This document shows positions 1 to 64,000 of a stretch of 64,000 bases of DNA, one piece after another. Origin of the DNA: a candidate division FCPU426 bacterium (GTDB lineage Bacteria; Oederibacteriota; Muellerivitia; Muellerivitales; Muellerivitaceae). The translations under genes were made by a program, and so were the position numbers. Within the stretch, counting starts at the first letter, position 1; each line of letters starts with the position of its first letter. Where the stretch lies: the NCBI GenBank assembly GCA_963771075.1, contig CAVYSE010000026.1, positions 32,001 through 96,000 of the forward strand, written 5' to 3'. The notes under the pieces were generated by a model. It had not been told where the DNA came from. It saw only the letters and a program-made list of their open reading frames with translations, and did not search any database.

Positions 1-2
1 CG

Positions 3-1645
3 GAGGGAGTCGTTTCCAAGGAGGTGGGATGGAACACGATCTTGAGGTTGGAAACTCCCATGCAGCCCAACGCCGATTCGGTGATCACCTTCCGGAGCGC
101 AGCGATCCACTTTGACCCTTCCTGGATGTCGGCCACCCTGGGTGATTTCGAGGAATCCTACACTCCCCTCGTGATGTGGAATCGAAACACCCTGGACCTT
201 CGTTATGTTCCGGAGATGATGGCCCGCCAGGATGATACGGCCAAATACGAAAGTTTCCTCAACCACGAGCCGGATTGGCCATTGCGGGGTGTCAAGATCG
301 GCACGGAACTCATGTGGCCGGATTCCCCTATTGTGGAAAGATTCCAAGTTTCCGCTTTCGCCGACATGGTCCACGATAGCCTCAACGATTACGGCGGTTT
401 CATCGGTCCCGGCCAATATACGGACTGGATTTTCGGGGGAAAGGCTTACCTCCAGTCCCCCAAGCAATATTGGGAGGACGGTTCCTGGCAATGGGACTTG
501 AGCGCCTGCGGACTGGTCATGGACGAGCCCCTCGACTCCAACCCCGGCCTTGCCTATGATCCCTACAACGCCTCGACCTGGGCACACCAGTACCTGATCG
601 GGAGCGTCCAACCGGGTTTGAAGGTGACGCTGGGGGGGAACTCACCTTGGGGGCCACCGCGGAATTCGCTTTTTCCAGCTACCAGGACGACAAGCTCAAC
701 TCCAACCGGATCTTCAACGACAACGCCTTTTTGGGCGGCGCCTATATCGGAATCGGCGATTCCCGGGTCACCTTCAACTACCTTTACGTGGACCCCTATT
801 TCTATTCGCCGCTGGCCCAAACCCGGCAGGACGCGGTCACGAACCTGTCGGGACTTAGCTCGATGGCCAGTTCAGGACTTTTCTCGTCCCCGCTCCGGGG
901 ACAATTTTTCCTTCCTTCCATCCCTCGGGCCGGGGGGATCTTTGGCTACTATGACCGGACCCAGGACAATACCTTCCCCTACGGGTTGGCGACCCCCAAC
1001 CGGGTGGGCGTGGGAATGGAAGTGGATATCCGGGCCTTGGAACAACGCGCCTTGCGGATCCTGGGGTCGGCTTACCTCATGCAGGAAGTGGAGGACAATC
1101 TGGTCACCAACGCGGCCTACACGGCTCTGGTCCCCGTGGACGCGCCCCTGGGGACCGGTTCGGTCCCCGCACGGCAATTCACCTATATCAATGCCGGACC
1201 CTCCCTCAACCTGGGGCCGCTGATCGGATGGGACCGGGACCTGGAGATCGGGACGAATTTACGGATGGAACAAACCACCAGCGGTTTGGGAAACCTGACC
1301 AGCACCTGGATCCTCGGAGGATTCCGCGTGGATGTCCTTCCGGTATGGGAGGTTTCGGCCTATTACGGCAACCAAACCGCGCAAGGCACGGAGGAGGGCG
1401 TGGATGGGACCCTTTGGGCCCGGTACGCTTACGTCTTCGACGGATCCGACCTGGGACAATACCAGCCCTTCACCGTGAACGGAACCAACCAAAGTTGGAT
1501 GTTCACGAACCTTTTCAAGGTGAACCGCAACTCCAGCATCGATTTGGACCTCGATTGGACCAGCGGAAACCTGCTGCCCGTCCGTCCCGCCCCTGGGACT
1601 CTCAACAGCCTGTTTTATGAGGTGACTTATGAAGTCCGGTTCTGA
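3..1645 (+). CDS. Outer-membrane beta-barrel protein, 5'-partial, split by a frameshift at the G run near 632-638
   Basis: The frame of ORF 24..1223 is open from the window edge and protein-like up to ...LKVTLGG. ORF 647..1645 continues in another frame with amphipathic beta-strands and ends YEVTYEVRF (C-terminal Phe, BAM-type signal). Confidence 0.7.
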
Positions 1646-2363
1646 GGGGAAAAGCGCAATCCGTTTGGGGCTCCTCGCCCTGTTGGGAGCCATCGGGTGG
1701 AGCTGCCAAACCCAGGCGCCCACGAATTACCTTTCCGTGCCGGCGGGAGGAGACGCGCCCTCGATGATCATCAACTTCGAGGGTTCCCCGGCCACCGTCG
1801 TGAATTCCAACCTGGCCGAGGCCGGGGTGGCCCATCACGTCGTGGTGAGTCCCGGGTTCGCGAGCCTCAATGGCGGAGGCAGTTCCATGCTCGTTTCCAT
1901 GCCCGGAGCCGCCGGGACAGGCCATGCGCTCAGCGTTTCGGGCATCGTGACCGGCACCCTGCTCCAGCTGACCATCAGCTTGGACACCAATTCGCCGACG
2001 GGATATTACGACGCCAGCCTGTTCAAGGGTGTCCGGTTTTACCTGAGGGTCATGGGGGATGACCAAACCACCCAGAAGTTTTTTTCAATTCCCATCGCCC
2101 AAACCATGCCGATCGGGAACAAGGGCACCTGCCCCGCCAACTGTTACGACCATTTTGGCTACACTTACTCCGGCACCCACGGGCAATGGCAGCAGGTTTC
2201 GCTGGATTTTTCGTCCCTGAAACGGCACGGTTACGGGGGCCCCGTGACACCAAGCACCCTGACCGGGACCAATCTCCAGCAATTCGTGCAGTTGCAATGG
2301 CAGGAAAACAGCGACGGCACCAACATGGCGGATTTTTCGGTGGATGAGGTCCAATTCTATTGA
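1629..2363 (+). CDS. Lipoprotein with a CBM11/CIA30-like carbohydrate-binding beta-sandwich
   Basis: Signal peptide with lipobox-like GWSC; motifs YDASLFKGVRFY, GQWQQVSLDFSSL, FSVDEVQFY. Confidence 0.65.
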   Translation: MKSGSEGKSAIRLGLLALLGAIGWSCQTQAPTNYLSVPAGGDAPSMIINFEGSPATVVNSNLAEAGVAHHVVVSPGFASLNGGGSSMLVSMPGAAGTGHALSVSGIVTGTLLQLTISLDTNSPTGYYDASLFKGVRFYLRVMGDDQTTQKFFSIPIAQTMPIGNKGTCPANCYDHFGYTYSGTHGQWQQVSLDFSSLKRHGYGGPVTPSTLTGTNLQQFVQLQWQENSDGTNMADFSVDEVQFY

Positions 2364-2417
2364 CCGTAGGTTCGTTGGAAGCGGTTCACCGTAAAAGGTT
2401 TCGCGGGAGGGTTTGGC

Positions 2418-3674
2418 ATGAATAGAAAATGGTTGGGTTTTTCCGTGATGGCGCCGGTCCTCACGGCCTTCGCCCTTTGGCTTGCCCAGGGCTGCGCCCA
2501 AAAGCTACCGAGCTTGGCCAGCGTGGCCATCCCGCCCACTCCCACTCCCCAAACCAGCTGGTTTTTCGAGACGAACACCAATATCGGCGCCGGAAACGGG
2601 AATTGGAACGACACCGGGCTCAATGTCTACGCGGGCACCCCGGTCACGGGCGTTGTGAGCTGGAGCCAACCCGGGTATAACGGTTCGGTCGGTTGCTTGA
2701 GTGATAACCTTACCTTTTCCGGGTCCGCCCAATCGGATACCCTCCAGTACACCCCCCTCTCCCCCCTGAATTTCACCGCGCTGGGACTCAATGGGCTGAG
2801 CGCTGAAATATGGGTCGATTCATCCTTGGATAGCGCCCCGTCCGTCCAGATCTATTTTCAAAGCGGTTCGGGAACTTGGGAATGGGGGAACCAGGTTTCC
2901 GTGACTCCCAACGCATGGACCAGCATCGGGTTCATTCCCACTTGGTCCAATAACGGGGAAGATCCGACGAAAGTCCAGTCCTTCTGGATCACGGTCAAGT
3001 CGGGTTCGGGCGGCACCTTGGGGAGTGGGAACATCAAGCTGGACAATATCGTGCTCAACGCAGGCGCCATTATTCCGGTGGCCACCCCCACCGTGACCTC
3101 CCTTCCGGCATCCCCGACACCCACCTTTACGCCGGTGGCCGCCGACAGCTGGTATTTCGAGAGCAGCACGATGGGCGCCGCGGGGAACGGCATTGGCACC
3201 GCGGCGAACCAGTCGGACACCTGGTATGACAACGGGGCCGGCTCGGTTTCGGGCGTCATCAGCTGGGCTTCCCCCGGTTACAACGGTTCCGCGGGCTGCC
3301 TGGTCGATTTCCTGACCTTCACCGCCCAGGGGCAAACTGATGAGATCCAATATTCCCCCTCAAGCCCGATGAATTGGACAAGCCTGGGGATTGTGGGGAT
3401 GCGGGGAGAGGTGTGGGTTGACGGCAGTTTGGATACGAACGGCAGTCCCGTGGTTCAGCTTTTCGCTTCCAGCGGTTCGGGGACAGTCTGGGAATATGGG
3501 GGTTATGACAATTTGACCGGAAACGCATGGACGGAAGCCGCCTGGGTACCCCCCTTTTCCACTTCCGGAACCGATCCAACCCAGGTCCATGAAATCTGGT
3601 TCAAGATCGTAACGAATACGGGTTCCTCTTTCGGGAGCGGAAACATCAAGCTGGACAATATCGAGCTTTATTAG
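2418..3674 (+). CDS. Lipoprotein with two tandem CBM-like domains joined by a Pro/Thr linker
   Basis: Lipobox AQGC; duplicated domain (W-x-FE...PGYNGS-x-GCL...GSGNIKLDNI) rich in Trp. Confidence 0.7.
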   Translation: MNRKWLGFSVMAPVLTAFALWLAQGCAQKLPSLASVAIPPTPTPQTSWFFETNTNIGAGNGNWNDTGLNVYAGTPVTGVVSWSQPGYNGSVGCLSDNLTFSGSAQSDTLQYTPLSPLNFTALGLNGLSAEIWVDSSLDSAPSVQIYFQSGSGTWEWGNQVSVTPNAWTSIGFIPTWSNNGEDPTKVQSFWITVKSGSGGTLGSGNIKLDNIVLNAGAIIPVATPTVTSLPASPTPTFTPVAADSWYFESSTMGAAGNGIGTAANQSDTWYDNGAGSVSGVISWASPGYNGSAGCLVDFLTFTAQGQTDEIQYSPSSPMNWTSLGIVGMRGEVWVDGSLDTNGSPVVQLFASSGSGTVWEYGGYDNLTGNAWTEAAWVPPFSTSGTDPTQVHEIWFKIVTNTGSSFGSGNIKLDNIELY

Positions 3675-3714
3675 CGGTTTCAACGATGGATTCTTCTCCC
3701 CTTAAAAGGCGGTC

Positions 3715-5706
3715 ATGAAAGTTCATTCATATGCTGGGGGCGGCTGGTTCGTTACCGAAGGCAAGGCGATCGTCTGCTCGCAGGTGTTTCCCTTGGAAAT
3801 GGCAATAAAGGGAAAGATCTATCAAGGAAAGATGGAACGGGGCCTCCGGGGGACCTTTTCGGGCCGATTGGCGGATGGAAAGGGAGATTTCCTTTCTTGC
3901 GACGCTTCCTTCCGAAAAAGGACCCTTCATGGACTGGAAGTGCTGGAGGAAAAAAGGGTCTATCGGGCCCTGCGGGATATCCCGAAAGCTTTATTGACCG
4001 TCCGGTATTTCCTCCAACCCGTCCCGAAACAGGGAGACGGCTTCCTGGCCATTCCCGCCCTTTGGTACGGGGACAACGAGGGTTGGCAGAAGAAGATCCC
4101 CTATCCCAAGGGGATCGAAAAGGACTGGAGTTTCCGGGCGGATGGGTCTTCCTGCCCGGCGGTGATCTGGATCACGCCCCTCTCTTCCTATGCCCTGGCA
4201 ATCGATCCATCGGTCCGGTTCCCGGTGAAACACCAAGGGTTGGACGACATCCTGGGCATCGGGTTCGCCCGGATGGAGGATCGGCCCCAGGCCCTTTTCA
4301 CTTTCCCGGCCCAGGAAATTCCCAAAAGTTTCCCCTGGGGCCGAAAGCTCCGGGCGCCCCTCCAACCCCGTATTGACTGGAAGAAAGGGCAGGGCCTGAC
4401 CCTCACCCTTTACCATTCCGCCTCCAGGCCGAACCGGGCCTTCCACGTCCGGGTATGGCGGGCCCACATGGACCGGGTTTCCAAGCCCTTCCGGTACCGG
4501 ATTGATCGCTCGAAGCTTGAGAAAACAGCCGGTCTCTTCACCCACTGCCTGAAAGAAAGCCATTTTCTGGAAGGAAAGGGGTTTTCCCACCGGCACGATA
4601 TCCCCGAGATTTTCACAGGATGGTGCGGAGGGTTCGCGGCGGCCTACGCGGCAATCAAATGGGGCGACCTGTCCGGCGATCCGAGGCTCCGATCGATGGG
4701 TGAAACCATGTGCGATTACATCTGCCAAGAGGGGGTTTCGCCCTCGGGGCTCTTTTATTCCGAGAACGCCAAGGGAATTTGGCTGGAAAAGGTTTTTTGG
4801 GGAGCGGCCCGGGGCATTCACATGCGCAATCCCTCGGAGGGTTCCTGCTACCTGGCCCTGATCCTGGAATACGAGCGCCAAAAGGGAAGGACCCGGCCGC
4901 TCTGGGACCGGGCCCTGCGCTCGAACCTGGACCGGGTGGTCGCCCTCCAGCGGCGGGACGGCGCCATTCCCCACGAGGTGGATGGAAAGACCGGCAAACC
5001 CCTTTCCTGGGTGGGGGCCACGAGCGGCGCCTGGGCGGGCGCGCTGGCGGTTTATTCACGGATCGACGGGGACAAATTACGGTCCCGGGGCTACCTCCGC
5101 TCGGCCGAAAAGGCCGCGGCTTACTACCTGAAGCATTACGTGGAGAGGGAACGGTATATCGGCGGGCCTTACGACACCTACATGGCCCCCAATATGGAAG
5201 ATCCCTACAACCTGCTTTTGGCCTACTCGGAGTTGTTCCAGGCCACGGGTAAAAGGAAATGGCTGGGGGCGGCCCAAAGGGTGGCCGACCATCTCCTGTC
5301 CTGGCGATATCTCTACGACGCGCGGTTCCCGGACGGGACCGTCTGCCGGAAAAATAAGGTGAAGACCTTCCACATGTCCCCCGCGTCGGTCTCGAACAAG
5401 CATATCCAGAACTGGGACACCCTGGCCGATCCCTACCTGATGAGGCTCAGCCGATGGCTGGGGGATCCCTTTTACGCCGACTGCGCCCGCCAACACCTGG
5501 CGGCTTCCACCCAATTGGTGCAGGTTGGCCAGCTTCCCAAGGGTATTCCCTACGGCGGCCAATCGGAGCAGTGGTACGCGACGAATTTCAACTGGTTCGG
5601 GAATTGCGGCAAGTACTCCAAGGGTAACCTCTGGCAGATCACGGTGGCCCTGCCGAAGGCGGGATTCCTTATTTCCATGGCGGAATTGAGGGCCGGGGGA
5701 AAATAA
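3715..5706 (+). CDS. Uncharacterised glycoside-hydrolase-like protein, probable (alpha/alpha)6 C-terminal domain
   Basis: 663 aa; helical repeats such as YLRSAEKAAAYY and KWLGAAQRVADHLL; located in a sugar locus; no signal peptide. Confidence 0.5.
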   Translation: MKVHSYAGGGWFVTEGKAIVCSQVFPLEMAIKGKIYQGKMERGLRGTFSGRLADGKGDFLSCDASFRKRTLHGLEVLEEKRVYRALRDIPKALLTVRYFLQPVPKQGDGFLAIPALWYGDNEGWQKKIPYPKGIEKDWSFRADGSSCPAVIWITPLSSYALAIDPSVRFPVKHQGLDDILGIGFARMEDRPQALFTFPAQEIPKSFPWGRKLRAPLQPRIDWKKGQGLTLTLYHSASRPNRAFHVRVWRAHMDRVSKPFRYRIDRSKLEKTAGLFTHCLKESHFLEGKGFSHRHDIPEIFTGWCGGFAAAYAAIKWGDLSGDPRLRSMGETMCDYICQEGVSPSGLFYSENAKGIWLEKVFWGAARGIHMRNPSEGSCYLALILEYERQKGRTRPLWDRALRSNLDRVVALQRRDGAIPHEVDGKTGKPLSWVGATSGAWAGALAVYSRIDGDKLRSRGYLRSAEKAAAYYLKHYVERERYIGGPYDTYMAPNMEDPYNLLLAYSELFQATGKRKWLGAAQRVADHLLSWRYLYDARFPDGTVCRKNKVKTFHMSPASVSNKHIQNWDTLADPYLMRLSRWLGDPFYADCARQHLAASTQLVQVGQLPKGIPYGGQSEQWYATNFNWFGNCGKYSKGNLWQITVALPKAGFLISMAELRAGGK

Positions 5707-5829
5707 GGCGTCCGGGGGGTTGGGGCGCGGGCCCCGTCGGCGGTTCGGATTGACCGGGCTGGATCTCGCCAGGCAAGCCTCTCCGGTCGGGTGCCTCTTT
5801 TTCGGAAAGAGAGTGGATAATAACAAGCT

Positions 5830-7683
5830 ATGGCGCCTAAGACGGGAAAGTCCCCCACTGAATTCGAGTCCTTTCTCGGACAGGAAATTTTCCTGTCCAT
5901 CCTCAACTACTATGTCGACCTGAATTGCTTCATCATTCCCGTTTCCCCCATCCAGCTTTTTCCGAAGGACCACCATCGTTATCCTACTTCCTGGATCAGC
6001 GTCCATTACCACCGACGGCTGGTTTCCATATTCGATTTCGAGAAGGATTGGGGTGCCATCTCGCGGTTGAGCCAATCCGTGGAAGGATATTGCCGTAAGG
6101 TCCGGAAGGAAAAACGTACCTTTCGGGGCGATCACCTGGGTTTTTACGACTTTTACGTGCCCGTTTTGAACAAAGGGGATTGCATCGCGATCCTGGTTTC
6201 CGGAGCCTTTTCGGACCGGGAGATCACCTCGGAGCAATTGAGCCGAAGCTGGCACCTCTTGACGGGCCAGACGGCCTCGCCCGTGAACGACGAATTCCGG
6301 GAATTCGCCCGTTGCCTCCTGCAAACTCCCGTACTGGAAGGAAAACTTTTGGAGGCCTACCAGGGGGCCTTGGAAGTTTTTGCGGCGATCCTGGGAGGCA
6401 ACCCGGATTGGCGGGACAATGCCCGCCAGCTTCGGGAATTGATGCTGGGTGTTTTTTGCAAGGGAATGCCCCACAGTTATTTCGTGGATTGGGCTTTGGG
6501 CCGCCCCGGAAGCCAGTCCACGCCCCCCTGGGGCCGGGACATCGAAAAGTGGGATTTTATTCGGGAAGAGATCGGGTTGACCCGGATCCCCACCACGGCC
6601 ATCACGGTCCTTCCGCGCCGTTCCCTGGGCCGGAAAGAGGAAGCGGTCGATGAAATGCTGAGGATCTACCGTTTCCAGAGGGCCTGTTTCCGCTTCGCCA
6701 AAACGATCCCGCAGACGGTGGCGGGGCCGATGGAGGATTATGGGGCCGTTTTCGTGACTTCCGCGGAGCCGAGAAAAAACAAGATCCAACCCCGAAAGCA
6801 GATCGAGGATATCGCCCGCCAGATTCAAAAGTTCGCCACCCTCCAGCTGGGAGGACCCGTGCAGGTTGGAGTTGGACGGACCTTGGCCCCGGGGCAGGTC
6901 TTGAGGGATTCGTACCATGAGGCCGTATTGGCGCTTCATTTGGGAAAGGAAACGGGAAAGGATATCGTGTTCTATTCCTCCGGGCAGTCGGAAGGAAAGA
7001 AGGATGGGTTCGCTTCCGCCCGCCGCCTCCTATTGGAACTCGCCCAGGCCTTCCGGACCTCCACCCTCTCCGACATCGGCCTTCTCCGGGAAAGGTTCTT
7101 AAAGGAGATCCTGACCCTCGCCTTCCAGGACCCGGATGAAATCCATGTGCATTTTGAATATGCCCTCCTGGTGTTGGTGGAAGCCCTGAGGGCGAAACCA
7201 GGGGTCGGCGACGCCGGGGCGGACCGGCTTTTTTCGGCCCTTTCCTCCTTCCTGACCTCCGCCAGTACGGTCCAGGAAAAAGTGCTCGCCTTCCAGGAAA
7301 TGATCGACCGACTTTGCGCGCATGCCTTGAAACCCCTCGCCCTCTCGTCCGTCTTGTCCCTGGAGAGCCTCCGGTCGCATATCGACGAGCAGTTCCAGGA
7401 ACCCCTGAGGATTTCCGACCTGGCCCGCCGGGCCCGGATGTCACCGGCCACTTTCAGCCGTAAATTCAAGAAGTTGACCGGCCAGGGCCTGGGCGACTAC
7501 CTCCAGGAAAAACGCATCCGGGAGGCGAGACGCCTGCTCCGGGTCAGCCATCTGTCGGTTTCCCAGGTCAGCCGGCAGTGCGGTTTCCTGTCGGAAAATT
7601 ATTTCCGGACCCTTTTTAAGGCCAAAACCAAATTGACCCCCCAGGAATTTCGAGAAAGGCCCCTCGCCAATGATAAAGATTGA
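5830..7683 (+). CDS. AraC-family transcriptional regulator with a long N-terminal sensory region
   Basis: C-terminal AraC HTH (LARRARMSPATFSRKFKK...GFLSENYFRTLFK); central CdaR-like segment (VGVGRT...DSYHEAVLAL). Confidence 0.85.
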   Translation: MAPKTGKSPTEFESFLGQEIFLSILNYYVDLNCFIIPVSPIQLFPKDHHRYPTSWISVHYHRRLVSIFDFEKDWGAISRLSQSVEGYCRKVRKEKRTFRGDHLGFYDFYVPVLNKGDCIAILVSGAFSDREITSEQLSRSWHLLTGQTASPVNDEFREFARCLLQTPVLEGKLLEAYQGALEVFAAILGGNPDWRDNARQLRELMLGVFCKGMPHSYFVDWALGRPGSQSTPPWGRDIEKWDFIREEIGLTRIPTTAITVLPRRSLGRKEEAVDEMLRIYRFQRACFRFAKTIPQTVAGPMEDYGAVFVTSAEPRKNKIQPRKQIEDIARQIQKFATLQLGGPVQVGVGRTLAPGQVLRDSYHEAVLALHLGKETGKDIVFYSSGQSEGKKDGFASARRLLLELAQAFRTSTLSDIGLLRERFLKEILTLAFQDPDEIHVHFEYALLVLVEALRAKPGVGDAGADRLFSALSSFLTSASTVQEKVLAFQEMIDRLCAHALKPLALSSVLSLESLRSHIDEQFQEPLRISDLARRARMSPATFSRKFKKLTGQGLGDYLQEKRIREARRLLRVSHLSVSQVSRQCGFLSENYFRTLFKAKTKLTPQEFRERPLANDKD

Positions 7684-9817
7684 ACATCCGGCAAACTCCC
7701 GAGGGGAAGCGTTCGGGGTCCGCTCGGGATCCGTTCCTTTGCAAGCCGCGCTACTGGGGTTGATTCTCCTCGCGGTGATCGGACGGGCGGCCGCGGAAGA
7801 CGGCTACGACCTATGGCTTCGCTACCTGAAGGTAGATGATCCCGTTGTTCTTTCCGCCTATCGGAAAAAGATCACATCGATTGTGGCCCAGGGAAAATCG
7901 GAAATCGCCCAGGCCATTCAACAAGAGCTTCGGCGGGGTTTGGAAGGCCTGTTGGGAAAAAATATTCCAATCGCGGATTCACCCCCGGGACCGGGGGCGA
8001 TCCTTGTGGGCACTCCCGAAGACTCGTTCAAGGTCGCCCGCTTGGGATGGGGAAGGGTCCTGAAGAAACTGGGCCCGGAGGGATACCGCATCCATACGGC
8101 CCAGGTCGACGGCTATCCCGTTTGGGTGATCGCGTCCCAGGGCGAAAGGGGCGTCCTTTACGGAGTTTTCCATTTACTCCGTTTACTTCAGACCCATCGG
8201 GCGTTGGATCGCCTGGAATGCGAGGATAAGCCGGCCTATCCCCTGCGTATGCTCGACCATTGGGACAACCTGGACGGTTCCATTGAGCGGGGTTACGCCG
8301 GAAAGTCCCTTTGGCGTTGGAAAGAGTTGCCGGAAAGGGTGGATGCACGCCTGACGGATTACGCCCGAGCCTGCGCCTCCATCGGTTTGAACGGGGTGGT
8401 GCTGAACAATGTCAACACCGATCCCCGGATATTGACGCGCGATTACTTGGTCAAGGCGGCGGCGGTGGCGGGAGCGTTCCGGCCCTACGGTTTGAGGCTT
8501 TACCTGTCGGCCAATTTCGGTTCGCCCAAGGCGCTGGGGGAATGGCCCACGGCGGACCCGCTTGACCCGGGAGTGGGGAAGTGGTGGAAAAAAAAGGCGG
8601 ATGAAATCTACTCGCTTATCCCGGACTTCGGCGGGTTTCTGGTGAAAGCCAACAGCGAAGGCCAACCGGGCCCACAGGATTACGGGCGCACCCAGGCCCA
8701 GGGCGCCAATATGCTGGCACGGGCCTTGGCGCCCCACGGGGGAAGCGTCTTATGGCGGGCCTTTGTTTATTCGCCCGAAGTGGATCCGGACCGGATCAAG
8801 CGCGCTTATAAGGAATTCATCCCCTTGGATGGGCAATTCTTGCCGAATGTCCTGGTCCAGGTGAAGAACGGGCCCTTGGATTTCCAGCCCCGGGAACCCT
8901 TCCATCCCTTGTTCGGCGCCATGAAGCAAACGCCCCTGATGGCGGAACTGCAGGTCACCCAGGAATACCTGGGGCAATCCACGCACCTGGTTTACCTGGC
9001 CCCGATGTGGAAAGAGTTCCTGGATTCGGATACCCACGCGCCGGGCCCGGAGACCCTGGTCCGAAACCGGGTGAGGGGCATGGCTGGGGTGGCCAATACG
9101 GGCGATGACCGGAATTGGTGCGGCCATCCTTTTGCCCCGGCCAATTGGTACGCTTTCGGAAGGCTGGCCTGGAACCCTTCCCTCAAGGCGGAGGATATCG
9201 CGGAGGAATGGATCCGCATGACCTGGGGCAACGATCCGGATTTGGTGCGAACCCTGATCCCGCTCATGATGGGCTCGCGGGAAATCTTCGCGAACTATTC
9301 CTCCCCGCTGGGGTTGAACGGAATGTATGGAGGAGACCATTACTCCCCCATGCCCTGGAGCGTCTTTCCCGGGCATGAGGACTGGTCCTCCCCCTATTTC
9401 CACCGGGCGGCTCTCGATGGCCTGGGTTATGACCGCACTCGCCAGGGAAGCGACGCAGTGGACCAGTATTACCCACCCCTGAACGATCTTTGGAACGACC
9501 TCGCTACCTGTCCGGAGGAATACCTGCTTTGGTTCCATCGCCTGTCCTGGAACTACCGCTTGAAATCGGGACTTACCCTTTGGGAGGGGTTGTGCCAGAA
9601 GTACGGCGAGGGCGCGCGAGGGGCCCGGGAAATGGAAGGGCTTTGGGGGAAGGTGAAGGGAAAGGTGGATGCTGAGCGGTTCGGGAAAGTGGAGGATAAG
9701 CTGCGCCAGCAAGCCCGGGACGCCCAAGATTGGCGGGACGCCTGTTTGGGGTATTTCCAAACCTTCAGCCACCAACCCATTCGGAAGGATGGGGAAGCAG
9801 TGAAGGGCGGGTCTTGA
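7670..9817 (+). CDS. aguA: Alpha-glucuronidase, GH67, with signal peptide
   Basis: EDGYDLWLRY, DHWDNLDGSIERGYAG, KANSEGQPGP, KNGPLDFQPREP, ELQVTQEYLGQ. Confidence 0.95.
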   Translation: MIKIEHPANSRGEAFGVRSGSVPLQAALLGLILLAVIGRAAAEDGYDLWLRYLKVDDPVVLSAYRKKITSIVAQGKSEIAQAIQQELRRGLEGLLGKNIPIADSPPGPGAILVGTPEDSFKVARLGWGRVLKKLGPEGYRIHTAQVDGYPVWVIASQGERGVLYGVFHLLRLLQTHRALDRLECEDKPAYPLRMLDHWDNLDGSIERGYAGKSLWRWKELPERVDARLTDYARACASIGLNGVVLNNVNTDPRILTRDYLVKAAAVAGAFRPYGLRLYLSANFGSPKALGEWPTADPLDPGVGKWWKKKADEIYSLIPDFGGFLVKANSEGQPGPQDYGRTQAQGANMLARALAPHGGSVLWRAFVYSPEVDPDRIKRAYKEFIPLDGQFLPNVLVQVKNGPLDFQPREPFHPLFGAMKQTPLMAELQVTQEYLGQSTHLVYLAPMWKEFLDSDTHAPGPETLVRNRVRGMAGVANTGDDRNWCGHPFAPANWYAFGRLAWNPSLKAEDIAEEWIRMTWGNDPDLVRTLIPLMMGSREIFANYSSPLGLNGMYGGDHYSPMPWSVFPGHEDWSSPYFHRAALDGLGYDRTRQGSDAVDQYYPPLNDLWNDLATCPEEYLLWFHRLSWNYRLKSGLTLWEGLCQKYGEGARGAREMEGLWGKVKGKVDAERFGKVEDKLRQQARDAQDWRDACLGYFQTFSHQPIRKDGEAVKGGS

Positions 9818-9870
9818 GGGTGCATTCAAGTTTCAAGGGTAATTTTTAATAAAGTCGAAAGGGGTTGCTC

Positions 9871-11160
9871 ATGAAAAGAGGGATATTTTTAACCGCGATT
9901 TTGATGCTGGCTTGGTTTCCCATGGGATGCGCCAAGAATACCGCCCTGCCGGTGGTCCACCTGGCCCAATTTTTGACCGATCCCGTACTTATCAGCAAGC
10001 TCACGGCCGTGGTCGCCGATATCCAAAAACGGCACCCGGATTTTAAGATCCAACTGGACAACATCCCCTATAACGAATACCAGCAGAAGATCATGACGCA
10101 AATCGCCGGGAATGACGCGCCGGACGTGATCTTCGTGGAAGTGAATAATTTCGTGGATCTCTTTCTCCGCGGTGCCTTTGAGGACCTGACGCCCTATTGC
10201 CAGAAGGACGGCGTGGACCTGAAGGGTTATTACGCCGGGGTCATTCACCGCTTCAGCCCGGACGGAAAAATTTACGCCATTCCGCAGGACACGGCGCCCT
10301 CCGGGCTTATCTTTTACAACCGGAAAATGTTCCGCGACGCGGGAATCCCCTATCCCAAGGGAGATTGGACCTGGCCCGAACCCTTCCTGTCGATCTGCCA
10401 AAAGCTCACCCAGAAGAACGCCTCGGGCAAGATTACCCGGTTTGCCTTTTGCGACGCCTATTCCACGCAGTACGAGAACTTCCTTTTCGGCAACGGCGCC
10501 AACTACGTGGACGACACCGACCATCCCACGCGCCTGGCGTTGGATGACCCGAAGGCCTTGGAGGCGATCCACTTCCGTTGGGCCCTGATCCAGCAATATC
10601 ACGTCTCGCCGGACCCTTCCCAACTTCAAACCTTTAGCATGGCGGAGGGGCAGATGAACATGTTCCTTCAGGGGCAGGTGGCCATGCTTTCTTCGGGGAT
10701 TTGGCAGACCCCGCGCTTTTTGGAGAAGAAGGACTTGGACTTTGACGTGGTGGAATTTCCCCACGGGCCCCAGGGCGGCAAGGGGTGGGGCACGGGCGGC
10801 TCCGGTTACGCCATTTCCAAGAGCTCCAAATACAAGGACCTGGCCTGGCAAGTGATCAAGGAGATCACCAGCGCGGAGTCCTTGTCCCAAATGGCCCAAA
10901 CCGGCATGATCCAGCCCGCCCTGGTCTCGTTGGCCCAATCGGACACCTTCCTGAAGGCTCCGGGCGCGGACCACAAGTCGATCCTCCTGGATATGCCCAA
11001 TTCATCCTATTACCAGCCCTTCATGTCCAATTGGTCCGAGATCTTTTATGGGGTATTGACGCCCGCATTGGACCCTGTGTGGATGGGCGGTAAAACGCCC
11101 GAAGAGGTGATTCCTGATATCACGCGGAGGGTCAACCAAAAATATTTTGTAAAGAAATAG
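9871..11160 (+). CDS. Sugar ABC transporter substrate-binding lipoprotein
   Basis: Lipobox PMGC; APDVIF, GKIYAIPQD, FYNRKMF...AGIPYP...WTW motifs. Confidence 0.9.
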   Translation: MKRGIFLTAILMLAWFPMGCAKNTALPVVHLAQFLTDPVLISKLTAVVADIQKRHPDFKIQLDNIPYNEYQQKIMTQIAGNDAPDVIFVEVNNFVDLFLRGAFEDLTPYCQKDGVDLKGYYAGVIHRFSPDGKIYAIPQDTAPSGLIFYNRKMFRDAGIPYPKGDWTWPEPFLSICQKLTQKNASGKITRFAFCDAYSTQYENFLFGNGANYVDDTDHPTRLALDDPKALEAIHFRWALIQQYHVSPDPSQLQTFSMAEGQMNMFLQGQVAMLSSGIWQTPRFLEKKDLDFDVVEFPHGPQGGKGWGTGGSGYAISKSSKYKDLAWQVIKEITSAESLSQMAQTGMIQPALVSLAQSDTFLKAPGADHKSILLDMPNSSYYQPFMSNWSEIFYGVLTPALDPVWMGGKTPEEVIPDITRRVNQKYFVKK

Positions 11161-11542
11161 TCGTTGAGTGGGTGCGGTTTGCCCTTGAGAAGTGATCGAT
11201 GCCTTGCCGGATGAACCGGACTTTCATCCCTGGAAATCGCCGTCGAGCCTGGGGTGGAAAATGGGGTCGATCGGAACGGGGGGCAAGGTTAGGTTTGTCC
11301 GGGGTTGAGTCGATTTTCAAATGGCAGAGGGGCTTTTCAGGTTTACGACCAAGAGATGGGTTAGGTAAGTAGCCGTCCAATCACGAGAAAGATTAAAAAT
11401 GGTTAAAGGTTAAAACCGAACCGTTTTCTTAACCCGTCATTTTTTTTGGCCAATTCGGTACAGATCAGGACGAGCGACGGGAAGTTCCGTTAATATATAC
11501 GGGTTGAAGGATCTTTAAAACGTTGTGAGTCAGGAGTCAAAA

Positions 11543-12565
11543 ATGAAGTCTATGATCCCGGTCGCGATGGTTTTCTTTCTTCTCGCATCCTATCACCCGG
11601 TTGAGGCCATGGGACCCACTACTGTGGGCGATTCAATTACCGCTTCGACCACTTGGACCAGGGACAATAGTCCTTATGTCGTTCAAAAAGACCTGGTCAT
11701 TCCACAGGGTGTCATCCTAACCATCGAACCGGGGGTGCAGATTCAATTCAGTGTGCCCGGCGGGGCCAAGCCGGGCTCGGGGCCGAACCTGGTGGTCAAG
11801 GGCGGGTTGAAGGCGGTCGGCAATTCCATGACCCCCATTTCCTTCGGCCCTTCCACCCCGGGTTCCCTTTGGGGAGCCCTCTATTTCTACAATAGTGATA
11901 GCCTGAACTGCGTGCTCCAAGGATGCCTGATCAAGGGTGGGCGTATCGTTTGCGGCGGTTCCTCCCCCACCATCACCCAATGCGCCATTTACGGGGCGAA
12001 GAGCGGCGTGGAAGTGGCCGCGAACTCCCAACCCCAAATTATCGGAAATCGAATCACCGCCAACGGAGTGGGGATCGTTCTGTTGTCGGACACCGCCAGC
12101 CCGGTGGTTTCCCGCAACGAGATCTACAACAATAACTTCGGGGTCTATTTCAAGGATTTTGGGACGCCTAACCTGACGGGCAACAAGATCTACGGGAACC
12201 TGAAATACAACATGGTCAATTATTCGGCCAAACCGTTGGATATCCCCAACAACGATTTCCGTTCCGCGGACGCCCAGCAGATTACCCGCACCATCTATGA
12301 CGGAGCCTATAATCCCAGCTATGGCCGCTTGAACTTCATTCCCTTTGCGGGCATGGTGGCCGGTGGGCCGACCCAGGCGATGGCCAGCGCGACTTCGCCA
12401 GCCCAGCCGACGATCCAGGAAGAGGATTTCTGGAGCTATGGCCGCCCCTTCGACGCCATGAAGGTCAGCCAGCTCGGGACAGCGAAGAAAAACACTTCCG
12501 GCGCGGTTAAGGTTTTGGCGGTGGGTGCCACGGCGGTGGTCTCGGTGGTCTTACTCCTGCTTTAG
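11543..12565 (+). CDS. Secreted right-handed parallel beta-helix (NosD/PbH1-repeat) protein with C-terminal hydrophobic anchor
   Basis: TTWTRDNSPYVV...LTIEPGV motif; Asn-ladder repeats (IIGNRITAN, SRNEIYNN); hydrophobic C-terminus. Confidence 0.7.
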   Translation: MKSMIPVAMVFFLLASYHPVEAMGPTTVGDSITASTTWTRDNSPYVVQKDLVIPQGVILTIEPGVQIQFSVPGGAKPGSGPNLVVKGGLKAVGNSMTPISFGPSTPGSLWGALYFYNSDSLNCVLQGCLIKGGRIVCGGSSPTITQCAIYGAKSGVEVAANSQPQIIGNRITANGVGIVLLSDTASPVVSRNEIYNNNFGVYFKDFGTPNLTGNKIYGNLKYNMVNYSAKPLDIPNNDFRSADAQQITRTIYDGAYNPSYGRLNFIPFAGMVAGGPTQAMASATSPAQPTIQEEDFWSYGRPFDAMKVSQLGTAKKNTSGAVKVLAVGATAVVSVVLLLL

Positions 12566-12835
12566 ACTTGTCAATGGGTACGTAAAAGTCACCCCGATCT
12601 TTATTTTTAACCTGATAAAATTCCATTAAGCGTTTTTTTGAAAGTATTTTCCCCAATGGTCCGCCCCTTTGGAGCCGAGGGGTTTTCTTCGTTTGTCGCG
12701 GATCCGGGAATGGGCCTGGAACTTCGCCCCTGAAAAATGACGGAAAATGCGCCCTCTTACGGATTAACTGGATGGTTTTCCTCGTTAAAAACCGGTAATT
12801 TATCCCAGTTAAGGATTCCAAATTAAGATTCGAGA

Positions 12836-13774
12836 GTGATTCGGATGAAGTTGAAAACCATTTTAAACATTGTATTCCTGGGATTAGGTTTGTTATTCAG
12901 ACCCCTTCTTTTCGCGGGAACACCGACGGAGGATTACAACACTGCCCTGACTGAATACCGGCAGGGGAATTACGAGGCGAGCCTGAGCCTGTTGCAATCC
13001 GTCATTTCGGCCGATTCGAGTTTTTGGCAAGCCTATCAGTTAATTGGGAACGCCGAACTGAAAACCCGGCACTTCCCTGAAGCCTACGACGCCTATCAAA
13101 AAAGCCTCTCGATCAATCCCGACAACCCGAGTGTTGCAGAGGCTGTCGCCAATTTAAAAAGCCTACTCCCGGCCTCCCGCCTTACTATCACCCCGACGCC
13201 ATGGATGGCGACACCCACTCCCGAACCTATCCCGAATCCAACTGCGGTGGCAACCCTTGAACCCCTGGGTGAGACACCGATGACCAAGCCGGTCAGGGAA
13301 AACATCGTCCGGCCGTTTTTTATGGAAGTGGGTCTTGGTGTCGACCTGCCGGGGCAGGGCTGGTCCCCGGCCTACTCCCTGGGCGGCGGATGGAAATTGG
13401 CATTGGGGTCCGACTTGGGGTCGGGTTTTGTGGGGCAGGTGGATTTACAAAACATCTATTTCGCCGGCACCCTTATTCCGGTCGCGGTTTCGGACGACGA
13501 GGTCAGGTTTCTCCCGACGATCCGGTATTATCTTGTTTCGGGAGACATCCGGCCCTACATCGCCCTGGGCGCGGGGATAGACTTGCAGTTCCTGGCGGCC
13601 GGAAATACCACATCCTCCAACGTATCCCCCGACATCGGTTTGGGCTTTGGCATGGAGCTTCAAGCGGATTCCCGAACGTGCCTTTTTGTCGAAGGTCAAT
13701 ATAATCTTTCGTTCGGCTCGAGCGATTCCCCCCAGGATACCCCCTTGTGGGTGGGGCTTCGTATCGGGCTCTAG
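12836..13774 (+). CDS. TPR-repeat protein fused through a Pro/Thr linker to a small outer-membrane beta-barrel
   Basis: TPR motif AYQLIGNA...AYQKSLSINPDN; barrel motifs RPYIALGAG, LFVEGQYN, VGLRIGL. Confidence 0.7.
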   Translation: MIRMKLKTILNIVFLGLGLLFRPLLFAGTPTEDYNTALTEYRQGNYEASLSLLQSVISADSSFWQAYQLIGNAELKTRHFPEAYDAYQKSLSINPDNPSVAEAVANLKSLLPASRLTITPTPWMATPTPEPIPNPTAVATLEPLGETPMTKPVRENIVRPFFMEVGLGVDLPGQGWSPAYSLGGGWKLALGSDLGSGFVGQVDLQNIYFAGTLIPVAVSDDEVRFLPTIRYYLVSGDIRPYIALGAGIDLQFLAAGNTTSSNVSPDIGLGFGMELQADSRTCLFVEGQYNLSFGSSDSPQDTPLWVGLRIGL

Positions 13775-13915
13775 TGCGGGACACAAGATTCCCACGCCCG
13801 CATCTTTTGCCCTAAAATAACCCATCCCCGATCGCGAGGCCTGAACCTGCAATCCACCAACGAAATTTTCAGCCACCTGCGCCGGGTCCTCGAACAGGCC
13901 TACTTTCTGAATGCC

Positions 13916-14302
13916 ATGAGCCCGAAGGAATTGGACCAATTGCTGGCATGCCTGCGGGCTATGAGGGTTTTCAAGGGTTACGAGATCATTCGCCAGGGTG
14001 ATCCGGGGGATGCCTTTTATCTCATCGCTTCGGGCCGGGTCTCGGTTTGGGCGAAAAAGGGTTCGGGCCGGGTGAAACTCGCCGAACTCAAGGCGGACGA
14101 TTATTTCGGTGAAATGGCCCTCCTGTCCAACGCGCCCCGTAACGCCACCGTTATCGCGGATGGGCTCACCGAGCTTTTCATTTTGGAAAAGTACAATTTT
14201 GACAAGACTCTCATGCGCAATCCCGCTATTGCCCAGAAACTCCGCAAGGCTTACGAGGAAAGACACGAGAAGAATACGAACTTTACCCGCTCGGAAGGAT
14301 AA
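13916..14302 (+). CDS. Stand-alone cyclic-nucleotide-binding domain protein (frame open from at least the CTG at 13841)
   Basis: IIRQGDPGDAFYLIASG, FGEMALLSNAPRNATV. Confidence 0.9.
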   Translation: MSPKELDQLLACLRAMRVFKGYEIIRQGDPGDAFYLIASGRVSVWAKKGSGRVKLAELKADDYFGEMALLSNAPRNATVIADGLTELFILEKYNFDKTLMRNPAIAQKLRKAYEERHEKNTNFTRSEG

Positions 14303-14444
14303 CCCATCGGCTGCAGCCCCGGCTGCAGGAGCGGCTCATTCCCTTAGGAATAACAACATGGATTGTCGGAAAAGCCAGGGTCTGGACACAAACAGGAAAT
14401 CCAATGGGCGCTTACAAATTTAGCGGACTTTGCAAGGAAAAGTT

Positions 14445-15347
14445 ATGGGAATGAAAATTTTTGTGACCGGCGGAAGCGGCTTCATCGGCCATTGGGTGGT
14501 GAAGGAACTGCTTTCCGAGGGACACGAGCTGAGGCTTTTAATCCGTGACAAAGGGAAGATCCCCTCCCTGCAGGCCTTAAAAAACGTGGAGACCGTGGAG
14601 GGTACCCTTTACGACCGTTCCGTGATGGCGGATGCCCTCAAGGGAAGCGAGGCCTGCGTGCATATTGCCCTGGGATGGGGCGAAACGCCCACTTCCATGC
14701 TGGAAAGGGATACGGCTGTCACGGCCTTTTTGGCGGAGGAGGCGGAAAAGGCGGGGGTTAAGCAGTTTCTCTACACCTCCTCGACCGCGGCGGTAGGGGA
14801 ATTCCGCCCGCTCATGAACGAAGAAATCGGTTTGAGGCCCATGGATCTCTATGGCGCGACCAAGGCCTCCTCGGAGGCTTATCTTTTAGGGTTCTCGGCG
14901 AAATCCGAAATGCGTTGCAATATCATCCGGCCCGGCTATACCTTTGGCAACCCCGCCTATCCGGACGGCGTCACCCAGCCTGACAAACGGTTCCGGGAAA
15001 TCGTGGCGGCAGCGAAAAGGAACGAACCCATTACGGTCACGAAACACGACGGTACCCAGTTTATCTGGGCCGGAGACCTGGCCCGGCTTTATGCCGCGGT
15101 GCTCAAGGGGGACTATGACCGGGAAGTCTTCTTCGCACTGGCGAAAGAGTTTGTGACCTGGGAGAAGGTGGCCCTTAAGGCGGTTGAGATCACAGGCTCG
15201 AAAAGCATGGTCAACGTGGAGGACAAGGGCTGGGACGCCAAGCCCATGCTCTTTGACCTGACCAAGATCAAAAGGGAGTTTGGTTTTGAGTTTCTTGGCA
15301 CCCCCGAGATTGAACGGCATTTGGAGTATTTGGTCCGCATTTTGTAG
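14445..15347 (+). CDS. NAD-dependent epimerase/dehydratase (extended SDR)
   Basis: TGGSGFIG, YTSSTAA, YGATK. Confidence 0.9.
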   Translation: MGMKIFVTGGSGFIGHWVVKELLSEGHELRLLIRDKGKIPSLQALKNVETVEGTLYDRSVMADALKGSEACVHIALGWGETPTSMLERDTAVTAFLAEEAEKAGVKQFLYTSSTAAVGEFRPLMNEEIGLRPMDLYGATKASSEAYLLGFSAKSEMRCNIIRPGYTFGNPAYPDGVTQPDKRFREIVAAAKRNEPITVTKHDGTQFIWAGDLARLYAAVLKGDYDREVFFALAKEFVTWEKVALKAVEITGSKSMVNVEDKGWDAKPMLFDLTKIKREFGFEFLGTPEIERHLEYLVRIL

Positions 15348-15577
15348 GCTTATTGGAAAAGATTGCTCGGATCACTATGATTTTTTTGATAACCCCATCT
15401 TTGACGGTCAATAGGCGATCCTGAAAGAATTTGATACCGGGTGATTTCCCTCCCCGGGTTCGCCTGGAGCCCAGGGGAGCTGAATTGTTTGACCCTCCAT
15501 TTGAGAGTGGAGATGGTCAGCGGCTTTTTATTGAAGCCCGTGTGGAATCGTGCGGTTGGAGCGCAGAAGGGGCAATA

Positions 15578-15859
15578 TTACGGGTTCTTGCGAATGGGAC
15601 GACCTCGCCTGGATTTGGATTGACGGGGCTGTTTGAAAAGCGTTTCCACTTGGCAGTCCAAGGCTGCTGCGATAAAAAATAGGGTTTTCAGGGTAAAGTT
15701 CCGGCCCCTTTCCCATTCCTGGACAACGCTGATGGATCGTTCCACCATTTCAGCGAATCGGGCTTGGGTGATTCCCAGGCGGTGCCGGGTTTCCCCGATC
15801 CTTCTTCCCACCCCTCGTAAGCGCGACAGGTATTCTTTCTCGTAATGTTTTTTTAACAT
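15578..15859 (-). CDS. XRE/Cro-like HTH regulator
   Basis: GITQARFAEMV...VQEWERGRNFTLKTLFFIAAALD. Confidence 0.8.
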   Translation of the reverse strand: MLKKHYEKEYLSRLRGVGRRIGETRHRLGITQARFAEMVERSISVVQEWERGRNFTLKTLFFIAAALDCQVETLFKQPRQSKSRRGRPIRKNP

Positions 15860-16322
15860 GGCCGCATTTTGTTTAATTTAGCGCCCGAATAAAACGGGGT
15901 CTTAACCCCGTGTTTACTTTGGTTTTTCATGTCTCGACTGGGGATGACCCTTGAGGTCCGACGCTAAAAATTTCCGGGCCGGCACCGCGCTAAATGAAAA
16001 TCCTCTGGTCTAATCAAAAGAATAAGGTCGAAAAAAATCAATATCCCGTCCCAGGATGGTTTTTGGACGTCAAAAATGAAGGTATGCACAATAATTGACA
16101 ACACCTCAAAATAGGGTATTTGACCCTCTTTTAGAGCCGTTTAACCGCCATTAAATTAATGCCAAGTCGTTTTGGCTTGGGCCTCTCGAATGAGCGGATT
16201 AATGACCAGGCCCATTTATATCCCGAAACCGCACAAATTAAGAGCAAGGATTTGCCATTCATTTGATTATCTTCCGTAAAAAATACGACGGGTTCGTTCC
16301 ATCCCAGTTCAAAAGGTTATGA

Positions 16323-16835
16323 ATGACCACGGCCGATCATCAGGGAGAGTCTTTGGGAAATGAACACTCCGAAGGGGTCGTTCCACCTGAAGGGGTGGCA
16401 TCCAATGACCACAAACCCCTGGAAAATTCAGGTCCCCTCCCGCATCTGATCCCCCCCCTAAAGACCTCGAGGATCCTGATGGTGGAAGACGATGAGTCCA
16501 TTTTGAGGATCATGACTTTCGTCATGCGGGAGGCTGGATATGAGGTCCTACAGGCGAGGGACGGAGAAGAGGGACTGGCTATTGCGACCCAGCATCTGCG
16601 GGAAATCGACCTTTTGGTGACTGATCAGGTGATGCCCCTGGTTAGCGGGAAGGAATTGGCGGACAAACTTTTACGCAAAAGGGCTGACCTGAAGATTATT
16701 ATCACCTCCGGTTATCAGTGCGTTGAGATCATCGAACCGGGGGAGGAGAACCATAGGATCCATTTCCTCCAAAAGCCCTACGGTATTGACGCATTTCTGT
16801 CCAAGATCAGGGAAGTCATGAATGGTGAAGTTTAA
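16323..16835 (+). CDS. Single-domain response regulator
   Basis: ILMVEDD, LLVTDQVMPLVSG, ITSGY, FLQKPY. Confidence 0.9.
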   Translation: MTTADHQGESLGNEHSEGVVPPEGVASNDHKPLENSGPLPHLIPPLKTSRILMVEDDESILRIMTFVMREAGYEVLQARDGEEGLAIATQHLREIDLLVTDQVMPLVSGKELADKLLRKRADLKIIITSGYQCVEIIEPGEENHRIHFLQKPYGIDAFLSKIREVMNGEV

Positions 16836-17007
16836 AGGCCCGGTTATCCAATCGGATTAACTCTTCGTCCCGCCAAGGTATATGGGTTGGTTTGGATGGA
16901 CTGACCGATGATTCAAAATGGCGCTTGACATGAAGCCTTGAGATTGGCGGTCTGAGGTATGTATACCGGACCCTGGTCTGTATGATCCGTTTAATGATAT
17001 GGGCGGG

Positions 17008-17529
17008 TTAGATCCAGCCGGAACCTGAAAGGCCCTTGGGATCTTTCGATTTTTCTTCCTGGATTTTCTTTTCCAGCCATCCCACGTGATCACTTTCCAT
17101 TTCCCCAAGCGAGTTGAAAAGACCGGCTAGGTCTTGGTTTTGAGCCGCCATGGAAGCCCTCCGGTAGTAGTCCTTGGCACGGTTCTCGGCGATGAGGGCC
17201 AATTCAAACACTTTCTGGGCCCTGTCAAACTCGTCGAATTTCGCGTCTTTCATGAATTCCAGGTGGAATTTTTTCTCGGCCTCATCCAAGTCGACCTGGA
17301 CTTCCAGGCTCGGCGACGTGCCGTAGAGGGCCTCGTATTTTTTCAGCAAAAGAGCCTCATGTTCAATCTCCTCGCTGGCGAGTTCGATAAACTTGAAGGC
17401 AGTGTCCAATTCGTGGCGGCCTTCGAAATATTGGGAGAAAGCCTTCAGGGACAAGAAGTTGGACCGCTCGAGAGAGATGGCGAGGGTGAGTAATTCCTGG
17501 GGGGTCAGTTCATGGATTTTTCGGGTCAT
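17008..17529 (-). CDS. Rubrerythrin/ferritin-like di-iron protein
   Basis: Two E-x-x-H motifs (EEIEH, MESDH); ALIAENRAKDYY. Confidence 0.8.
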   Translation of the reverse strand: MTRKIHELTPQELLTLAISLERSNFLSLKAFSQYFEGRHELDTAFKFIELASEEIEHEALLLKKYEALYGTSPSLEVQVDLDEAEKKFHLEFMKDAKFDEFDRAQKVFELALIAENRAKDYYRRASMAAQNQDLAGLFNSLGEMESDHVGWLEKKIQEEKSKDPKGLSGSGWI

Positions 17530-17815
17530 CGGGCAAACCTTTCAGGTTTATGGATGGGAGCGGTTGCCGCCGCGGGAAGAAATTTGAGCCAAACTAAGCC
17601 CCGCTGGCAATATTTACCTGCGTCTTTATACACGATGTTATCACGGTCAATTATTGTGCGAAATGAAATTGACATTAATTATGCACAGTGAATAAGACGA
17701 AAAGGTTTTGCGGGAGGCAAGCGCCTGGCTTGTTTAAGTCCTGTTGGGAAGGGTTTCGCGGTTTTGGAAGCAAATACGCCTAAATACGGTTTAGTTTGAT
17801 GAATTGTTTTCTGAG

Positions 17816-18484
17816 TCAGCCTTCCGCCCGGTCCCTCAAACCTTCCGTATCCTTCAGGCTCACTTGATGCTTTTTGTCGATAGAAATCAACCCCTCCGTT
17901 TCCAGCCGGGTGAAGGCGCGTGAGACCACTTCGCGGACGGAGCCTAGCCGGGCGGCCAAAACCGAATTATTGGGCAGGGTAAAACTTTTGCCCTTTTTTT
18001 CCGTGAATTCCTGAAGCAGGTAAACCGCCAGCCTTTGGTCCACTTCCTTCAAAGAGAGGGATTCGGCTAAGGCGGCAGCCTTGCGAAGTCGGCCCGCCAG
18101 GAGTTTTACCGCCGCGAGGGCTATTTCAGGGTGCTTCAAAAAGAGACGCTTTACGTTTTCCCTGGAAATAAAAAGAACCTCGCTGTCTTCCTCCGCCATG
18201 ACCGTGGAGGGGTAGGGGTTATCGTCGAACACGGGGACTTCGGCGATGGTGGTGCCTGCTTTTTCCACATGGATGATCTGTTCCCGCCCCTCGGCGTTGC
18301 CCCGGTAGGCCCGCAAGGAACCCTGGGCGATCACATAGAGGCCCTTGGCGGATTCGCCCGCGCTGAAAAGGATTTCCCCCTTGGAGAGGCACCGGCTTAC
18401 GCAAACTATCGCCAGGGCATTTAATTGGGAGGTCGAAAGGCCACCGAAAAGCTCGGTTTTTTTTAAGGCGTCGATCTTGTTCAT
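17816..18484 (-). CDS. Crp/Fnr-family regulator (HcpR/Dnr-like, no Fe-S cysteine cluster)
   Basis: cNMP-like domain plus HTH LAARLGSVREVVSRAF; divergent from ric. Confidence 0.9.
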   Translation of the reverse strand: MNKIDALKKTELFGGLSTSQLNALAIVCVSRCLSKGEILFSAGESAKGLYVIAQGSLRAYRGNAEGREQIIHVEKAGTTIAEVPVFDDNPYPSTVMAEEDSEVLFISRENVKRLFLKHPEIALAAVKLLAGRLRKAAALAESLSLKEVDQRLAVYLLQEFTEKKGKSFTLPNNSVLAARLGSVREVVSRAFTRLETEGLISIDKKHQVSLKDTEGLRDRAEG

Positions 18485-18527
18485 GCCTTCATCATCCCAT
18501 GGGAATCGGCGGCCATAAAGCCCCTTA

Positions 18528-18541
18528 GTGACTTAAGTCAC
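18528..18541. promoter_or_regulatory. Crp/Fnr-type binding site GTGA-N6-TCAC
   Basis: Perfect palindrome GTGACTTAAGTCAC between the divergent regulator and ric. Confidence 0.75.
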
Positions 18542-18602
18542 GGCCCAATATCTCTTTGGGCATTAAAGTCATCCCATCAAATCAGGCAAAGGGGAGGGTA
18601 GC

Positions 18603-19319
18603 ATGAAATACGAACCAACCAAAACGGTCGCGGAAATCGCCATTGAGATGCCCCAATCTATCCCGATGTTCGAAGGAAAAGGCATTGATTATTGTTGCGG
18701 GGGCCAGAAAAGCCTGCGGGAAGCTTGCGCCAAGGCGGGCGCGGATGTGAACGAGGTGGTCCGGGCTTTGGAAACAATGGGGCCGCAAAGGGAAAGCGGG
18801 GAAAGTACGGCCTCCTGGAACCGCCTAGGCCCCCTCATCCAGCACCTTTTGGACAAACACCACGCCTTTACCCGGAGCCAATTGGCCTTGTGTTCCAAGC
18901 TTGGAAGTAAGGTCATGATGGTGCACGGTCTAAAACGTCCTGAACTGACTGAAATCATGGGGCTTTTCAACCCCATGGCGGCCGAATTGGAGGAGCACTT
19001 ATTAAAGGAAGAACAGGTGGCATTCCCCTTTTTGCTGGCTTTGGAAAAACCGATAGGGGTGCCTCCCTTTCCCTTCGAGGTTTTCAAGAACGGCCCGGAG
19101 CGGGTATTGAAAGCGGACCATGAGACGGTCGGGGAGCAGTTGAGGCGCCTGAGGGCCTTGACCAAGGACTATGCTCCTCCCGAAGGCGCTTGCGTGACCT
19201 TTCAGGCTTTCTATAAATCCCTGAAAGACTTGGAAGAAGACCTGCACTTGCACATCCACCTGGAAAATAACGTGCTTTTTCCACTGGCGGAAAAAGCGGT
19301 GAAACAGGTAGCGGTTTAA
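18603..19319 (+). CDS. ric: Iron-sulfur cluster repair di-iron protein (Ric/YtfE/ScdA)
   Basis: GIDYCCGG, HLLKEEQVAFP, HLHIHLENNVLFP. Confidence 0.95.
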   Translation: MKYEPTKTVAEIAIEMPQSIPMFEGKGIDYCCGGQKSLREACAKAGADVNEVVRALETMGPQRESGESTASWNRLGPLIQHLLDKHHAFTRSQLALCSKLGSKVMMVHGLKRPELTEIMGLFNPMAAELEEHLLKEEQVAFPFLLALEKPIGVPPFPFEVFKNGPERVLKADHETVGEQLRRLRALTKDYAPPEGACVTFQAFYKSLKDLEEDLHLHIHLENNVLFPLAEKAVKQVAV

Positions 19320-19337
19320 CAAATAGGGATGGGGCCG

Positions 19338-19457
19338 ATGAAACGGGAGAAATACTTCTGGCCCTTGACCCAATCCCACCACCGGGCCCTCTTGGCCTCC
19401 CGGCGGGTGAGGGAGGGGCTTTTGGCTTGTCCTCCCCTGAATTGGAACGTGTTTTAA
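19338..19457 (+). pseudogene. Truncated hemerythrin-like gene remnant
   Basis: Hand translation MKREKYFWPLTQSHHRALLASRR... resembles the MKR-x-x-x-L-x-PLS-x-x-HH-x-AL start of hemerythrin-domain proteins; stops after 39 codons. Confidence 0.45.
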
Positions 19458-19538
19458 GGAAACTGTCGATGGTGAAGGAATCCAGGGTATTGAGGATATA
19501 CTGGGGTATGGTTCCGGTTCGAATTAGGCAGGTGAAAC

Positions 19539-20327
19539 TTGTTGCCTAAAGAACACGGGGCCTGGAATGTGCTACTGGTTTGCCTGGCGGCGGGATGGGC
19601 GCTGATGGCCCGCTGGGATTGCGCCGCGCTGGCGGTCTCCCTCTTCTGGATTTCCAGCTTCATCCTCCGCGCGCCCCTGTCCACCGCCCGCCAGTACCGG
19701 ATCGCCAATCCCCCTACGGCCCGTAAAGCGTTAGCTTTCTCCCTTTTTCTCCTCATCGTTCTTGCCTTAACGGGAACCTATTTCTGGCTCAATGATCCCG
19801 TCCCTCGGTCCAAATGGATTTTTCTTGCCTCATTGCCCCTGGGGGTAGGCCTGATGATACGATCTTGGGTTGAGAAGAACATGAGGGCCATTCTGGTGGA
19901 AATGTTGGGTTTTGCCGGGATTTGCCTGATCGTGCCGATCCTTTATTATTTCAACTCGGGGGCGGATGATTCCCGAGCCTTTCTCCTTTATATTCTTTTC
20001 GCGGGTTATTTCCTTCTATCCCTTCTATATATAAAGATCCGGCAGGGATGGCTGCAACGAAGCAAACGTAATGAACAACTTGGTTTAAAAGCGAGAATTT
20101 GGGAAGGGAAGTGGATTCTTCTTTTAAATCTGGTTTTTACTTACCTTGTGTTCACTTGGCCCGGGGCGGGGTTGTGTTGGGTGGCTCCCTTTCTCGCACT
20201 AATACGCCTGTCCGTGGGATTGACGGTGGGGCGGATGGCTTTACCCATCATGAAACTGGGTTTGCGTGAAATGGCCCATTCCATTCTTTTCTTGGCCCTT
20301 GTCGTTGGATCTTTTTGCCTTTCTTGA
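19539..20327 (+). CDS. YwiC-like membrane protein
   Basis: N-terminal PKEHGAW signature, multiple transmembrane helices, C-terminal KLGLREM. Confidence 0.8.
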   Translation: MLPKEHGAWNVLLVCLAAGWALMARWDCAALAVSLFWISSFILRAPLSTARQYRIANPPTARKALAFSLFLLIVLALTGTYFWLNDPVPRSKWIFLASLPLGVGLMIRSWVEKNMRAILVEMLGFAGICLIVPILYYFNSGADDSRAFLLYILFAGYFLLSLLYIKIRQGWLQRSKRNEQLGLKARIWEGKWILLLNLVFTYLVFTWPGAGLCWVAPFLALIRLSVGLTVGRMALPIMKLGLREMAHSILFLALVVGSFCLS

Positions 20328-20353
20328 CCCGATATTATTGAGGAGGTGAACCG

Positions 20354-21535
20354 ATGCGCAAACCGAAACAGGGTTTTTCCACGATGTGCGTGCATTCAGG
20401 GGAGGCCCGGGACTCGCAGGGCGGGTTGCACGCCCCCCTTTACAACCATTCAACCTTCGCTTTTCCCAACACCCGGGCCTTGTTGGATGTGGCGGAGGGG
20501 CGGGTTCCGGGAAACCTGTACACCCGTTACGGGTCCAATCCCACCGTCCGGGCGTTGGAGGCCAAGTTGGCCGCCCTTGAAGAGGGTGAGTCTGCCCTGG
20601 CTTTTGGGGCGGGGATGGCGGCGGAAACCGCGACCCTTCTCGCGCACGCCCAGCAGGGGGAGGTGCTCTGCCTGGGGGAGGTGTACGGCGGAACGTTTGA
20701 GCTTTTGAGGGAGTTTCTTCCGAAATTGGGCATCCAAACCCGGTTCGTCCACGCCTCCCAATTCGGTTTCCAGACCGATCATGTCACCCGCCGGACCAAA
20801 ATTTTGTTCTTTGAGACGCCCTCCAATCCGAACATGGAAATCATCGATATCGCCCCGGTCGCCCGGTTCGCTAAAAAACACGGGCTTCTATCCGTCATGG
20901 ACAACACCTTCGCCTCTCCCGTGAACCAGAATCCCCTATCGTTGGGGGTGGACCTGGTGATCCATAGCGCGACCAAGTACCTGGGCGGCCACAGCGACCT
21001 GACGGGAGGGGCCGTCATCGGGCCCCGAAAGCTTCTGGAACCCATTCGGCTCTGGAGAAAGTTTTTCGGCCAGGTCATGGCGCCGGACGTGGCTTTTCTG
21101 TTGCTACGCAGTTTGAAGACCTTATCGGTACGCGTGGAGCGGCAGAACCAAACCGCCCTTTCCATCGCCAAGGCCTTGAAGGGCCACCCCCGGGTCCGGT
21201 CGGTGAAGTATCCTGGCTTACCCGGCCATCCGGGTCATAAAACCGCGAAAGAACAAATGAGGGGTTTCGGTGGGATGCTAAGCTTTGAGATCAAGGGGGA
21301 CCTGCGAAGGACCGTGAGGTTCGTGGATTCGCTGAGGCTGTTTACCATCGCCCCCAGCCTGGGCGGGGTGGAAAGCCTCGTGACCCAGCCTGTCACGACC
21401 ACCCACCATGGTTTGACCCCGGCCCAAAGGGCCGAACGGGGGATCACCGATTCACTGGTCCGCCTTTCCTGCGGTTTGGAGGACGCGAAGGACCTGATGG
21501 CGGATTTGAAAAGGGCCTTAGACGTTATCTCGTGA
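20354..21535 (+). CDS. PLP-dependent transsulfuration enzyme (cystathionine gamma-synthase/lyase, methionine gamma-lyase family)
   Basis: YTRYGSNPT, FETPSNP, DNTFASP, HSATKYLGGHSD, SLGGVESL. Confidence 0.92.
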   Translation: MRKPKQGFSTMCVHSGEARDSQGGLHAPLYNHSTFAFPNTRALLDVAEGRVPGNLYTRYGSNPTVRALEAKLAALEEGESALAFGAGMAAETATLLAHAQQGEVLCLGEVYGGTFELLREFLPKLGIQTRFVHASQFGFQTDHVTRRTKILFFETPSNPNMEIIDIAPVARFAKKHGLLSVMDNTFASPVNQNPLSLGVDLVIHSATKYLGGHSDLTGGAVIGPRKLLEPIRLWRKFFGQVMAPDVAFLLLRSLKTLSVRVERQNQTALSIAKALKGHPRVRSVKYPGLPGHPGHKTAKEQMRGFGGMLSFEIKGDLRRTVRFVDSLRLFTIAPSLGGVESLVTQPVTTTHHGLTPAQRAERGITDSLVRLSCGLEDAKDLMADLKRALDVIS

Positions 21536-21823
21536 ATGTTTTGTCCGACTCCCCTCGTTACCAAGGGTTACCAAATAATTTCCCCGGTTTGGGCTGATTT
21601 AACCCGCCCATGAGCGTTTAGGGCAAGTAATCCATTACCCTTAGCCTTGAGGGCCTTTCAATCAAATCAGGGTTTCCAACGGCGAGTAGCTCCTGGATGG
21701 TTCCCCTTTTATATTTTTGTTAATTGTTGAAAAAACCTTAAAGATTATGGTTTTATTTGTTATTGTCATTGTCCTGGCAACAGCAAGATGAACCATGCCT
21801 GGGGCTTATTAGGGGAGGAAGTT

Positions 21824-22078
21824 ATGGTCCGTTTAAGGTTTTTGGCAGCGTCAGCGTTTTTTGTTTCATGGGTTTTGACGTCCGCGGCTTGGGCTCAATC
21901 GAGTTCGAACGCGGCGCCCTTGGGAAGCAAGTCCAATCCCATCCCGGTAGTCGCGGTTGGAACGCCTATCGCGTCTTCCACTCCGGGAGCCAAGGGGGCC
22001 AAGCGGGGTTCCAAATTAAATCCCATCAAGGGCCAAGCCCATCCCCGAAAAGCAGCAACCCCTAACCCCTTTCATTAA
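21824..22078 (+). CDS. Small secreted hypothetical protein
   Basis: GGAGG RBS, signal peptide ending AWA, repeated GSK-x-NPI motif. Confidence 0.55.
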   Translation: MVRLRFLAASAFFVSWVLTSAAWAQSSSNAAPLGSKSNPIPVVAVGTPIASSTPGAKGAKRGSKLNPIKGQAHPRKAATPNPFH

Positions 22079-22273
22079 TTCCTAAGGCCGTTTTTTAATC
22101 CCACGCCGGTCCGGCTTTCCTGTTCGAATCGGCCGGCAGCTTTCGCTGATGAAACAGCTGTAGCATCCATATCCACTTTTGGGAAACCGACCGGGATGAA
22201 CCGGGGTTCTCCGGAAAACACCGCCTCCCATCCAGAAATATATTGAGGGACTCGATTTGAAGACAGGCAAGCC

Positions 22274-23221
22274 GTGAGACGGTCCAACCCTCTATTGCCG
22301 CTGGCCCTTTTCCTGGCCTTGGGATCCCTATCGGTTCTATGGGCGGCCCCGGAGGAAAAGGCCTACTTGAACACGGTCATCGGCCTGGTTCACGCGGTGA
22401 ACGCGGAAGGGAAGGCTCGGCGGGTATTCGACGGCCAATGGGTCCATGCGCTGGAAACACTCCAGGTGGGGGAGAAATCCGAGGCGGTCCTTGTCTGCCC
22501 GGACGGCACCCTCCTCAGCCTGGCCTCCGGGACTCAAATGAAAATCGCGTCCCTCAAACGGCCTTCCCCCCAGGAGAAAAATTTCCTGTTCAACCTGGAC
22601 GCGGGCCGGATTTTCGCCCAAGTGAAGAAACTTTTTTCGGCCAAGTCCTCCTTCGAGATCAACGCGGGAGGTTTGATCTGCGGGGTGCGCGGCACCCAGT
22701 ACACGGTCGACTATGACCCCAAAACCAAGGCCATGAACCTGGATGTTTTTGACGGCGCGGTAAACGCCTTCAATCAAAGCGTGACCCAGCTTTTTACCGC
22801 CGGGCAGGCAGGCCATTTCGTGAACGGCCAATGGGACGGGAAGGTCGGCCAGGCCCCTCCCGCACCCAAGGGATTCGCGAAGGCGGCGGGTATCGCGGGT
22901 GGCAATGGGGGAGCGGGGAGCGGCGGTGGTTCCACCGGCAACGGAACGGGCGGCGCCGGAACCGGCCAGAATGGCGGGGGTCCTTTGGGTTCAGCCGGGC
23001 CGGGGTCGGGAAACAATGCCGCGAATTTTTCGGTCGTACCCGGGTCAGGGCAGGGCTACCAACCCAACAGTTCCCTCGGCTCCCTGAGTAACCTGAGCCT
23101 GGGGGACTTGAACACCCAATACAACCAGTTGGTTGTCATTAACCAGGACAACAACCTTTCCTCAACCCAGCTGCCAGTCCATATTCAAGTGGTGGTTCCG
23201 GCCGGGGAGGCGGTGCCATGA
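22274..23221 (+). CDS. Exported FecR-domain protein with Gly-rich tail
   Basis: Signal peptide; DGTLLSLASGTQM, GVRGTQY, LDVFDGAV FecR motifs. Confidence 0.8.
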   Translation: MRRSNPLLPLALFLALGSLSVLWAAPEEKAYLNTVIGLVHAVNAEGKARRVFDGQWVHALETLQVGEKSEAVLVCPDGTLLSLASGTQMKIASLKRPSPQEKNFLFNLDAGRIFAQVKKLFSAKSSFEINAGGLICGVRGTQYTVDYDPKTKAMNLDVFDGAVNAFNQSVTQLFTAGQAGHFVNGQWDGKVGQAPPAPKGFAKAAGIAGGNGGAGSGGGSTGNGTGGAGTGQNGGGPLGSAGPGSGNNAANFSVVPGSGQGYQPNSSLGSLSNLSLGDLNTQYNQLVVINQDNNLSSTQLPVHIQVVVPAGEAVP

Positions 23222-24528
23222 CCGCGCCCCTAATAAGGAAGGTTAAGTTAACCGCTATGGGTTATGAGTTGTGGAAGTTTTTGAACCTTCCGTTCAAAAA
23301 CATCAACCGCTTAATACCCGCTACTCAAAACTTAAAATTTCTTTTTCTTTTTCTTTTCGTGGTTTCGCGTATATGGGCCCAAACGGCTGACTCGACTCCG
23401 TCGGAATCAACCGCTCCAACCCCAACCGGCACAACCTCAACGGGTTCCCCCCACAAACCTTCCTGGGGATCGATGGACCTGGGAGCCCAATACGTCGGTT
23501 GGAGTTCCAGCAGTGCCTACCCCTTCAACGGCTCCGAGCTTTTGGCGCCCCTGTCCCTCGCGGTAACCCCTTGGAATGACGCCCGCCTTTACGGCCAAAC
23601 CGAGTTCGCAAACGGAAACTACACCGACTCCGTGGCGGGGACCCAGACCTTCAACCTTTCGAACCTGAGCGATACGGTCATCGGCCTGGAGGCGGGATTC
23701 AAGAGCTTTTCCATGCCTTCCATCGCCAACATCGCGGTCAACCTTCCCACGGGAAACCCCTCCTGGGAATTCGAGCAGACCAATTCCATCGTTCCCATCG
23801 AGTTCATTGACAGCGACTACCGGGGCCGGGGGTTTGGCATGAGCTTTTTATACGGCTTTTCACTGCAGGCGGGGAACGAGCAATACGGTTTCGCCGCGGG
23901 TTACCTCTTCGCGGGCGCCTTCAACCCCAATTACGGGATTTGGGCTCCGGGGGAAGCCTTGAAGCTCGGGGATTCCACCTTCCTATCCCTGAACCGCGTG
24001 GTGGACCACGGCGGAGGGGAGAATGACATCATTCGCCTCTCGGCCTTTTATTTCCTGCCCACTGAGGCCAGCGGGACCGACCTGCTCCAGATGGGGCCCA
24101 ACGTGAACGCCTCCTTCGCCTGGAACAATCCCCGGGCCTTTTCCTTCGAAGTGGGCGGGCAATATTATTTTCCCACCGCGAACGCGGACGTGAATGGGAC
24201 CCTGGTTCCCGAACCCCAAAGCGCCCTCGCCCCGCGGTTTTATTTTTATCCCAGCTACGGCCTCGGGGACCTCACCCTTTCGGGCCGGGCGAAATATATC
24301 CTGGCCAACGGCTTCGACCCCGCCAACCCGCTTTATGACGGCGGGGGTTTCCTTTTGGGAATCGGGCCTTCCTACCGGTTCAAATTGGACGCCTCTTCCG
24401 CCCTTCGGGTGAACGGGGGTTTCGATTACGTCCTATGGCAAAACGGCGGTTTTGATGAAAACGGCGGCCGGGTGAACCTTTCCTATGCCCATTGGACCTT
24501 CGGGACCCATTACGAGGTGAACCTTTGA
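23218..24528 (+). CDS. Outer-membrane beta-barrel protein
   Basis: Alternating aromatic beta-strands; ends HWTFGTHYEVNL; overlaps both neighbours by 4 nt. Confidence 0.65.
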   Translation: MTAPLIRKVKLTAMGYELWKFLNLPFKNINRLIPATQNLKFLFLFLFVVSRIWAQTADSTPSESTAPTPTGTTSTGSPHKPSWGSMDLGAQYVGWSSSSAYPFNGSELLAPLSLAVTPWNDARLYGQTEFANGNYTDSVAGTQTFNLSNLSDTVIGLEAGFKSFSMPSIANIAVNLPTGNPSWEFEQTNSIVPIEFIDSDYRGRGFGMSFLYGFSLQAGNEQYGFAAGYLFAGAFNPNYGIWAPGEALKLGDSTFLSLNRVVDHGGGENDIIRLSAFYFLPTEASGTDLLQMGPNVNASFAWNNPRAFSFEVGGQYYFPTANADVNGTLVPEPQSALAPRFYFYPSYGLGDLTLSGRAKYILANGFDPANPLYDGGGFLLGIGPSYRFKLDASSALRVNGGFDYVLWQNGGFDENGGRVNLSYAHWTFGTHYEVNL

Positions 24529-27500
24529 AACCTCGTAAGAACACAAAAAACATCTCTAAGTCCTTGGTTCGGGGTTCCGGGTTTTGGAAAGGTTTGAGCC
24601 GAAGGCTCGTAAATCCCCATCCCATAAAACTTAAATCTCCCAACCTCAAACGGGTTTTCGGAATTTCGCTTTTTGCATTGGGCCTAGCCATCCTATGGGG
24701 TTGCCAGAGCAAACTTTCCCCGACCTCCCCCACTATTCCGGCCAAGACCTATAACCTGTCCCTGTCCGTGCCCTTGACGAGCCAGGTCCAGGCCAGCCTG
24801 TTGGGGGTAACGAACAATGTGGTCGATTGGAGCGTGTCGGGCCCGAGCATGGCCACCACAACGGGTTCGACCGGCTCCCTCTCCACTTCCTCCATGGGCT
24901 CGGGAAGCTTGAACCTTTCCCTTGAGGTCCCCCAGGGGTCCGCCCGGCTGATCTCCCTCCAAATGAACAACGCCAATACGAGCCAAGTGTTGGCCTTGGG
25001 AGCCTTGCAGGCGGATATTTCCGCCGGAGGCGTCAGCAACCTATCGGTAACCCTGGGATCGGTCGTTCGCAACTGCAACACCGTGGACTCCTCCTCCTTT
25101 GGGAACACGACCAGTTATTACACCTTTCAATCCGGCACCCTCCTATCCACCGCGGCGGGCGCGGACCTGGCGATCGTCCCTTCGGGGTCCAGCTTTACCC
25201 TGGCGGCCCAAGGTTCCAACAGCATCGCCTATTTGGGCAACGGACTGATCGTGAATTACGATTTTATCCCTCCGGCGGCCGCCTTCGCCTCCACCTCCAA
25301 TGGTTCCAAACAGGCGGCAGGGGCCACCCCCGCCTACCTTCAAGCCGGGGATGTCTATTGTCTTTCCCTCGGAGCAGGGGCGGCGAACGGCCATGCCTGG
25401 CTGCAGATCGAGAATCCCAACCAAAATTTCGGTTATAACGCCCCGGTCCCAACGGGCCCGGCCTTTTATTACCGGTGGAACACGACCCTTCCTTATTATG
25501 CGTACGACTTGGCGACCGCCAATAACGGCGTCACCTGCCCCACCCATGTCTTTACTCCCACCACCATCCCGACCAATACCTTTACCCCCACGGCCTCCTT
25601 TACCCCGACCTCGAGCTATACCTCGACCCTCACGCCCACCATCACCCTGACCCCGACCGCGACCTTGACGCCGACCTCGACCCTTTCCCCCTCGCCCTCC
25701 GCCACGCCTTCCGTTACCGGCACCTACACCTCCTCGCCGGTTTATACCCCCAGTTGGACGCCCACGAATAGCGCGACTCCCACCGGCACGGTGACCGGGA
25801 CCGTCACGAAAAGCCCCACACCCACTTGGACGGGTACGGAGACCCTGTCGCCCACCCTAACGGCCACCTTTACCGCTTCCGACACCCATACCACTACGCC
25901 GGTGAACACCTCCACACCGACGGCCACCATGACATCTACCTTGACGGGTACCACCACCCTGAGCCCCACGGTCACCTCCACACCCACCGTGACGCCTACC
26001 CCAACCCTGTCGCCGACGATCTCGTCCACATGGACGGTTACGGCCACCCCAACCGTTACGTCGACGGCCACGATCACCACCAGCGCCACCCCGACCTTGA
26101 CCCTCGTGAATACATCCACCCCGACCCTGGACCCGACCGCCTCCCTAACGGAAACGATCACCCTTTCACCAACCCTGACCGGAACCTTTACGCCGACGCC
26201 GTCCATTACGGCAACGCCTTCGGTGACGCCGAGCCCGACCCTGAGCGCCACCCTGGTGAACAGCCCGACCCCGACGGACACCCCAACGGCTACCCTGACG
26301 GGCACTATTACCCTGAGCCCCACGGTCACCTCCACACCCACTGTGACCGATACCCCGACCCTGTCGCCAACGGTTTCGCTCACATGGACCGTTACGGCCA
26401 CTCCCACCGTCACCTTGACCGATACCCTAACCCTTACCCCCACCTCAACTCCCACGCCGGTGAACAGCTCTACCTCTACGGCCACCCCGACCCCCACGCT
26501 GACGGAAACAATCACCCTGAGCCCGACCATTACCTCGACCCCCAGCCCGACCCAGACCGTGACGCTCACCCAGACGATATCGATGAGTCCAACGGCCACC
26601 GTAAGCGCGACTCAGACCACGACCCCCGTGAATACCGGCTCCTTTACTCCCACCCCCACCGCGACGCTGACGGGGACGGTCACCTTGACCCCCACGGTCA
26701 CTTCCACCCCCACCCCGACGAATACCGCGACCCTGTCCCCGACCCTAACCCTGACCCCCACGATCACGTCCACCCTCACCGGGACATCGACGGGTACCCC
26801 GACCCTTACCCCGACGGTCACGAATTCCCCCACCTCCACGGGAACACCGACTCCAACCGGTACGATCACCCTCACGCCCACCGTGACCAATACTTCCACC
26901 CTGACGAACACTCCTACGCCCACCCCTAGTCCCACCCCGACCGGAACGGTCACCCTGACCGAAACGGTCACCTTGACCGAAACGAACACCTTGACCGGCA
27001 CGGTGACTCCCTCTTTGACGACCACGCCCACGATCACCTCTACCCCCGCCAATTCCGCCACGGTGACCCCCACGATCACCCCCACGGCGACCGTCACTTC
27101 GACCGCGACCTACAGCCCCACCCCGGTCCCCACGCCCTCGCTGGCTTCCGCCGCGGTTTCCTGCGTCAATACGGACGGGGGCGACGGGGCCTGCCGGGTC
27201 TTCGCCCTATCCATCGCCGCCAACGGGTCCACCGGGTTCCCGGACACCAGCTACGCCCTCGTCAAGGACGTGACCAACGGCCAGAGCGTTTATGTGGGGC
27301 CCTGGTATTACAACGGCGCGGGCACGACCTTCACGGCCGACCTGAGCGGGGAATCGTTCGGGGTCACTTCCACCTCCAGCCCGGTCTCCGCGCTCCTGAG
27401 CGTGGTCCTGACGGACGCCACCAAGGGCGTCACCTACGGGGTCGTGAACCCCTCGGGCTCACCCCTGAACCTGGAGGCCCCGCCCGGCTTCCTCTACTCC

Positions 27501-30500
27501 GCCACGAACGTCTCCTGCGGCACCGCGCTGGAAGACGGGAATTGCTCCCTCTTCAACCTGACCGTCTATCCCTATAACCCGGTTTGCGGTTCGGTCACCC
27601 AGATCAGCAAGATCAAGCTCACCGACCTGAACGACGGCAGCTCAACGATATTCGGGCCGGTCACCTACACCTGCACCAATTTCAACTTCCTGGTTCCGGC
27701 GGAGGCCATGGGGGTGGCCGCGGGCACGCCGCAACTCAACGCGATGTTCCGGGTGGACCTGTACGATTCCACGGGGACCACCGTCTGGGATTCCAGGACA
27801 CTGGGGCCTCTCAACCTGGAATACCCGGGCAACTCCATCTCCTCCTGCTCGGTGAACTGCATCACATCCGACCCCAATAACGGGGCCTGCCAGGCCTTCG
27901 TCCTGAACCTGGACGCCAACGGCCCGCCGGGGGTCCCCTCGGTCAGCTATGCCGGGGTGACGGATACCACCAACGGTATCGGGGTCGTGGTGGGCCCGAT
28001 CGACTATACCGGGACCACGGGCAGTTTCTCCGTGACCCTCCAGCCGGAGGATTTCGGCCTGACCAGCGCCGCCTCCCAGATAAGCTCAAATTTCGTCGTT
28101 AGGCTCCTGAATGAGCCCCAAAACACGGTGTTGGACAGCGCCGTGCCCACCGGGTCGCCCCTGATACTCGAAGGGCCCAGCGAATACATCTACAACAACA
28201 GCCTCAATTGCGTGACCCCCTTGACGGACGGGAACTGCGCCTATTTCACCTTCAACACCGACCTTTTCAATCCCTCCTCCTCGGCGGTCACTAGCAAGGT
28301 GACGCTGACGGATCGGACGAGGAACTACTCGGTTTACCTGGGACCCTTTGTCGATTCGGGAACCGGCAATTACGCCTTCGCGGTCACGTTGGATGGGGAA
28401 CTGATGGGCCTCTCGGCGGGCCAAACCGCCCTGAACGACGCCTTCGAGGAAACCTTGACCGATCCAAGCGGGGTGACGGTCTATGACAGCCAGCCCCTGG
28501 CCAACCCCTTCAGCTATGAATACGCCCCCAATTACCTCGCGGGCAGCGCCGTTTCCATCCTCTTTACCGACTCCCAGAACGGGGCCTGCCAGGGTTTCCA
28601 GTTGACGATTGACGCCAACGGCCAGGCGGGCCTGCCTTCCACCGGGGAAGCTTACGTGACCGACACGAACAACGGATACGGCGTCTGGGTAGGACCCTGG
28701 ACCTACAACGGGACGGGCGACAGTTTTGCCGTGACCCTTCTGGGCAGTGATTTCGACCTTCTCTATAACGCGGCGCCGGTCACGGCCAACCTGACGGTCA
28801 AACTATACGACGGGACGGGTACCGTCCTGCTGGATTCGGACACGCCCGCCGGGTCGCCCCTGACCCTGGAAGCCCCCGCTGAATATATCAACAGCCAAAC
28901 CTTCGGCTGTTCCACGGTCGGGGAGGACGGCAATTGCGAGGTCTTCACCTACAGCACCCTCCTCAGCAATCCTCTGGATATGCCCATCACGTCCCTGGTC
29001 GGCCTCCTGGACACCACCCAGGGCGTCACGGTTTATTTGGGCCCCGTCACCAACCCGGGAGGGAACAATTCCTACGGCGTGACCCTCCACCCCGAGAATT
29101 TCAACCTCGCCCCGGGCCAGGAGGCGGTCAGCCATGTCTTTAGGGAATTCCTGTTCAACGCGGCGGGCACCACCCTCCTCGACCAGCGGCCCGCCACCTT
29201 CAGCTACGAGTACCCGGCGAATTATTTCAACTCGGCCTCGGTTTCGGTGCTTTCCACCGACACCAACGGGGCCATCCAGCGGTTCCTCCTGACCCTGGCG
29301 ACCACGGGTCCGCCCGCCCTCACCTCCACCAACGTGGCCAACGTGATCGACAACCAAAACTCCGCCGCCACCCAGGTGGGCCCCTGGACCTACACCGGCA
29401 CCGGCAGTTACTCGGTGACCTTGAACGGGTCCGATTTCGGTCTGGACACCAACGCGGCCCCCTCCACGGTCAATTTGACCGTCAATCTTTACAACCCGCA
29501 GCTCCAATGGCTGGATACGATCGTCCCCGCGGGTTCGCCCATCACCTTGGAGGCTCCCTTCGAGTTCATTTACGGTACCTCTTACAATACCTTCAGCTGC
29601 CAGACGTTCGCCGAGGACGGGAACTGCACCTACTTCACCTACAACACCGACCTGGAAGCGCCTTACGGGGCGACGACACCGGTGACCTCCCTGGTGCGGC
29701 TCATCGACGTGACCAGCGGCGCTTTCGTGACCCTGGGTCCCTTCGTGAACAGCAACAACTCGATCACCGGCCACTCGGTGACCTTAAACGGGGCCAGCTT
29801 CGGCCTGGCTCCGAACGGGACGGCGGTCAACCACCAGTTCCAGGAGCAGTTGCTCGACGCCACCGGGGTGACCCTGCTTGACCAGCAGGCGGCCCAAACC
29901 TTCAGCTACGAGTACCCGGCCAATTATATTTCCTCCGCCGCGATCTCCGGTAATAGCCACCGACGGGGGCAACGGGGCGGTCCAAAGGTTCCTCTTGACC
30001 CTGGGGACCACAGGCCCCCCGGGGATCAATTCCACCAACTACGCCAATGTCATCGACAACCAAAACGGCAATTCCATCTCGGTGGGGCCCTGGAGCTACA
30101 CCGGCACCGGCGGTTACTCCGTGACCCTGATCGGGTCTGATTTCCAATTGACCACCAACGCGGCGCCGGTTACCACGGGCTTTACGGTCAAGCTTTATAA
30201 CCAGCAGAACCAATGGCTGGATACGAGGGTTCCCGCAGGGTCCCCCCTAAGCTTCGAGGCGCCCCCCATCTTCATCTACAGCCCCGCCGACGACACTTTC
30301 TCCTCCCAGACCACCGCCGAGGACGGGAACAGCACCTACTTCACCTACAACACCTACCTGGAAGCGCCTTACGGGGCGACGACCCCGGTGACCTCCCTGG
30401 TGCGGCTCATCGACGTGACCAGCGGCGCTTTCGTGACCCTGGGTCCCTTCGTGAACAGCAACAACTCGATCACCGGCCACTCGGTGACCTTAAACGGAGC

Positions 30501-33500
30501 CAGCTTCGGCCTGGCTCCAAGCGGGACGGCGGTCAACCACCAGTTCCAGGAGCAGCTGCTCGACGCCACCGGGGTGACCCTGCTTGACCAGCAGGCGGCC
30601 CAGACCTTCAGCTACGAGTACCCGGCCAATTCCCTTACCTCCGCCGCCATCTCCGTAATGGCCACCGACCCGGCCAACGGGGGAGCCGTCCAGCGGTTCC
30701 TCCTGACCTTGGGCACCTCCGGGCCCCCGGGGATCAATTCCACCAACTACGCCGAAGTGATCGACAACCAAAACAGCGAGGCGGTCTCGGTGGGGCCCTG
30801 GAGCTACACCGGCACCGGCGGTTACTCCGTGACCTTGATCGGGTCCTATTTCGGGCTGACCACCAACGCGGCGCCGGTTTCCACGGGCTTTACGGTCAAG
30901 CTTTATAACCAGCAGAACCAATGGCTGGATACGGCCATCCCGACCGGGGCGCCCTTTAATTTCGAGGCTCCCCCCGCGTTCATTTATGTCGGCGATAACG
31001 CCTTCAGTTGCACGACGGCGGACGAGGACGGGAACTGCGTTTACTTCACCTACAGCACCGTCCTGACTGCGCCCTTCGCCAATACCACCCCCGTGACGAC
31101 CCTGGTAAAACTGGAAAACCTGACCAGCTCGGTCACGGTGACAATGGGGCCCTTCGTGAACATCAACGGCGGGAACATCGCGCACGCGGTGACCTTGAAC
31201 GGCGCCAGCTTTGGGCTAGCGCCTGGCGGGACCGCGTTCAACCAGCAGTTCCAGGAGCAGGTGTTCGACGCCACCGGGGTCACGCTATTGGACCAGGGGG
31301 CGGCCCCGACTTTCAGCTACGAATACCCCACGAACTATATCTCCGCCAGCTCGCTCTCCTGCGGACAGACCGCCGCCGACGGGTCCTGCCAGGCCTTCAC
31401 CCTCACGATCGACGCCGACGGGGCGCCGGGCATCACTTCCACGAATTACGCCTACGTCTCCGACACCTCGAACAATGAATCGGTTTATGTGGGGCCCTTC
31501 AGCTACACGGGCGCGACCAGCTATTCCGTCACCCTTTTCCCCGACGATTTCCAGGTTGTCTCAACCTCGCCCGTGACCGCCAATTTCACCGTTCAGCTTT
31601 GGGATGAAAGCCTCACCCGCAATTTTGGCGCCTACGTGCCCGCAGGGTCGCCTTTGACCCTGGAGACGCCCCCGGGATACATTTACTCCAACGCCTTCAG
31701 CGGCTACGTATACGCCGAGGACGGCAACAGCGTCACCTTCACCTTTAGCACCACCTTGGACACGCCGGGCGGGGCCACCCAAAATTTCGAATTCGCCCTG
31801 GCCGACCTTTCCGATTCGGTCACTCAATTTTTCGGGCCGGTCCCCAACCCCGTCGGCAACCACCCCTATTCCGTGACCGTGACGGGAGCCCAATTCCTCC
31901 CCTCGCCGGGCCAGGAAGGGGTCAGCCAGGTGTTCGAGGAATTGCTGTTCGATTCCAGCGGGACGACCCTTTTGGGCCATTTGGACGCACCGACCTTGAG
32001 CATCGAGAACAACAGCCCCTCCGCCACCGACTCCCTATCGGGTAGCACCCTTTCCTGCTTCCTCGCCGGGACCGGGGGGGCCTGCCAGAGCCTGCTCCTG
32101 ACCCTGAACACCACCGCCACGGCGGGGGTAACCTCCACGAACTACGCCAACGTGACGGACATCACCAATGGGAAGACCTTCCTGGCCGGCCCCTGGACCT
32201 ACAGCGGGAACGGGACCCTTCCCGTTACCCTGCCCGCCTCCGATTTCAGCATCACCTCGGCCTCCCCGGTATCCGCCAGTTTCGCCGTGACCCTGCTGGC
32301 GGGGAACCAGAGCACCGTCCTGGGGACCTCCATCCCCGCCGGGTCGCCCCTCTCCCTGGTCGCCCCCCCGCAATACATTTACCGGTACCCCAGCTACAAC
32401 AACCTCTCTCCCTTGAACCTGGCCGAGGACGGGAACTGGGAGACCTTCACTTTCAACGCCTACCTGACCGCGGCCGCCAGCAACCCGGTGACTTCCTATT
32501 TGAAACTCGTGGACCAGACGGCGCCCGGGGGGCCGGTGACGGTGAGCGTGGGCGCGGTCACGGCTTCCACCGGGACGATCGAACCCGCCTTTACCATGCT
32601 CTCCCAGCAGTTCGGGCTGGCCACTCCCGGGCAAATCGCGGTGAGCCAGGTGTTCGAGGAACTGCTCTACGCCGACGCCGGTGGGGTGACGCTATTGGAC
32701 AGCTATCCGGTGGGGCCGACGAACGGGCAAACCGTCAACCTGGAAACCCCCTCGCCCTACTTGGCTTCCGCCACCCTGGCGAGCCTTGTGACGGACCCGG
32801 TCAATAATGCCGTCCAGCAGTTCCTCCTGACCCTCACCGCCGACGCTTCCACGGGGGTCACGAAGACCAGTTACGCGAATGTCGCCGACCTCTCGAACGG
32901 GAGGGTCTACTTGGCGGGCCCCTGGACCTACACGGGCTCCGGCACCAGTTTCCCGGTGACCCTGACCGGGGAGAATTTCAACATCACCACAGCGGGGGCC
33001 TCTGTCTCGGCCTCTTTTGCCGTGACCCTGCTGGATGAGACCCAAAGCAAGACCTTCAACAGCCTCATCCCCACGGGTTCGCCCATGATGGTGGAGGCTC
33101 CGAACCAATATATTTACCGAAGCTCCGGCTATAACAACGTCGCCTGCCAGAACCTGGCTGAGGACGGGAACTGCCAGGCCTTCACCTTCAACGCCTACGT
33201 GACCGGCCCCGGCAGCGGACCGATCACGACCTACTTGAAACTGGTGGACCTGACGGCCTCCGGCGGGCCGGTGACCTTAAGCTTCCCGCCGGTCACGGTG
33301 GTCTCATTTGAGCCCAGCTACACGATCCTGCCCCAGCAGGTTGGCTTAACCACGCCGGGACAAATCGCGGTCAGCCAGGTGTTCGAGGAACTGCTCTACG
33401 CCGACGCGGGAAGCGTGACGCTCTTGGACAGCTACCCGCTGGGAACCCTGAACCTGGAAACCCCCTCTCCCTACCTGGCTTCCAGTTCCATCCTGAGCCT

Positions 33501-36500
33501 GGTTAAAGATCCCAACAACCAGGCCACCCAGCAGTTCAGCCTGACTCTCAACGCAAACGCGCCCTCGGGGGTCACGAAAACCAGCTACGCGAACGTCGCC
33601 GACCTTTCGAACGGGAGGGTCTACTTGGTGGGCCCCTGGACCTACACGGGTTCCGGTAGCAGCTATTCCGTGACCTTGACGGGCGAGAATTTCAACATCA
33701 CCACCGCGGGGGCCTCGGTTACCGCCAGTTTTGCCGTAACCCTCCTGGGGGAAAACCAGACCACCGTTTATAATTCCTCCATTCCCTCGGGCTCGCCCAT
33801 AACGGTGGAGGCCCCGAACCAATATATTTTCCGAAGCTCCAGCTATAGCAATGTCGCCTGCCAGAACCTGGCCGAGGACGGGAACTGCCAGGCCTTCACC
33901 TTCAACACCTACTTGACCGGTCCCGGCAGCGGACCGATTACGACCTACTTGAAACTAGTGGACCTGACGGCATCCGGGGGGCCGGTGACCTTAAGTTTCC
34001 CGCCGGTCACGGTGGTCTCAATTGAGCCCGGCTATACCATCCTGCCCCAGCAGTTTGGATTGACGACACCCGGGCAAATCGCGGTCAGCCAGGTGTTCGA
34101 GGAGCTGCTCTACGCCGACGCGGGAAGCGTGACGCTCTTGGACAGCTACCCGCTAGGGACCCTGAACCTGGAAACTCCCTCACCCTACCTGGGCTCCGCC
34201 ACCCTCTCCTGCCTGCAGTCCGATCCTAACAACCAAGCCTGCCAGCAGGTGCTTTTGACCCTCAACCCGGTGGCCCCCGCGGGGGTCACGAAGACCAGCT
34301 ACGCGAACGTCGCCGACCTTTCGAACGGGAAGGTCTACTTGGTGGGCCCCTTCACCTACGCCGGGGCGGGCAGTTACTCCGTGACGCTCAATGGTTTCGA
34401 TTTCAATATCACCACCGCGGGGGCCCCGGTTACCGCAAATTTCGCCGTAACCCTCCTGGCGGAGAACCAAACCACCGTGTTCAATTCCTTGGTGCCCGCG
34501 GGCTCGCCCATGACGGTCGAGGCGCCGATCCAATACCTGTACCACACTACCAACAACAACCTCAGCTGCCTCACCTACGCCGAGGACGGAAACTGCGAAA
34601 CTTTCAACCTGAACTTCTATGTCGACTCGCCCAGCGGAACCGTCACGACCTACATGAGGCTGGTGGACCTGTCGGCGGCCGGAGGGCCCGTGACGGCCAA
34701 TTGCGGCGCGGTGACGGATAACGGCGGCGGAACCGATACAGGCTCCTTCAGCCTGCTGGCCCAGCAGTTCGGGCTGACCTCCCCGGCCCAGATCGCGGTG
34801 AGCCAGGTATTCGAGGAACTGCTTTACGCCGACGCCGCCGGGGTGACGCTCTTGGACGCCTACCCGGTGGGCTCCCTGAACCTGGAAACTCCCTCGCCCT
34901 ACCTAGCCTCCGCCAACCTGTCCTGCCTGCAGTCCGATCCTAACAACCAGGCCTGCCAGCAGCTTCTCCTGACCCTGAACGCCGTGGCGCCTTCGGGGGT
35001 CACGAAGACCAGCTACGCGAACGTCGTCGACCTGACCAACGGGAAGGTCTTTTTGATCGGCCCCTGGACCTATACGGGTTCCGGCACCAGCTATTCCGTG
35101 ACCCTCAACGGGTCCGATTTCAACGTGATGACCGCGGGCGCGACGGTTTCGACCAATTTCGCGGTGACCCTGCTGGATGAGACCCAGGCCAAGACCTTCA
35201 ATTCCCTCGTGCCCACGGGCTCACCCGTCACCTTCGAGGCCCCTGAGCAATATATCAACCGTGTCAACAGCAGCCTCAGTTGCCTGACGAGCGCCGAGGA
35301 CGGGAACTGCGAGACCTTCAACTACGCTTTATACGTCAATTCCCCTTCCGGCGCTTCCGTGACGACTTACACCCGGATCGTCGACCTGACATCGGGCGGG
35401 GGGCCGGTGACGGTGAATTGCGGGGCGGTGACGGATAACGGCGGCGGGGGCACGTCGAGTTCTTACTCCCTATCGGCCCAGCAATTCGGCCTTTCCTCTC
35501 CCGGGCAGATCGCGGTTAGCCAGGTTTTCGAGGCGCTTCTCTACGCCGACGCTGGCGGTGTGACACTCTTGGACAGCTATCCGTTGAAGACCTTGAACTT
35601 GGAAACTCCCTCACCCTACATCACAGGAAGCGCCCTCACTTGCCTGACGTCCGACAGCCTAAACCAGGCCTGCCAGGTGTTCCAATTGCTCTTGAACCTC
35701 CAGGGGGCCGCCGGGGCTTACCAGACCAACTACGCCTACCTGGGCGACGCGACCAATGGGAACCGCTTGACGCTGGGTCCCTTCAGCTATACAGGGTCGG
35801 GAAGCTTCGCGGTCACCCTCAGCGGTAGGCAATTGGGCCTGGGCACCCTGGGGTTCCCCGTTTCCAGCCAACTGGCCGTGACGTTATTGAATGGGGCCCA
35901 GAACAAAGTCTTGGGGGTTTCTTTCCCCGCCGGTGGCGCCCCCGCCACCCTGGAAACGCCCCCGGGCTATATCAACTCAACGTCGCTCAACTATCAAACG
36001 AGGGCGGAAGACGGCAATTGGAATACCTTCACCTTCTACTTCAACGCCTATACCCCCGGCTCCGCCACGACCCTGGTCGGGATGGTCCTGTTGTGGGATA
36101 CCACCAACGGGAACTCCGTGACCGAGGGCCCGGTGACCTACAGCGGCAATAGCTACTCCTGGACCATCACGGCGGCCCAATTGGGGTTGGCCCCGGGCCA
36201 GGCGGCCGTCAATCAGCAAATGGTGGCCCAGTTATACGATTCCACTGGCACGAAGCTTTACGACGCCAGCACTTTGGGAGCCTTCAACCTGGAAGGTTCC
36301 GAGGACACATTAAGTTCAAGCGCGGTTACCTGCTTGACCACCGACTCGGTCAACGGGGCCTGCCAGGCCTTCCAGCTGACCCTCAACGCCAACTCCCCCG
36401 CGGGAGTTTCCCAATTGGGTTACGCCCGCGTTTACGATCTGACCAACGGTCAAAACATCCTGGTCGGGCCTTGGAGCTTCACTGGAACCGGAACGGGCTA

Positions 36501-36999
36501 TGCGGTGACCCTGTCGGGTTACGACCTGGGCTTCACGACCCCCAACGCGCCCGCTTCCGCCTCGATGGCGGTGACGTTCTATAACGAGGCGCAGAACCAG
36601 ATACTCTCGGTCGGCACCCCAACCGGATCGCCTTTTATGCTCGAGGAACCCCCCGCTTATATTGACTACGCGAGCCTGGCTGCCCCGGTCTCGCTCTTGG
36701 CGGAAGACGGCAACGCCACGGCCTTGAACCTCACCTTCTATGCCTACACGCCTGGTTGTACGGGCTCCCAGACGAGCCTGATCCGGCTGGTGGACACGAC
36801 CACGGGGACGGCGGTCACCCTGGGGCCGCAGACCTATACCTGCGGTAGTTGGGTGTTCCCGGTTTCGGCAAGCCAGTTCGGACTGGCTCCCGGCCAGGCG
36901 GCGGTCAGCCAGGCCTTCACGGCGGAGCTTTGGAACGCGGCGGGAACCAGCGTGTGGGATACCAAAACGCTGGGCACCTTTAACATCGAGGGACCATAA
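24525..36999 (+). CDS. Giant (~4,150 aa) surface lipoprotein: N-domain, Thr/Pro/Ser stalk, 14 tandem two-domain repeats; one extra G at 29949-29950 splits it into ORFs 24492..30140 and 29878..36999
   Basis: Lipobox LWGC; same repeats on both sides of the break; sister repeat reads ATC TCC GTA ATG GCC ACC GAC, here ATC TCC GGTA ATA GCC ACC GAC. Confidence 0.85.
25552..27140 (+). repeat. Thr/Pro/Ser low-complexity mucin-like stalk (~530 codons)
   Basis: TPT/TLSPT/VNTSTPT imperfect repeats. Confidence 0.9.
27140..36996 (+). repeat. 14 tandem ~700-bp coding repeats (A+B domain pair)
   Basis: (E/T)DGN motif recurs near 27531, 28224, 28920, 29610, 30316, 31021, 31714, 32422, 33157, 33871, 34579, 35293, 36004, 36700. 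Confidence 0.9.
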
Positions 37000-37092
37000 G
37001 ACCCGTTTCAGAAAATGATAGATTGCCTGACCCGGAATGGACAAGAAAAAAGTGGAAAGATGTTGTTTAAGCCAATGAGAGGAGGATATCCG

Positions 37093-37524
37093 ATGCCATC
37101 AGACAAGAATGACGGTATGGAAGCGAATGCGACCTATTCGGTTGAAAAGTGGAAGGAGGAAAACTGGAATGTTATTTCTCCCGAAGTGAAAATGACAAAG
37201 GCTTCGGTAGAATTTGCCTTGACGGGAGAAATGGAATGCAAGGCGACCGTGGAATATCTCATGTTCTATAAAAGCTTTGATTCGAAGGATCCCCATAAAT
37301 CCTCCGCGAAATATGTTGGCATGATGAAATTGACCGGGAAAATAAACGGAAAAGCCGGGAGTTTTGCGATTGAAGATCATGGCACTTTCGAAGCAGGTGT
37401 CGCCCTTTCTAATTTGTCGATCCTGGAGGGGTCAGGATCGGGGGAATTGAGAGGAATTAAAGGAAGTGGGGAATACCGTGCCGGCCAAAATGGCAGTTCC
37501 TTTAAGTTGAATTACAATTTCTAA
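37093..37524 (+). CDS. DUF3224-family protein
   Basis: EKWKEE, GEMECKATVEYLMFY, GSGSGELRGIKGSG. Confidence 0.75.
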   Translation: MPSDKNDGMEANATYSVEKWKEENWNVISPEVKMTKASVEFALTGEMECKATVEYLMFYKSFDSKDPHKSSAKYVGMMKLTGKINGKAGSFAIEDHGTFEAGVALSNLSILEGSGSGELRGIKGSGEYRAGQNGSSFKLNYNF

Positions 37525-37835
37525 AATTCTATTGTTTTTCTCCTTCCACGATGGGGATCCATTTTTTGCGGCTACCCATGGAATGCTTTTTCCCCGAAAC
37601 AACAGGTTTAACGCGATTCACTTCGGAAGAGTCGTTTTCTGAGGAAACGATAGCATTTGTTTTCGACTTTAAGGGGATGAGGGAAGACTTTTCAGTACCC
37701 GGATAAACCCGCGGTTTGAATAGGGGATATCTCTTCCGTTCATATAAAAAAATAGATAAAATTTTAGAATCGGAAATCGTACTTTTCCCATCTCCACCAT
37801 CGATTCATTCTGTGACTTTTGATGAGGAGTATCGG

Positions 37836-38219
37836 ATGATCTTCTCGAGGAAAAAGCCTGAAAAAAGGGCCTATGCCCGCCACCCGGTCAAGGTGCCCGT
37901 CAAGTTCCGGTCGGGCGCGGACGAACAGGTCTTCCAAACCATGGATGATTGGCGGAGCGCGGAACAAAACGGCTTCACCCTGGACCTGAGCCTGGGGGGC
38001 ATGAGCCTCGTATCGGACCATCCCCTCACGGTGGGGGAAGTCCTGCGTTTTGACGTCTATCTTCTCGACCAGAAAAACAAGGTGAGCCTTTACGCCGCCG
38101 TGCGATGGGTGAACGAAAAGAACGCGGGCATCCGTTTCATATGGGTTCGCCCCAAGGATATGGACGTCCTGAAGGAATTCATCCAAAAATTATCCTCGGC
38201 CCAGGCCGCCCTCGGCTAG
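37836..38219 (+). CDS. PilZ-domain c-di-GMP receptor
   Basis: EKRAYAR (R-x-x-x-R) and DLSLGG (D-x-S-x-x-G). Confidence 0.9.
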   Translation: MIFSRKKPEKRAYARHPVKVPVKFRSGADEQVFQTMDDWRSAEQNGFTLDLSLGGMSLVSDHPLTVGEVLRFDVYLLDQKNKVSLYAAVRWVNEKNAGIRFIWVRPKDMDVLKEFIQKLSSAQAALG

Positions 38220-38225
38220 TTTCTG

Positions 38226-38642
38226 TCAACCGGCCCCATTTTTCCCAGACTGTTTACCTATCCCCTTCACCGGTTTTTTCACCAAGATCTGTTCAATGGT
38301 TTTAACCAGTTTTTTCATGGCCACCGGTTTCTCGAAAAAGGCCTTGATGGAGGGTTCTTCCCGCATCAGCGTTTCCTTGTATTGCCCATAAGCCGAAACG
38401 ACCATAACCGGCAGGTCGGTGTGCAGGCTCAAGTGGGGGATCAGGTCAGTCCCGTTCATGTCGGGAAGCATGAGGTCGGTGAGAACCAGGTCCACCATTT
38501 GGGATCGCAGCGCGAGCAGGGCATCGATGGACTTGTCAAATCCCAAGACCTTGAACCCCGCGGCGTGAAATGATTTCTGGTAAAGCATCAAGAGGCTTCG
38601 GCTGTCTTCGACAACGAGAATCGTACCCTTGGTCTTTTTCAT
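38226..38642 (-). CDS. Single-domain response regulator
   Basis: ILVVEDS, LTDLMLPDMNG, VSAY, FEKP. Confidence 0.9.
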   Translation of the reverse strand: MKKTKGTILVVEDSRSLLMLYQKSFHAAGFKVLGFDKSIDALLALRSQMVDLVLTDLMLPDMNGTDLIPHLSLHTDLPVMVVSAYGQYKETLMREEPSIKAFFEKPVAMKKLVKTIEQILVKKPVKGIGKQSGKNGAG

Positions 38643-39070
38643 GGCGACTTCCTTTCGTGGGCGGTGCCCGAAGCGAAAAGAGAACGTCTTCCATTCAACC
38701 GTATGGCTCATCCATACCCTGGGTCGAACCCGCGGCGCCTGGGGAATAGGACGGGTGGGGCGGGTCCTAGAATTATTTTAACTCGTTTAAGAAAAGCCGG
38801 CCTTGGATATTCGCCGTAATTTTTTTTAGGGAACCCCTGCCGGAATTAAAGCATTTTTTATGCCTCGTTCCCCTTGCCGAATTCATGGCATTGTCCCGAG
38901 TCTTTGGCCGGAATTGGGTGGAAAGCCATGTTTGCCACCTGCCCGAAAACCCCGAATCCGATTAAGATGAAGGTTCGAAAACCCCTGGGAGGACGACCAT
39001 CACCGAGCCTGTTATTTCCCGAAACCCAAGACCCAATCAGGATTTCTTTACACCCTGGACACTGCCCCTG

Positions 39071-40963
39071 GTGTTTTGCTTTGTCCTGGTGGCCCTATTA
39101 GGCATGCGAAAAACCGCGGCTTATGACCTGGGATTTCACCTTAAGGGCGGCCAATGGATCGCGGAACACCACCAGGTGCCCCTCACGGATACCTATACCT
39201 ATAGCGCGCAGGGCAAACCCTATGTGGATTCCCATTGGCTTTACCAGCTCGCCCTTTACGGCCTTTACCGGACAGGGAGTTATGAATCCCTTACCCTGGC
39301 GCATGTTGCCTTGCTCCTGTGTGTTTTTTGCCTGTTGGCCCTCCGTTGCCGGGTTTCCCATGCTCCCGCCTGGGCGACGCCGACTCTCCTGGCAGGGGCG
39401 ATTTTCATCATGGAAAGAAGGTTCATGGAGAGGCCGGAAATCCTTTCCTGGTTATTGCTGGGGGCCACCCTTGGGGTCATGGAAAACCAAGGCCGCCTCG
39501 GTAAAAGGACACTGTGGCTTTTGCCCTTGATCCAACTGTTATGGGTCAATATTGAGGGCCTGTTCGTATTGGGCTGGATCGTCCTGGGAGCCTATTGGGC
39601 GGACGCTTGGTGGGAGCGAAAGAAGCCCGATGCCCGGCTTACCCTTATCCTGGCCCTTTCGATAGGGGCGGATTTAATCAATCCCAATTTCATTTGGGGC
39701 GTCGCCTACCCCTTTTCCTTCATCTCAAAGCTGCAGGGTGACATCTACAACCAAACCGTGATGGAACTGCTTTCCATCCCCGGGTTCCTGTCCAATTCGG
39801 GCTTCGCGAGGGATTCCAAAGGATTCATCTATGTGTTTTTTCTTTATTTTTTGCTGGTAATCCTGTCCCTGGCCCTCCAGAAGAAAAAAGCACCTGAAAT
39901 CCTATTAGCTGCGGCCTTCTTTTATCTTTCCTTTAAGGCGGTGCGCAACATTCCCCTGGCTATGATCGTGACCCTGCCCACCGCCGTCCTGGGTTTGAGG
40001 GAATTGCATGGGAGGTTTGGGGCCTGGTTGGCAAAGGCCCCCTCCCTCGCAAAGGTTAGGGAGGGCATGCCATTTTCCAAGGCGGTTGGATGGGGTATCC
40101 CCTTTTTGGCCGCCTTGTGGATCGGCCTCTGGGGCTCGCGGGTGGCCACCAACGCCTATTACCTCTCCGATGTCCGGCCGGAACAATTCGGTTTGGGGCT
40201 GGATAAGGGTAAACTTCCCGTTGAGGCATCCCTTTACCTCACGCGAGAGGGGCTGGACGGCAAGGTTTTGAACTCGCCGAATTTCGGCGGTTGGCTGGAG
40301 TGGACCCGAAACCTGCCCGTTTATATGGACGGCCGGTGGGAGGTGATGGGGGACGACCTTTACCGCCGTTATCTCGATATGACCTTTTCCAACGGGCAGG
40401 CCATGGGCGGGGTCAGCGCCGAGTTGTTCAACACGAAGGCGGAGATCGTCGTTTTCGATCCCCGGACCGAGTCTTCCTGGATCGCGCAGTTGAAGAACCT
40501 TCCCGCCTGGCGCCTGGTATACCTGGATGATTGCGCCGCCATTTACCTCACCAGGGGCTACCGGGACGATCTGCCTGAACTGGATTGGGACAGGATGGTC
40601 TCATCCAGCGGGCTCCATCCTGTGACCCAGCGGGACCTGGTGGAGGGGATGGGCGGGTTGGGAACGTCCGAATTCGGCTATTGGTTGGAGGGCTTTTACC
40701 GTCCCCGGACATTCCCCTGGGGACTGCTTAACCGAAGCCTTCTTGCCATGGAATATCAAAGGCGGGACGCGCAAATGTCATTGGACCTGGAAATGGTCCG
40801 CCGAACGGATGGTTTTTACCGTCCCTTTTTGGATCTGCTGGTCCAGGATTGTATCGATCAAGGCAACAAGGCGGGAGCCCGGCTGGGGTTACAGCGGATC
40901 CTGATGTTGGACCCGGGCGACGCAAAAGCCCAAAGGGATTTTTATTCGCTTTCATCCCCGTGA
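39071..40963 (+). CDS. Polytopic membrane protein, GT-C glycosyltransferase-like, C-terminal TPR-like tail (start uncertain)
   Basis: DLGFHLKGGQWI, ERPE, LWVNIEG, NFGGWL, YMDGR motifs; many transmembrane segments. Confidence 0.55.
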   Translation: MFCFVLVALLGMRKTAAYDLGFHLKGGQWIAEHHQVPLTDTYTYSAQGKPYVDSHWLYQLALYGLYRTGSYESLTLAHVALLLCVFCLLALRCRVSHAPAWATPTLLAGAIFIMERRFMERPEILSWLLLGATLGVMENQGRLGKRTLWLLPLIQLLWVNIEGLFVLGWIVLGAYWADAWWERKKPDARLTLILALSIGADLINPNFIWGVAYPFSFISKLQGDIYNQTVMELLSIPGFLSNSGFARDSKGFIYVFFLYFLLVILSLALQKKKAPEILLAAAFFYLSFKAVRNIPLAMIVTLPTAVLGLRELHGRFGAWLAKAPSLAKVREGMPFSKAVGWGIPFLAALWIGLWGSRVATNAYYLSDVRPEQFGLGLDKGKLPVEASLYLTREGLDGKVLNSPNFGGWLEWTRNLPVYMDGRWEVMGDDLYRRYLDMTFSNGQAMGGVSAELFNTKAEIVVFDPRTESSWIAQLKNLPAWRLVYLDDCAAIYLTRGYRDDLPELDWDRMVSSSGLHPVTQRDLVEGMGGLGTSEFGYWLEGFYRPRTFPWGLLNRSLLAMEYQRRDAQMSLDLEMVRRTDGFYRPFLDLLVQDCIDQGNKAGARLGLQRILMLDPGDAKAQRDFYSLSSP

Positions 40964-41015
40964 GAAAAGGGGACATCCTAGTAAAGTGTTGAGTGTTGGC
41001 CTGGCCCTAATGTTT

Positions 41016-41030
41016 CCCACCGTGGACAAC
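41016..41030. repeat. Degenerate half copy (A) of the 26-bp island palindrome
   Basis: CCCACCGTGGACAAC resembles the right arm CCCGTCGTGGACAAG. Confidence 0.5.
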
Positions 41031-41065
41031 CTTTCGATTCCAAAAAGTTAAAACATCCGGGTCGA

Positions 41066-41323
41066 TCAGCCGGTCTTCTTCAGTCCCAATTTATGCTCGA
41101 TTTTGCGGACGCGTTCTTCCAGGGTTAAATTTTCCGACATCGAGCGCTTTAAAATCGAGTTCATGAGGGTTTGGTATGGGATTCCTTGTTTTTTCCCCTC
41201 CTCGATAAGCCAATGGTAAACAGTCTCATCCAGCCGGAAGGTTTTCTGAATCTTAGAACCCTTGGAAGCCAAAAGAGGGCCTCTATGAACCTTGGCTTTT
41301 GAAAAATCATATTCTTTTTTCAT
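41066..41323 (-). CDS. brnA: BrnA-family antitoxin
   Basis: MKKEYDFSKA...TFRLD...GIPYQTLMNSIL. Confidence 0.85.
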   Translation of the reverse strand: MKKEYDFSKAKVHRGPLLASKGSKIQKTFRLDETVYHWLIEEGKKQGIPYQTLMNSILKRSMSENLTLEERVRKIEHKLGLKKTG

Positions 41324-41579
41324 AGTTTTCCCGTTCCTTTCTTGTGGCTTTCCTGGCCGAGATGATTCGGATGACATCCATTTCCCGGTACGCGTAAACC
41401 ACCACCAACAGGTTTAATTTCTTTGAATACCCAAGCGCGATGAATCTTTGTTCGTGGTGTTCAATATCTTACAACACCAATTGAACGTCGGATTCCAAGA
41501 CGGATTGGGCCTCTTCAAACGAGACCCCATGTTTTATTAGATTGGAAGCGGCTTTCCGGGGATCCCAAATGACGAGCAT
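41307..41579 (-). pseudogene. brnT: BrnT-family toxin with in-frame TAA at codon 37 (not in ORF track)
   Basis: Hand translation MLVIWDPRKAASNLIKHGVSFEEAQSVL...L*DIEHHEQRFIALG...IRIISARKATRKER; stop at 41469-41471. Confidence 0.85.
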
Positions 41580-41585
41580 GAATCA

Positions 41586-41615
41586 AGTATAAACTACGTT
41601 GTAGTTACATTGCAA
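41586..41615 (-). promoter_or_regulatory. brnTA promoter (TTGCAA-N18-TATACT) with operator palindrome AACTAC-N3-GTAGTT; probably leaderless
   Basis: -10 element ends 6 nt before the toxin ATG; palindrome lies in the promoter spacer. Confidence 0.6.
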
Positions 41616-41627
41616 TGTGTTCTCCCT

Positions 41628-41690
41628 GTCCACGTTGGGTCCCCGCCATGTAGCATGCGCTTGCGCTTAGCTACATGGCCCGTCGTGGAC
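41628..41690. repeat. Island palindrome copy B with an inserted hairpin
   Basis: GTCCACGTTGGGTCCCC [GCCATGTAGC...GCTACATGGC] CCGTCGTGGAC. Confidence 0.8.
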
Positions 41691-41700
41691 GACTTTTTCA

Positions 41701-42012
41701 TCACTCGAAAGCGGAATCATCCAAAAGACGAGACCCATGAATGATCCGAAGAATATAAACCGTTTTTTGGGAGATCCGGAAAATCGTCCTGTAATCCCCA
41801 TACAAGATATGCCGATAGGCCGTCCCTAATACTTCATTTTCCGGAACAGAAGGGCATCTTTCCGGGTAGTGCTCCAAAGTGGTGATTTGTTGTTCTATTC
41901 TAGAGATGAACTTTGCCGCTTCCCGAGAACTGTCCTTGCCAATAAAATCCCAAATTTCCCTCAAATCCCCTTCGGCGGTTCGGGTGATCTTAACCTGGTA
42001 TCGAATGGGCAT
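41701..42012 (-). CDS. RelE/ParE-family toxin
   Basis: YQVKITRTAEGDLREIWDFI...YRTIFRI...VYILRIIHGSR. Confidence 0.9.
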   Translation of the reverse strand: MPIRYQVKITRTAEGDLREIWDFIGKDSSREAAKFISRIEQQITTLEHYPERCPSVPENEVLGTAYRHILYGDYRTIFRISQKTVYILRIIHGSRLLDDSAFE

Positions 42013-42274
42013 GCATGAACTCTTTCAAGAAGGCGCGAACGGGACGCACGCGGTGGGCTGTCACGTCTTTCTCGGCGGAAACAAGTTCGCGGGCAAGATT
42101 CACCGCGCTCAAATAGACTTCATAGGATTTTGAGTTCATCAATACGGCGTCAGCTTTTCCATTTACGGTTAACACAACGGGACGACCGGTCCGGTGGATT
42201 TGGTCCAATAGACTGCGGGTGTTTCGCTTCAAATCGGTCACCGACCGGATGTCCTCGGAAAATTTAATTCCCAT
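41990..42274 (-). CDS. Phd/YefM-family antitoxin
   Basis: IRSVTDLKRN...RPVVLTVNGKADAVL. Confidence 0.9.
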   Translation of the reverse strand: MGIKFSEDIRSVTDLKRNTRSLLDQIHRTGRPVVLTVNGKADAVLMNSKSYEVYLSAVNLARELVSAEKDVTAHRVRPVRAFLKEFMHAHSIPG

Positions 42275-42352
42275 AGCCGCCCCCCTTAGCTTAAGCATCT
42301 AATGTGGTGCTTAATTTAGCATCATTCAACCAAGGCTTCAACCCCTTAGGTA

Positions 42353-42378
42353 GTCCACGATGGGTCCCCGTCGTGGAC
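42353..42378. repeat. Island palindrome copy C (uninterrupted consensus)
   Basis: GTCCACGATGGGTCCCCGTCGTGGAC. Confidence 0.85.
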
Positions 42379-42392
42379 AGCTAAACTTTAGT

Positions 42393-42962
42393 TTATTTGG
42401 CCATTTTTTGTTTGAGCTCGTCGACGAATACTTGAGCTTTTTTATTTCCGTGATTGGCGGCCTTCTGAAACCATTCCATCGCTTCTTGCTCGTCCTTTGA
42501 GACTCCAAGACCCTGGTAATATAAAAGACCTATATTTCCTTCCGCATCAGAGTTTCCTTGGATAGCGGCCATTCGAAAATACTTCAACGCTTCTTGGTAA
42601 TCCTGGGTTGTTCCATGTCCAGTTAAATAAAGACCGCCAAGCGAGTTTTCGGCTTCCGGGTTTCCTTGCGCAGCTGATTTTTGATACCACTCGATGGCTT
42701 TTTGATAATCTTGATTAACCCCTTTTCCGCTTTCATACATGAAGCCAATAGCGTTTTCGGCTCTATCGTCCCCTTGTGTGGCGGCTTTTAGAAACCAATT
42801 CATAGCCTGTTGATGGTCTTGAGCGATCCCATTTCCCCCGGCATAAGCCAAGCCAATATTGAACTGGGCTTTACGGTTCCCCTGATTTGCGGCTTTTAAA
42901 TTCCATTGGAAGGCTTTTACATCATCTTCATGAACTCCATGACCCTTACTGTAAAGACCTGC
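42393..42962 (-). pseudogene. Sel1-repeat protein, 5'-truncated at the RAYT-like element end
   Basis: Sel1 repeats (G-x-GV-x-QD...KA-x-x-W-x-x-KAA-x-QG) continue upstream of the ORF-track start to ~42960, where the element terminus begins. Confidence 0.75.
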
Positions 42963-43037
42963 GAAACAACGGGGTCAAACAACGGGGTCACCTATGAAAA
43001 AGAATGTCCAGGCAAAAGCGTAGTATCACGGCCCCAA

Positions 43038-43180
43038 GTCCAACCTGAGTCTCAAAGGACTACAAGTCAGTCACCTATTCGCGGTTGTTTCACCGCACGA
43101 TAACGTTGGACCCGGCCGCTCAATCAGGCCAAGGACCTCAACTCTTGCGGGTTGTGTCAGACCCCGTCGGAGCTGGCCGG
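43038..43180 (-). ncRNA. Predicted bridge RNA (seekRNA) of the IS110 element
   Basis: Two stem-closed internal loops with guides ACGGGGUC/GGCCUGA (target) and GUUAUC/AUAGGUGA (donor junction). Confidence 0.8.
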
Positions 43181-44179
43181 GCAGTCCTCAAAAGCTTCCT
43201 TCTTTCGTAACATATGAAAGATGCTTTTCAGCATAGCCCTTGCTACTGCTATTCGTCCCGCGTTATTCCCATGCTTCTTCTTCACCCTCGTGTATAAGGT
43301 CCCATACCGTCGGGTTTTGCGAATGGCATGAAGCGAGTTCTCAACCAATATCCAGCGAATCCATTTAGAACCCTGTTTGGTGATGTGGCCGTTGTGGCTT
43401 TTTCCCCCTGATGCGTGAACACTGGGGACCAATCCACCATAAGAACATAGATGTTCCGCGTCCGGGAACCGGCGAATATCCCCAATCTCGCTCAAAATTA
43501 ATAAAGCCGAAAAGGCACCCACGCCTGGCATGGTCATCATCAGCTGGGCTTCCGGGCTTTCTGCTGCCATTTTCTTGATCACCTCTTCTGATTTGGCGAT
43601 CTCTTGGCCTAGTTCCCGGATTACTTCCATATATCCGTCCAGTTCCAAACGGTAGCAAGGCCGGGTACCTACCGTGGCAAGTTCGCGGAAGTTCTTTATT
43701 CCGAATCGGTTTTTAGTAACGGGTTCGATTCCCGCCTTGGTCATGACCGAAGTCATCCGGTTTTTGGCTTGTGTTCTCAATTGCACCAGGGAAGCCCGGT
43801 ACCTAAGGATTTCCCGTAAGTCGCGGATCTCTCGGGGTGGCACATAGGCTCGTGGCAGCAGATCCACCCGCAAAAGTTGAGCCAGGATTCCCGAATCAAT
43901 TTTATCCGTCTTGATCTTGGCCGAGGCTATGGCTTTGACCTTTTGGGGGTGGGCCAATACCAGGTTGGGGAATCGATCCTCGATGAGTTCGTAAAAGTGA
44001 TACCAATGACCTGTGGCTTCTACTACGACCTGGCTACTCACGGGTTGCTTCTTGAAATAAGCCTTTAAAGTATCCGCGTCGTTCTTCAGATCGACTTGTT
44101 CCAGCACCTTTCCTTTCTCATTCACTCTCGTGACGTAGGATGTTTTCTGGTGTAGGTCTACTCCGATATACTGTCCCAC
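43157..44179 (-). CDS. IS110-family DEDD recombinase/transposase
   Basis: IGVDLH, VEATG, KTDKID (DEDD RuvC-like domain); PGVG and HASGGK serine loop. Confidence 0.95.
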   Translation of the reverse strand: MGQYIGVDLHQKTSYVTRVNEKGKVLEQVDLKNDADTLKAYFKKQPVSSQVVVEATGHWYHFYELIEDRFPNLVLAHPQKVKAIASAKIKTDKIDSGILAQLLRVDLLPRAYVPPREIRDLREILRYRASLVQLRTQAKNRMTSVMTKAGIEPVTKNRFGIKNFRELATVGTRPCYRLELDGYMEVIRELGQEIAKSEEVIKKMAAESPEAQLMMTMPGVGAFSALLILSEIGDIRRFPDAEHLCSYGGLVPSVHASGGKSHNGHITKQGSKWIRWILVENSLHAIRKTRRYGTLYTRVKKKHGNNAGRIAVARAMLKSIFHMLRKKEAFEDCPASSDGV

Positions 44180-44421
44180 GGCTGCACCTCCTAAGCGTTT
44201 TGCACCACCTGCAAAGGTGAGTGCCTTTTCGACTCTGGGTTTATCCTAGAGCCTCGTCCCACTTAAGTGGAGACGCTCTACGCTTGGAGCTCTGCAGCCT
44301 TTTTCATGTTATCAGGTCTTAATTTTATATTATCTATCCGCGCTTTGAACCGCGTCTCTCCCTCCATCCGCTTCTTTATTATCGCTATCCGGTTCCCCAC
44401 GGCCGAATATTTTACACCAAA

Positions 44422-45261
44422 TTATTCCGCGATCTCTTTCAGGCCCAGGTGCGCTCTTTTTCGAAGTAGGTACATACCAACGTCCCTCGCCTCGTTGGCC
44501 TTGTGGAACTTAGTCGTGATTTCCTTTTCCTCAACCTTATATGCTTTCGAGACCTTTTGGATAACATCTTCCGCCGTACGTTTCTCGATCCGATGGTGTT
44601 TCATCGGTATTTCCGGGTCTTTCTTATCCAACAACCCCTTTAATTTCTCCTTTAGACCCTCACCCCCGTAATAAACCCCACCCTCCATCTTTTCCCATGG
44701 CGATTCCTTTTTTCGCAACCCTTCCAATACGAACTTCCGATAGGCTCTTTGGGCTTGCTTGGATTGCCTGCCAAATTGCCCCAATACCCAATCCACCTCA
44801 AACCAAGGTTCTTTCTTCTCGATCCCGGCCGTCGCCCGATAGCTGCTCCACTTCCATTTCCGGGGATGTTTCACCAACCGCGCTCTTACCGGGTTCAAGA
44901 CCACATATCGGCACAACTCCAACAAATGGGTTCCCTTTTCCACATGGATCGCCTTATAACGGCCTTGAAAGAGATGCCCTACCCGGTTATTCCGTCGATT
45001 GAATTTCTGGGTATAAACACCATTCAGGTGCCGTATGGCCCGTGACAAGTTGGCTTCCGGCGTCTCCACCAACAAGTGGTAATGATTATCCATCAATACC
45101 CAGGCATGGCACATCACATGATGATCCTCCACGACTTGGGCCAATACCCACAAAAACAATTCCCGGTCCTTATCCGACCGGACAATGTTTTTCCGCTCGT
45201 TCCCCCGCGAGGTAACGTGATAAACAGCGCCTTCATAATGCACTCTTAACGGTCTAGCCAT
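44422..45261 (-). CDS. REP-associated-type tyrosine (Y1/HUH) transposase with DnaA-C-like HTH cut by a premature TAA
   Basis: MARPLR...YHVTSRGN, LMDNHYHLL, GHLFQGRY, RYVVLNPVRA, WSSY; HTH continues past the stop (EIAE*FGVKYSAV...). Confidence 0.88.
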   Translation of the reverse strand: MARPLRVHYEGAVYHVTSRGNERKNIVRSDKDRELFLWVLAQVVEDHHVMCHAWVLMDNHYHLLVETPEANLSRAIRHLNGVYTQKFNRRNNRVGHLFQGRYKAIHVEKGTHLLELCRYVVLNPVRARLVKHPRKWKWSSYRATAGIEKKEPWFEVDWVLGQFGRQSKQAQRAYRKFVLEGLRKKESPWEKMEGGVYYGGEGLKEKLKGLLDKKDPEIPMKHHRIEKRTAEDVIQKVSKAYKVEEKEITTKFHKANEARDVGMYLLRKRAHLGLKEIAE

Positions 45262-45377
45262 TTGCGGATCTTATCACAAAGATAATATAAAATGAAGACC
45301 TGACCCCGTTTCGTGACCCCGTTTCGCAAAATATGGATTCCATCGGCTAGAGAAAGGCATGCCTTTTCTTTAAAAAA

Positions 45378-45704
45378 TTAAACAGTAACCTTCCCACCGT
45401 GTTTAAATTTGAATCCAATCTCTAAATCTCCCCCGCAAGCTGTTGCGATGTTAGAAAGCAACGGTAACGAGGTATCGCGTTGATCTGTGCCACTTTCAAT
45501 TCGAGCAATCGCGCTTTGCGAGGTTTTAATCTTTTTAGCCAGACCCTGTTGACTCAAGCGAGCTCTCAATCGCGCCATTTTAACAATCTGGGCAATTTTA
45601 GATTTGGCTTTATTTTGCTCATAATAAAAACGAACCTCCGGATCTTTAATCAACTCTTTGAAAAAAGAGTCGGCGGATTCGTGGTATTTTTTGTTTGTCT
45701 TCAT
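45378..45704 (-). CDS. HigA-like XRE antitoxin
   Basis: LSQQGLAKKIKTSQSAIARIESG; overlaps the toxin stop. Confidence 0.85.
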   Translation of the reverse strand: MKTNKKYHESADSFFKELIKDPEVRFYYEQNKAKSKIAQIVKMARLRARLSQQGLAKKIKTSQSAIARIESGTDQRDTSLPLLSNIATACGGDLEIGFKFKHGGKVTV

Positions 45705-46033
45705 GGCAAGACCTCTTTCATTCTTTTTTCGGCTAACCAAAGGTCGTTCTTTGGCGTCTTTTGAGTCGTCTTTTTAAAAACGTGTAACCAGATCATAAAA
45801 TTTTTATCAACCAAAACGTAAGCAATCCTGAATCCTCCACTAGGCGCAGAAAACTTTATTTCCCAAAGTTTTCCACTCAAAGATCTAAAGATAACGTCAT
45901 GGCAGTTTAACCCTTTGTCTTTTATCCCTTCATAAACATCTACAAAGCGGGCCTGATTCACTTTGGATAAATCTAAAATATATTCTTTAACGGGTCGGCG
46001 CCCTGATGGGGTTTTGTAATAATCGATTTACAT
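45701..46033 (-). pseudogene. HigB/Gp49-like RelE toxin with TAA at codon 2
   Basis: Hand translation M*IDYYKTPSGRRPVKEYI...GKLWEIK...LHVFKKTTQKTP; stop at 46028-46030. Confidence 0.8.
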
Positions 46034-46039
46034 ATTTAG

Positions 46040-46067
46040 ATTATATCCAGTTGGATATTATTATCAA
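46040..46067 (-). promoter_or_regulatory. higBA promoter TTGATA-N16-TATAAT with operator ATATCCA-GT-TGGATAT; probably leaderless
   Basis: -10 element ends 6 nt before the ATG at 46033; palindrome 46043-46058. Confidence 0.65.
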
Positions 46068-46182
46068 TCCGGAAATTCATCAGGTCCTTGTTATGCTTAA
46101 TGGTTCGATCATTATATTTCGGTAAAGCTACAGGAAAAGGTTCAGAAAGTATTGAGGACCAGGTGCACTACTAAAATGCAGG

Positions 46183-46286
46183 TTTAGGGTTATCCACGAC
46201 CCCCAAAAGGGCCTTGGGGGTCGTCCACGATGGGTCCCCATTCGACGAGCTCATGGCAGGCCGTCGTGGACAAGCCGAACCCTAAA
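46183..46286. repeat. Island palindrome copy D with nested extra hairpins and outer TTTAGGGTT/AACCCTAAA arms
   Basis: GTCCACGATGGGTCCCC [ATTCGACGAGCTCATGGCAGG] CCGTCGTGGAC, preceded by ACGACCCCCAA-N7-TTGGGGGTCGT. Confidence 0.8.
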
Positions 46287-46319
46287 ATATCGAGACTGAT
46301 TTGCGTCATGGTTAGCCTA

Positions 46320-47282
46320 TCATCCCTTTTCGGTGTCAACACCAGATACCTTTACAACCGCCCGCCAAAGGGCGTCCTGATTTGCGCGATCATGAATATG
46401 TTCATGGCGCATGATCTCAATGGGACCTGTCATCTTTTTTGGGGGCGAGCAAAAGAACTTGCCAGAAACATCGACGCCAAACTTTGAGGCCGTGAGGTAT
46501 CTTTTGGCCCCTTCATCGACGGAATGTGACATTCCGGGAATAAGTTTCGAAATCCGCACAAATACGTTCTTCATAACAAAACCTAGATTGCGAGGCGCCA
46601 GGGTATCTGGAGCGGCTCCGGGTGAAACTGCGTATACGGCCAAGTCCGCGGGAAGCTTTCGAGCAAGGGCCGCGGCCCACCACGCGACAAATATTTTAGC
46701 ATCCGAGTAAGCCGTGCTAGCCTTGTATTTTACATTCGGGGAACTGCGCAAAATCGCTTCGATGGCTGAAACCCGGTCGCCTTTGTACTCTTTCGCGGCG
46801 AATGCCGCCAAGCCGGTAAATTGAAACATGGGTACATCACCTCGCGCGGGTTCCGCGCTGGCAATAACGATACGAGCATCCGGCGCCAGACGTCCGGCCT
46901 TTAAAAGGCCCAGGGTCAATTGATGATGACCGATCAGAGGCGCTTGCGACGCTTCAATGTTCTCACTTGTCACAACACGTTCTTTGCCTGGCATCATGCC
47001 AGCGTTCAGAAGGAGAAAATCTATGGGTTCGTCTTGGGCGTCTGGCTTTCCTAGCGAGGCGACCGCCTTCTTCACGCTTGCGAACGAATCCAGGTCGAGG
47101 GCAAGACCGGCGATATTTTTAGTTCCGGCATCGGTTTTTAACCTGCTAACGGCTTCATCCACTTTGGCCTGGCTACGTCCAGTGGCTATCACCTGACTCC
47201 AGCCATCCATGGCAAGCTGCTTGGCCGCCGAGTATCCTAAACCAGACGTAGCGCCGGTAACGAGCGCGACACCCTTTTTCAT
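46320..47282 (-). CDS. Short-chain dehydrogenase/reductase
   Basis: TGATSGLG, LNAG, YSDAK, VSPG. Confidence 0.9.
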   Translation of the reverse strand: MKKGVALVTGATSGLGYSAAKQLAMDGWSQVIATGRSQAKVDEAVSRLKTDAGTKNIAGLALDLDSFASVKKAVASLGKPDAQDEPIDFLLLNAGMMPGKERVVTSENIEASQAPLIGHHQLTLGLLKAGRLAPDARIVIASAEPARGDVPMFQFTGLAAFAAKEYKGDRVSAIEAILRSSPNVKYKASTAYSDAKIFVAWWAAALARKLPADLAVYAVSPGAAPDTLAPRNLGFVMKNVFVRISKLIPGMSHSVDEGAKRYLTASKFGVDVSGKFFCSPPKKMTGPIEIMRHEHIHDRANQDALWRAVVKVSGVDTEKG

Positions 47283-47330
47283 AGTTTGTCTCCTAAGTCT
47301 AAAATTGTGGGAATTTCACAAATCAATTAT

Positions 47331-47390
47331 TGTAGTATACGCTACAGAAAATCCAAACCGCTGTCAAGCGATATTGTTGCGGTTGCTACA
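47331..47390. promoter_or_regulatory. Two TetR-type operators, TGTAGTATACGCTACA and TGTTGCGGTTGCTACA
   Basis: Related 16-bp palindromes between the divergent SDR and tetR genes. Confidence 0.65.
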
Positions 47391-47430
47391 ATAAGATTGT
47401 CCAAAGTTTTTCGTGCGAGTAAAATGGGGC

Positions 47431-48018
47431 ATGAGTCGAAAAATAGAATTTAATTACGCTAATGCGGTGGATCGAGCGATGCGGGTCTTTTGGGGTGAGG
47501 GATACTCCGGCGCATCACTCAGAGACCTTCTCAAGGCGATGAAAATTGGGGAAGGCTCCTTCTACAATGCCGTCAAAAGCAAAAAGAAGCTCTACATCGA
47601 ATGCTTGAATCGATATGGAGAGGTCGAAGGCAATAAAAGAATTTTGGCCCTAACCTCAGCCCCGAATGCGCGTCTCGGACTGCGGGCTATGCTAAGCGCA
47701 ATGTTCGATTGTCTCGATGATCCGAAGAATCCGTCATCTCTTTGCATGATTGCGGCAATGATTTCCGGAGATGTCATGGCTGATAGCGAATTAAAGAAAG
47801 TCGCTATTGCCAGTGTCGATCAAGCTAAAAAGTTAATTGAAGATAAGATTGATGATGACAAAAAAGCTGGACGTCTTCCTAAAAGCTTTGACTCCCATAC
47901 AGTTGCTGGCGTCATAGTTACCTACTATCAAGGCATTTGGCGCATGGCCATGGTTTCATACAAAAGGGAACAGTTCGAGCGCGAATCAGAGGCATTTCTT
48001 CGAGGTTTGGGTCTTTAG
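47431..48018 (+). CDS. TetR-family regulator (NemR/ComR-like)
   Basis: AMRVFWGEGYSGASLRDLLKAMKIGEGSFYNAVKSKKKLY. Confidence 0.9.
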   Translation: MSRKIEFNYANAVDRAMRVFWGEGYSGASLRDLLKAMKIGEGSFYNAVKSKKKLYIECLNRYGEVEGNKRILALTSAPNARLGLRAMLSAMFDCLDDPKNPSSLCMIAAMISGDVMADSELKKVAIASVDQAKKLIEDKIDDDKKAGRLPKSFDSHTVAGVIVTYYQGIWRMAMVSYKREQFERESEAFLRGLGL

Positions 48019-48206
48019 GTTTGGAATTCCTGAATCACACTGATGCTCCAACTTCCAAGTCAGTCAGCAACACTTCGTCTACCGTTTCTTTGAAACGGTA
48101 GCGACCCAATCATGCACCTCGCCTAGTGGGCTCGGCGCAGGACGGGCTTATATAGCCCTTCGTCCGAAGTGAAACAAGAAAATTAGTACTAAAAGTCTTT
48201 TTTCTT

Positions 48207-48232
48207 GTCCACAAAGGGTCCCCGTCGTGGAC
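48207..48232. repeat. Island palindrome copy E
   Basis: GTCCACAAAGGGTCCCCGTCGTGGAC, extended by CTT/AAG arms. Confidence 0.85.
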
Positions 48233-48258
48233 AAGGTAAAACTGAGAATAGTATTATT

Positions 48259-48526
48259 TTAACCTTTTAAACGTCGGGCTCTTTTATTCCAGAAATAAGC
48301 AAAAGTAAATTTATATCCAACAAAGAAGAAGCGCAATCACAAAAGACTTAATCGAAAGAATTTCCTTATTGAAAATAAACACAAGCAAATAAAACAGGAG
48401 AGCAGCCTGTGTCCCGAAAAAAGGTGTGATTTTCAATAAAAGGGCATTATCAATAAATTGATCTTTTGGAGGTCGCATCTTAATTAAAGGCCACCAACCC
48501 CAATCCATGTCGGTAAGATTATTCAT
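48259..48526 (-). pseudogene. Small membrane protein, apparently frameshifted near 48311
   Basis: DWGWWPLIKMRP...; a second frame continues GYKFTFAYFWNKRARRLKG*. Confidence 0.5.
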
Positions 48527-49449
48527 TGAACCGAAAACATCCGGGGAAGGAAGATACCTTCATCCTCGATTTTTGGAACGAGCCGAACGAGATACAACGA
48601 TCTTTCCAACCCTATTACGAAGATTGCACGGTGGATGAACCGGCGGACGCCGACAAGCTTTATGAAGTCCAGGCCAAGCTGAATGACTACCAAATTTATT
48701 TCTTGTCTGAGGTCGAGAATTTCTGCAAAGTTTTTTACAAGAGCAAGACCATGCAGGAAACCCGCGACCATGCCCAATTGAACGCCTTCTTGGACCCGGC
48801 GGTGGAAAGGTTCAGGCAAAAAGAAGAGGAAACCCAAGAAATATTCAAGAAAGACCTAATCAGTTACCTGCGGCTTTATTCCTTCCTCGCCCAAATCATG
48901 CCTTTCCAGGATTCGGATTTGGAAAAGCTTTATGCCTATGGCCGGTTTTTGCTCCTCAAACTTCCCAAACGAACTACCGAACGTTACGCCTTTGGAGATG
49001 AAGTGGCCTTGAAATATTACCGGTTACAAAAGACCATGGAAGGAAGCGTCGCTTTAATCGCCCATGAGGGTGGGATCGTCTATGGGGCGGATGAGGTGGC
49101 TACGGGCCAAGAGAAGAATGAGAAGGTTGAGCTTTCCAAAATAATCGAAATATTGAATGAACGTTTTGGCACTGATTTCAAACCAGCCGACGCCCTTTTC
49201 CTTGAGCAGGTGAAAGAAGATGCGATTGCGAATGAAGAATTGATGAAAGTCGCCCACGCTAATAACGACATCAATAATTTCGGCCTTGTGTTCAAAAAGG
49301 TCTTGGAAGGCTTTTTCGTGGAACGCATGGACCAGAACCAGGAAATCTTTGAGAAGTTTATGGAGAACAACGAATTCCAGAAATTGGTCACGGATTATTT
49401 GATGAAGCAAGTTTATGACGGTATTCGGACAAAAGAAAAAAGTATTTAA
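48526..49449 (+). pseudogene. hsdR: C-terminal fragment of a type I restriction enzyme R subunit
   Basis: Begins mid-motif at LNRKHPGKEDTFILDF...FQPYY; LSKIIEILNERFGTDF; nuclease and most helicase domains absent. Confidence 0.8.
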
Positions 49450-49617
49450 TCGAACTCGAATATTAAAAAGGGGTCGCCATTTTCCACTTTGCGAATAAAT
49501 GAAATCCAAATTGAATCTTTTCGGGTAGTATTTCTATTCGTCTAAATTGAAAGATTAAAACCTATTCGGGCGGGTGTCCTATGCCATTCAAACCAAACCA
49601 GGGATACGGGACACTAC

Positions 49618-51800
49618 CTAAATTCTTTTCAAGCGGAAGAGCGCGCAATGGTAGGCCTCCGGCGAGGAGACGGGCTGGAACGATCGGGGAAGCCAGCCTT
49701 CCTTCATCAGGGTATCGGAATTGAACCTTTTCCCCTCTTCCTTTATCTCATAGTAGGAATCGGGTGCCAGGCCCCGGAGCTTGATCGGTTTCGCCGGGCC
49801 CTCCAAAGCCTTGATCTGGAATATAAAGAGAAGAGCTTCCTTCTGGTCCTGGCTGGTGAACATCCAGGAAGCGCGGGAAGAACCATAGGGCGCCTCCAAA
49901 CGATGGTAGTCACCGAACTGGACGATGGGCCGGATTTCCTTGTAAAGGGCGATATAGCCCGCCAGGTCCTCGCGCTCCCGAACGCTCCACTTGGAAATAT
50001 CCGCTTCCACGCCCATGTTAGCCGACATGGCTAAAAGCGCCCTCCATTTCAGGGGGCTTTCCCTTTTGGCGATATGGCTGGGGGAGGAGCCGATATGGGA
50101 ACCCTGGGTTACGGCGGGATAACCGTAGGTGGTGCCGTATTGGATGAAGAGCCGGTCCAGCCCATCCATGTTGTCCGAGGACCAGATCTGGGGCTGGTAG
50201 CTCAGGATTCCCAGGTCAAAACGGGCGCCTCCTCCCGCGCAACCCTCGAAGAGGGTGTCGGGAAAACGGTGGTTGAAGCGTTCCATCAACTCGTAGACAC
50301 CCAGGCAATAGCGGTGGTAAACCTCGCCCTGGCGGCCGGGGGGAGCGCGGGGCTGCCCGCCTCGGTGAGGGCCCGGTTCATGTCCCATTTCACGTAATCC
50401 ACGCGCCCCTCGTCCAGGACCCGGCTGATGGTCTCGAAGAGATAGTCCCGGACCTCCCCGCGGGACATGTCCAACACCAACTGCCAACGGGCGGTTTTGC
50501 GCTCCCGGTTCGGGACGTGCAGGCACCAATCGGGGTGCTTTTCGTAGAGCTCGCTCACCGGCGAGACCATTTCGGGCTCGATCCAAAGGCCGAACTTGAG
50601 GCCCAAGGCGTGGATCTCCCGGGCCAGACCCTGGATGCCCTGGGGCAATTTACGGGTGTCGGGAAACCAGTCCCCCAAAGAGCCGCTGTCCTTGTCCCTC
50701 TTGCCGAACCAACCGTCGTCCAGAACCATCATCTCGATTCCGGCCTGGACGGCGCTTTGGGCGATCCGCAGGATATCGTCCCGATTGAAATTGAAATAGG
50801 TAGCTTCCCAATTGTTCAAAAGGGTGGGGCGGGTCCGGGCGGCCCAATTACCCCGGCAAACGCGCTCCCGGATGAAGGGATGCAGGGCCTGGCTCAAGGG
50901 CGCGAAGCCCTTCGCCGAATAGGTGGTGACGCATTCGGGCGCGGTGAAGGTTTCCCCCGGCCCCAAGAACCACTTGAAGCCGAAATCGTTCAAGCCCATG
51001 TTCAGCCTCAGCCAGCCCAGGTGATTGACCTCGGCTTCCAACAGCCAGTTGCCGCTATAGGCCAGTTGGAGGCCGTAAACCTCGCCGCTTTCCTCGTCCG
51101 CCCCGCCGCGGACCAACATTACGAAGGGGTTCATGTCATGGGAAGAGATGCCCCGGCGGCTTTCCAAGCGCAGGGTGCCTTGGAGGAGGGGTCGTTCCTG
51201 AAGCGTGCGTTCGCGGGCCCAGGCGCCGCCAAAGCTCACCATGCGGTATTCACCGGAGGGAAGGTCCAAACCCAGGGAAGCGAACTTCAAAACTTGAATG
51301 GATTGGTTCCCAGAATTCCGGATCCTGCTCCTGCGGACGAGGACATTGCGGTGGGGATAGAGGGTGTAGAAAAGGTCGATTTCCAGGCCGGTGGGCTTGT
51401 CGCCCAGGGTGACGCGCAGGGTTTGGGCCTTGTCTTCCGGCTCGGTGCGGGAAGAGGGGAGGCCGGGGAATTCCGGCTTGTGATCGGAGATATCGTGGGA
51501 GAGGTATTGGAATTCGGTGATCCGGGAACCGTCCGCCAATTCCACGATGAAAGCGGGACAGCGCAGGTCGTTATGGCCGAAATCGGCGAATTCCCGCCGA
51601 AGAAGGTCCAGGTTGGCGTTGGGACTGCGGTCTTGAATGGACCGCTCCCATTCCTCCAGCCGTTGATTTTCCTCAGCGTTGGAAAGGATGGCTCCCCAAT
51701 GGAGGTGGCCCAGCCCGCCCAAGGGGTTGACGGCGAGGAGAAGGGTCGAATCCCTTGAGTCCAACCGGAAGGTCTGGGAGGCGGCATTGAATTGGATCAT
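49618..51800 (-). CDS. Alpha-galactosidase GH36, split by a frameshift at the G run 50338-50343
   Basis: NNWEATYF, LDDGWFG, FGLWIEPEM, YVKWDMNR in ORF 50286..51800; FEGCAGGGARFD, WSSDN in ORF 49618..50586. Confidence 0.9.
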
Positions 51801-51904
51801 GAAAACTCCAAGGGAACTTGTTTCGCGGGAGTGAATCCGTATTGTACGAGCTCCCTGATTTTAAGGCGCCCGAGACTTTAAGTTACCAGAAAAGACGGGC
51901 GGAA

Positions 51905-51918
51905 TTAAATCGTTTTAG
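51905..51918. promoter_or_regulatory. Putative LacI operator TTAAATCGTTTTAG
   Basis: Matches sites at 54495 and 59713; central CG. Confidence 0.55.
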
Positions 51919-51971
51919 TTAAATTCGGGTATAATCCTGCCGACTCATTTTATCCGGGGCTGGAGGTATCG

Positions 51972-53276
51972 ATGAAACATCGTTTAGGAATCCTGGCTTG
52001 TTTGAGCTTGTTACTGGCGGCAGGCCTGGCAATGGGGCCGTTCCTGTCGGGCTGCGCCCATAACGGGAATAACCAGGGCGTGGTTCTCACCTGCATGGGT
52101 TGGGGCGGCGTGGAGGAGGCCAAGATCGTCCAGGCCGCGGTGGATGATTTCAAAAAGGCCCACCCCGGTGTCGAGGTCCAGCTCCAAAGGGCGCCCTACG
52201 GGGAATATATCCCCAAACTCCTGACCGAATTCGCCGCTGGGCTCGCCCCCGACGTGATCGCCATCAACGCCGAACAAATGATCACCTTTTCCTCCCGGGG
52301 AGTGTTCACGGACCTGAAGCCGTACGTGGATAAGGATCCGTCCGTTCAATTGACCGACTTTTACCCCGAGTCCATTGACCATTACACGACCGGGGGCATC
52401 CTGACCGCGATCCCGAGGGATATCGCCCCCGTCGCGGTGATCTATTACAACAAGAACATGTTCGACGCGGCGGGACTGCCCTACCCCAAGGACAATTGGA
52501 CCTACGACCAGTTCGCCCTGACCGCGCAGAAACTGACCCAAAAGAATGCCCAAGGCAAGACGGTCCAGTGGGGTTTCGTGGACGACTACCCCACCTGGGA
52601 CGCCTGGGTCTACGCGTTCGGGGGGGGCATGGCGGATAACGAGAAAACACCCACCCGGTGCGTCCTCGACTCGCCGGAGGCCATCGCGGGCGTCCAATTC
52701 CGCGCGGACCTCATTTACAAGTACGGATGTACTCCCGGCCCCAGCGCCTCCACCGCGATGGGAGGATTGGGGTTCTCGGACTATTTCATCAACGGCCAGA
52801 CGGCCATGTTCTACAGCGGTATTTGGTTGACGCCCAAGTTCCGCGAGATCAAGAAGTTCGATTGGGACGTGGTGGAGTTTCCCGTCGGCCCCAACGGCCA
52901 CCGGGGGTTCCCCCTCAGCGCCACGGGGTACGGGATCGTCAAGAACTGCAAGCACCCGGAATTGGCTTATGATTTGGTCAAATACCTGGCGGGGGAAGTC
53001 GGCGAGAAATACATGGCCTCCACCGGTTTGACCCAGCCGGCGATTAAGGCCCTGGCCCAATCCCCGGTTTTCCTGGATGGGCAAACCCCCAAGTCGAAGG
53101 GATTCCTGGTGGACGCGGTAAAGGACGGCCATTTCCAGCCGCTGGACCCCAATGTCAGCGAGTGGAAATCCCACGTGGACGCGGCCCTGGACCGCGTTTG
53201 GAACGGCGAGGAGAAGGCGGACACGGCCTTGAAGAAAGCCGTGGCGGAGATCAACAAAAACTTTTTTAAGAAGTAA
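51972..53276 (+). CDS. Sugar ABC transporter substrate-binding lipoprotein
   Basis: Lipobox LSGC; APDVI, YYNKNMFDAAGLPYP; paralogue of 9871..11160. Confidence 0.9.
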   Translation: MKHRLGILACLSLLLAAGLAMGPFLSGCAHNGNNQGVVLTCMGWGGVEEAKIVQAAVDDFKKAHPGVEVQLQRAPYGEYIPKLLTEFAAGLAPDVIAINAEQMITFSSRGVFTDLKPYVDKDPSVQLTDFYPESIDHYTTGGILTAIPRDIAPVAVIYYNKNMFDAAGLPYPKDNWTYDQFALTAQKLTQKNAQGKTVQWGFVDDYPTWDAWVYAFGGGMADNEKTPTRCVLDSPEAIAGVQFRADLIYKYGCTPGPSASTAMGGLGFSDYFINGQTAMFYSGIWLTPKFREIKKFDWDVVEFPVGPNGHRGFPLSATGYGIVKNCKHPELAYDLVKYLAGEVGEKYMASTGLTQPAIKALAQSPVFLDGQTPKSKGFLVDAVKDGHFQPLDPNVSEWKSHVDAALDRVWNGEEKADTALKKAVAEINKNFFKK

Positions 53277-53448
53277 CTCGACTTTGGCAATTCTGCGGAT
53301 TACAGCCTGTTTCCCCCTCTGAAAGAGGGGGAACAAGGGGGAGTTAGCCTTTTAGTCCATGTTAGCAACGGCTAATACCCCCCTGCCCCCCTTTTTCAAA
53401 GGGGGAAGATAGTCCGCGACTAGCTTTTTGGAATTTGCCAAAGTTGAG
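53277..53448. repeat. REPIN/MITE-like nested palindromic element
   Basis: Outer IR CTCGACTTTGGCAA / TTGCCAAAGTTGAG around CCCCCTCTGAAAGAGGGGG and CCCCCTTTTTCAAAGGGGG hairpins. Confidence 0.65.
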
Positions 53449-53457
53449 AAGTGACAT

Positions 53458-53498
53458 AAAAAGACCCCGGCTCTCGAATGGCCGAGGTCTTTTTTTTA
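53458..53498. terminator. Bidirectional intrinsic terminator
   Basis: AAAAAGACCCCGGC-N7-GCCGAGGTCTTTTTTTT between convergent genes. Confidence 0.8.
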
Positions 53499-53512
53499 CA
53501 GGGTATTTTGGA

Positions 53513-54439
53513 TCAGTAGCTGTTCTTCTTGATGAACCTCACGACTTCCCCAAAGTCGGCGGTGGCCAGGCAGACGCAGGTGTCGGCCGCGCCGTAGTAG
53601 ACATCCAACCGGTTGGTCTTCCCGTCTAGGATAGCCGCGGTGGGGAACACCACGTTGGGCACGAACCCCGCCGTCTCATAAAGTTCGGTGGGGGCCATGA
53701 GGTAGCGTTTCGTACGGTATTTAACCTTCCAGGGCTCGTTCAGGTCCAAAATGGCCCCGCCCATCGAATAAACGAATCCGTTGCAGGTCGTGTGCACCCC
53801 GTGATAGATCACCACCCAACCGTCCTTGGTCTCAATGGGGGTCGGACCCGCGCCGACCTTGGTCATCTGCCAGCCGCTGGTGGCGCCGAACACGAACTCG
53901 TGATTGCCCCAGTTGACCAGGTCCGGGCTGGTGGCGTAAAAGACGTCGCCGAAGCGCGTGTGACCGTTGTCCGAGGGGCGGTGCAGGAGGGCGAACTTTC
54001 CCTTGATCTTGCGGGGGAAAAGGACCGCGTTGCGGTTATAGGGGAGAAGGATCGTCGAAACCTGGGTGAACTTCTTGAAATCCTTGGTCGTGGCCAGCCC
54101 GATGGAAGGCCCGGGGGTGGGGTAGTAGCACCAGGTGATGTAAAAGGTGTCCCCGATGCGGGTGATGCGGGGGTCGTAGCCCATGCCACAGGGAATATCC
54201 TTGGGGACCGCGCCGGTCAGCTTCATCCGTTCCGGCTGGATGTCCCAATGCAGGGCATCCTTGCTGAACCCCACGTGCAGCTGCTGGGTCATCTCCTGGT
54301 TGTCCGCGCGGAAAACCCCGGCGAACCCGTCCTTAAACTTGACCACCGCGCTGTTCATGATGACGTGGGCGCCGGGTATGGCCTCGGCGGTGATGATCGG
54401 ATTTTGCGCGTAGCGTTTGAATACGGTTTCGTTAGCCAA
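53513..54439 (-). CDS. GH130 beta-mannoside phosphorylase (beta-1,4-mannooligosaccharide phosphorylase-like)
   Basis: NSAVV...FAGVFRAD, YDPR, NRNAVLFP, HRPSDNGHT, YHGV, VPNVVFP, YYGAADT. Confidence 0.92.
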   Translation of the reverse strand: MANETVFKRYAQNPIITAEAIPGAHVIMNSAVVKFKDGFAGVFRADNQEMTQQLHVGFSKDALHWDIQPERMKLTGAVPKDIPCGMGYDPRITRIGDTFYITWCYYPTPGPSIGLATTKDFKKFTQVSTILLPYNRNAVLFPRKIKGKFALLHRPSDNGHTRFGDVFYATSPDLVNWGNHEFVFGATSGWQMTKVGAGPTPIETKDGWVVIYHGVHTTCNGFVYSMGGAILDLNEPWKVKYRTKRYLMAPTELYETAGFVPNVVFPTAAILDGKTNRLDVYYGAADTCVCLATADFGEVVRFIKKNSY

Positions 54440-54494
54440 ATGATTCCTCCAAGGGGAAGGACCCCGGACAAGGGGGCCGAAGTTTCAAAATCGA

Positions 54495-54508
54495 CTAAAA
54501 GGTTTTAA
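54495..54508. promoter_or_regulatory. Putative LacI operator CTAAAAGGTTTTAA
   Basis: Between divergent GH130 and GH2; resembles the 51905 and 59713 sites. Confidence 0.55.
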
Positions 54509-54609
54509 CATTTTAGTAGCAAATCTTGAAAAACAAAGAAAATAGAACAAGCACCCCGGGATAAAGGCTGGTCTCAGCCCGCACACCCGATTAACATAAA
54601 CCCTTCTCC

Positions 54610-57213
54610 ATGAGAAAAGGGAGCTCAAACCAAGTGCCAAAACAGAACCTGGATGGAGCCTGGGAGTTCCGCGCGGCGGCACCCCTGGCCCCCAAGACTC
54701 CCCGAACCCTCCTCCTGAACCGATGGATGAAAGCCCGGATGCCGGGAACGATCCACTATCACCTCCAAAGACTTGGGAAAATACCCGATCCCTTTTACGC
54801 GCGTAATGAATTGGACCTGCAGTGGGTGGACCAACAGGATTGGGAAATCCGGAAATACATCCATGTTAAAGCGGAAGACTGCGCCAAGCCCCGGCGGGAG
54901 CTGATCTTCGATGGCATCGATACGGTCGCCGAGATTTTCCTGAACGACAGGAAAATAGGCCGGACGGCCAATATGTTCCGCCAGGTCGTTTGCGAGGCGG
55001 GAGGCTCCCTTCGCCCGGGAAAAAATGAAATCCGCGTCCTTTTCAAGAGCCCCACGGTTTACGCCCGCGCCCAGGCAAGGCATTACCGCTACCGGGTCGA
55101 TACGGACAAGGAATTTAAATGGGAAACGGGGGAAACCCGGGAAACCCGCCGCTCCTGGATCCGAAAGGTCCAGTGCCATTTCGGCTGGGATTGGGGGCTT
55201 TACCTGGCGGTCTGCGGCCTTTGGCTTTCCGCTCGGTTGGAATGCTCCGACCTTCCCCGAATTGCCGCCGTCCAAGTCCGACAAAAACACGAGGGGCCGG
55301 TTGGAAAGCCCCGCCGGGTCCGGCTTTTCGTGAAAGCCGTCCTGGAATCCCCGGTTCCTTCCGAGGGGGTTTTGCGCGTCCGATGTGGAGGGCGGGAAGC
55401 CAAAGCCGAACTCCGGCTGTCGCCGGGTGAGAATAGCATCGAACAAACCCTGGAACTGGATTCGCCTGATCTTTGGTGGCCCGCGGGCCAGGGAAAGCAG
55501 ACGCTCTATCCCCTTCAAACGGTTTGGGAGGGCCGGTCGGGCGAAACGACCGAGATGGAAAAAAAGATCGGTTTGAGGACCCTGGAACTGATCCAAAAGC
55601 CGGACCGGTCGGGCGAGGCTTTTTATTTCAAGGTCAATGGCCGGCCCCTTTTCATGAAGGGCGCCAACTGGATCCCCCCCGATGCCCTGGTGGACCGTTG
55701 TACTCCCGGACTTTACCGCCACCTGCTGGGTTCCATGGTGGAAGCACACATGAATATGGTTCGTGTTTGGGGTGGGGGGTGGTACGAGCAGGATGTTTTT
55801 TACGGCCTGTGCGACGAGTTGGGATTGCTGGTCTGGCAGGATTTCATGATGGCTTGTGCGGTCTACCCCGACACAAGGGAGTTCATCCATGAACTCACGC
55901 AGGAGGCCCGATACCAGGTCCGACGCCTTTCCAGCCACCCCTGCCTGGCCCTCTGGTGCGGGGATAACGAGAACCTAGCGGGTTTGCGCCATTGGTGGAA
56001 AGCCGGCGCCAAGGGCCGGAAAACCTACACCGCGATTTACCGCAAGGTGATGGGCGCCTTGCGGAGGACCTGCGAGTCGGAGGACCCTACGCGCCGGTTC
56101 TGGATCTCCAGCCCCTCCAACGGGACCACCCGGGGCGAACCGGACGATCCCCACCGGGGCGACGTGCACTACTGGAAGGTTTGGCACGGAGGCAAGCCCT
56201 TCGAGGACTACCTGACCGTCAAACCCCGGTTCGCCTCCGAGTTCGGGTTCCAATCCTTTCCTGAGATCGCCACCCTGGCGCCCGTGATTCCACCGGAAGA
56301 ATGGAATTCCTCCAGCTGGGTCATGGAACACCACCAAAGGTCATACCGGGGGAACCTGCTGATCACCAATACGCTGGCGCGGGAATTGCCGATCCCGAAG
56401 GATTTTGAGAGCTTTTGCCTAGCTTCCCAGGTTAACCAGGCCTTGGCCATCCGCACCGCGGTGGAACATTGGCGGCGCTTGAAGCCCCACTGCATGGGAA
56501 CCCTCTACTGGCAGTTGAACGACCTTTGGCCGGTCGCTTCCTGGAGTTCCATCGATTACCGGGGGCGGTGGAAAGTGTTGCACCACATGGCTGAACGGTT
56601 TTTCGCGCCTCTGCTGGTTTCACTGGATACTTCCGGCGGGGAGGCGGCTGTTTGGGCCACCAGCGACCTTCCCCATGGCCTCAACCTTCACGGGGAATTG
56701 GAACTGCTGACTTGGAAAGGGAAAACCCTGCGCCGATTGCCCTTGCGCGGCCGGTTGAGGGCGGGGGAAAGCCGCAGGCTTTTGAAAATCCCCGTCCATC
56801 GCCTATTAAAGGAAGGAACGCACCCCCGGGAGGTTTTACTATTTGTCCGCCTGGGGGATGGAAAGATCAAGGCGGAAAACCACGCCCTCCTGGTTCCGTG
56901 GAAGTGGGCGCCCCAAACCAAGCCCCGATTAAAAGTTTTCCTTGAGCCCCGTCCGGCGGGATGGGAACTTTGGGTTCGAACGGACCGGGTGACCCCCTTC
57001 TTTCATGCTTCCCTGGAGGGTTGGGAAGGCCACTTTTCCGGAGATTTCCAAGTCCTCAGGCCGGGTCGAACCTATGTTTTTCCATGGATACCCCATTTCC
57101 CGGAAGGGAAGCCCTTGCCACCCTTGTTGGAAGCCCGCCAACGTTTGCGAACCCTGAGCTTTTACGATCTTTTCGATCATTTCCATCCTGATCACCCCAA
57201 AGGGTCTCCCTGA
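54610..57213 (+). CDS. Beta-mannosidase, GH2
   Basis: FDGIDT, HFGWDWG, KGANWIP, RVWGGG, WCGDNE, SEFGFQS, YWQLNDLWP. Confidence 0.93.
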   Translation: MRKGSSNQVPKQNLDGAWEFRAAAPLAPKTPRTLLLNRWMKARMPGTIHYHLQRLGKIPDPFYARNELDLQWVDQQDWEIRKYIHVKAEDCAKPRRELIFDGIDTVAEIFLNDRKIGRTANMFRQVVCEAGGSLRPGKNEIRVLFKSPTVYARAQARHYRYRVDTDKEFKWETGETRETRRSWIRKVQCHFGWDWGLYLAVCGLWLSARLECSDLPRIAAVQVRQKHEGPVGKPRRVRLFVKAVLESPVPSEGVLRVRCGGREAKAELRLSPGENSIEQTLELDSPDLWWPAGQGKQTLYPLQTVWEGRSGETTEMEKKIGLRTLELIQKPDRSGEAFYFKVNGRPLFMKGANWIPPDALVDRCTPGLYRHLLGSMVEAHMNMVRVWGGGWYEQDVFYGLCDELGLLVWQDFMMACAVYPDTREFIHELTQEARYQVRRLSSHPCLALWCGDNENLAGLRHWWKAGAKGRKTYTAIYRKVMGALRRTCESEDPTRRFWISSPSNGTTRGEPDDPHRGDVHYWKVWHGGKPFEDYLTVKPRFASEFGFQSFPEIATLAPVIPPEEWNSSSWVMEHHQRSYRGNLLITNTLARELPIPKDFESFCLASQVNQALAIRTAVEHWRRLKPHCMGTLYWQLNDLWPVASWSSIDYRGRWKVLHHMAERFFAPLLVSLDTSGGEAAVWATSDLPHGLNLHGELELLTWKGKTLRRLPLRGRLRAGESRRLLKIPVHRLLKEGTHPREVLLFVRLGDGKIKAENHALLVPWKWAPQTKPRLKVFLEPRPAGWELWVRTDRVTPFFHASLEGWEGHFSGDFQVLRPGRTYVFPWIPHFPEGKPLPPLLEARQRLRTLSFYDLFDHFHPDHPKGSP

Positions 57214-57302
57214 GTTTAAACCGATTGCATTTTCTTTTTGATTTTGCTGTTTCAAAGTGAATAATTAGGCCCTGCGCCTTACTTTAAGAAAAAAATTGGA
57301 GG

Positions 57303-58388
57303 TTGCCTTTGTCCCCTGCCCCGTTGAACCAACCGGAGAAAATGGAAAGGCTGGATCCGTCCGATATGCTGGGAAAGGTGGTCAGTCTGCCGGGCCAGTT
57401 TTTGGACGCCCGCCGACGGGCCCAAGGCGGTCCCGCTTCGCGTTATCGTCCAAGGGGGATCCGGCAGGTGCTGGTGGCGGGTTTGGGGGGATCGGCCATC
57501 GGCGGGGACCTGTTGAAAGGGCTGACTTGGAAGAGCGCGTCTTTTTCCGTGGCGGTGAACCGCCATTATGATCTGCCCCGTTGGGCCGGTAAAGACACCT
57601 TGGTCGTATGTTCCAGCTATTCAGGCAACACCGAAGAAACACTTTCGGTGTTTCGCCAAACGCTCAAACGAAAACTCCCCCTGCTGGTCGTTTCCACCGG
57701 GGGTGAGCTTCTTCACCAGGCAAGGAAAAGAGGCCTGCCTTATTTAGCGCCTCCCGGCGGTCTACCGCCCCGGTCGGCCCTGGGTTATTCCTTCATCACC
57801 CTCATGACCGCCCTGGAATCCATGGGCTTGATCGAATCCCAGGAAAAAGCATTTATCGAGACAGTGGAGTGGATGAACCGGCTCGCGGCGGGATATGGCC
57901 CCTATTCGCCCCTTGCCAACAACCCCGCCAAGCGCCTGGCCCGGTTTCTTCACCGGAAACTGCCGGTGATCTATGCGGGTCAGGACCACCTTGAAAGCGT
58001 GGGGATGCGCTGGAAATGCCAGATCAACGAGAACGCAAAGCAAGTTTGCCTCAGCGGAGTGATCCCCGAGATGAACCATAATGAGGTGCTGGGCTATTCC
58101 TTTCCGGAAAGCCTCACCAAGGGGTCGGCGGTAGTCCTTTTGAGGCAGCCCAAAGGGGACCATCCCCAGATAGCGCGTCGTTTCGACATCCTTGAGGGCA
58201 TCCTGAAAAAACGGACCGCTGGGGTTTTATCGGCGGAACCACTCGGCAAGAGCCTATTGTGCCAGATGATGACCCTGGTCTATTTGGGCGATTTTGTGAG
58301 CGTGTACCTGGCCTATTTGAGGGGTGTGGATCCCACCCCCATCGCATTGATCGACCAATTCAAGAAAAACTTGTCGAAAAAGGCTTAA
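57303..58388 (+). CDS. Bifunctional phosphoglucose/phosphomannose isomerase (SIS fold)
   Basis: GLGGSAIGG, SYSGNTEET, PPRSA, QINENAK, PEMNHNE. Confidence 0.92.
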   Translation: MPLSPAPLNQPEKMERLDPSDMLGKVVSLPGQFLDARRRAQGGPASRYRPRGIRQVLVAGLGGSAIGGDLLKGLTWKSASFSVAVNRHYDLPRWAGKDTLVVCSSYSGNTEETLSVFRQTLKRKLPLLVVSTGGELLHQARKRGLPYLAPPGGLPPRSALGYSFITLMTALESMGLIESQEKAFIETVEWMNRLAAGYGPYSPLANNPAKRLARFLHRKLPVIYAGQDHLESVGMRWKCQINENAKQVCLSGVIPEMNHNEVLGYSFPESLTKGSAVVLLRQPKGDHPQIARRFDILEGILKKRTAGVLSAEPLGKSLLCQMMTLVYLGDFVSVYLAYLRGVDPTPIALIDQFKKNLSKKA

Positions 58389-58440
58389 AAACGAAATCAT
58401 TCACATCAAAGGTGCGGAAAAGGGACGGAAATATTAAAGG

Positions 58441-58533
58441 GAACTATGCACTTGGCAAAGCTTGCCAGTAAACCTTCGCCCTCTCCCTCAAGGGGAGAGG
58501 GTTTGCTTTTAAGTTATGCCAAGTGCATAGTTC
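58441..58533. repeat. REPIN/MITE-like palindromic element
   Basis: Perfect 17-bp IR GAACTATGCACTTGGCA / TGCCAAGTGCATAGTTC around CCCTCTCCC-TCAAG-GGGAGAGGG. Confidence 0.7.
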
Positions 58534-58588
58534 TGAAAAAATTCATCGCGCCTTTGCGGTATTGGTTTATTGATTTTCAGGAGAATAA

Positions 58589-59629
58589 ATGAGAAACGTC
58601 ACGATCAAGGATGTAGCCAAGGCGGCTGGCGTGTCTATTACCACCGTTTCCTTCGTGCTAAACCGCCGGCCGGATATGGTGATCAGCCAGGCGGTCCAGC
58701 GCAAGGTGATGGCGGCGGCGGAAAAACTGGATTACCATCCCAGCGCCCTGGCGGCGGGCCTGGCGGGGAAAAGGACGCGGAACCTGGGCGTGATCTTTTA
58801 CCTGGAGGACCAGGTTATCGCCAACCTGTTCTATTCGTTCATCATCGAGGGAATCGTCAAGGAAACCCTCCTGAAGGGTTTCAATATCTACTTTTCGTAC
58901 GTGGAGTCCATTTACAAGGGTTACCCCAGCCTTCCCAAGATCGTGAGGGAAAAGAACGTGGACGGGATCTTGGTGATCGGGCCCTGCGACCCCAAAATGG
59001 CGGCTGATACCCGGAAGCGGAAAATTCCACTCGTGGCGATCGATAATTTCCCGGACCTGAAGGGGGTTGATTCTGTCCAAATCGAGAATCGCAAGGGTGG
59101 CACCCTGGCGGTGGAGCATCTCGCCAGGCTGGGCCATAAACAGATCGGAATTTTAGCGGGTGCTTTGGACCGGCCCAGCATCCGCGAGCGCCTGGCGGGG
59201 TGGAAATCCTCGCTGGTGAAAAACGGGATCGATCCCTCGAACGACCTTGTTTTCAAGGCCGACCAACTGACCTTTTGGGAGGGCTACAGTAGGGCGAAGG
59301 AGATATTGACCCGCCGAAAGGACTTAACGGCCCTCTTTTGCGTGAACGACGAGATGTCGGCGGGGGTCCTTCGGGCGGCCCGCGAATTGGGAAGAAGGGT
59401 TCCCCATGACCTGAGCGTGGTGGGCTTCGACAACATCACCATGAGCAACTATACCGACCCGCCCTTGACCACGATCAGTGTGGCCAAGGAATACATGGGA
59501 AAATTGGCGGTCAACCGGGTTCTGCAGTTGATTGATGGCGTGGACCCGGAACCTGTTCGATTGGAAGCTCCCGTCGAGTTGGTCATCCGGGAATCGACTG
59601 CCAAGCCATCCTCCCGCTCGAAAGTTTAA
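58589..59629 (+). CDS. LacI-family repressor
   Basis: TIKDVAKAAGVSITTVSFVLN; VPHDLSVVGFD; PPLTTI. Confidence 0.95.
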   Translation: MRNVTIKDVAKAAGVSITTVSFVLNRRPDMVISQAVQRKVMAAAEKLDYHPSALAAGLAGKRTRNLGVIFYLEDQVIANLFYSFIIEGIVKETLLKGFNIYFSYVESIYKGYPSLPKIVREKNVDGILVIGPCDPKMAADTRKRKIPLVAIDNFPDLKGVDSVQIENRKGGTLAVEHLARLGHKQIGILAGALDRPSIRERLAGWKSSLVKNGIDPSNDLVFKADQLTFWEGYSRAKEILTRRKDLTALFCVNDEMSAGVLRAARELGRRVPHDLSVVGFDNITMSNYTDPPLTTISVAKEYMGKLAVNRVLQLIDGVDPEPVRLEAPVELVIRESTAKPSSRSKV

Positions 59630-59712
59630 GCGGAAATAAAATTGCGCGGGTGGGGTCGGAACCGGTACAAAAGGCAAAGATTGACAGGGTCCGCTTTTGG
59701 ATGATAGCCTTG

Positions 59713-59726
59713 TTAAAACGCTTTAA
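59713..59726 (+). promoter_or_regulatory. Putative LacI operator TTAAAACGCTTTAA just downstream of a TTGACA -35 element
   Basis: Near-palindrome with central CG upstream of the lipoprotein-barrel operon. Confidence 0.6.
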
Positions 59727-59750
59727 TGATTCCCTGAAAATTAATGTTAA

Positions 59751-60521
59751 TTGGCGGAGAACGGATTGAAACTTAAGTTTGTGTTGCTGGGGATCATGTT
59801 CGCGATCGGTTCGACTATTCCCTTGTTTTATTTTGGATGTGGGGTCCAGAACCCCAACGAGCCCAACTGGGGATATCCGACCTCCACTCCGATCCTTCCT
59901 CCCGCGAATACCGCCACTCCTAATCCGTCCGTCACCCCCGTGCCTACCCTGCCTGGATCCATTTTCAATTCGGGCGCCTCTGTTTTGCCCTGGTCGATCA
60001 ATACGGGCAGTTCCACGGAGGGGAACACCTCGGGGACTGCCATGGGATTTAATTCCTCCTTCAGCGGCTGCTCGACTTTCACCGGGGCCATGGAGATCAC
60101 GATCGGGTTCACGGGTCCCCAACAGGCGGTTTATGTCCAAGACACGCTGTCTTCGGTGGTCAATCTCAGCGGGCTTTCGATCAAGGCAATCCTGGAAGTG
60201 AACGGCGGCTGGAACGGCGATTCGGAACAGGTCTATGGCGCCATTTTCATTCAAGAAAACGTCAGCCCCTATGCCGCCATCTATCAAAACGGGACGGCTT
60301 TTTGCAGCTCCTCCTGTCCCGCCAACAGTTCGGGTTGCGTGACCCTAACTTTGACCATCCCTTCATCCACGACCGCGGTCGGAAGCTACTCGGGTTATAA
60401 CGTTTACAACGGTCCCTATGACCCCACCCAAACGCAGATCGTAGGGCTGCAACTTGGGACCGGCAACAGCGGTACGGGCTTTTCTTCGACAATCATCGAT
60501 GTTCAAAGTTGGCTCTATTAA
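59751..60521 (+). CDS. Lipoprotein with Pro/Thr linker and CBM-like beta-sandwich
   Basis: Lipobox-like YFGC; YDPTQTQIVGLQLG; ends IIDVQSWLY. Confidence 0.6.
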   Translation: MAENGLKLKFVLLGIMFAIGSTIPLFYFGCGVQNPNEPNWGYPTSTPILPPANTATPNPSVTPVPTLPGSIFNSGASVLPWSINTGSSTEGNTSGTAMGFNSSFSGCSTFTGAMEITIGFTGPQQAVYVQDTLSSVVNLSGLSIKAILEVNGGWNGDSEQVYGAIFIQENVSPYAAIYQNGTAFCSSSCPANSSGCVTLTLTIPSSTTAVGSYSGYNVYNGPYDPTQTQIVGLQLGTGNSGTGFSSTIIDVQSWLY

Positions 60522-60539
60522 ATTTGGCTTAAGGTTTAC

Positions 60540-63500
60540 ATGAAATTGAAATACCAAATCCTGGGGGCGGTGTTTTACGCCGCCTTTTTTGTTGTGAGTC
60601 AGGTCCATGCGCTTCCGGGCGGGACATTCGTTTGGGAGGATTTCGAATTAGGGACCTCCTACTGGGGGACCCAGTTCGAGACCAACGCCATGGAAGATGG
60701 GGTTATATCACCTGATTTTCCAACGAGCGGTAAATCGTGTTTCCGGGGCCATTTTCAACTCGGCCCAGGGGGAGGGCGGATCGCCTTTTCCACCGCCCAA
60801 GCGGGAGACTTGACGGGCACGACCGCCCTCACCGCGGATTTTTACAATTCATCACCCCTCACCTTTACCGGCTCAGTCATCCTCAAACAGGGTCCTTCCT
60901 GGAATTGGCTCAAGTCTGCCGAAGTGGCGATAGCGCCCGGGTGGAACCGGAATATTTCGTTCGACCTTTCCACCCTGAACCCCAAGAGCGATCTTAAACA
61001 AGCGGCCTTTGTTTTTGAAACGAAACAGGAAGGCGAAGGTTATTTCTATATGGATAACCTTCGGTTGACAGGCGCTGACCCGGATAAGGTCATACGTCTT
61101 ACCCCCGAAGACCTGGCCACGGGGACGCCTGTTTTGGTGACGGGGTTTGAGGATACGAACAATCCATTCGCGCCCGATAAGGATTGGTCCTCGGCGACTG
61201 ACGCGGAGGTGCGTCCGGTTCAAACCACCGAGGGAAAGCAAGCCGTCTTTTTCGATTTCGAGAACAAATCACCGGATGACCGCGCCACCTTTGTGCTGGA
61301 ATCCGACATGGACCTGTCCCTCGCCAATGGGGTGGTGATGGATGTGTTCGTCCCCGGGGATGACCCCATGGACACATCGGTGGTATTAAATATCGGGGCG
61401 AAGTGGGATTATTACGAATCTTCCACCCAGCCCCTGAAACCCGGCTGGAACAAGGACGTGAGCATCTCCTTGAAGGCCAAGACCTTCAAATGCGCCGCGA
61501 ATAATTACACGAATACCTCCCCGGTCAAGGGCCTCAATACGATCCGCAAATTCGGTCTTTCCATCGCCTCCCATCAGATCGGGAAAGGCTACGTCGTCGT
61601 GGATAACGTGAGGCTGCTGTCGAATGACGCCCCCGCCCTGGAAAAAATCGTCCGGGACGCGGTGCCTTTTCTTCCGCCGGCTGTCGGCACCGATCACTTG
61701 CTTGAAAGTTTTGAGAAGGGGAAGACCCCGTGGCAAGCCATCGGCGGAACTTCCAAAGCCACCGAGGCTGTCATCGTCACGTCCAAAAACGCCACGGAGG
61801 GAACCCATATGTTGAAGGTTTCTTTCGCTTTTGACGGGGACGGGCAACAGGCATGGTTTGGTTTCGACCAGAACGAGAGCATGAATTTGAAAGATTCCAG
61901 CGCGGTAAAGGTGGATATCTATAACCCGCAGAAAGAAACCTTGCAGGCGGGAATGGTGTTGAAAACGGGAGACAACTACGACTGGGTTGAGGCTAATCCC
62001 GCGGAAGTCAAGCCGGGTTGGAACCGCAACGTGACCTTTTTATTGAAATCGAAGAACTTCAAGAATGCCGCAAGCGGCTGGAAAAACACCGCCTTTGCCG
62101 AACAATTGGACCAGGTCAAGAGCCTTTATATCGGCTTTTATCATAACGGACCCCTGACGGGTTCGGCCTATTTTGATAATGTCCGGGTGACCGGCACGAC
62201 CGAAGTGGCGATGGGGAAACCAACCGGTTCCCATGGCGAGGTTACGGGGCGTTCCGTCTTGTGGGACCCCCTCTACAACGCCGCGGCGGATGGGTGGGAA
62301 GCGCAAACCAGCGCGGGGAGCAATTCTTTCGCGGTGGTTTGCAATTACACCCTGTTGGAAGGAAAGAATGTAGTGGACATGCGATACCGGACCTTTGCCG
62401 AGGACCAAGCCGCCCAGTACGTAAAAAGCAAATATGTGGACTGGAGCAACGTCCTGGCGGTCCAGTTTGATTTCTTCAACCCTCAACCCTACTCCATCAC
62501 CTTCACCCTGGCGGTCCAAACGGGTCCGGAATCGGAATGGCAAGAAAGTACGGAATATTCCTTGAAGCCGGGTTGGAACCGGGCGGTCAAGGTGAATGTT
62601 TCGGAGCCCATTTTTAAATCACTCGAAACGAACTGGTCCTCGACCGATTACCTCAGAACCCGTGAGGATATAAGAACCGTTATCGTTAATGTCCATCCCC
62701 ATCACATGGGTGACGGGCACCTTTATATGACCAATTTGCGAACGATTGAAAGAGATATCGTCGGTTCGGCGACGAATTCGAAGGATGTGGGTTCGGTTAT
62801 TGGGATCACTTCCGAAACCCAATTGTCGGTTCGGACCTTGCAGTACATCCCGTTCGAGAGTTTCGAAGGAAATATGCTCCCTTGGCAACCCAGCAACAAC
62901 GCCATCCTAAGCCGGAGTAATTTATACGCCACCGATGGGACCCATTCCCTCGAGGTGGATTACCAGGCCGTCTTCGGGGCTGGCGCGAACGCGATTAGTC
63001 CCGTGATCCAGTACACCCCCTCCTCCGGGACCATGGACCTTTCCTCCTATACTCATTTTGAATTTGACGCTTACAACCCGGGCCAGCCACTACAGGTCAC
63101 GGTCCAGTTTTATACCGGCGGAACCTATAACGGCAACAGCAGTGGAGAGGACATTGAATCCCAATCCGTGACTGTCAATTGCGGGTGGAACCACAATTTG
63201 GATATCCCGCTTGTGGGGAATAATTTCAAGTCGGCCGCAAGCGCTTGGCGGTTTTGGGACACCCTGCGTAATGCCAATCAGGTTAACAAGATCTGCATGA
63301 AAATCTCAGGTTTGGCGGGATTGCCGGGTCGGGGCACCTTTTACTTGGACAATTTGCGCTGGTTGGGTTCTGGTTCCCAACAGGTGGACGGTGTGGCGGG
63401 CGAGACGATGGCGTTTAAGTTCAATCCCTCGGATCAAATCCAGCTGTTGGTGCAGGGATCAGTGATGGGGACGCAAAACAGCCAAGCCCAATTCACCCTG

Positions 63501-64000
63501 GACAAAATTCGACTGGACGTCCGGGCGGGCGGAAACGAGTTGTCCATCTTCACTGGCGACCAATTGAGTGGATCGGATGACCCGATGCAGTTAATGAGCG
63601 GGCCGTCCCTGGGGAACCAGATTTTCGGAGCGGAGGACCATTATTCCATCGGGGACGTGGGGATGCTTCAAGCTTCCGGTTTCGCTCAGTATGGAACGAC
63701 GCCCAATTCTTTGGGGAATTCAGCCGGGTATCTTTTTCGATTCAAGACGGTCTCAGTTGAGGATTGCTGGCTGGGCGCCGGCTTCTTGGATGGCCGTTAT
63801 GGGAACATGCCCGGGTCCAATCCCTTGACGTCGAACGTGGAAGCGGATATCCAAACCTATGAGGTTGATTTCAACGGTTATCTCCGAGATATCCATCTGC
63901 AGTTGTTCGGCGAAGTCGCGGAAAGCGACTATTCGGCCTATCCGGGAAGCTCCTATTTCATGTCCGATCAAAACAACCAAGCTTATGACGTGGGTTTCAG
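60540..64000 (+). CDS. Large exported protein: five tandem CBM-like domains followed by a probable outer-membrane beta-barrel; 3'-partial, absent from the ORF track
   Basis: Hand translation MKLKYQILGAVFYAAFFVVSQVHA...; in-frame (P/C)GWN motifs at 60936, 61440, 62013, 62568, 63180, each followed by a DN-x-R-like strand; same frame open at the window end. Confidence 0.8.
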   Translation, partial: MKLKYQILGAVFYAAFFVVSQVHALPGGTFVWEDFELGTSYWGTQFETNAMEDGVISPDFPTSGKSCFRGHFQLGPGGGRIAFSTAQAGDLTGTTALTADFYNSSPLTFTGSVILKQGPSWNWLKSAEVAIAPGWNRNISFDLSTLNPKSDLKQAAFVFETKQEGEGYFYMDNLRLTGADPDKVIRLTPEDLATGTPVLVTGFEDTNNPFAPDKDWSSATDAEVRPVQTTEGKQAVFFDFENKSPDDRATFVLESDMDLSLANGVVMDVFVPGDDPMDTSVVLNIGAKWDYYESSTQPLKPGWNKDVSISLKAKTFKCAANNYTNTSPVKGLNTIRKFGLSIASHQIGKGYVVVDNVRLLSNDAPALEKIVRDAVPFLPPAVGTDHLLESFEKGKTPWQAIGGTSKATEAVIVTSKNATEGTHMLKVSFAFDGDGQQAWFGFDQNESMNLKDSSAVKVDIYNPQKETLQAGMVLKTGDNYDWVEANPAEVKPGWNRNVTFLLKSKNFKNAASGWKNTAFAEQLDQVKSLYIGFYHNGPLTGSAYFDNVRVTGTTEVAMGKPTGSHGEVTGRSVLWDPLYNAAADGWEAQTSAGSNSFAVVCNYTLLEGKNVVDMRYRTFAEDQAAQYVKSKYVDWSNVLAVQFDFFNPQPYSITFTLAVQTGPESEWQESTEYSLKPGWNRAVKVNVSEPIFKSLETNWSSTDYLRTREDIRTVIVNVHPHHMGDGHLYMTNLRTIERDIVGSATNSKDVGSVIGITSETQLSVRTLQYIPFESFEGNMLPWQPSNNAILSRSNLYATDGTHSLEVDYQAVFGAGANAISPVIQYTPSSGTMDLSSYTHFEFDAYNPGQPLQVTVQFYTGGTYNGNSSGEDIESQSVTVNCGWNHNLDIPLVGNNFKSAASAWRFWDTLRNANQVNKICMKISGLAGLPGRGTFYLDNLRWLGSGSQQVDGVAGETMAFKFNPSDQIQLLVQGSVMGTQNSQAQFTLDKIRLDVRAGGNELSIFTGDQLSGSDDPMQLMSGPSLGNQIFGAEDHYSIGDVGMLQASGFAQYGTTPNSLGNSAGYLFRFKTVSVEDCWLGAGFLDGRYGNMPGSNPLTSNVEADIQTYEVDFNGYLRDIHLQLFGEVAESDYSAYPGSSYFMSDQNNQAYDVGF

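Follow-up and report, generated by a model that had tools for sequence, protein, structure and literature searches.

A candidate serine-recombinase counterpart of the integron: a gene cassette array with 28-bp sites in a candidate division FCPU426 bacterium

RESULTS

A 28-bp palindrome bounds unrelated gene modules

The window (the whole analysed stretch of 64,000 nucleotides) carries an array at 41015-48233 in which five co-oriented copies of a palindrome, two intact, two split by insertions and one decayed to a half, bound unrelated gene modules (Table 1). The full site is 28 bp long and reads 13-2-13, TGTCCACGAYGGG-TC-CCCRTCGTGGACA. An earlier note, made from the sequence alone, had placed a palindrome at 41016 (as a half), 41628, 42353, 46223 and 48207, all in one orientation and downstream of minus-strand stop codons. 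All five copies proved real and co-oriented, each follows a minus-strand stop codon, and the modules named in the note (BrnA/BrnT, ParE/Phd, Sel1, Gp49/HigB-like with HTH, and SDR/TetR) were recovered by Pfam.

Matches to the 26-mer were found at 42353-42378 (no mismatches) and 48207-48232 (two mismatches), for a chance expectation of 0, and the left 17-mer was additionally found at 41628 and 46223; its six matches compare with 0.44 expected, and two of the six are palindromic copies read in reverse. Exact matches to the right 10-mer lie at 41681, 42369, 46262 and 48223. Since left 17-mer and right 10-mer both match there, 41627-41691 and 46222-46272 represent one split site each, with insertions of 37 and about 23 bases, respectively, following GGGTCCCC. 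The 37-bp insert occupies the same position in 13 sites of the genome and is absent outside sites; the window site that carries it is probably inactive as a crossover site. No further convincing copy was found in the window, in agreement with the earlier note, the only two other matches having E values of 1.2 (~37545) and 9.1 (~31144).

Table 1. Sites, cassettes and adjoining features of the array, in window coordinates
Feature	Position	Strand	Basis or remark
Decayed right half-site, TC-CCACCGTGGACA	41015..41028	+	Sequence read; left end of array
Cassette 1	41066..41582	-	Pfam; ORF map
brnA	41066-41377	-	BrnA_antitoxin
brnT	41307-41582	-	BrnT_toxin
Split site	41627..41691	+	37-bp palindromic insertion, 41645-41681, after GGG-TC-CCC
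Cassette 2	41701..42298	-	Pfam
parE toxin	41701-42012	-	
phd/yefM antitoxin	41990-42298	-	
Intact site, aGTCCACGATGGG-TC-CCCGTCGTGGACA	42352..42379	+	36.6 bits, E 1.5e-8
Cassette 3 (composite)	42393..46027	-	Pfam, sequence, ORFs
sel1-repeat gene, 5'-truncated	42393-42974	-	Pfam
Nested insertion	~42975-45330		Sequence, ORFs
IS110-family transposase	43157-44179		Within nested insertion
Y1_Tnp + DnaA_C gene	44422-45261		Within nested insertion
higA-like HTH	45378-45740	-	Pfam
Gp49/HigB-like toxin	45701-46027	-	Pfam
Split site	46222..46272	+	Unique insertion of ~23 bp (46240-46261), same position as in 41627-41691
Cassette 4	46320..48018		Pfam
SDR oxidoreductase	46320-47282	-	
TetR regulator, divergent	47413-48018	+	
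Intact site, variant left arm, TGTCCACAAAGGG-TC-CCCGTCGTGGACA	48206..48233	+	35.0 bits
Right end of inserted block	48311..49807	.	Two ORFs; Pfam and synteny with G001
Small membrane ORF	48311-48526	-	Stop codon 78 nt from last site
307-aa ORF without Pfam family	48526-49449	+	Right end of inserted block

The cassette genes seen in the window are mostly toxin-antitoxin pairs. On the left, the half-site adjoins the 3' end of a core gene for a 630-aa membrane protein, and the brnTA cassette is homologous to other genomes from 41021 onwards; the half-site also gives a weak gapped alignment, suggestive only, to the region after a recombinase stop codon (see below). On the right, no bounding site was found at the end of the inserted block (48311-49807), and synteny with G001, a genome of the same genus, picks up again at 49808 (comparison genomes carry G numbers). 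The core flanks of the array are 68-84% identical to G001 and about 73-75% identical to other genomes. In G001 the syntenic flanks lie 1.3 kb apart and enclose an unrelated membrane gene and no site, and the array is thus present in one congener and absent from another. It looks old, because two of its five sites are split and one is a half-site, brnT is interrupted by an in-frame TAA (41466-41468) that leaves its BrnT_toxin match in two pieces, and sel1 is truncated by nested mobile elements.

Cassettes recur in other arrays with site-bounded homology

Three of the window cassettes recur elsewhere at 84-89% identity, in other genera and other arrays, with homology that stops at sites. Copies of cassette 1 (87-88% identical) lie between sites in G004 and G020, copies of cassette 2 (84-89% identical, window 41679/41681 to 42380/42383) in other arrays of G001 and G003, and copies of cassette 4 (87-89% identical, above the values for the core flanks) on other contigs, in G004 (another genus), G002 and G001. 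The variant left arm at 48206-48233 travels with cassette 4: the same arm follows the copy in G004, which is 96% identical to 48158-48234 and diverges beyond the site.

The earlier note had expected the copies of a capture system to cluster rather than scatter and strain breakpoints to fall at the site. In this genome, 74 of the 82 strong sites (18 bits or more) fall into 15 clusters, co-oriented within all but two of them, and breakpoints between genomes do coincide with the site. The 26-mer pattern was found in 17 of 24 genomes of the family versus 0 of 16 from other families; the right-half pattern was found in 29 of the 31 family genomes used for this and for the IntI and recombinase counts, its reversed control giving one match.

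Across 231 cassette units (median 786 bp), the longest ORF runs against the TC reading in 214, and the median distance from stop codon to site is 18.5 nt. Cassettes are thus co-oriented, each ending in a site, and they move between arrays: 26 homologous pairs stand in unrelated flanks, whose ungapped identity is 0.08-0.47. In the best pair, identity is 96.4% over 1619 bp; the inner arms are the same and the outer arms differ by 3+3 mismatches. Inner arms showed fewer mismatches than outer arms on the left (77 versus 125) and on the right (30 versus 38), a modest effect in the expected direction, among pairs that are not independent. The contigs obtained from public runs were all short, and no joints or other recombination products were seen in them. 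A group II intron homes beside the site.

The site resembles a duplex crossover site

The arms pair near the centre, positions 10-12 with 15-17 (GGG/CCC), in 44, 48 and 49 of 49 copies. The site is conserved in sequence and has the ends TGTCCAC/GTGGACA, with T at position 0 in 44 of 49 copies and A at position 27 in 43. This arrangement is that of a crossover site in which inverted arms flank a central dinucleotide (13-TC-13). An 11-6-11 reading, as in the sites of tyrosine recombinases, also fits the 28 bp.

The earlier note had likened a T.G asymmetry of the stem to that of hairpins recognised as single-stranded DNA, a reading that was not supported. The pair at positions 9/18 is inconsistent among 49 clean copies (TA 14, TG 15, CG 7, CA 5, AG 5, other 3), and deviations from the consensus in 148 unique sites affected one side of a pair in 331 cases and both sides in 18, only 6 of which restore pairing. 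Left arms could pair at all 13 positions in 19 of these 148 sites and at 9 or fewer in 23.

Searches for the integron integrase IntI (TIGR02249, cut-off 265 bits) gave a best score of 41.8 bits in this genome and of 84.5 bits in the family, where none of 31 genomes passed. An attC hairpin was rejected as an identity for the site on two grounds: these 31 genomes yielded no integron integrase, and compensatory changes are missing from the arms. The proposal of a cassette array without canonical attC or intI was thus upheld.

A short serine recombinase is linked to hybrid sites

The sole recombinase gene found beside sites encodes a 277-residue serine recombinase, located on contig C8 and not on that of the window, which fits the suggestion of the earlier note that a recombinase might be encoded elsewhere. 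There was one Resolvase-domain match in the genome. The protein matches PF00239 (5.4e-22) and PF07508 and ends after the latter, at residue 277; Pfam found no zinc ribbon (PF13408) in it, and the combination of zinc ribbon and coiled coil that marks large serine integrases is missing. Its catalytic domain is of the Resolvase type, with Y16, R18, S20 and S21 invariant in 35 aligned sequences. The short form is retained in 19 protein clusters (275-283 aa, at least 68% identity). The best fold matches of the modelled protein are the SPbeta, Bxb1 and phiC31 integrases and the recombinase domain of the LI integrase, and its nearest sequence relatives are large serine integrases (47-58% identity). 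In the half-site contacts described in PMC3783163, recombinase and zinc-ribbon domains jointly contact a 25-bp half-site, the zinc ribbon taking positions 16-24; on that basis, an enzyme lacking the zinc ribbon would fit a 13-bp arm.

A hybrid site invariably lies behind the short recombinase gene, oriented the other way round from the cassette genes; these point towards the recombinase gene. The site lies 19-20 nt past the stop codon in all four copies of this genome and clearly so in G044, G024, G004, G021 and G046, with a partial site at the same distance in G020. The left arm of the hybrid stays with the recombinase gene, and the right arm and everything downstream vary: among the four copies here, the left arm is common to all, the right arms are of three kinds and the DNA beyond them is unrelated.

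Short orthologues were confined, within the phylum, to this family, with 7 of 31 genomes (five intact, two fragments) versus 0 of 68 from other families. Among the site-rich genomes in which none was found are G008 (46 right-half matches, 98% complete), G041 (39), G002 (36) and G003 (29, 99% complete). The intact gene of this genome lies on a low-GC contig next to ArdC-like genes of plasmid/ICE type; given this context and the use of metagenome bins, the gene may often be missed, an excuse rather than evidence.

DISCUSSION

The array in the window consists of four mobile cassettes without an enzyme of its own, and we consider it likely that its 28-bp sites are double-stranded crossover sites of the 277-residue serine recombinase. 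We infer that this enzyme performs the exchange. A dimer would bind the two 13-bp arms through the recombinase domain and cut both strands at the central TC. The cut would be staggered, with a phosphoserine intermediate, and finds indirect support in the four recombinase-site junctions of this genome, with their constant left and variable right arms. Since TC is not its own complement, it would set polarity, so that a cassette between two direct sites would leave as a circle with one site, and such a circle would enter any array site. The zinc ribbon and coiled coil provide one-way control in large serine integrases, and an enzyme without them would work in both directions; it would act in trans, serving arrays throughout the chromosome. 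On balance, we lean towards a serine-recombinase counterpart of the integron, in which the 277-residue enzyme would insert and excise single-gene cassettes at a 28-bp duplex site, in trans, in a dozen or more arrays per chromosome and throughout the family. Of the earlier interpretation, the non-integron cassette array and the recombinase encoded elsewhere remain, and the hairpin, single-stranded and HUH/RAYT mechanism is not supported.

Another enzyme could exchange these mobile, site-bounded cassettes, for example a housekeeping Xer-type or other tyrosine recombinase using the site as 11-6-11, with the serine recombinase as a passenger or in a narrower role. This would suit the presence of sites in 29 of 31 genomes and of the serine recombinase in 7, as well as the 28-bp length, inverted arms and asymmetric centre, which fit tyrosine-recombinase cores too, and Xer-dependent dif modules with toxin-antitoxin cargo exist on Acinetobacter plasmids. 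We nevertheless regard it as unlikely: none of the 8 Phage_integrase-family genes lies within 2 kb of a strong site, the inverted symmetry reaches the central 2 bp, a typical trait of serine-recombinase sites, all repeats are direct and do not alternate like those of dif modules, and the conserved, inverted association between the serine recombinase gene and a hybrid site, seen in seven genomes, would go unexplained.

It seems improbable that the palindrome is a functional element borne by the modules, terminator-like or protein-binding, and that slow homologous shuffling between 28-bp repeats moves cassettes with no dedicated recombinase. The short distance from stop codon to site, the persistence of arrays where no short recombinase was found and the intron homing next to the site speak for such an element, but no T-run was found in the flank composition after the site, and many left arms cannot pair and show no compensation. 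Homologous exchange would also not predict strict co-orientation, precise cassette boundaries across genera or a hybrid site fixed behind the recombinase gene.

REP-like hairpins spread on single-stranded DNA by an HUH/Y1 (RAYT-type) transposase, an enzyme proposed in the earlier note, are very improbable: the site is a short palindrome and 20 Y1_Tnp matches occur in the genome, including one in the window array, but no strong site has any of these genes within 100 bp, only 3 of them lie within 2 kb of one, that of the window sits in a separate insertion bounded by inverted repeats, and the sites are clustered, not dispersed, and show no structural covariation. A degenerate integron or CALIN with shrunken attC sites is hardly credible, since the array logic, cassette size and toxin-antitoxin-rich cargo recall sedentary chromosomal integrons but no family genome has an IntI above cut-off, the conserved 28-bp site lacks RYYYAAC/GTTRRRY boxes, and cassette genes face the recombinase gene instead of pointing away.

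A literature search found no description of a system like the serine-recombinase arrays proposed here, and integrons, which depend on one enzyme family and folded single-stranded sites, are to our knowledge the only described route by which single genes are filed into arrays by site-specific recombination. If our proposal is right, gene-cassette capture evolved more than once, this being a second, independent invention with a very compact, bidirectional recombinase-site pair. It would account for the organisation of accessory genes in a poorly known lineage of uncultured soil and bog bacteria, imply cassette pools invisible to integron-finding software, and offer a small recombinase with a short site, possibly useful for genome engineering. 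The window contributes a decaying, enzyme-less array, from which it is seen that arrays come and go between congeners and that cassettes travel between genera.

Several known systems share parts of this design. REP elements are likewise short intergenic palindromes in many copies, but the sites described here are clustered in arrays and have no linkage to a Y1 gene. The Xer-dependent dif modules of Acinetobacter plasmids are small modules, often toxin-antitoxin genes, bounded by 28-bp sites; those sites are dif-like, alternate in orientation and are served by host XerC/XerD, whereas ours repeat directly, keep their symmetry up to the central 2 bp and are associated with a serine recombinase gene, with no tyrosine recombinase gene near them in this genome. 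SCCmec and other SCC elements stack in tandem at one chromosomal site through Ccr serine recombinases, some without a recombinase of their own, but they are tens of kb long and depend on full-length large serine recombinases and a single attB in rlmH, in contrast to single-gene cassettes in arrays at a dozen or more loci.

Res site I (Tn3/gamma-delta) and hix/gix sites are about 26-28 bp long, with inverted arms and a 2-bp crossover dinucleotide whose asymmetry sets polarity, and the 28-bp site shares this plan of two inverted arms around an asymmetric 2-bp centre. Unlike for small serine recombinases, no accessory sites or enhancer are evident here, and DNA binding would fall to a recombinase domain of the large-family type and not to a small helix-turn-helix domain. 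The enzyme shares its catalytic and recombinase domains with the large serine integrases (SPbeta, Bxb1, phiC31, Listeria LI/A118), whose sites are 40-50 bp long and which serve phages or ICEs and not cassette arrays; being short, without zinc ribbon or coiled coil, it would have no attP/attB asymmetry or directionality device.

The closest parallel in array logic is offered by integrons, sedentary chromosomal integrons and CALINs, with their co-oriented, mostly single-gene cassettes of ~0.5-1.5 kb, a site just after the stop codon, a cargo of toxin-antitoxin genes and unknowns, cassettes common to arrays and genera, and many enzyme-less arrays per genome. The attC site, however, is a folded element of 57-141 nt with RYYYAAC...GTTRRRY boxes, conserved in structure while its sequence varies, whereas the site here is 28 bp long, conserved in sequence and read as double-stranded half-sites, and the candidate enzyme is a serine recombinase instead of the tyrosine recombinase IntI. 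The cassette genes converge on the recombinase gene, and the Pc-type promoter logic of integrons therefore does not apply.

A decaying cassette array punctuated by one palindromic site

The motif positions listed for the window in the earlier note hold: the 26-mer occurs once exactly and once with two mismatches, where none was expected, and its left 17-mer and exact right 10-mer recur at further positions (see table). From the positions of the 17-mer and 10-mer, two further places each represent a single site split after GGGTCCCC, by 37 inserted bases in one case and by ~23 in the other. The outermost copy, noted previously as a half motif, is indeed present and proved to be a decayed right half-site. 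All copies share a single orientation, each lies just 3′ of a minus-strand stop codon, and Pfam searches bore out the module identities across the array. No remnant of the recombinase gene described below was detected in the window by tblastn, and a gapped alignment of the array's left end with the DNA 3′ of that gene's stop codon is no more than suggestive. The window array is an enzyme-less, decaying cassette array.

Several local features accompany these modules. At the borders of the nested insertion lie doubled repeats of the CGAAAC(A)ACGGGGTCA type in inverted orientation, and genes of its Y1 plus DnaA_C kind number ~17 in the source genome. Next to one split site, an additional arm-like stretch, TATCCACGAC, is followed by a hairpin with a 9-bp stem (GACCCCCAA...TTGGGGGTC). 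The two overlapping ORFs of the GH36 gene probably reflect a frameshift or a sequencing error.

Coordinates of the features described, as window positions or, with a C prefix, as positions on contigs of the source genome
Feature	Position	Detail
Flanks syntenic with G001	37850-40921; 49808-53993	
Decayed right half-site	41015-41028	
BrnA + BrnT	41466-41468	position of the in-frame TAA in brnT
Split site	41627-41691	left 17-mer at 41628, right 10-mer at 41681
ParE + Phd		toxin-antitoxin module
Site	42353	exact 26-mer; right 10-mer at 42369
Sel1 gene		5′-truncated; adjoins nested insertion
Nested insertion in sel1 cassette	42975-45330	IS110-family transposase gene and Y1_Tnp/DnaA_C gene
Gp49/HigB-like toxin + HTH antitoxin		
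Arm-like stretch and hairpin	46190-46222	immediately left of split site
Split site	46222-46272	left 17-mer at 46223, right 10-mer at 46262
SDR + divergent TetR		
Site	48207	26-mer with two mismatches; right 10-mer at 48223
GH36 alpha-galactosidase gene	49618-51800	right of array; ORFs 49618-50586 and 50286-51800
Intact recombinase gene	C8:80002-80835	277 aa
5′-truncated recombinase copies	C8:42188-42733; C6:158407-158922; C28:107693-107974	92-99% identity
15-bp palindrome	C8:80838-80855	
Tyrosine recombinase trio	C5:132275-135002	three consecutive genes
37-bp insert	window 41645-41681; C26:134343, 135909, 136838, 130165; C5:98233, 102509, 104244; C11:133963; C3:148677, 149276, 347218; C20:37114	
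Group II intron, full copies	C5:78018, 82587, 87687; C2:54787; C3:153047, 173318; C6:161584; C9:14155; C21:9645	
Inverted duplication	C26:138322-139276 / 142766-143720	cassette and sites

The site reads as two half-sites around a central TC

When 49 clean copies drawn from across the genome were aligned, the motif grew to 28 bp, position 0 being T in 44 copies and position 27 being A in 43. The result is TGTCCACGAYGGG-TC-CCCRTCGTGGACA, whose inverted symmetry reaches the central TC. The T.G asymmetry that the earlier note had taken as a sign of single-strand recognition did not survive in these 49 copies, since positions 9 and 18 are free to vary (TA in 14, TG in 15, CG in 7, CA in 5, AG in 5 and other pairs in 3). 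Among 148 unique sites from the source genome and its relatives, 331 deviations from the consensus were one-sided versus 18 two-sided, only 6 of which restored the pair. Left arms also carried threefold more deviations per site than right arms (1.87 versus 0.61). Because changes are one-sided and the arms unequal, the site reads as two protein-binding half-sites in duplex DNA rather than as a structure-selected hairpin. An Rfam scan of positions 38000-52000 at E up to 1 placed no known RNA family over the site; its sole match, a tmRNA fragment of 13.6 bits, was attributed to chance. Compared with the GC skew of the flanks, the TC strand is the C-rich strand in most multi-site arrays, with at least three exceptions (C4 at 72 kb, C9 and C12).

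Sites cluster in arrays and were found in one family within the phylum sample

With an E threshold of 10, a profile search of the source genome (4.39 Mb, 28 contigs) located the motif in 133 places. Clustering of the motif is borne out genome-wide, as 74 of the 82 sites scoring at least 18 bits (strong sites) fall in 15 clusters, leaving 8 singletons, and orientation is uniform in all but 2 clusters. Of 24 other genomes from the GTDB family, 17 contained the 26-mer (up to two mismatches), versus none of 16 from the phylum's other families, and a reversed 26-mer control gave no match. The 18-nt right half (at most one mismatch) was present in 29 of 31 family genomes, its control giving one match. 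An exact scan of public genomes yielded 51 loci, which with few exceptions belong to MAGs annotated as uncultured (proteo)bacteria. A census of 105 canonical-strand cargo ORFs of the source genome outside the window assigned no Pfam family at 1e-5 to 53 and toxin-antitoxin parts to ~28; the remaining cargo includes GNAT, RibD_C, AraC and aldo-keto reductase.

Evidence for cassette exchange at the sites

The cassette nature of the array is well supported, and we hold it with high confidence. In a genome of the same genus (G001), both flanks of the array are syntenic with the window and lie only 1.3 kb apart, separated by an unrelated membrane-protein gene without a site, so that the 8.9-kb block is an indel. 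The brnTA, parE-phd and SDR-tetR cassettes have copies of 84-89% identity in five family genomes (G004, G020, G001, G003 and G002), versus 68-84% identity to G001 and ~73-75% to other genomes for the core flanks. Homology of these reused cassettes begins and stops at sites, on other contigs and in other arrays; the breakpoints fall at the site, a check named in the earlier note.

We further collected 231 unique site-to-site units from the source genome and fetched loci of relatives. These units have a median length of 786 bp. In 214 of them the longest ORF runs antisense to the TC reading, and the median distance from stop codon to site is 18.5 nt. After exclusion of pairs due to a group II intron or to one duplicated region, 26 homologous unit pairs were found in unrelated contexts (flank identity 0.08-0.47). 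In the best pair (96.4% identity over 1619 bp), the inner arms are identical, including a rare left-arm variant, and the outer arms differ by 3+3 mismatches. The 26 pairs are not independent of one another; summed over them, outer versus inner mismatches number 125 versus 77 in left arms and 38 versus 30 in right arms, and the greater divergence of the outer arms points to exchange inside the site. Part of the window stretch was contained in 14 of the 16 public sequencing runs listed. Four runs from four studies gave short contigs only, with no joints and no excision product; their loose ends at sites indicate no more than other contexts of the site and speak neither for nor against excision.

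Insertions beside and within sites

A 1984-bp group II intron with RVT_1 and GIIM domains, matching Rfam RF02003 and RF00029 above both gathering scores, lies directly after the site. The source genome carries nine full copies (99.75-100% identity) and four partial ones, none in the window; read in the direction of the cassette genes, most copies have the site ahead of the intron. Near the end of C26, an inverted duplication surrounds two inverted partial intron ends; it reflects a rearrangement or else an artefact of assembly.

The 37-bp insert in one split site of the window is found, always equally placed, in a total of 13 sites whose arms differ, and it is absent from the genome outside sites. 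It consists of a nearly invariant 35-bp palindrome, GCCATGTAGC...GCTACATGGC, plus CC, placed after GGG-TC-CCC. This insert looks like a tiny element targeting the site core and probably inactivates the site. It was also considered as a hybrid-site pair and rejected, having no second TC centre.

A short serine recombinase is the candidate enzyme

No integron integrase was found in the source genome or in any of 31 family genomes. We measured the distance from the genes of each candidate family to the nearest strong site of the source genome. None of eight Phage_integrase matches lay within 2 kb or within 100 bp, and 3 of 20 Y1_Tnp matches lay within 2 kb, none within 100 bp. All four copies of a short serine recombinase lay within 2 kb and three within 100 bp; the copy on C28 is followed by a weak site after 27 nt. 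The intact copy, the only Resolvase-domain gene of the genome, combines PF00239 and PF07508 without a zinc-ribbon domain. A site stands 19-20 nt 3′ of the stop codon in all four copies, reading GGG-TC-CCC in the sense of the gene, opposite to cassette genes. The four copies share a diverged left arm, TGTTCCTTTTGGG, with right arms of three kinds and unrelated downstream DNA; this constant left arm and these varied right arms suggest that the left arm belongs to the recombinase gene and that exchange occurs at the centre. An array lies 3′ of the intact gene, on which its cassette genes converge.

Orthologues of at least 73% identity occur in six other family genomes (four intact, two fragments), with a same-placed, same-oriented site that is clear for five and partial in G020. 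Within the phylum, short orthologues were found in 7 of 31 family genomes versus none of 68 genomes of other families, among which the only relatives found are full-length (at least 510 aa). The short form is kept in 19 protein clusters (275-283 aa, at least 68% identity). A structural model (pLDDT 79) best matched the SPbeta, Bxb1 and phiC31 integrases, along with the LI integrase recombinase domain from its complex with DNA. According to PMC3783163, recombinase and zinc-ribbon domains jointly cover a 25-bp half-site, the zinc ribbon at positions 16-24. An enzyme lacking the latter would fit 13-bp arms. The intact gene adjoins ArdC-like and DUF2958 genes, and its contig has 48.5% GC (~54% for the genome), which suggests that a plasmid or ICE may carry it. 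Between the stop codon and the left arm, the source genome, G044, G021 and G046 share a conserved 15-bp palindrome (GTCAGTAnTACTGAC or TCAGTAGTACTGA), perhaps a terminator or a site for accessory binding.

The main rival is a tyrosine recombinase acting in trans, since the 28 bp can also be read as 11-6-11. The short serine recombinase was missing from several site-rich, nearly complete bins, being found in 7 of 31 genomes versus sites in 29. That no Phage_integrase gene comes within 2 kb of any strong site speaks against the rival. A trio of tyrosine recombinase genes on C5 lies ~34 kb from the array of that contig and is unlinked to sites. A serine-recombinase mechanism is likely, a reading that we hold with moderate confidence.

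Comparison with known systems

Our search of full-text literature, supplements aside, found no description of cassette arrays that depend on a serine recombinase; passages of 10.1101/2024.07.02.601686 concern ordinary integrons. SCC elements, Xer dif modules and REP/RAYT systems differ from the present system in the tested features. Large serine integrases have a related enzyme, but the C-terminal module that defines them is missing here. The array logic is that of an integron, whereas IntI and attC, both of which define integrons, are absent from the system described here.

Follow-up and report, generated by a model that had tools for sequence, protein, structure and literature searches.

Bridge RNAs at the right end have been predicted for 93% of IS1111 elements (PMC11208160), and the characterised IS1111 RNAs map downstream of the recombinase gene (PMC11187229). 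Similar to ISEc11, ISKpn4, ISPst6 and ISPa11, as far as these are described in the text of PMC11187229, the element reported here has subterminal repeats with 7-bp and 3-bp extensions, carries its longer end downstream of the gene, shows the same order of target matches, inserts into the repeat of another element and is predicted to form a promoter at its circle junction. In contrast to these four elements, whose RNAs lie downstream of the gene, it has a predicted RNA with a coding first stem and a coding left target guide; the target differs as well, and the proteins are only distantly related.

With IS621 and ISCro4/IS622 (PMC11208160, PMC11208158, 10.1101/2025.05.14.653916) the element shares the composite active site of DEDD residues and a serine, the fold, a target loop that precedes the donor loop, a left guide of 7 + 2 and a right guide of 5 + 2 + 2 positions, and handshake bases in the post-exchange setting. 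It differs from them in a protein identity of about 20%, in an RNA at the right end that is, by comparison, read in the opposite sense to the gene, in a core of CA instead of CT, in having no 5' stem-loop outside the gene, in a left guide that pairs with the first core base only and in a covarying 3' hairpin. The IS1111 members IS4321 and IS5075 likewise insert into terminal inverted repeats of other mobile elements, namely Tn21-family transposons, whereas the host here is a TIRYT element, with a Y1 transposase of subclass 2.1. In TnpB systems the RNA scaffold overlaps the nuclease gene, and the guide comes from the flank. The likeness lies in a guide RNA (omega RNA or reRNA) whose sequence overlaps the final codons of the protein it serves (10.64898/2026.09.09.750255, PMC4615843); TnpB is, however, an unrelated nuclease, and in the present element the programmable guide itself is coding. 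Within the IS110 tree (PMC11208160, Supplementary Table 1), cluster 54fc70983f40b21c13, for which no ISfinder member is listed, shares by eye the clade motif around the second and third aspartates and likely belongs to the same broad clade.

The bridge RNA mechanism is known, and the clade-wide coding guide and an IS1111-type clade aimed at TIRYT repeats were not found in the papers searched. Term searches returned no coding-guide overlap in the text of PMC11208160, PMC11187229, PMC13626964, PMC11208158, 10.1101/2024.06.21.599552, 10.1101/2025.10.25.684509, 10.1101/2025.05.14.653916, 10.64898/2026.10.21.760802 and 10.64898/2026.08.14.744561, where figures, some supplements and subscription papers of the IS110 literature may show it. 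TIRYT targeting by IS1111-type elements was not found in the same literature either, whose figures and some supplements may show it, and three clade motifs were absent from the text supplements of Durrant et al. The RNA search of these authors took in 50 bp of 3' coding sequence, and their models may cover such overlaps without comment.

Insertion sequence and recombinase

All coordinates are positions in the window, the whole stretch of 64,000 nucleotides that was analysed; the element, its gene and the predicted RNA all lie on the minus strand.

42991 to 44314, minus strand: complete insertion sequence of 1,324 bp, counting the 2-nt core once; ends set by seven full copies with differing flanks
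44313 to 44314, minus strand: left core TG (CA on the guide-matching strand)
42989 to 42990, minus strand: right core TG
44299 to 44307, minus strand: left subterminal inverted repeat, 7 bp inward of the element end
42994 to 43002, minus strand: right subterminal inverted repeat, 3 bp inward of the element end
44306 to 44311, minus strand: predicted -10 box of the circle-junction promoter, 4/6 match, preceded by TG
43005 to 43010, minus strand: predicted -35 box, 5/6 match, 17 nt from the -10 box after end joining
43157 to 44179, minus strand: 340-aa DEDD recombinase gene with D8, E54, D92, D95 and S257

Seven full copies with different flanks occur in the genome, and their proteins are 100% identical. 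The 2-nt core stands at both ends, and taking out the element rebuilds the empty site exactly, without further target duplication, as in the IS110 family. The subterminal repeats measure 9 bp and leave extensions of 7 bp on the left and 3 bp on the right, the rule given for IS1111 (PMC11187229). The right end (166 bp) is longer than the left end (135 bp) and carries the predicted guide RNA on the downstream side. Moreover, the target match on the top strand lies 5' of the bottom-strand match, the order reported for IS1111 (PMC11187229). Judged by its sequence, the element is an IS110-family insertion sequence of IS1111 layout.

The recombinase scored above the Pfam cut-offs for both IS110 domains (PF01548 and PF02371) and reached 237.9 bits against NF033542 (cut-off 140). 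Across 54 sequences, residues E54, D92, D95 and S257 were invariant and D8 nearly so, and an alignment to IS621 places them on its catalytic residues. The predicted structure has a mean pLDDT of 87.5, and its best fold match was IS621 (Foldseek E-value 8e-15, TM-score 0.67, ~20% identity). Its last helix stops at residue 326, and residues 335–340 have a pLDDT below 50, which may partly stem from the unalignable tails in the alignment; the C-terminal tail is predicted to be disordered. The length of 340 aa, which had been called compact, is ordinary for a family of 300–460 aa (PMC11208160) in which IS621 has 326 aa (PMC11208158).

When the ends are joined, the exact -35 box is present in 28 of 42 relatives, compared with five of six positions in this copy. 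No promoter-like site was found inside the element on its own strand, so one transcript likely serves both gene and RNA. The circle junction had 0 matches in the genome assembly, and the joint was found in none of the contigs from four sequencing runs. Two contigs from an RNA run on peat, one of 151 nt spanning the equivalent of 43049–43199 in a close relative and one of 378 nt that crosses the left end and continues into the flank, are of a kind that cannot show transcription.

Further traces in the same genome are two partial copies on contig C18 and right-end remnants on C6 and C1. The partial copies (C18:281538-283126) point towards each other, with a TIRYT right end on either side; one is rich in indels and is likely a fold-back or low-quality assembly. 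The remnants are 41 and 58 bp long (C6:2793-2833, C1:118275-118331); the first lies amid repeats that belong to a different TIRYT class, and contigs of run X4 show it as a loose end. One copy (C28:109776-109640) contains a 136-bp tandem duplication bounded precisely by the right-guide core of the RNA gene and the core at the right end. The element may have recombined with a half-site mimic in its own RNA gene, or the duplication may be an artefact of assembly. Another IS110 element, distant in sequence (27% identity), is present in two copies (C5:85815-86813, C9:2070-3068).

Target site

42984 to 42988, minus strand: left target, the outermost 5 bp of the TIRYT terminal repeat that the element interrupts
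44315 to 44335, minus strand: inner part of the interrupted TIRYT terminal repeat, with the right target at its edge
44422 to 45261, minus strand: Y1 (HUH) transposase with a DnaA_C-like HTH, belonging to the host TIRYT element
45280 to 45307, plus strand: other, empty terminal repeat of the TIRYT element

The element is inserted 5 bp from the tip of a TIRYT terminal repeat, and the reconstituted site is identical to the unoccupied repeat on the far side of the Y1 gene. Elements of the TIRYT class have terminal repeats with the consensus GGGG[AT][CG]A (10.1101/279083), and the host element fits this description with a Y1 transposase carrying a C-terminal HTH between repeats that start with this motif. 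The genome contains at least 20 matches to Y1 transposases and four classes of TIRYT repeats, which have a common TGACCC tip and different inner sequences. Among nine left junctions, five lie in the repeat class of the window, one lies in a second class and one resembles a third; the remaining two (C18:92152 and C21) have no clear TIRYT context. Occupancy of the motifs, counted with chance sites included, tracked the right guide: two motifs that nearly match it were occupied at 5 of 21 and 3 of 16 sites, two others at 0 of 12 and 0 of 11. In a relative with 88% identity (L037:489-614), the right target guide fits another TIRYT repeat class of this genome, the one with 0 of 12 motif sites occupied here.

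The targets of relatives fit the TIRYT consensus exactly in 27 of 51 loci and nearly in 39. A Y1 gene was present within the fetched flanks of only three of the 51, so that TIRYT targeting in the relatives is read from the motif. It is likely, judging from the guides and the repeats they match, that the predicted RNA directs the recombinase to TIRYT end repeats.

A fragment of 96 bp from the TIRYT right end (44315-44407) is scattered without its gene over C3, C7, C18, C21 and C28, in several cases between cassette-like stretches. The genes flanking the TIRYT element (41066-42851 and 45378-45961) include a Sel1-repeat gene, an assignment that was tested, and small gene pairs which we take, by resemblance, to be toxin-antitoxin-like.

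Predicted bridge RNA

43170 to 43180, minus strand: target-loop outer stem, 5' arm (coding), supported by covariation
43159 to 43167, minus strand: left target guide, 7 nt and the first core base
43134 to 43158, minus strand: target-loop inner hairpin, of varying length among relatives
43123 to 43131, minus strand: right target guide region (guide 43131-43127, core 43126-43125, handshake AU 43124-43123 matching the donor)
43112 to 43121, minus strand: target-loop outer stem, 3' arm, supported by covariation
43109 to 43111, minus strand: donor-loop closing helix, 5' arm (partner 43068-43066)
43098 to 43106, minus strand: left donor guide, placed by guide-flank matching
43081 to 43096, minus strand: donor-loop inner hairpin, from comparison of relatives
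43070 to 43078, minus strand: right donor guide region (guide 43078-43074, core 43073-43072, handshake AC 43071-43070 matching the target)
43048 to 43061, minus strand: extra 3' hairpin, covarying between two forms among relatives

The preliminary description had proposed a bridge RNA of two loops with four guides at this right end, and every motif it named was found where it had placed it on the minus strand. The arms of the outer stem (43180-43170 and 43121-43112) enclose ACGGGGTC (43167-43160), the inner pairing CAAC/GTTG (43154-43151 with 43142-43139) and GGCCTGA (43130-43124). In the second loop, GTCCAAC (43111-43105) and GTTGGAC (43044-43038) are complementary to each other and enclose GTTATC (43104-43099), the donor hairpin GCGGT/ACCGC (43096-43092 with 43085-43081) and ATAGGTGA (43078-43071). 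The guides are arranged as in the IS621 template of five guide, two core and two handshake bases. At its ninth base, the U of the stop codon, the left target guide mismatches the second core base.

As a single sequence, the region folds only slightly better than its shuffles (z -1.9; 8 of 200 shuffles equally good), and the case is therefore made by comparison. The naked fold of this copy pairs the guides with each other and favours the long donor stem over the short helix (probability about 0.4 versus 0). Rfam contained no matching family; the search returned merely a 15-nt tmRNA fragment far below the cut-off.

Comparison with relatives

A scan of genome contigs with the single protein gave no matches; an alignment-based scan recovered the relatives. 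In total, 181 relative loci were fetched, and 163 rows, window included, were aligned to residue 324 and the stop. The right-end anchor was present in 111, from which 51 distinct loci of at least 43.5% identity were aligned after exclusion of minus-strand rows, duplicates, L020, L118, L047, L078 and L066; 50 of these have sufficient right flank and 42 a usable left end.

Across the 51 loci, two-sided changes were observed at eight of the nine pairs of the outer stem, at four of the five pairs of the donor hairpin and at two of the three pairs of the short donor-loop helix. Altogether 92.5% of the cells pair, compared with 80.6% after shuffling (0 of 500 as good) and 28–43% when the arms were slid against each other. 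The guides follow the DNA of their own loci. For the left target guide, 308 of 400 positions match the own flanks (50 loci), whereas permutation gives 263.8 ± 5.6; the corresponding figures are 180 of 210 against 80.3 ± 8.1 for the right target guide (42 loci), 250 of 336 against 204.0 ± 5.2 for the left donor guide (42 loci) and 95 of 100 against 70.9 ± 2.2 for the donor-loop handshake, with 0 of 5,000 permutations as good in each case; because the relatives share kinship, these figures overstate the effect. The match of the right donor guide is circular, since this guide served as the anchor, and was not counted. Changed targets in separate lineages are accompanied by matching changed guides. 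The two-loop design is supported by this covariation with target and donor; guide-target covariation had been suggested as a check.

The handshake of the target loop is near-invariant at both positions and gave no permutation signal (80 versus 79.0). Its second position equals the donor in 37 of 40 loci and the target in none, and the second position of the donor loop equals the target in 38 of 40 and the donor in none; the first position of the donor loop fits in 10 of 12. In IS621 this post-exchange setting promotes strand exchange (PMC11208158). A core of three nucleotides (TCA) had been proposed. Since 12 of 42 relatives carry different bases behind TG at their two ends, the shared core comprises 2 nt (CA/TG), and the handshake bases come next.

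Other details of the fold were modified. The arms of the long donor stem, GTCCAAC and GTTGGAC, are complementary in this copy and its two nearest relatives; family-wide, at least 6 bp form in only 10 of the 51 loci, and the stem was rejected as a family feature (mean 4.6 bp versus 4.2 bp shuffled). A short GUC/GAC helix directly behind the donor guide has at least 3 bp in 37 of the 51. The extra hairpin recurs in 33 of 51 relatives, as an A-U form in 17, as a G-C form in 14 and unpaired in two. The reported 8/8 match of the left guide holds for this copy, and the seven other right junctions with outside flank match at 6, 6, 6, 6, 6, 7 and 7 of 8 positions. Such scores arise because the outermost guide positions lie opposite DNA beyond the repeat, where matches are poor: among 43 cases, positions -8, -7 and -6 match in 8, 12 and 25, positions -4 to -1 in 40–42. 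In L107, L026, L027, L028 and L024 the left guide is 1–2 nt longer, and the stop codon itself lies inside the guide.

Overlap of gene and guide

43157 to 43180, minus strand: overlap, in which the codons P334–V340 and the stop double as left target guide and outer-stem 5' arm (from ORF and motif positions)

The open reading frame 44179-43157 ends with P-A-S-S-D-G-V-stop, and D338-G339-V340-stop occupy 43168-43157. Codons 334–340 and the stop fill 43180-43157, and the left target guide doubles as the last codons, as the preliminary description had noted. Its proposal that retargeting alters the C-terminus is borne out by natural cases in several lineages of relatives: tails of P-G-V go with a GGGT target and tails of L-G-A or L-R-A with a GAGC target (L023, L029, L033 and L035), and S-G-S is opposed to I-G-T in L125 and L076. 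As the tail follows the sequence of the RNA, retargeting changes the C-terminus, likely without consequence.

The overlap is not peculiar to this element, as had been assumed, but is the majority state of the clade. Of the 51 loci, 33 have a coding left guide (and 11 of these a wholly coding target loop), seven have only the stem or part of the guide within the gene, and 11 have no overlap; some overlap is thus present in 40. Of 88 loci in a wider set, 57 have a coding guide, 18 have only the stem or part of the guide in the gene and 13 have neither, with some overlap in 75; guide positions are less certain here, as in rows outside the 51 loci they were deduced from the stem alone, and L118 is doubtful. 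All three reading frames are used (17, 12 and 10 loci), so that the same RNA yields tails as different as PASSDGV, GQRPGVMAG and PAPWGHNL. In 71 of 120 proteins the residue at the first guide codon is P (31), R (19), H (10), Q (6), L (4) or C (1), with all five CNN amino acids present. In the 12 closest proteins residue 338 is E, D, A or K, a variation we attribute to loose constraint on those left-guide positions whose DNA partner lies beyond the TIRYT repeat. A quick tree of 82 proteins, restricted to the fetched relatives and accompanied by long-branch warnings, required 20 changes among five overlap states; the non-overlapping loci include one branch of eight. Changes of frame, repeated losses and the predicted disorder of the tail speak against the implied constraint of the overlap on retargeting. 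Together with the variable tails and the natural retargeting they point to selection on the RNA.

The overlap is nevertheless not wholly neutral. A stop beyond the core of the right guide occurred in 0 of 40 cases in the real frame, compared with 34 of 80 in the other frames, which suggests some selection on the length or position of the tail. This limit fits either selection for short tails or the keeping of ribosomes out of the donor loop.

Proposed mechanism and alternatives

The observations are best explained by a standard IS1111-type cycle in which the 3' end of the recombinase message supplies the bridge RNA and the peptide tail plays no active part, a reading that we consider probable. 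By analogy with IS621, ISEc11 and relatives, the element would copy out as a circle, whose joined ends would build a sigma-70 promoter and place gene and RNA on one transcript; IS1111 RNAs are thought to come from such a junction transcript (PMC11187229). The RNA may be used untrimmed or be cut from the 3' part of the message, with its 5' end within the last eight codons. Recombinase dimers on the target and donor loops would then cut beside the CA core via Ser257 and exchange strands, and the handshake bases would favour insertion. From the comparison of relatives, the folded protein appears to end near residue 330, and the stop codon may drift unconstrained anywhere from the RNA start to the core of the right guide; selection would act on the RNA, the tail would be a by-product, and the 24-nt run of the gene into the RNA is likely passive read-through.

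Alternatively, the overlap may be functional: the recombinase would bind the target loop on its own message, and translation and use of the guide would compete. As variants, a terminating ribosome could unfold the stem, or the bound protein could block termination or direct trimming, leading to self-repression or to the newly made protein being loaded in cis with its own guide. The prevalence of the overlap in both sets of loci, the stop that never passes the right-guide core and the likelihood of one transcript for both products are compatible with such a role, and TnpB obtains its guide from the overlapping message that encodes it (10.64898/2026.09.09.750255). We nonetheless regard a functional overlap as unlikely, as 11 of the 51 loci, including the branch of eight, manage without it, frame and extent shift often, and short tails may be favoured for ordinary reasons. 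Extended IS621 RNAs moreover remain active at about half efficiency (PMC13626964), so that no special processing is needed. In its fullest form, to which we give the same low weight, the message itself would be the bridge RNA: the ribosome would terminate in the target loop, and the new protein would capture the loop of its own transcript, which would couple translation to guide loading and self-repression, while selection would keep ribosomes away from the donor loop. If true, a coding programmable guide would be a regulatory design common to a TIRYT-hunting branch of IS1111.

It is far less probable that the target loop works alone as a short seekRNA and that recognition of the donor ends depends mainly on protein contacts with the subterminal repeats and on the flanking target halves, a view put forward for ISEc11. 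IS1111 proteins do co-purify mostly with RNAs of 82–96 nt that carry the target matches (PMC11187229), and the matches of the left donor guide are the looser ones; yet this guide and the donor-loop handshake covary with the ends, and the donor-loop helices show two-sided changes. That the matches reflect chance or self-similarity and the protein alone chooses the site is hardly credible, even with short guides, a weak folding z-score and no Rfam family, since guides follow changed targets in separate lineages and the right guide of L037 fits the TIRYT class left unoccupied here.

Implications and a more distant case

Intergenic-only surveys such as 10.64898/2026.10.21.760802, as its text describes the approach, would likely truncate such RNAs, leaving out their first stem and left guide. 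For building a system of this kind, the RNA would have to be taken from inside the gene, and gene and guide be kept apart. Natural retargeting between repeat classes offers a clean natural data set for the rules of core, handshake and guides, here for a predicted right-end RNA of about 115–135 nt with a CA core. As a tool, the element would be one candidate orthologue among thousands. In a more distant IS110 element of the cultured Rhizobium johnstonii 3841 (WP_011649142.1, 41% identity; L184:1680-1780), the last codons also appear, by eye, to contain the 5' arm of the target-loop stem, likely an overlap of the stem only.
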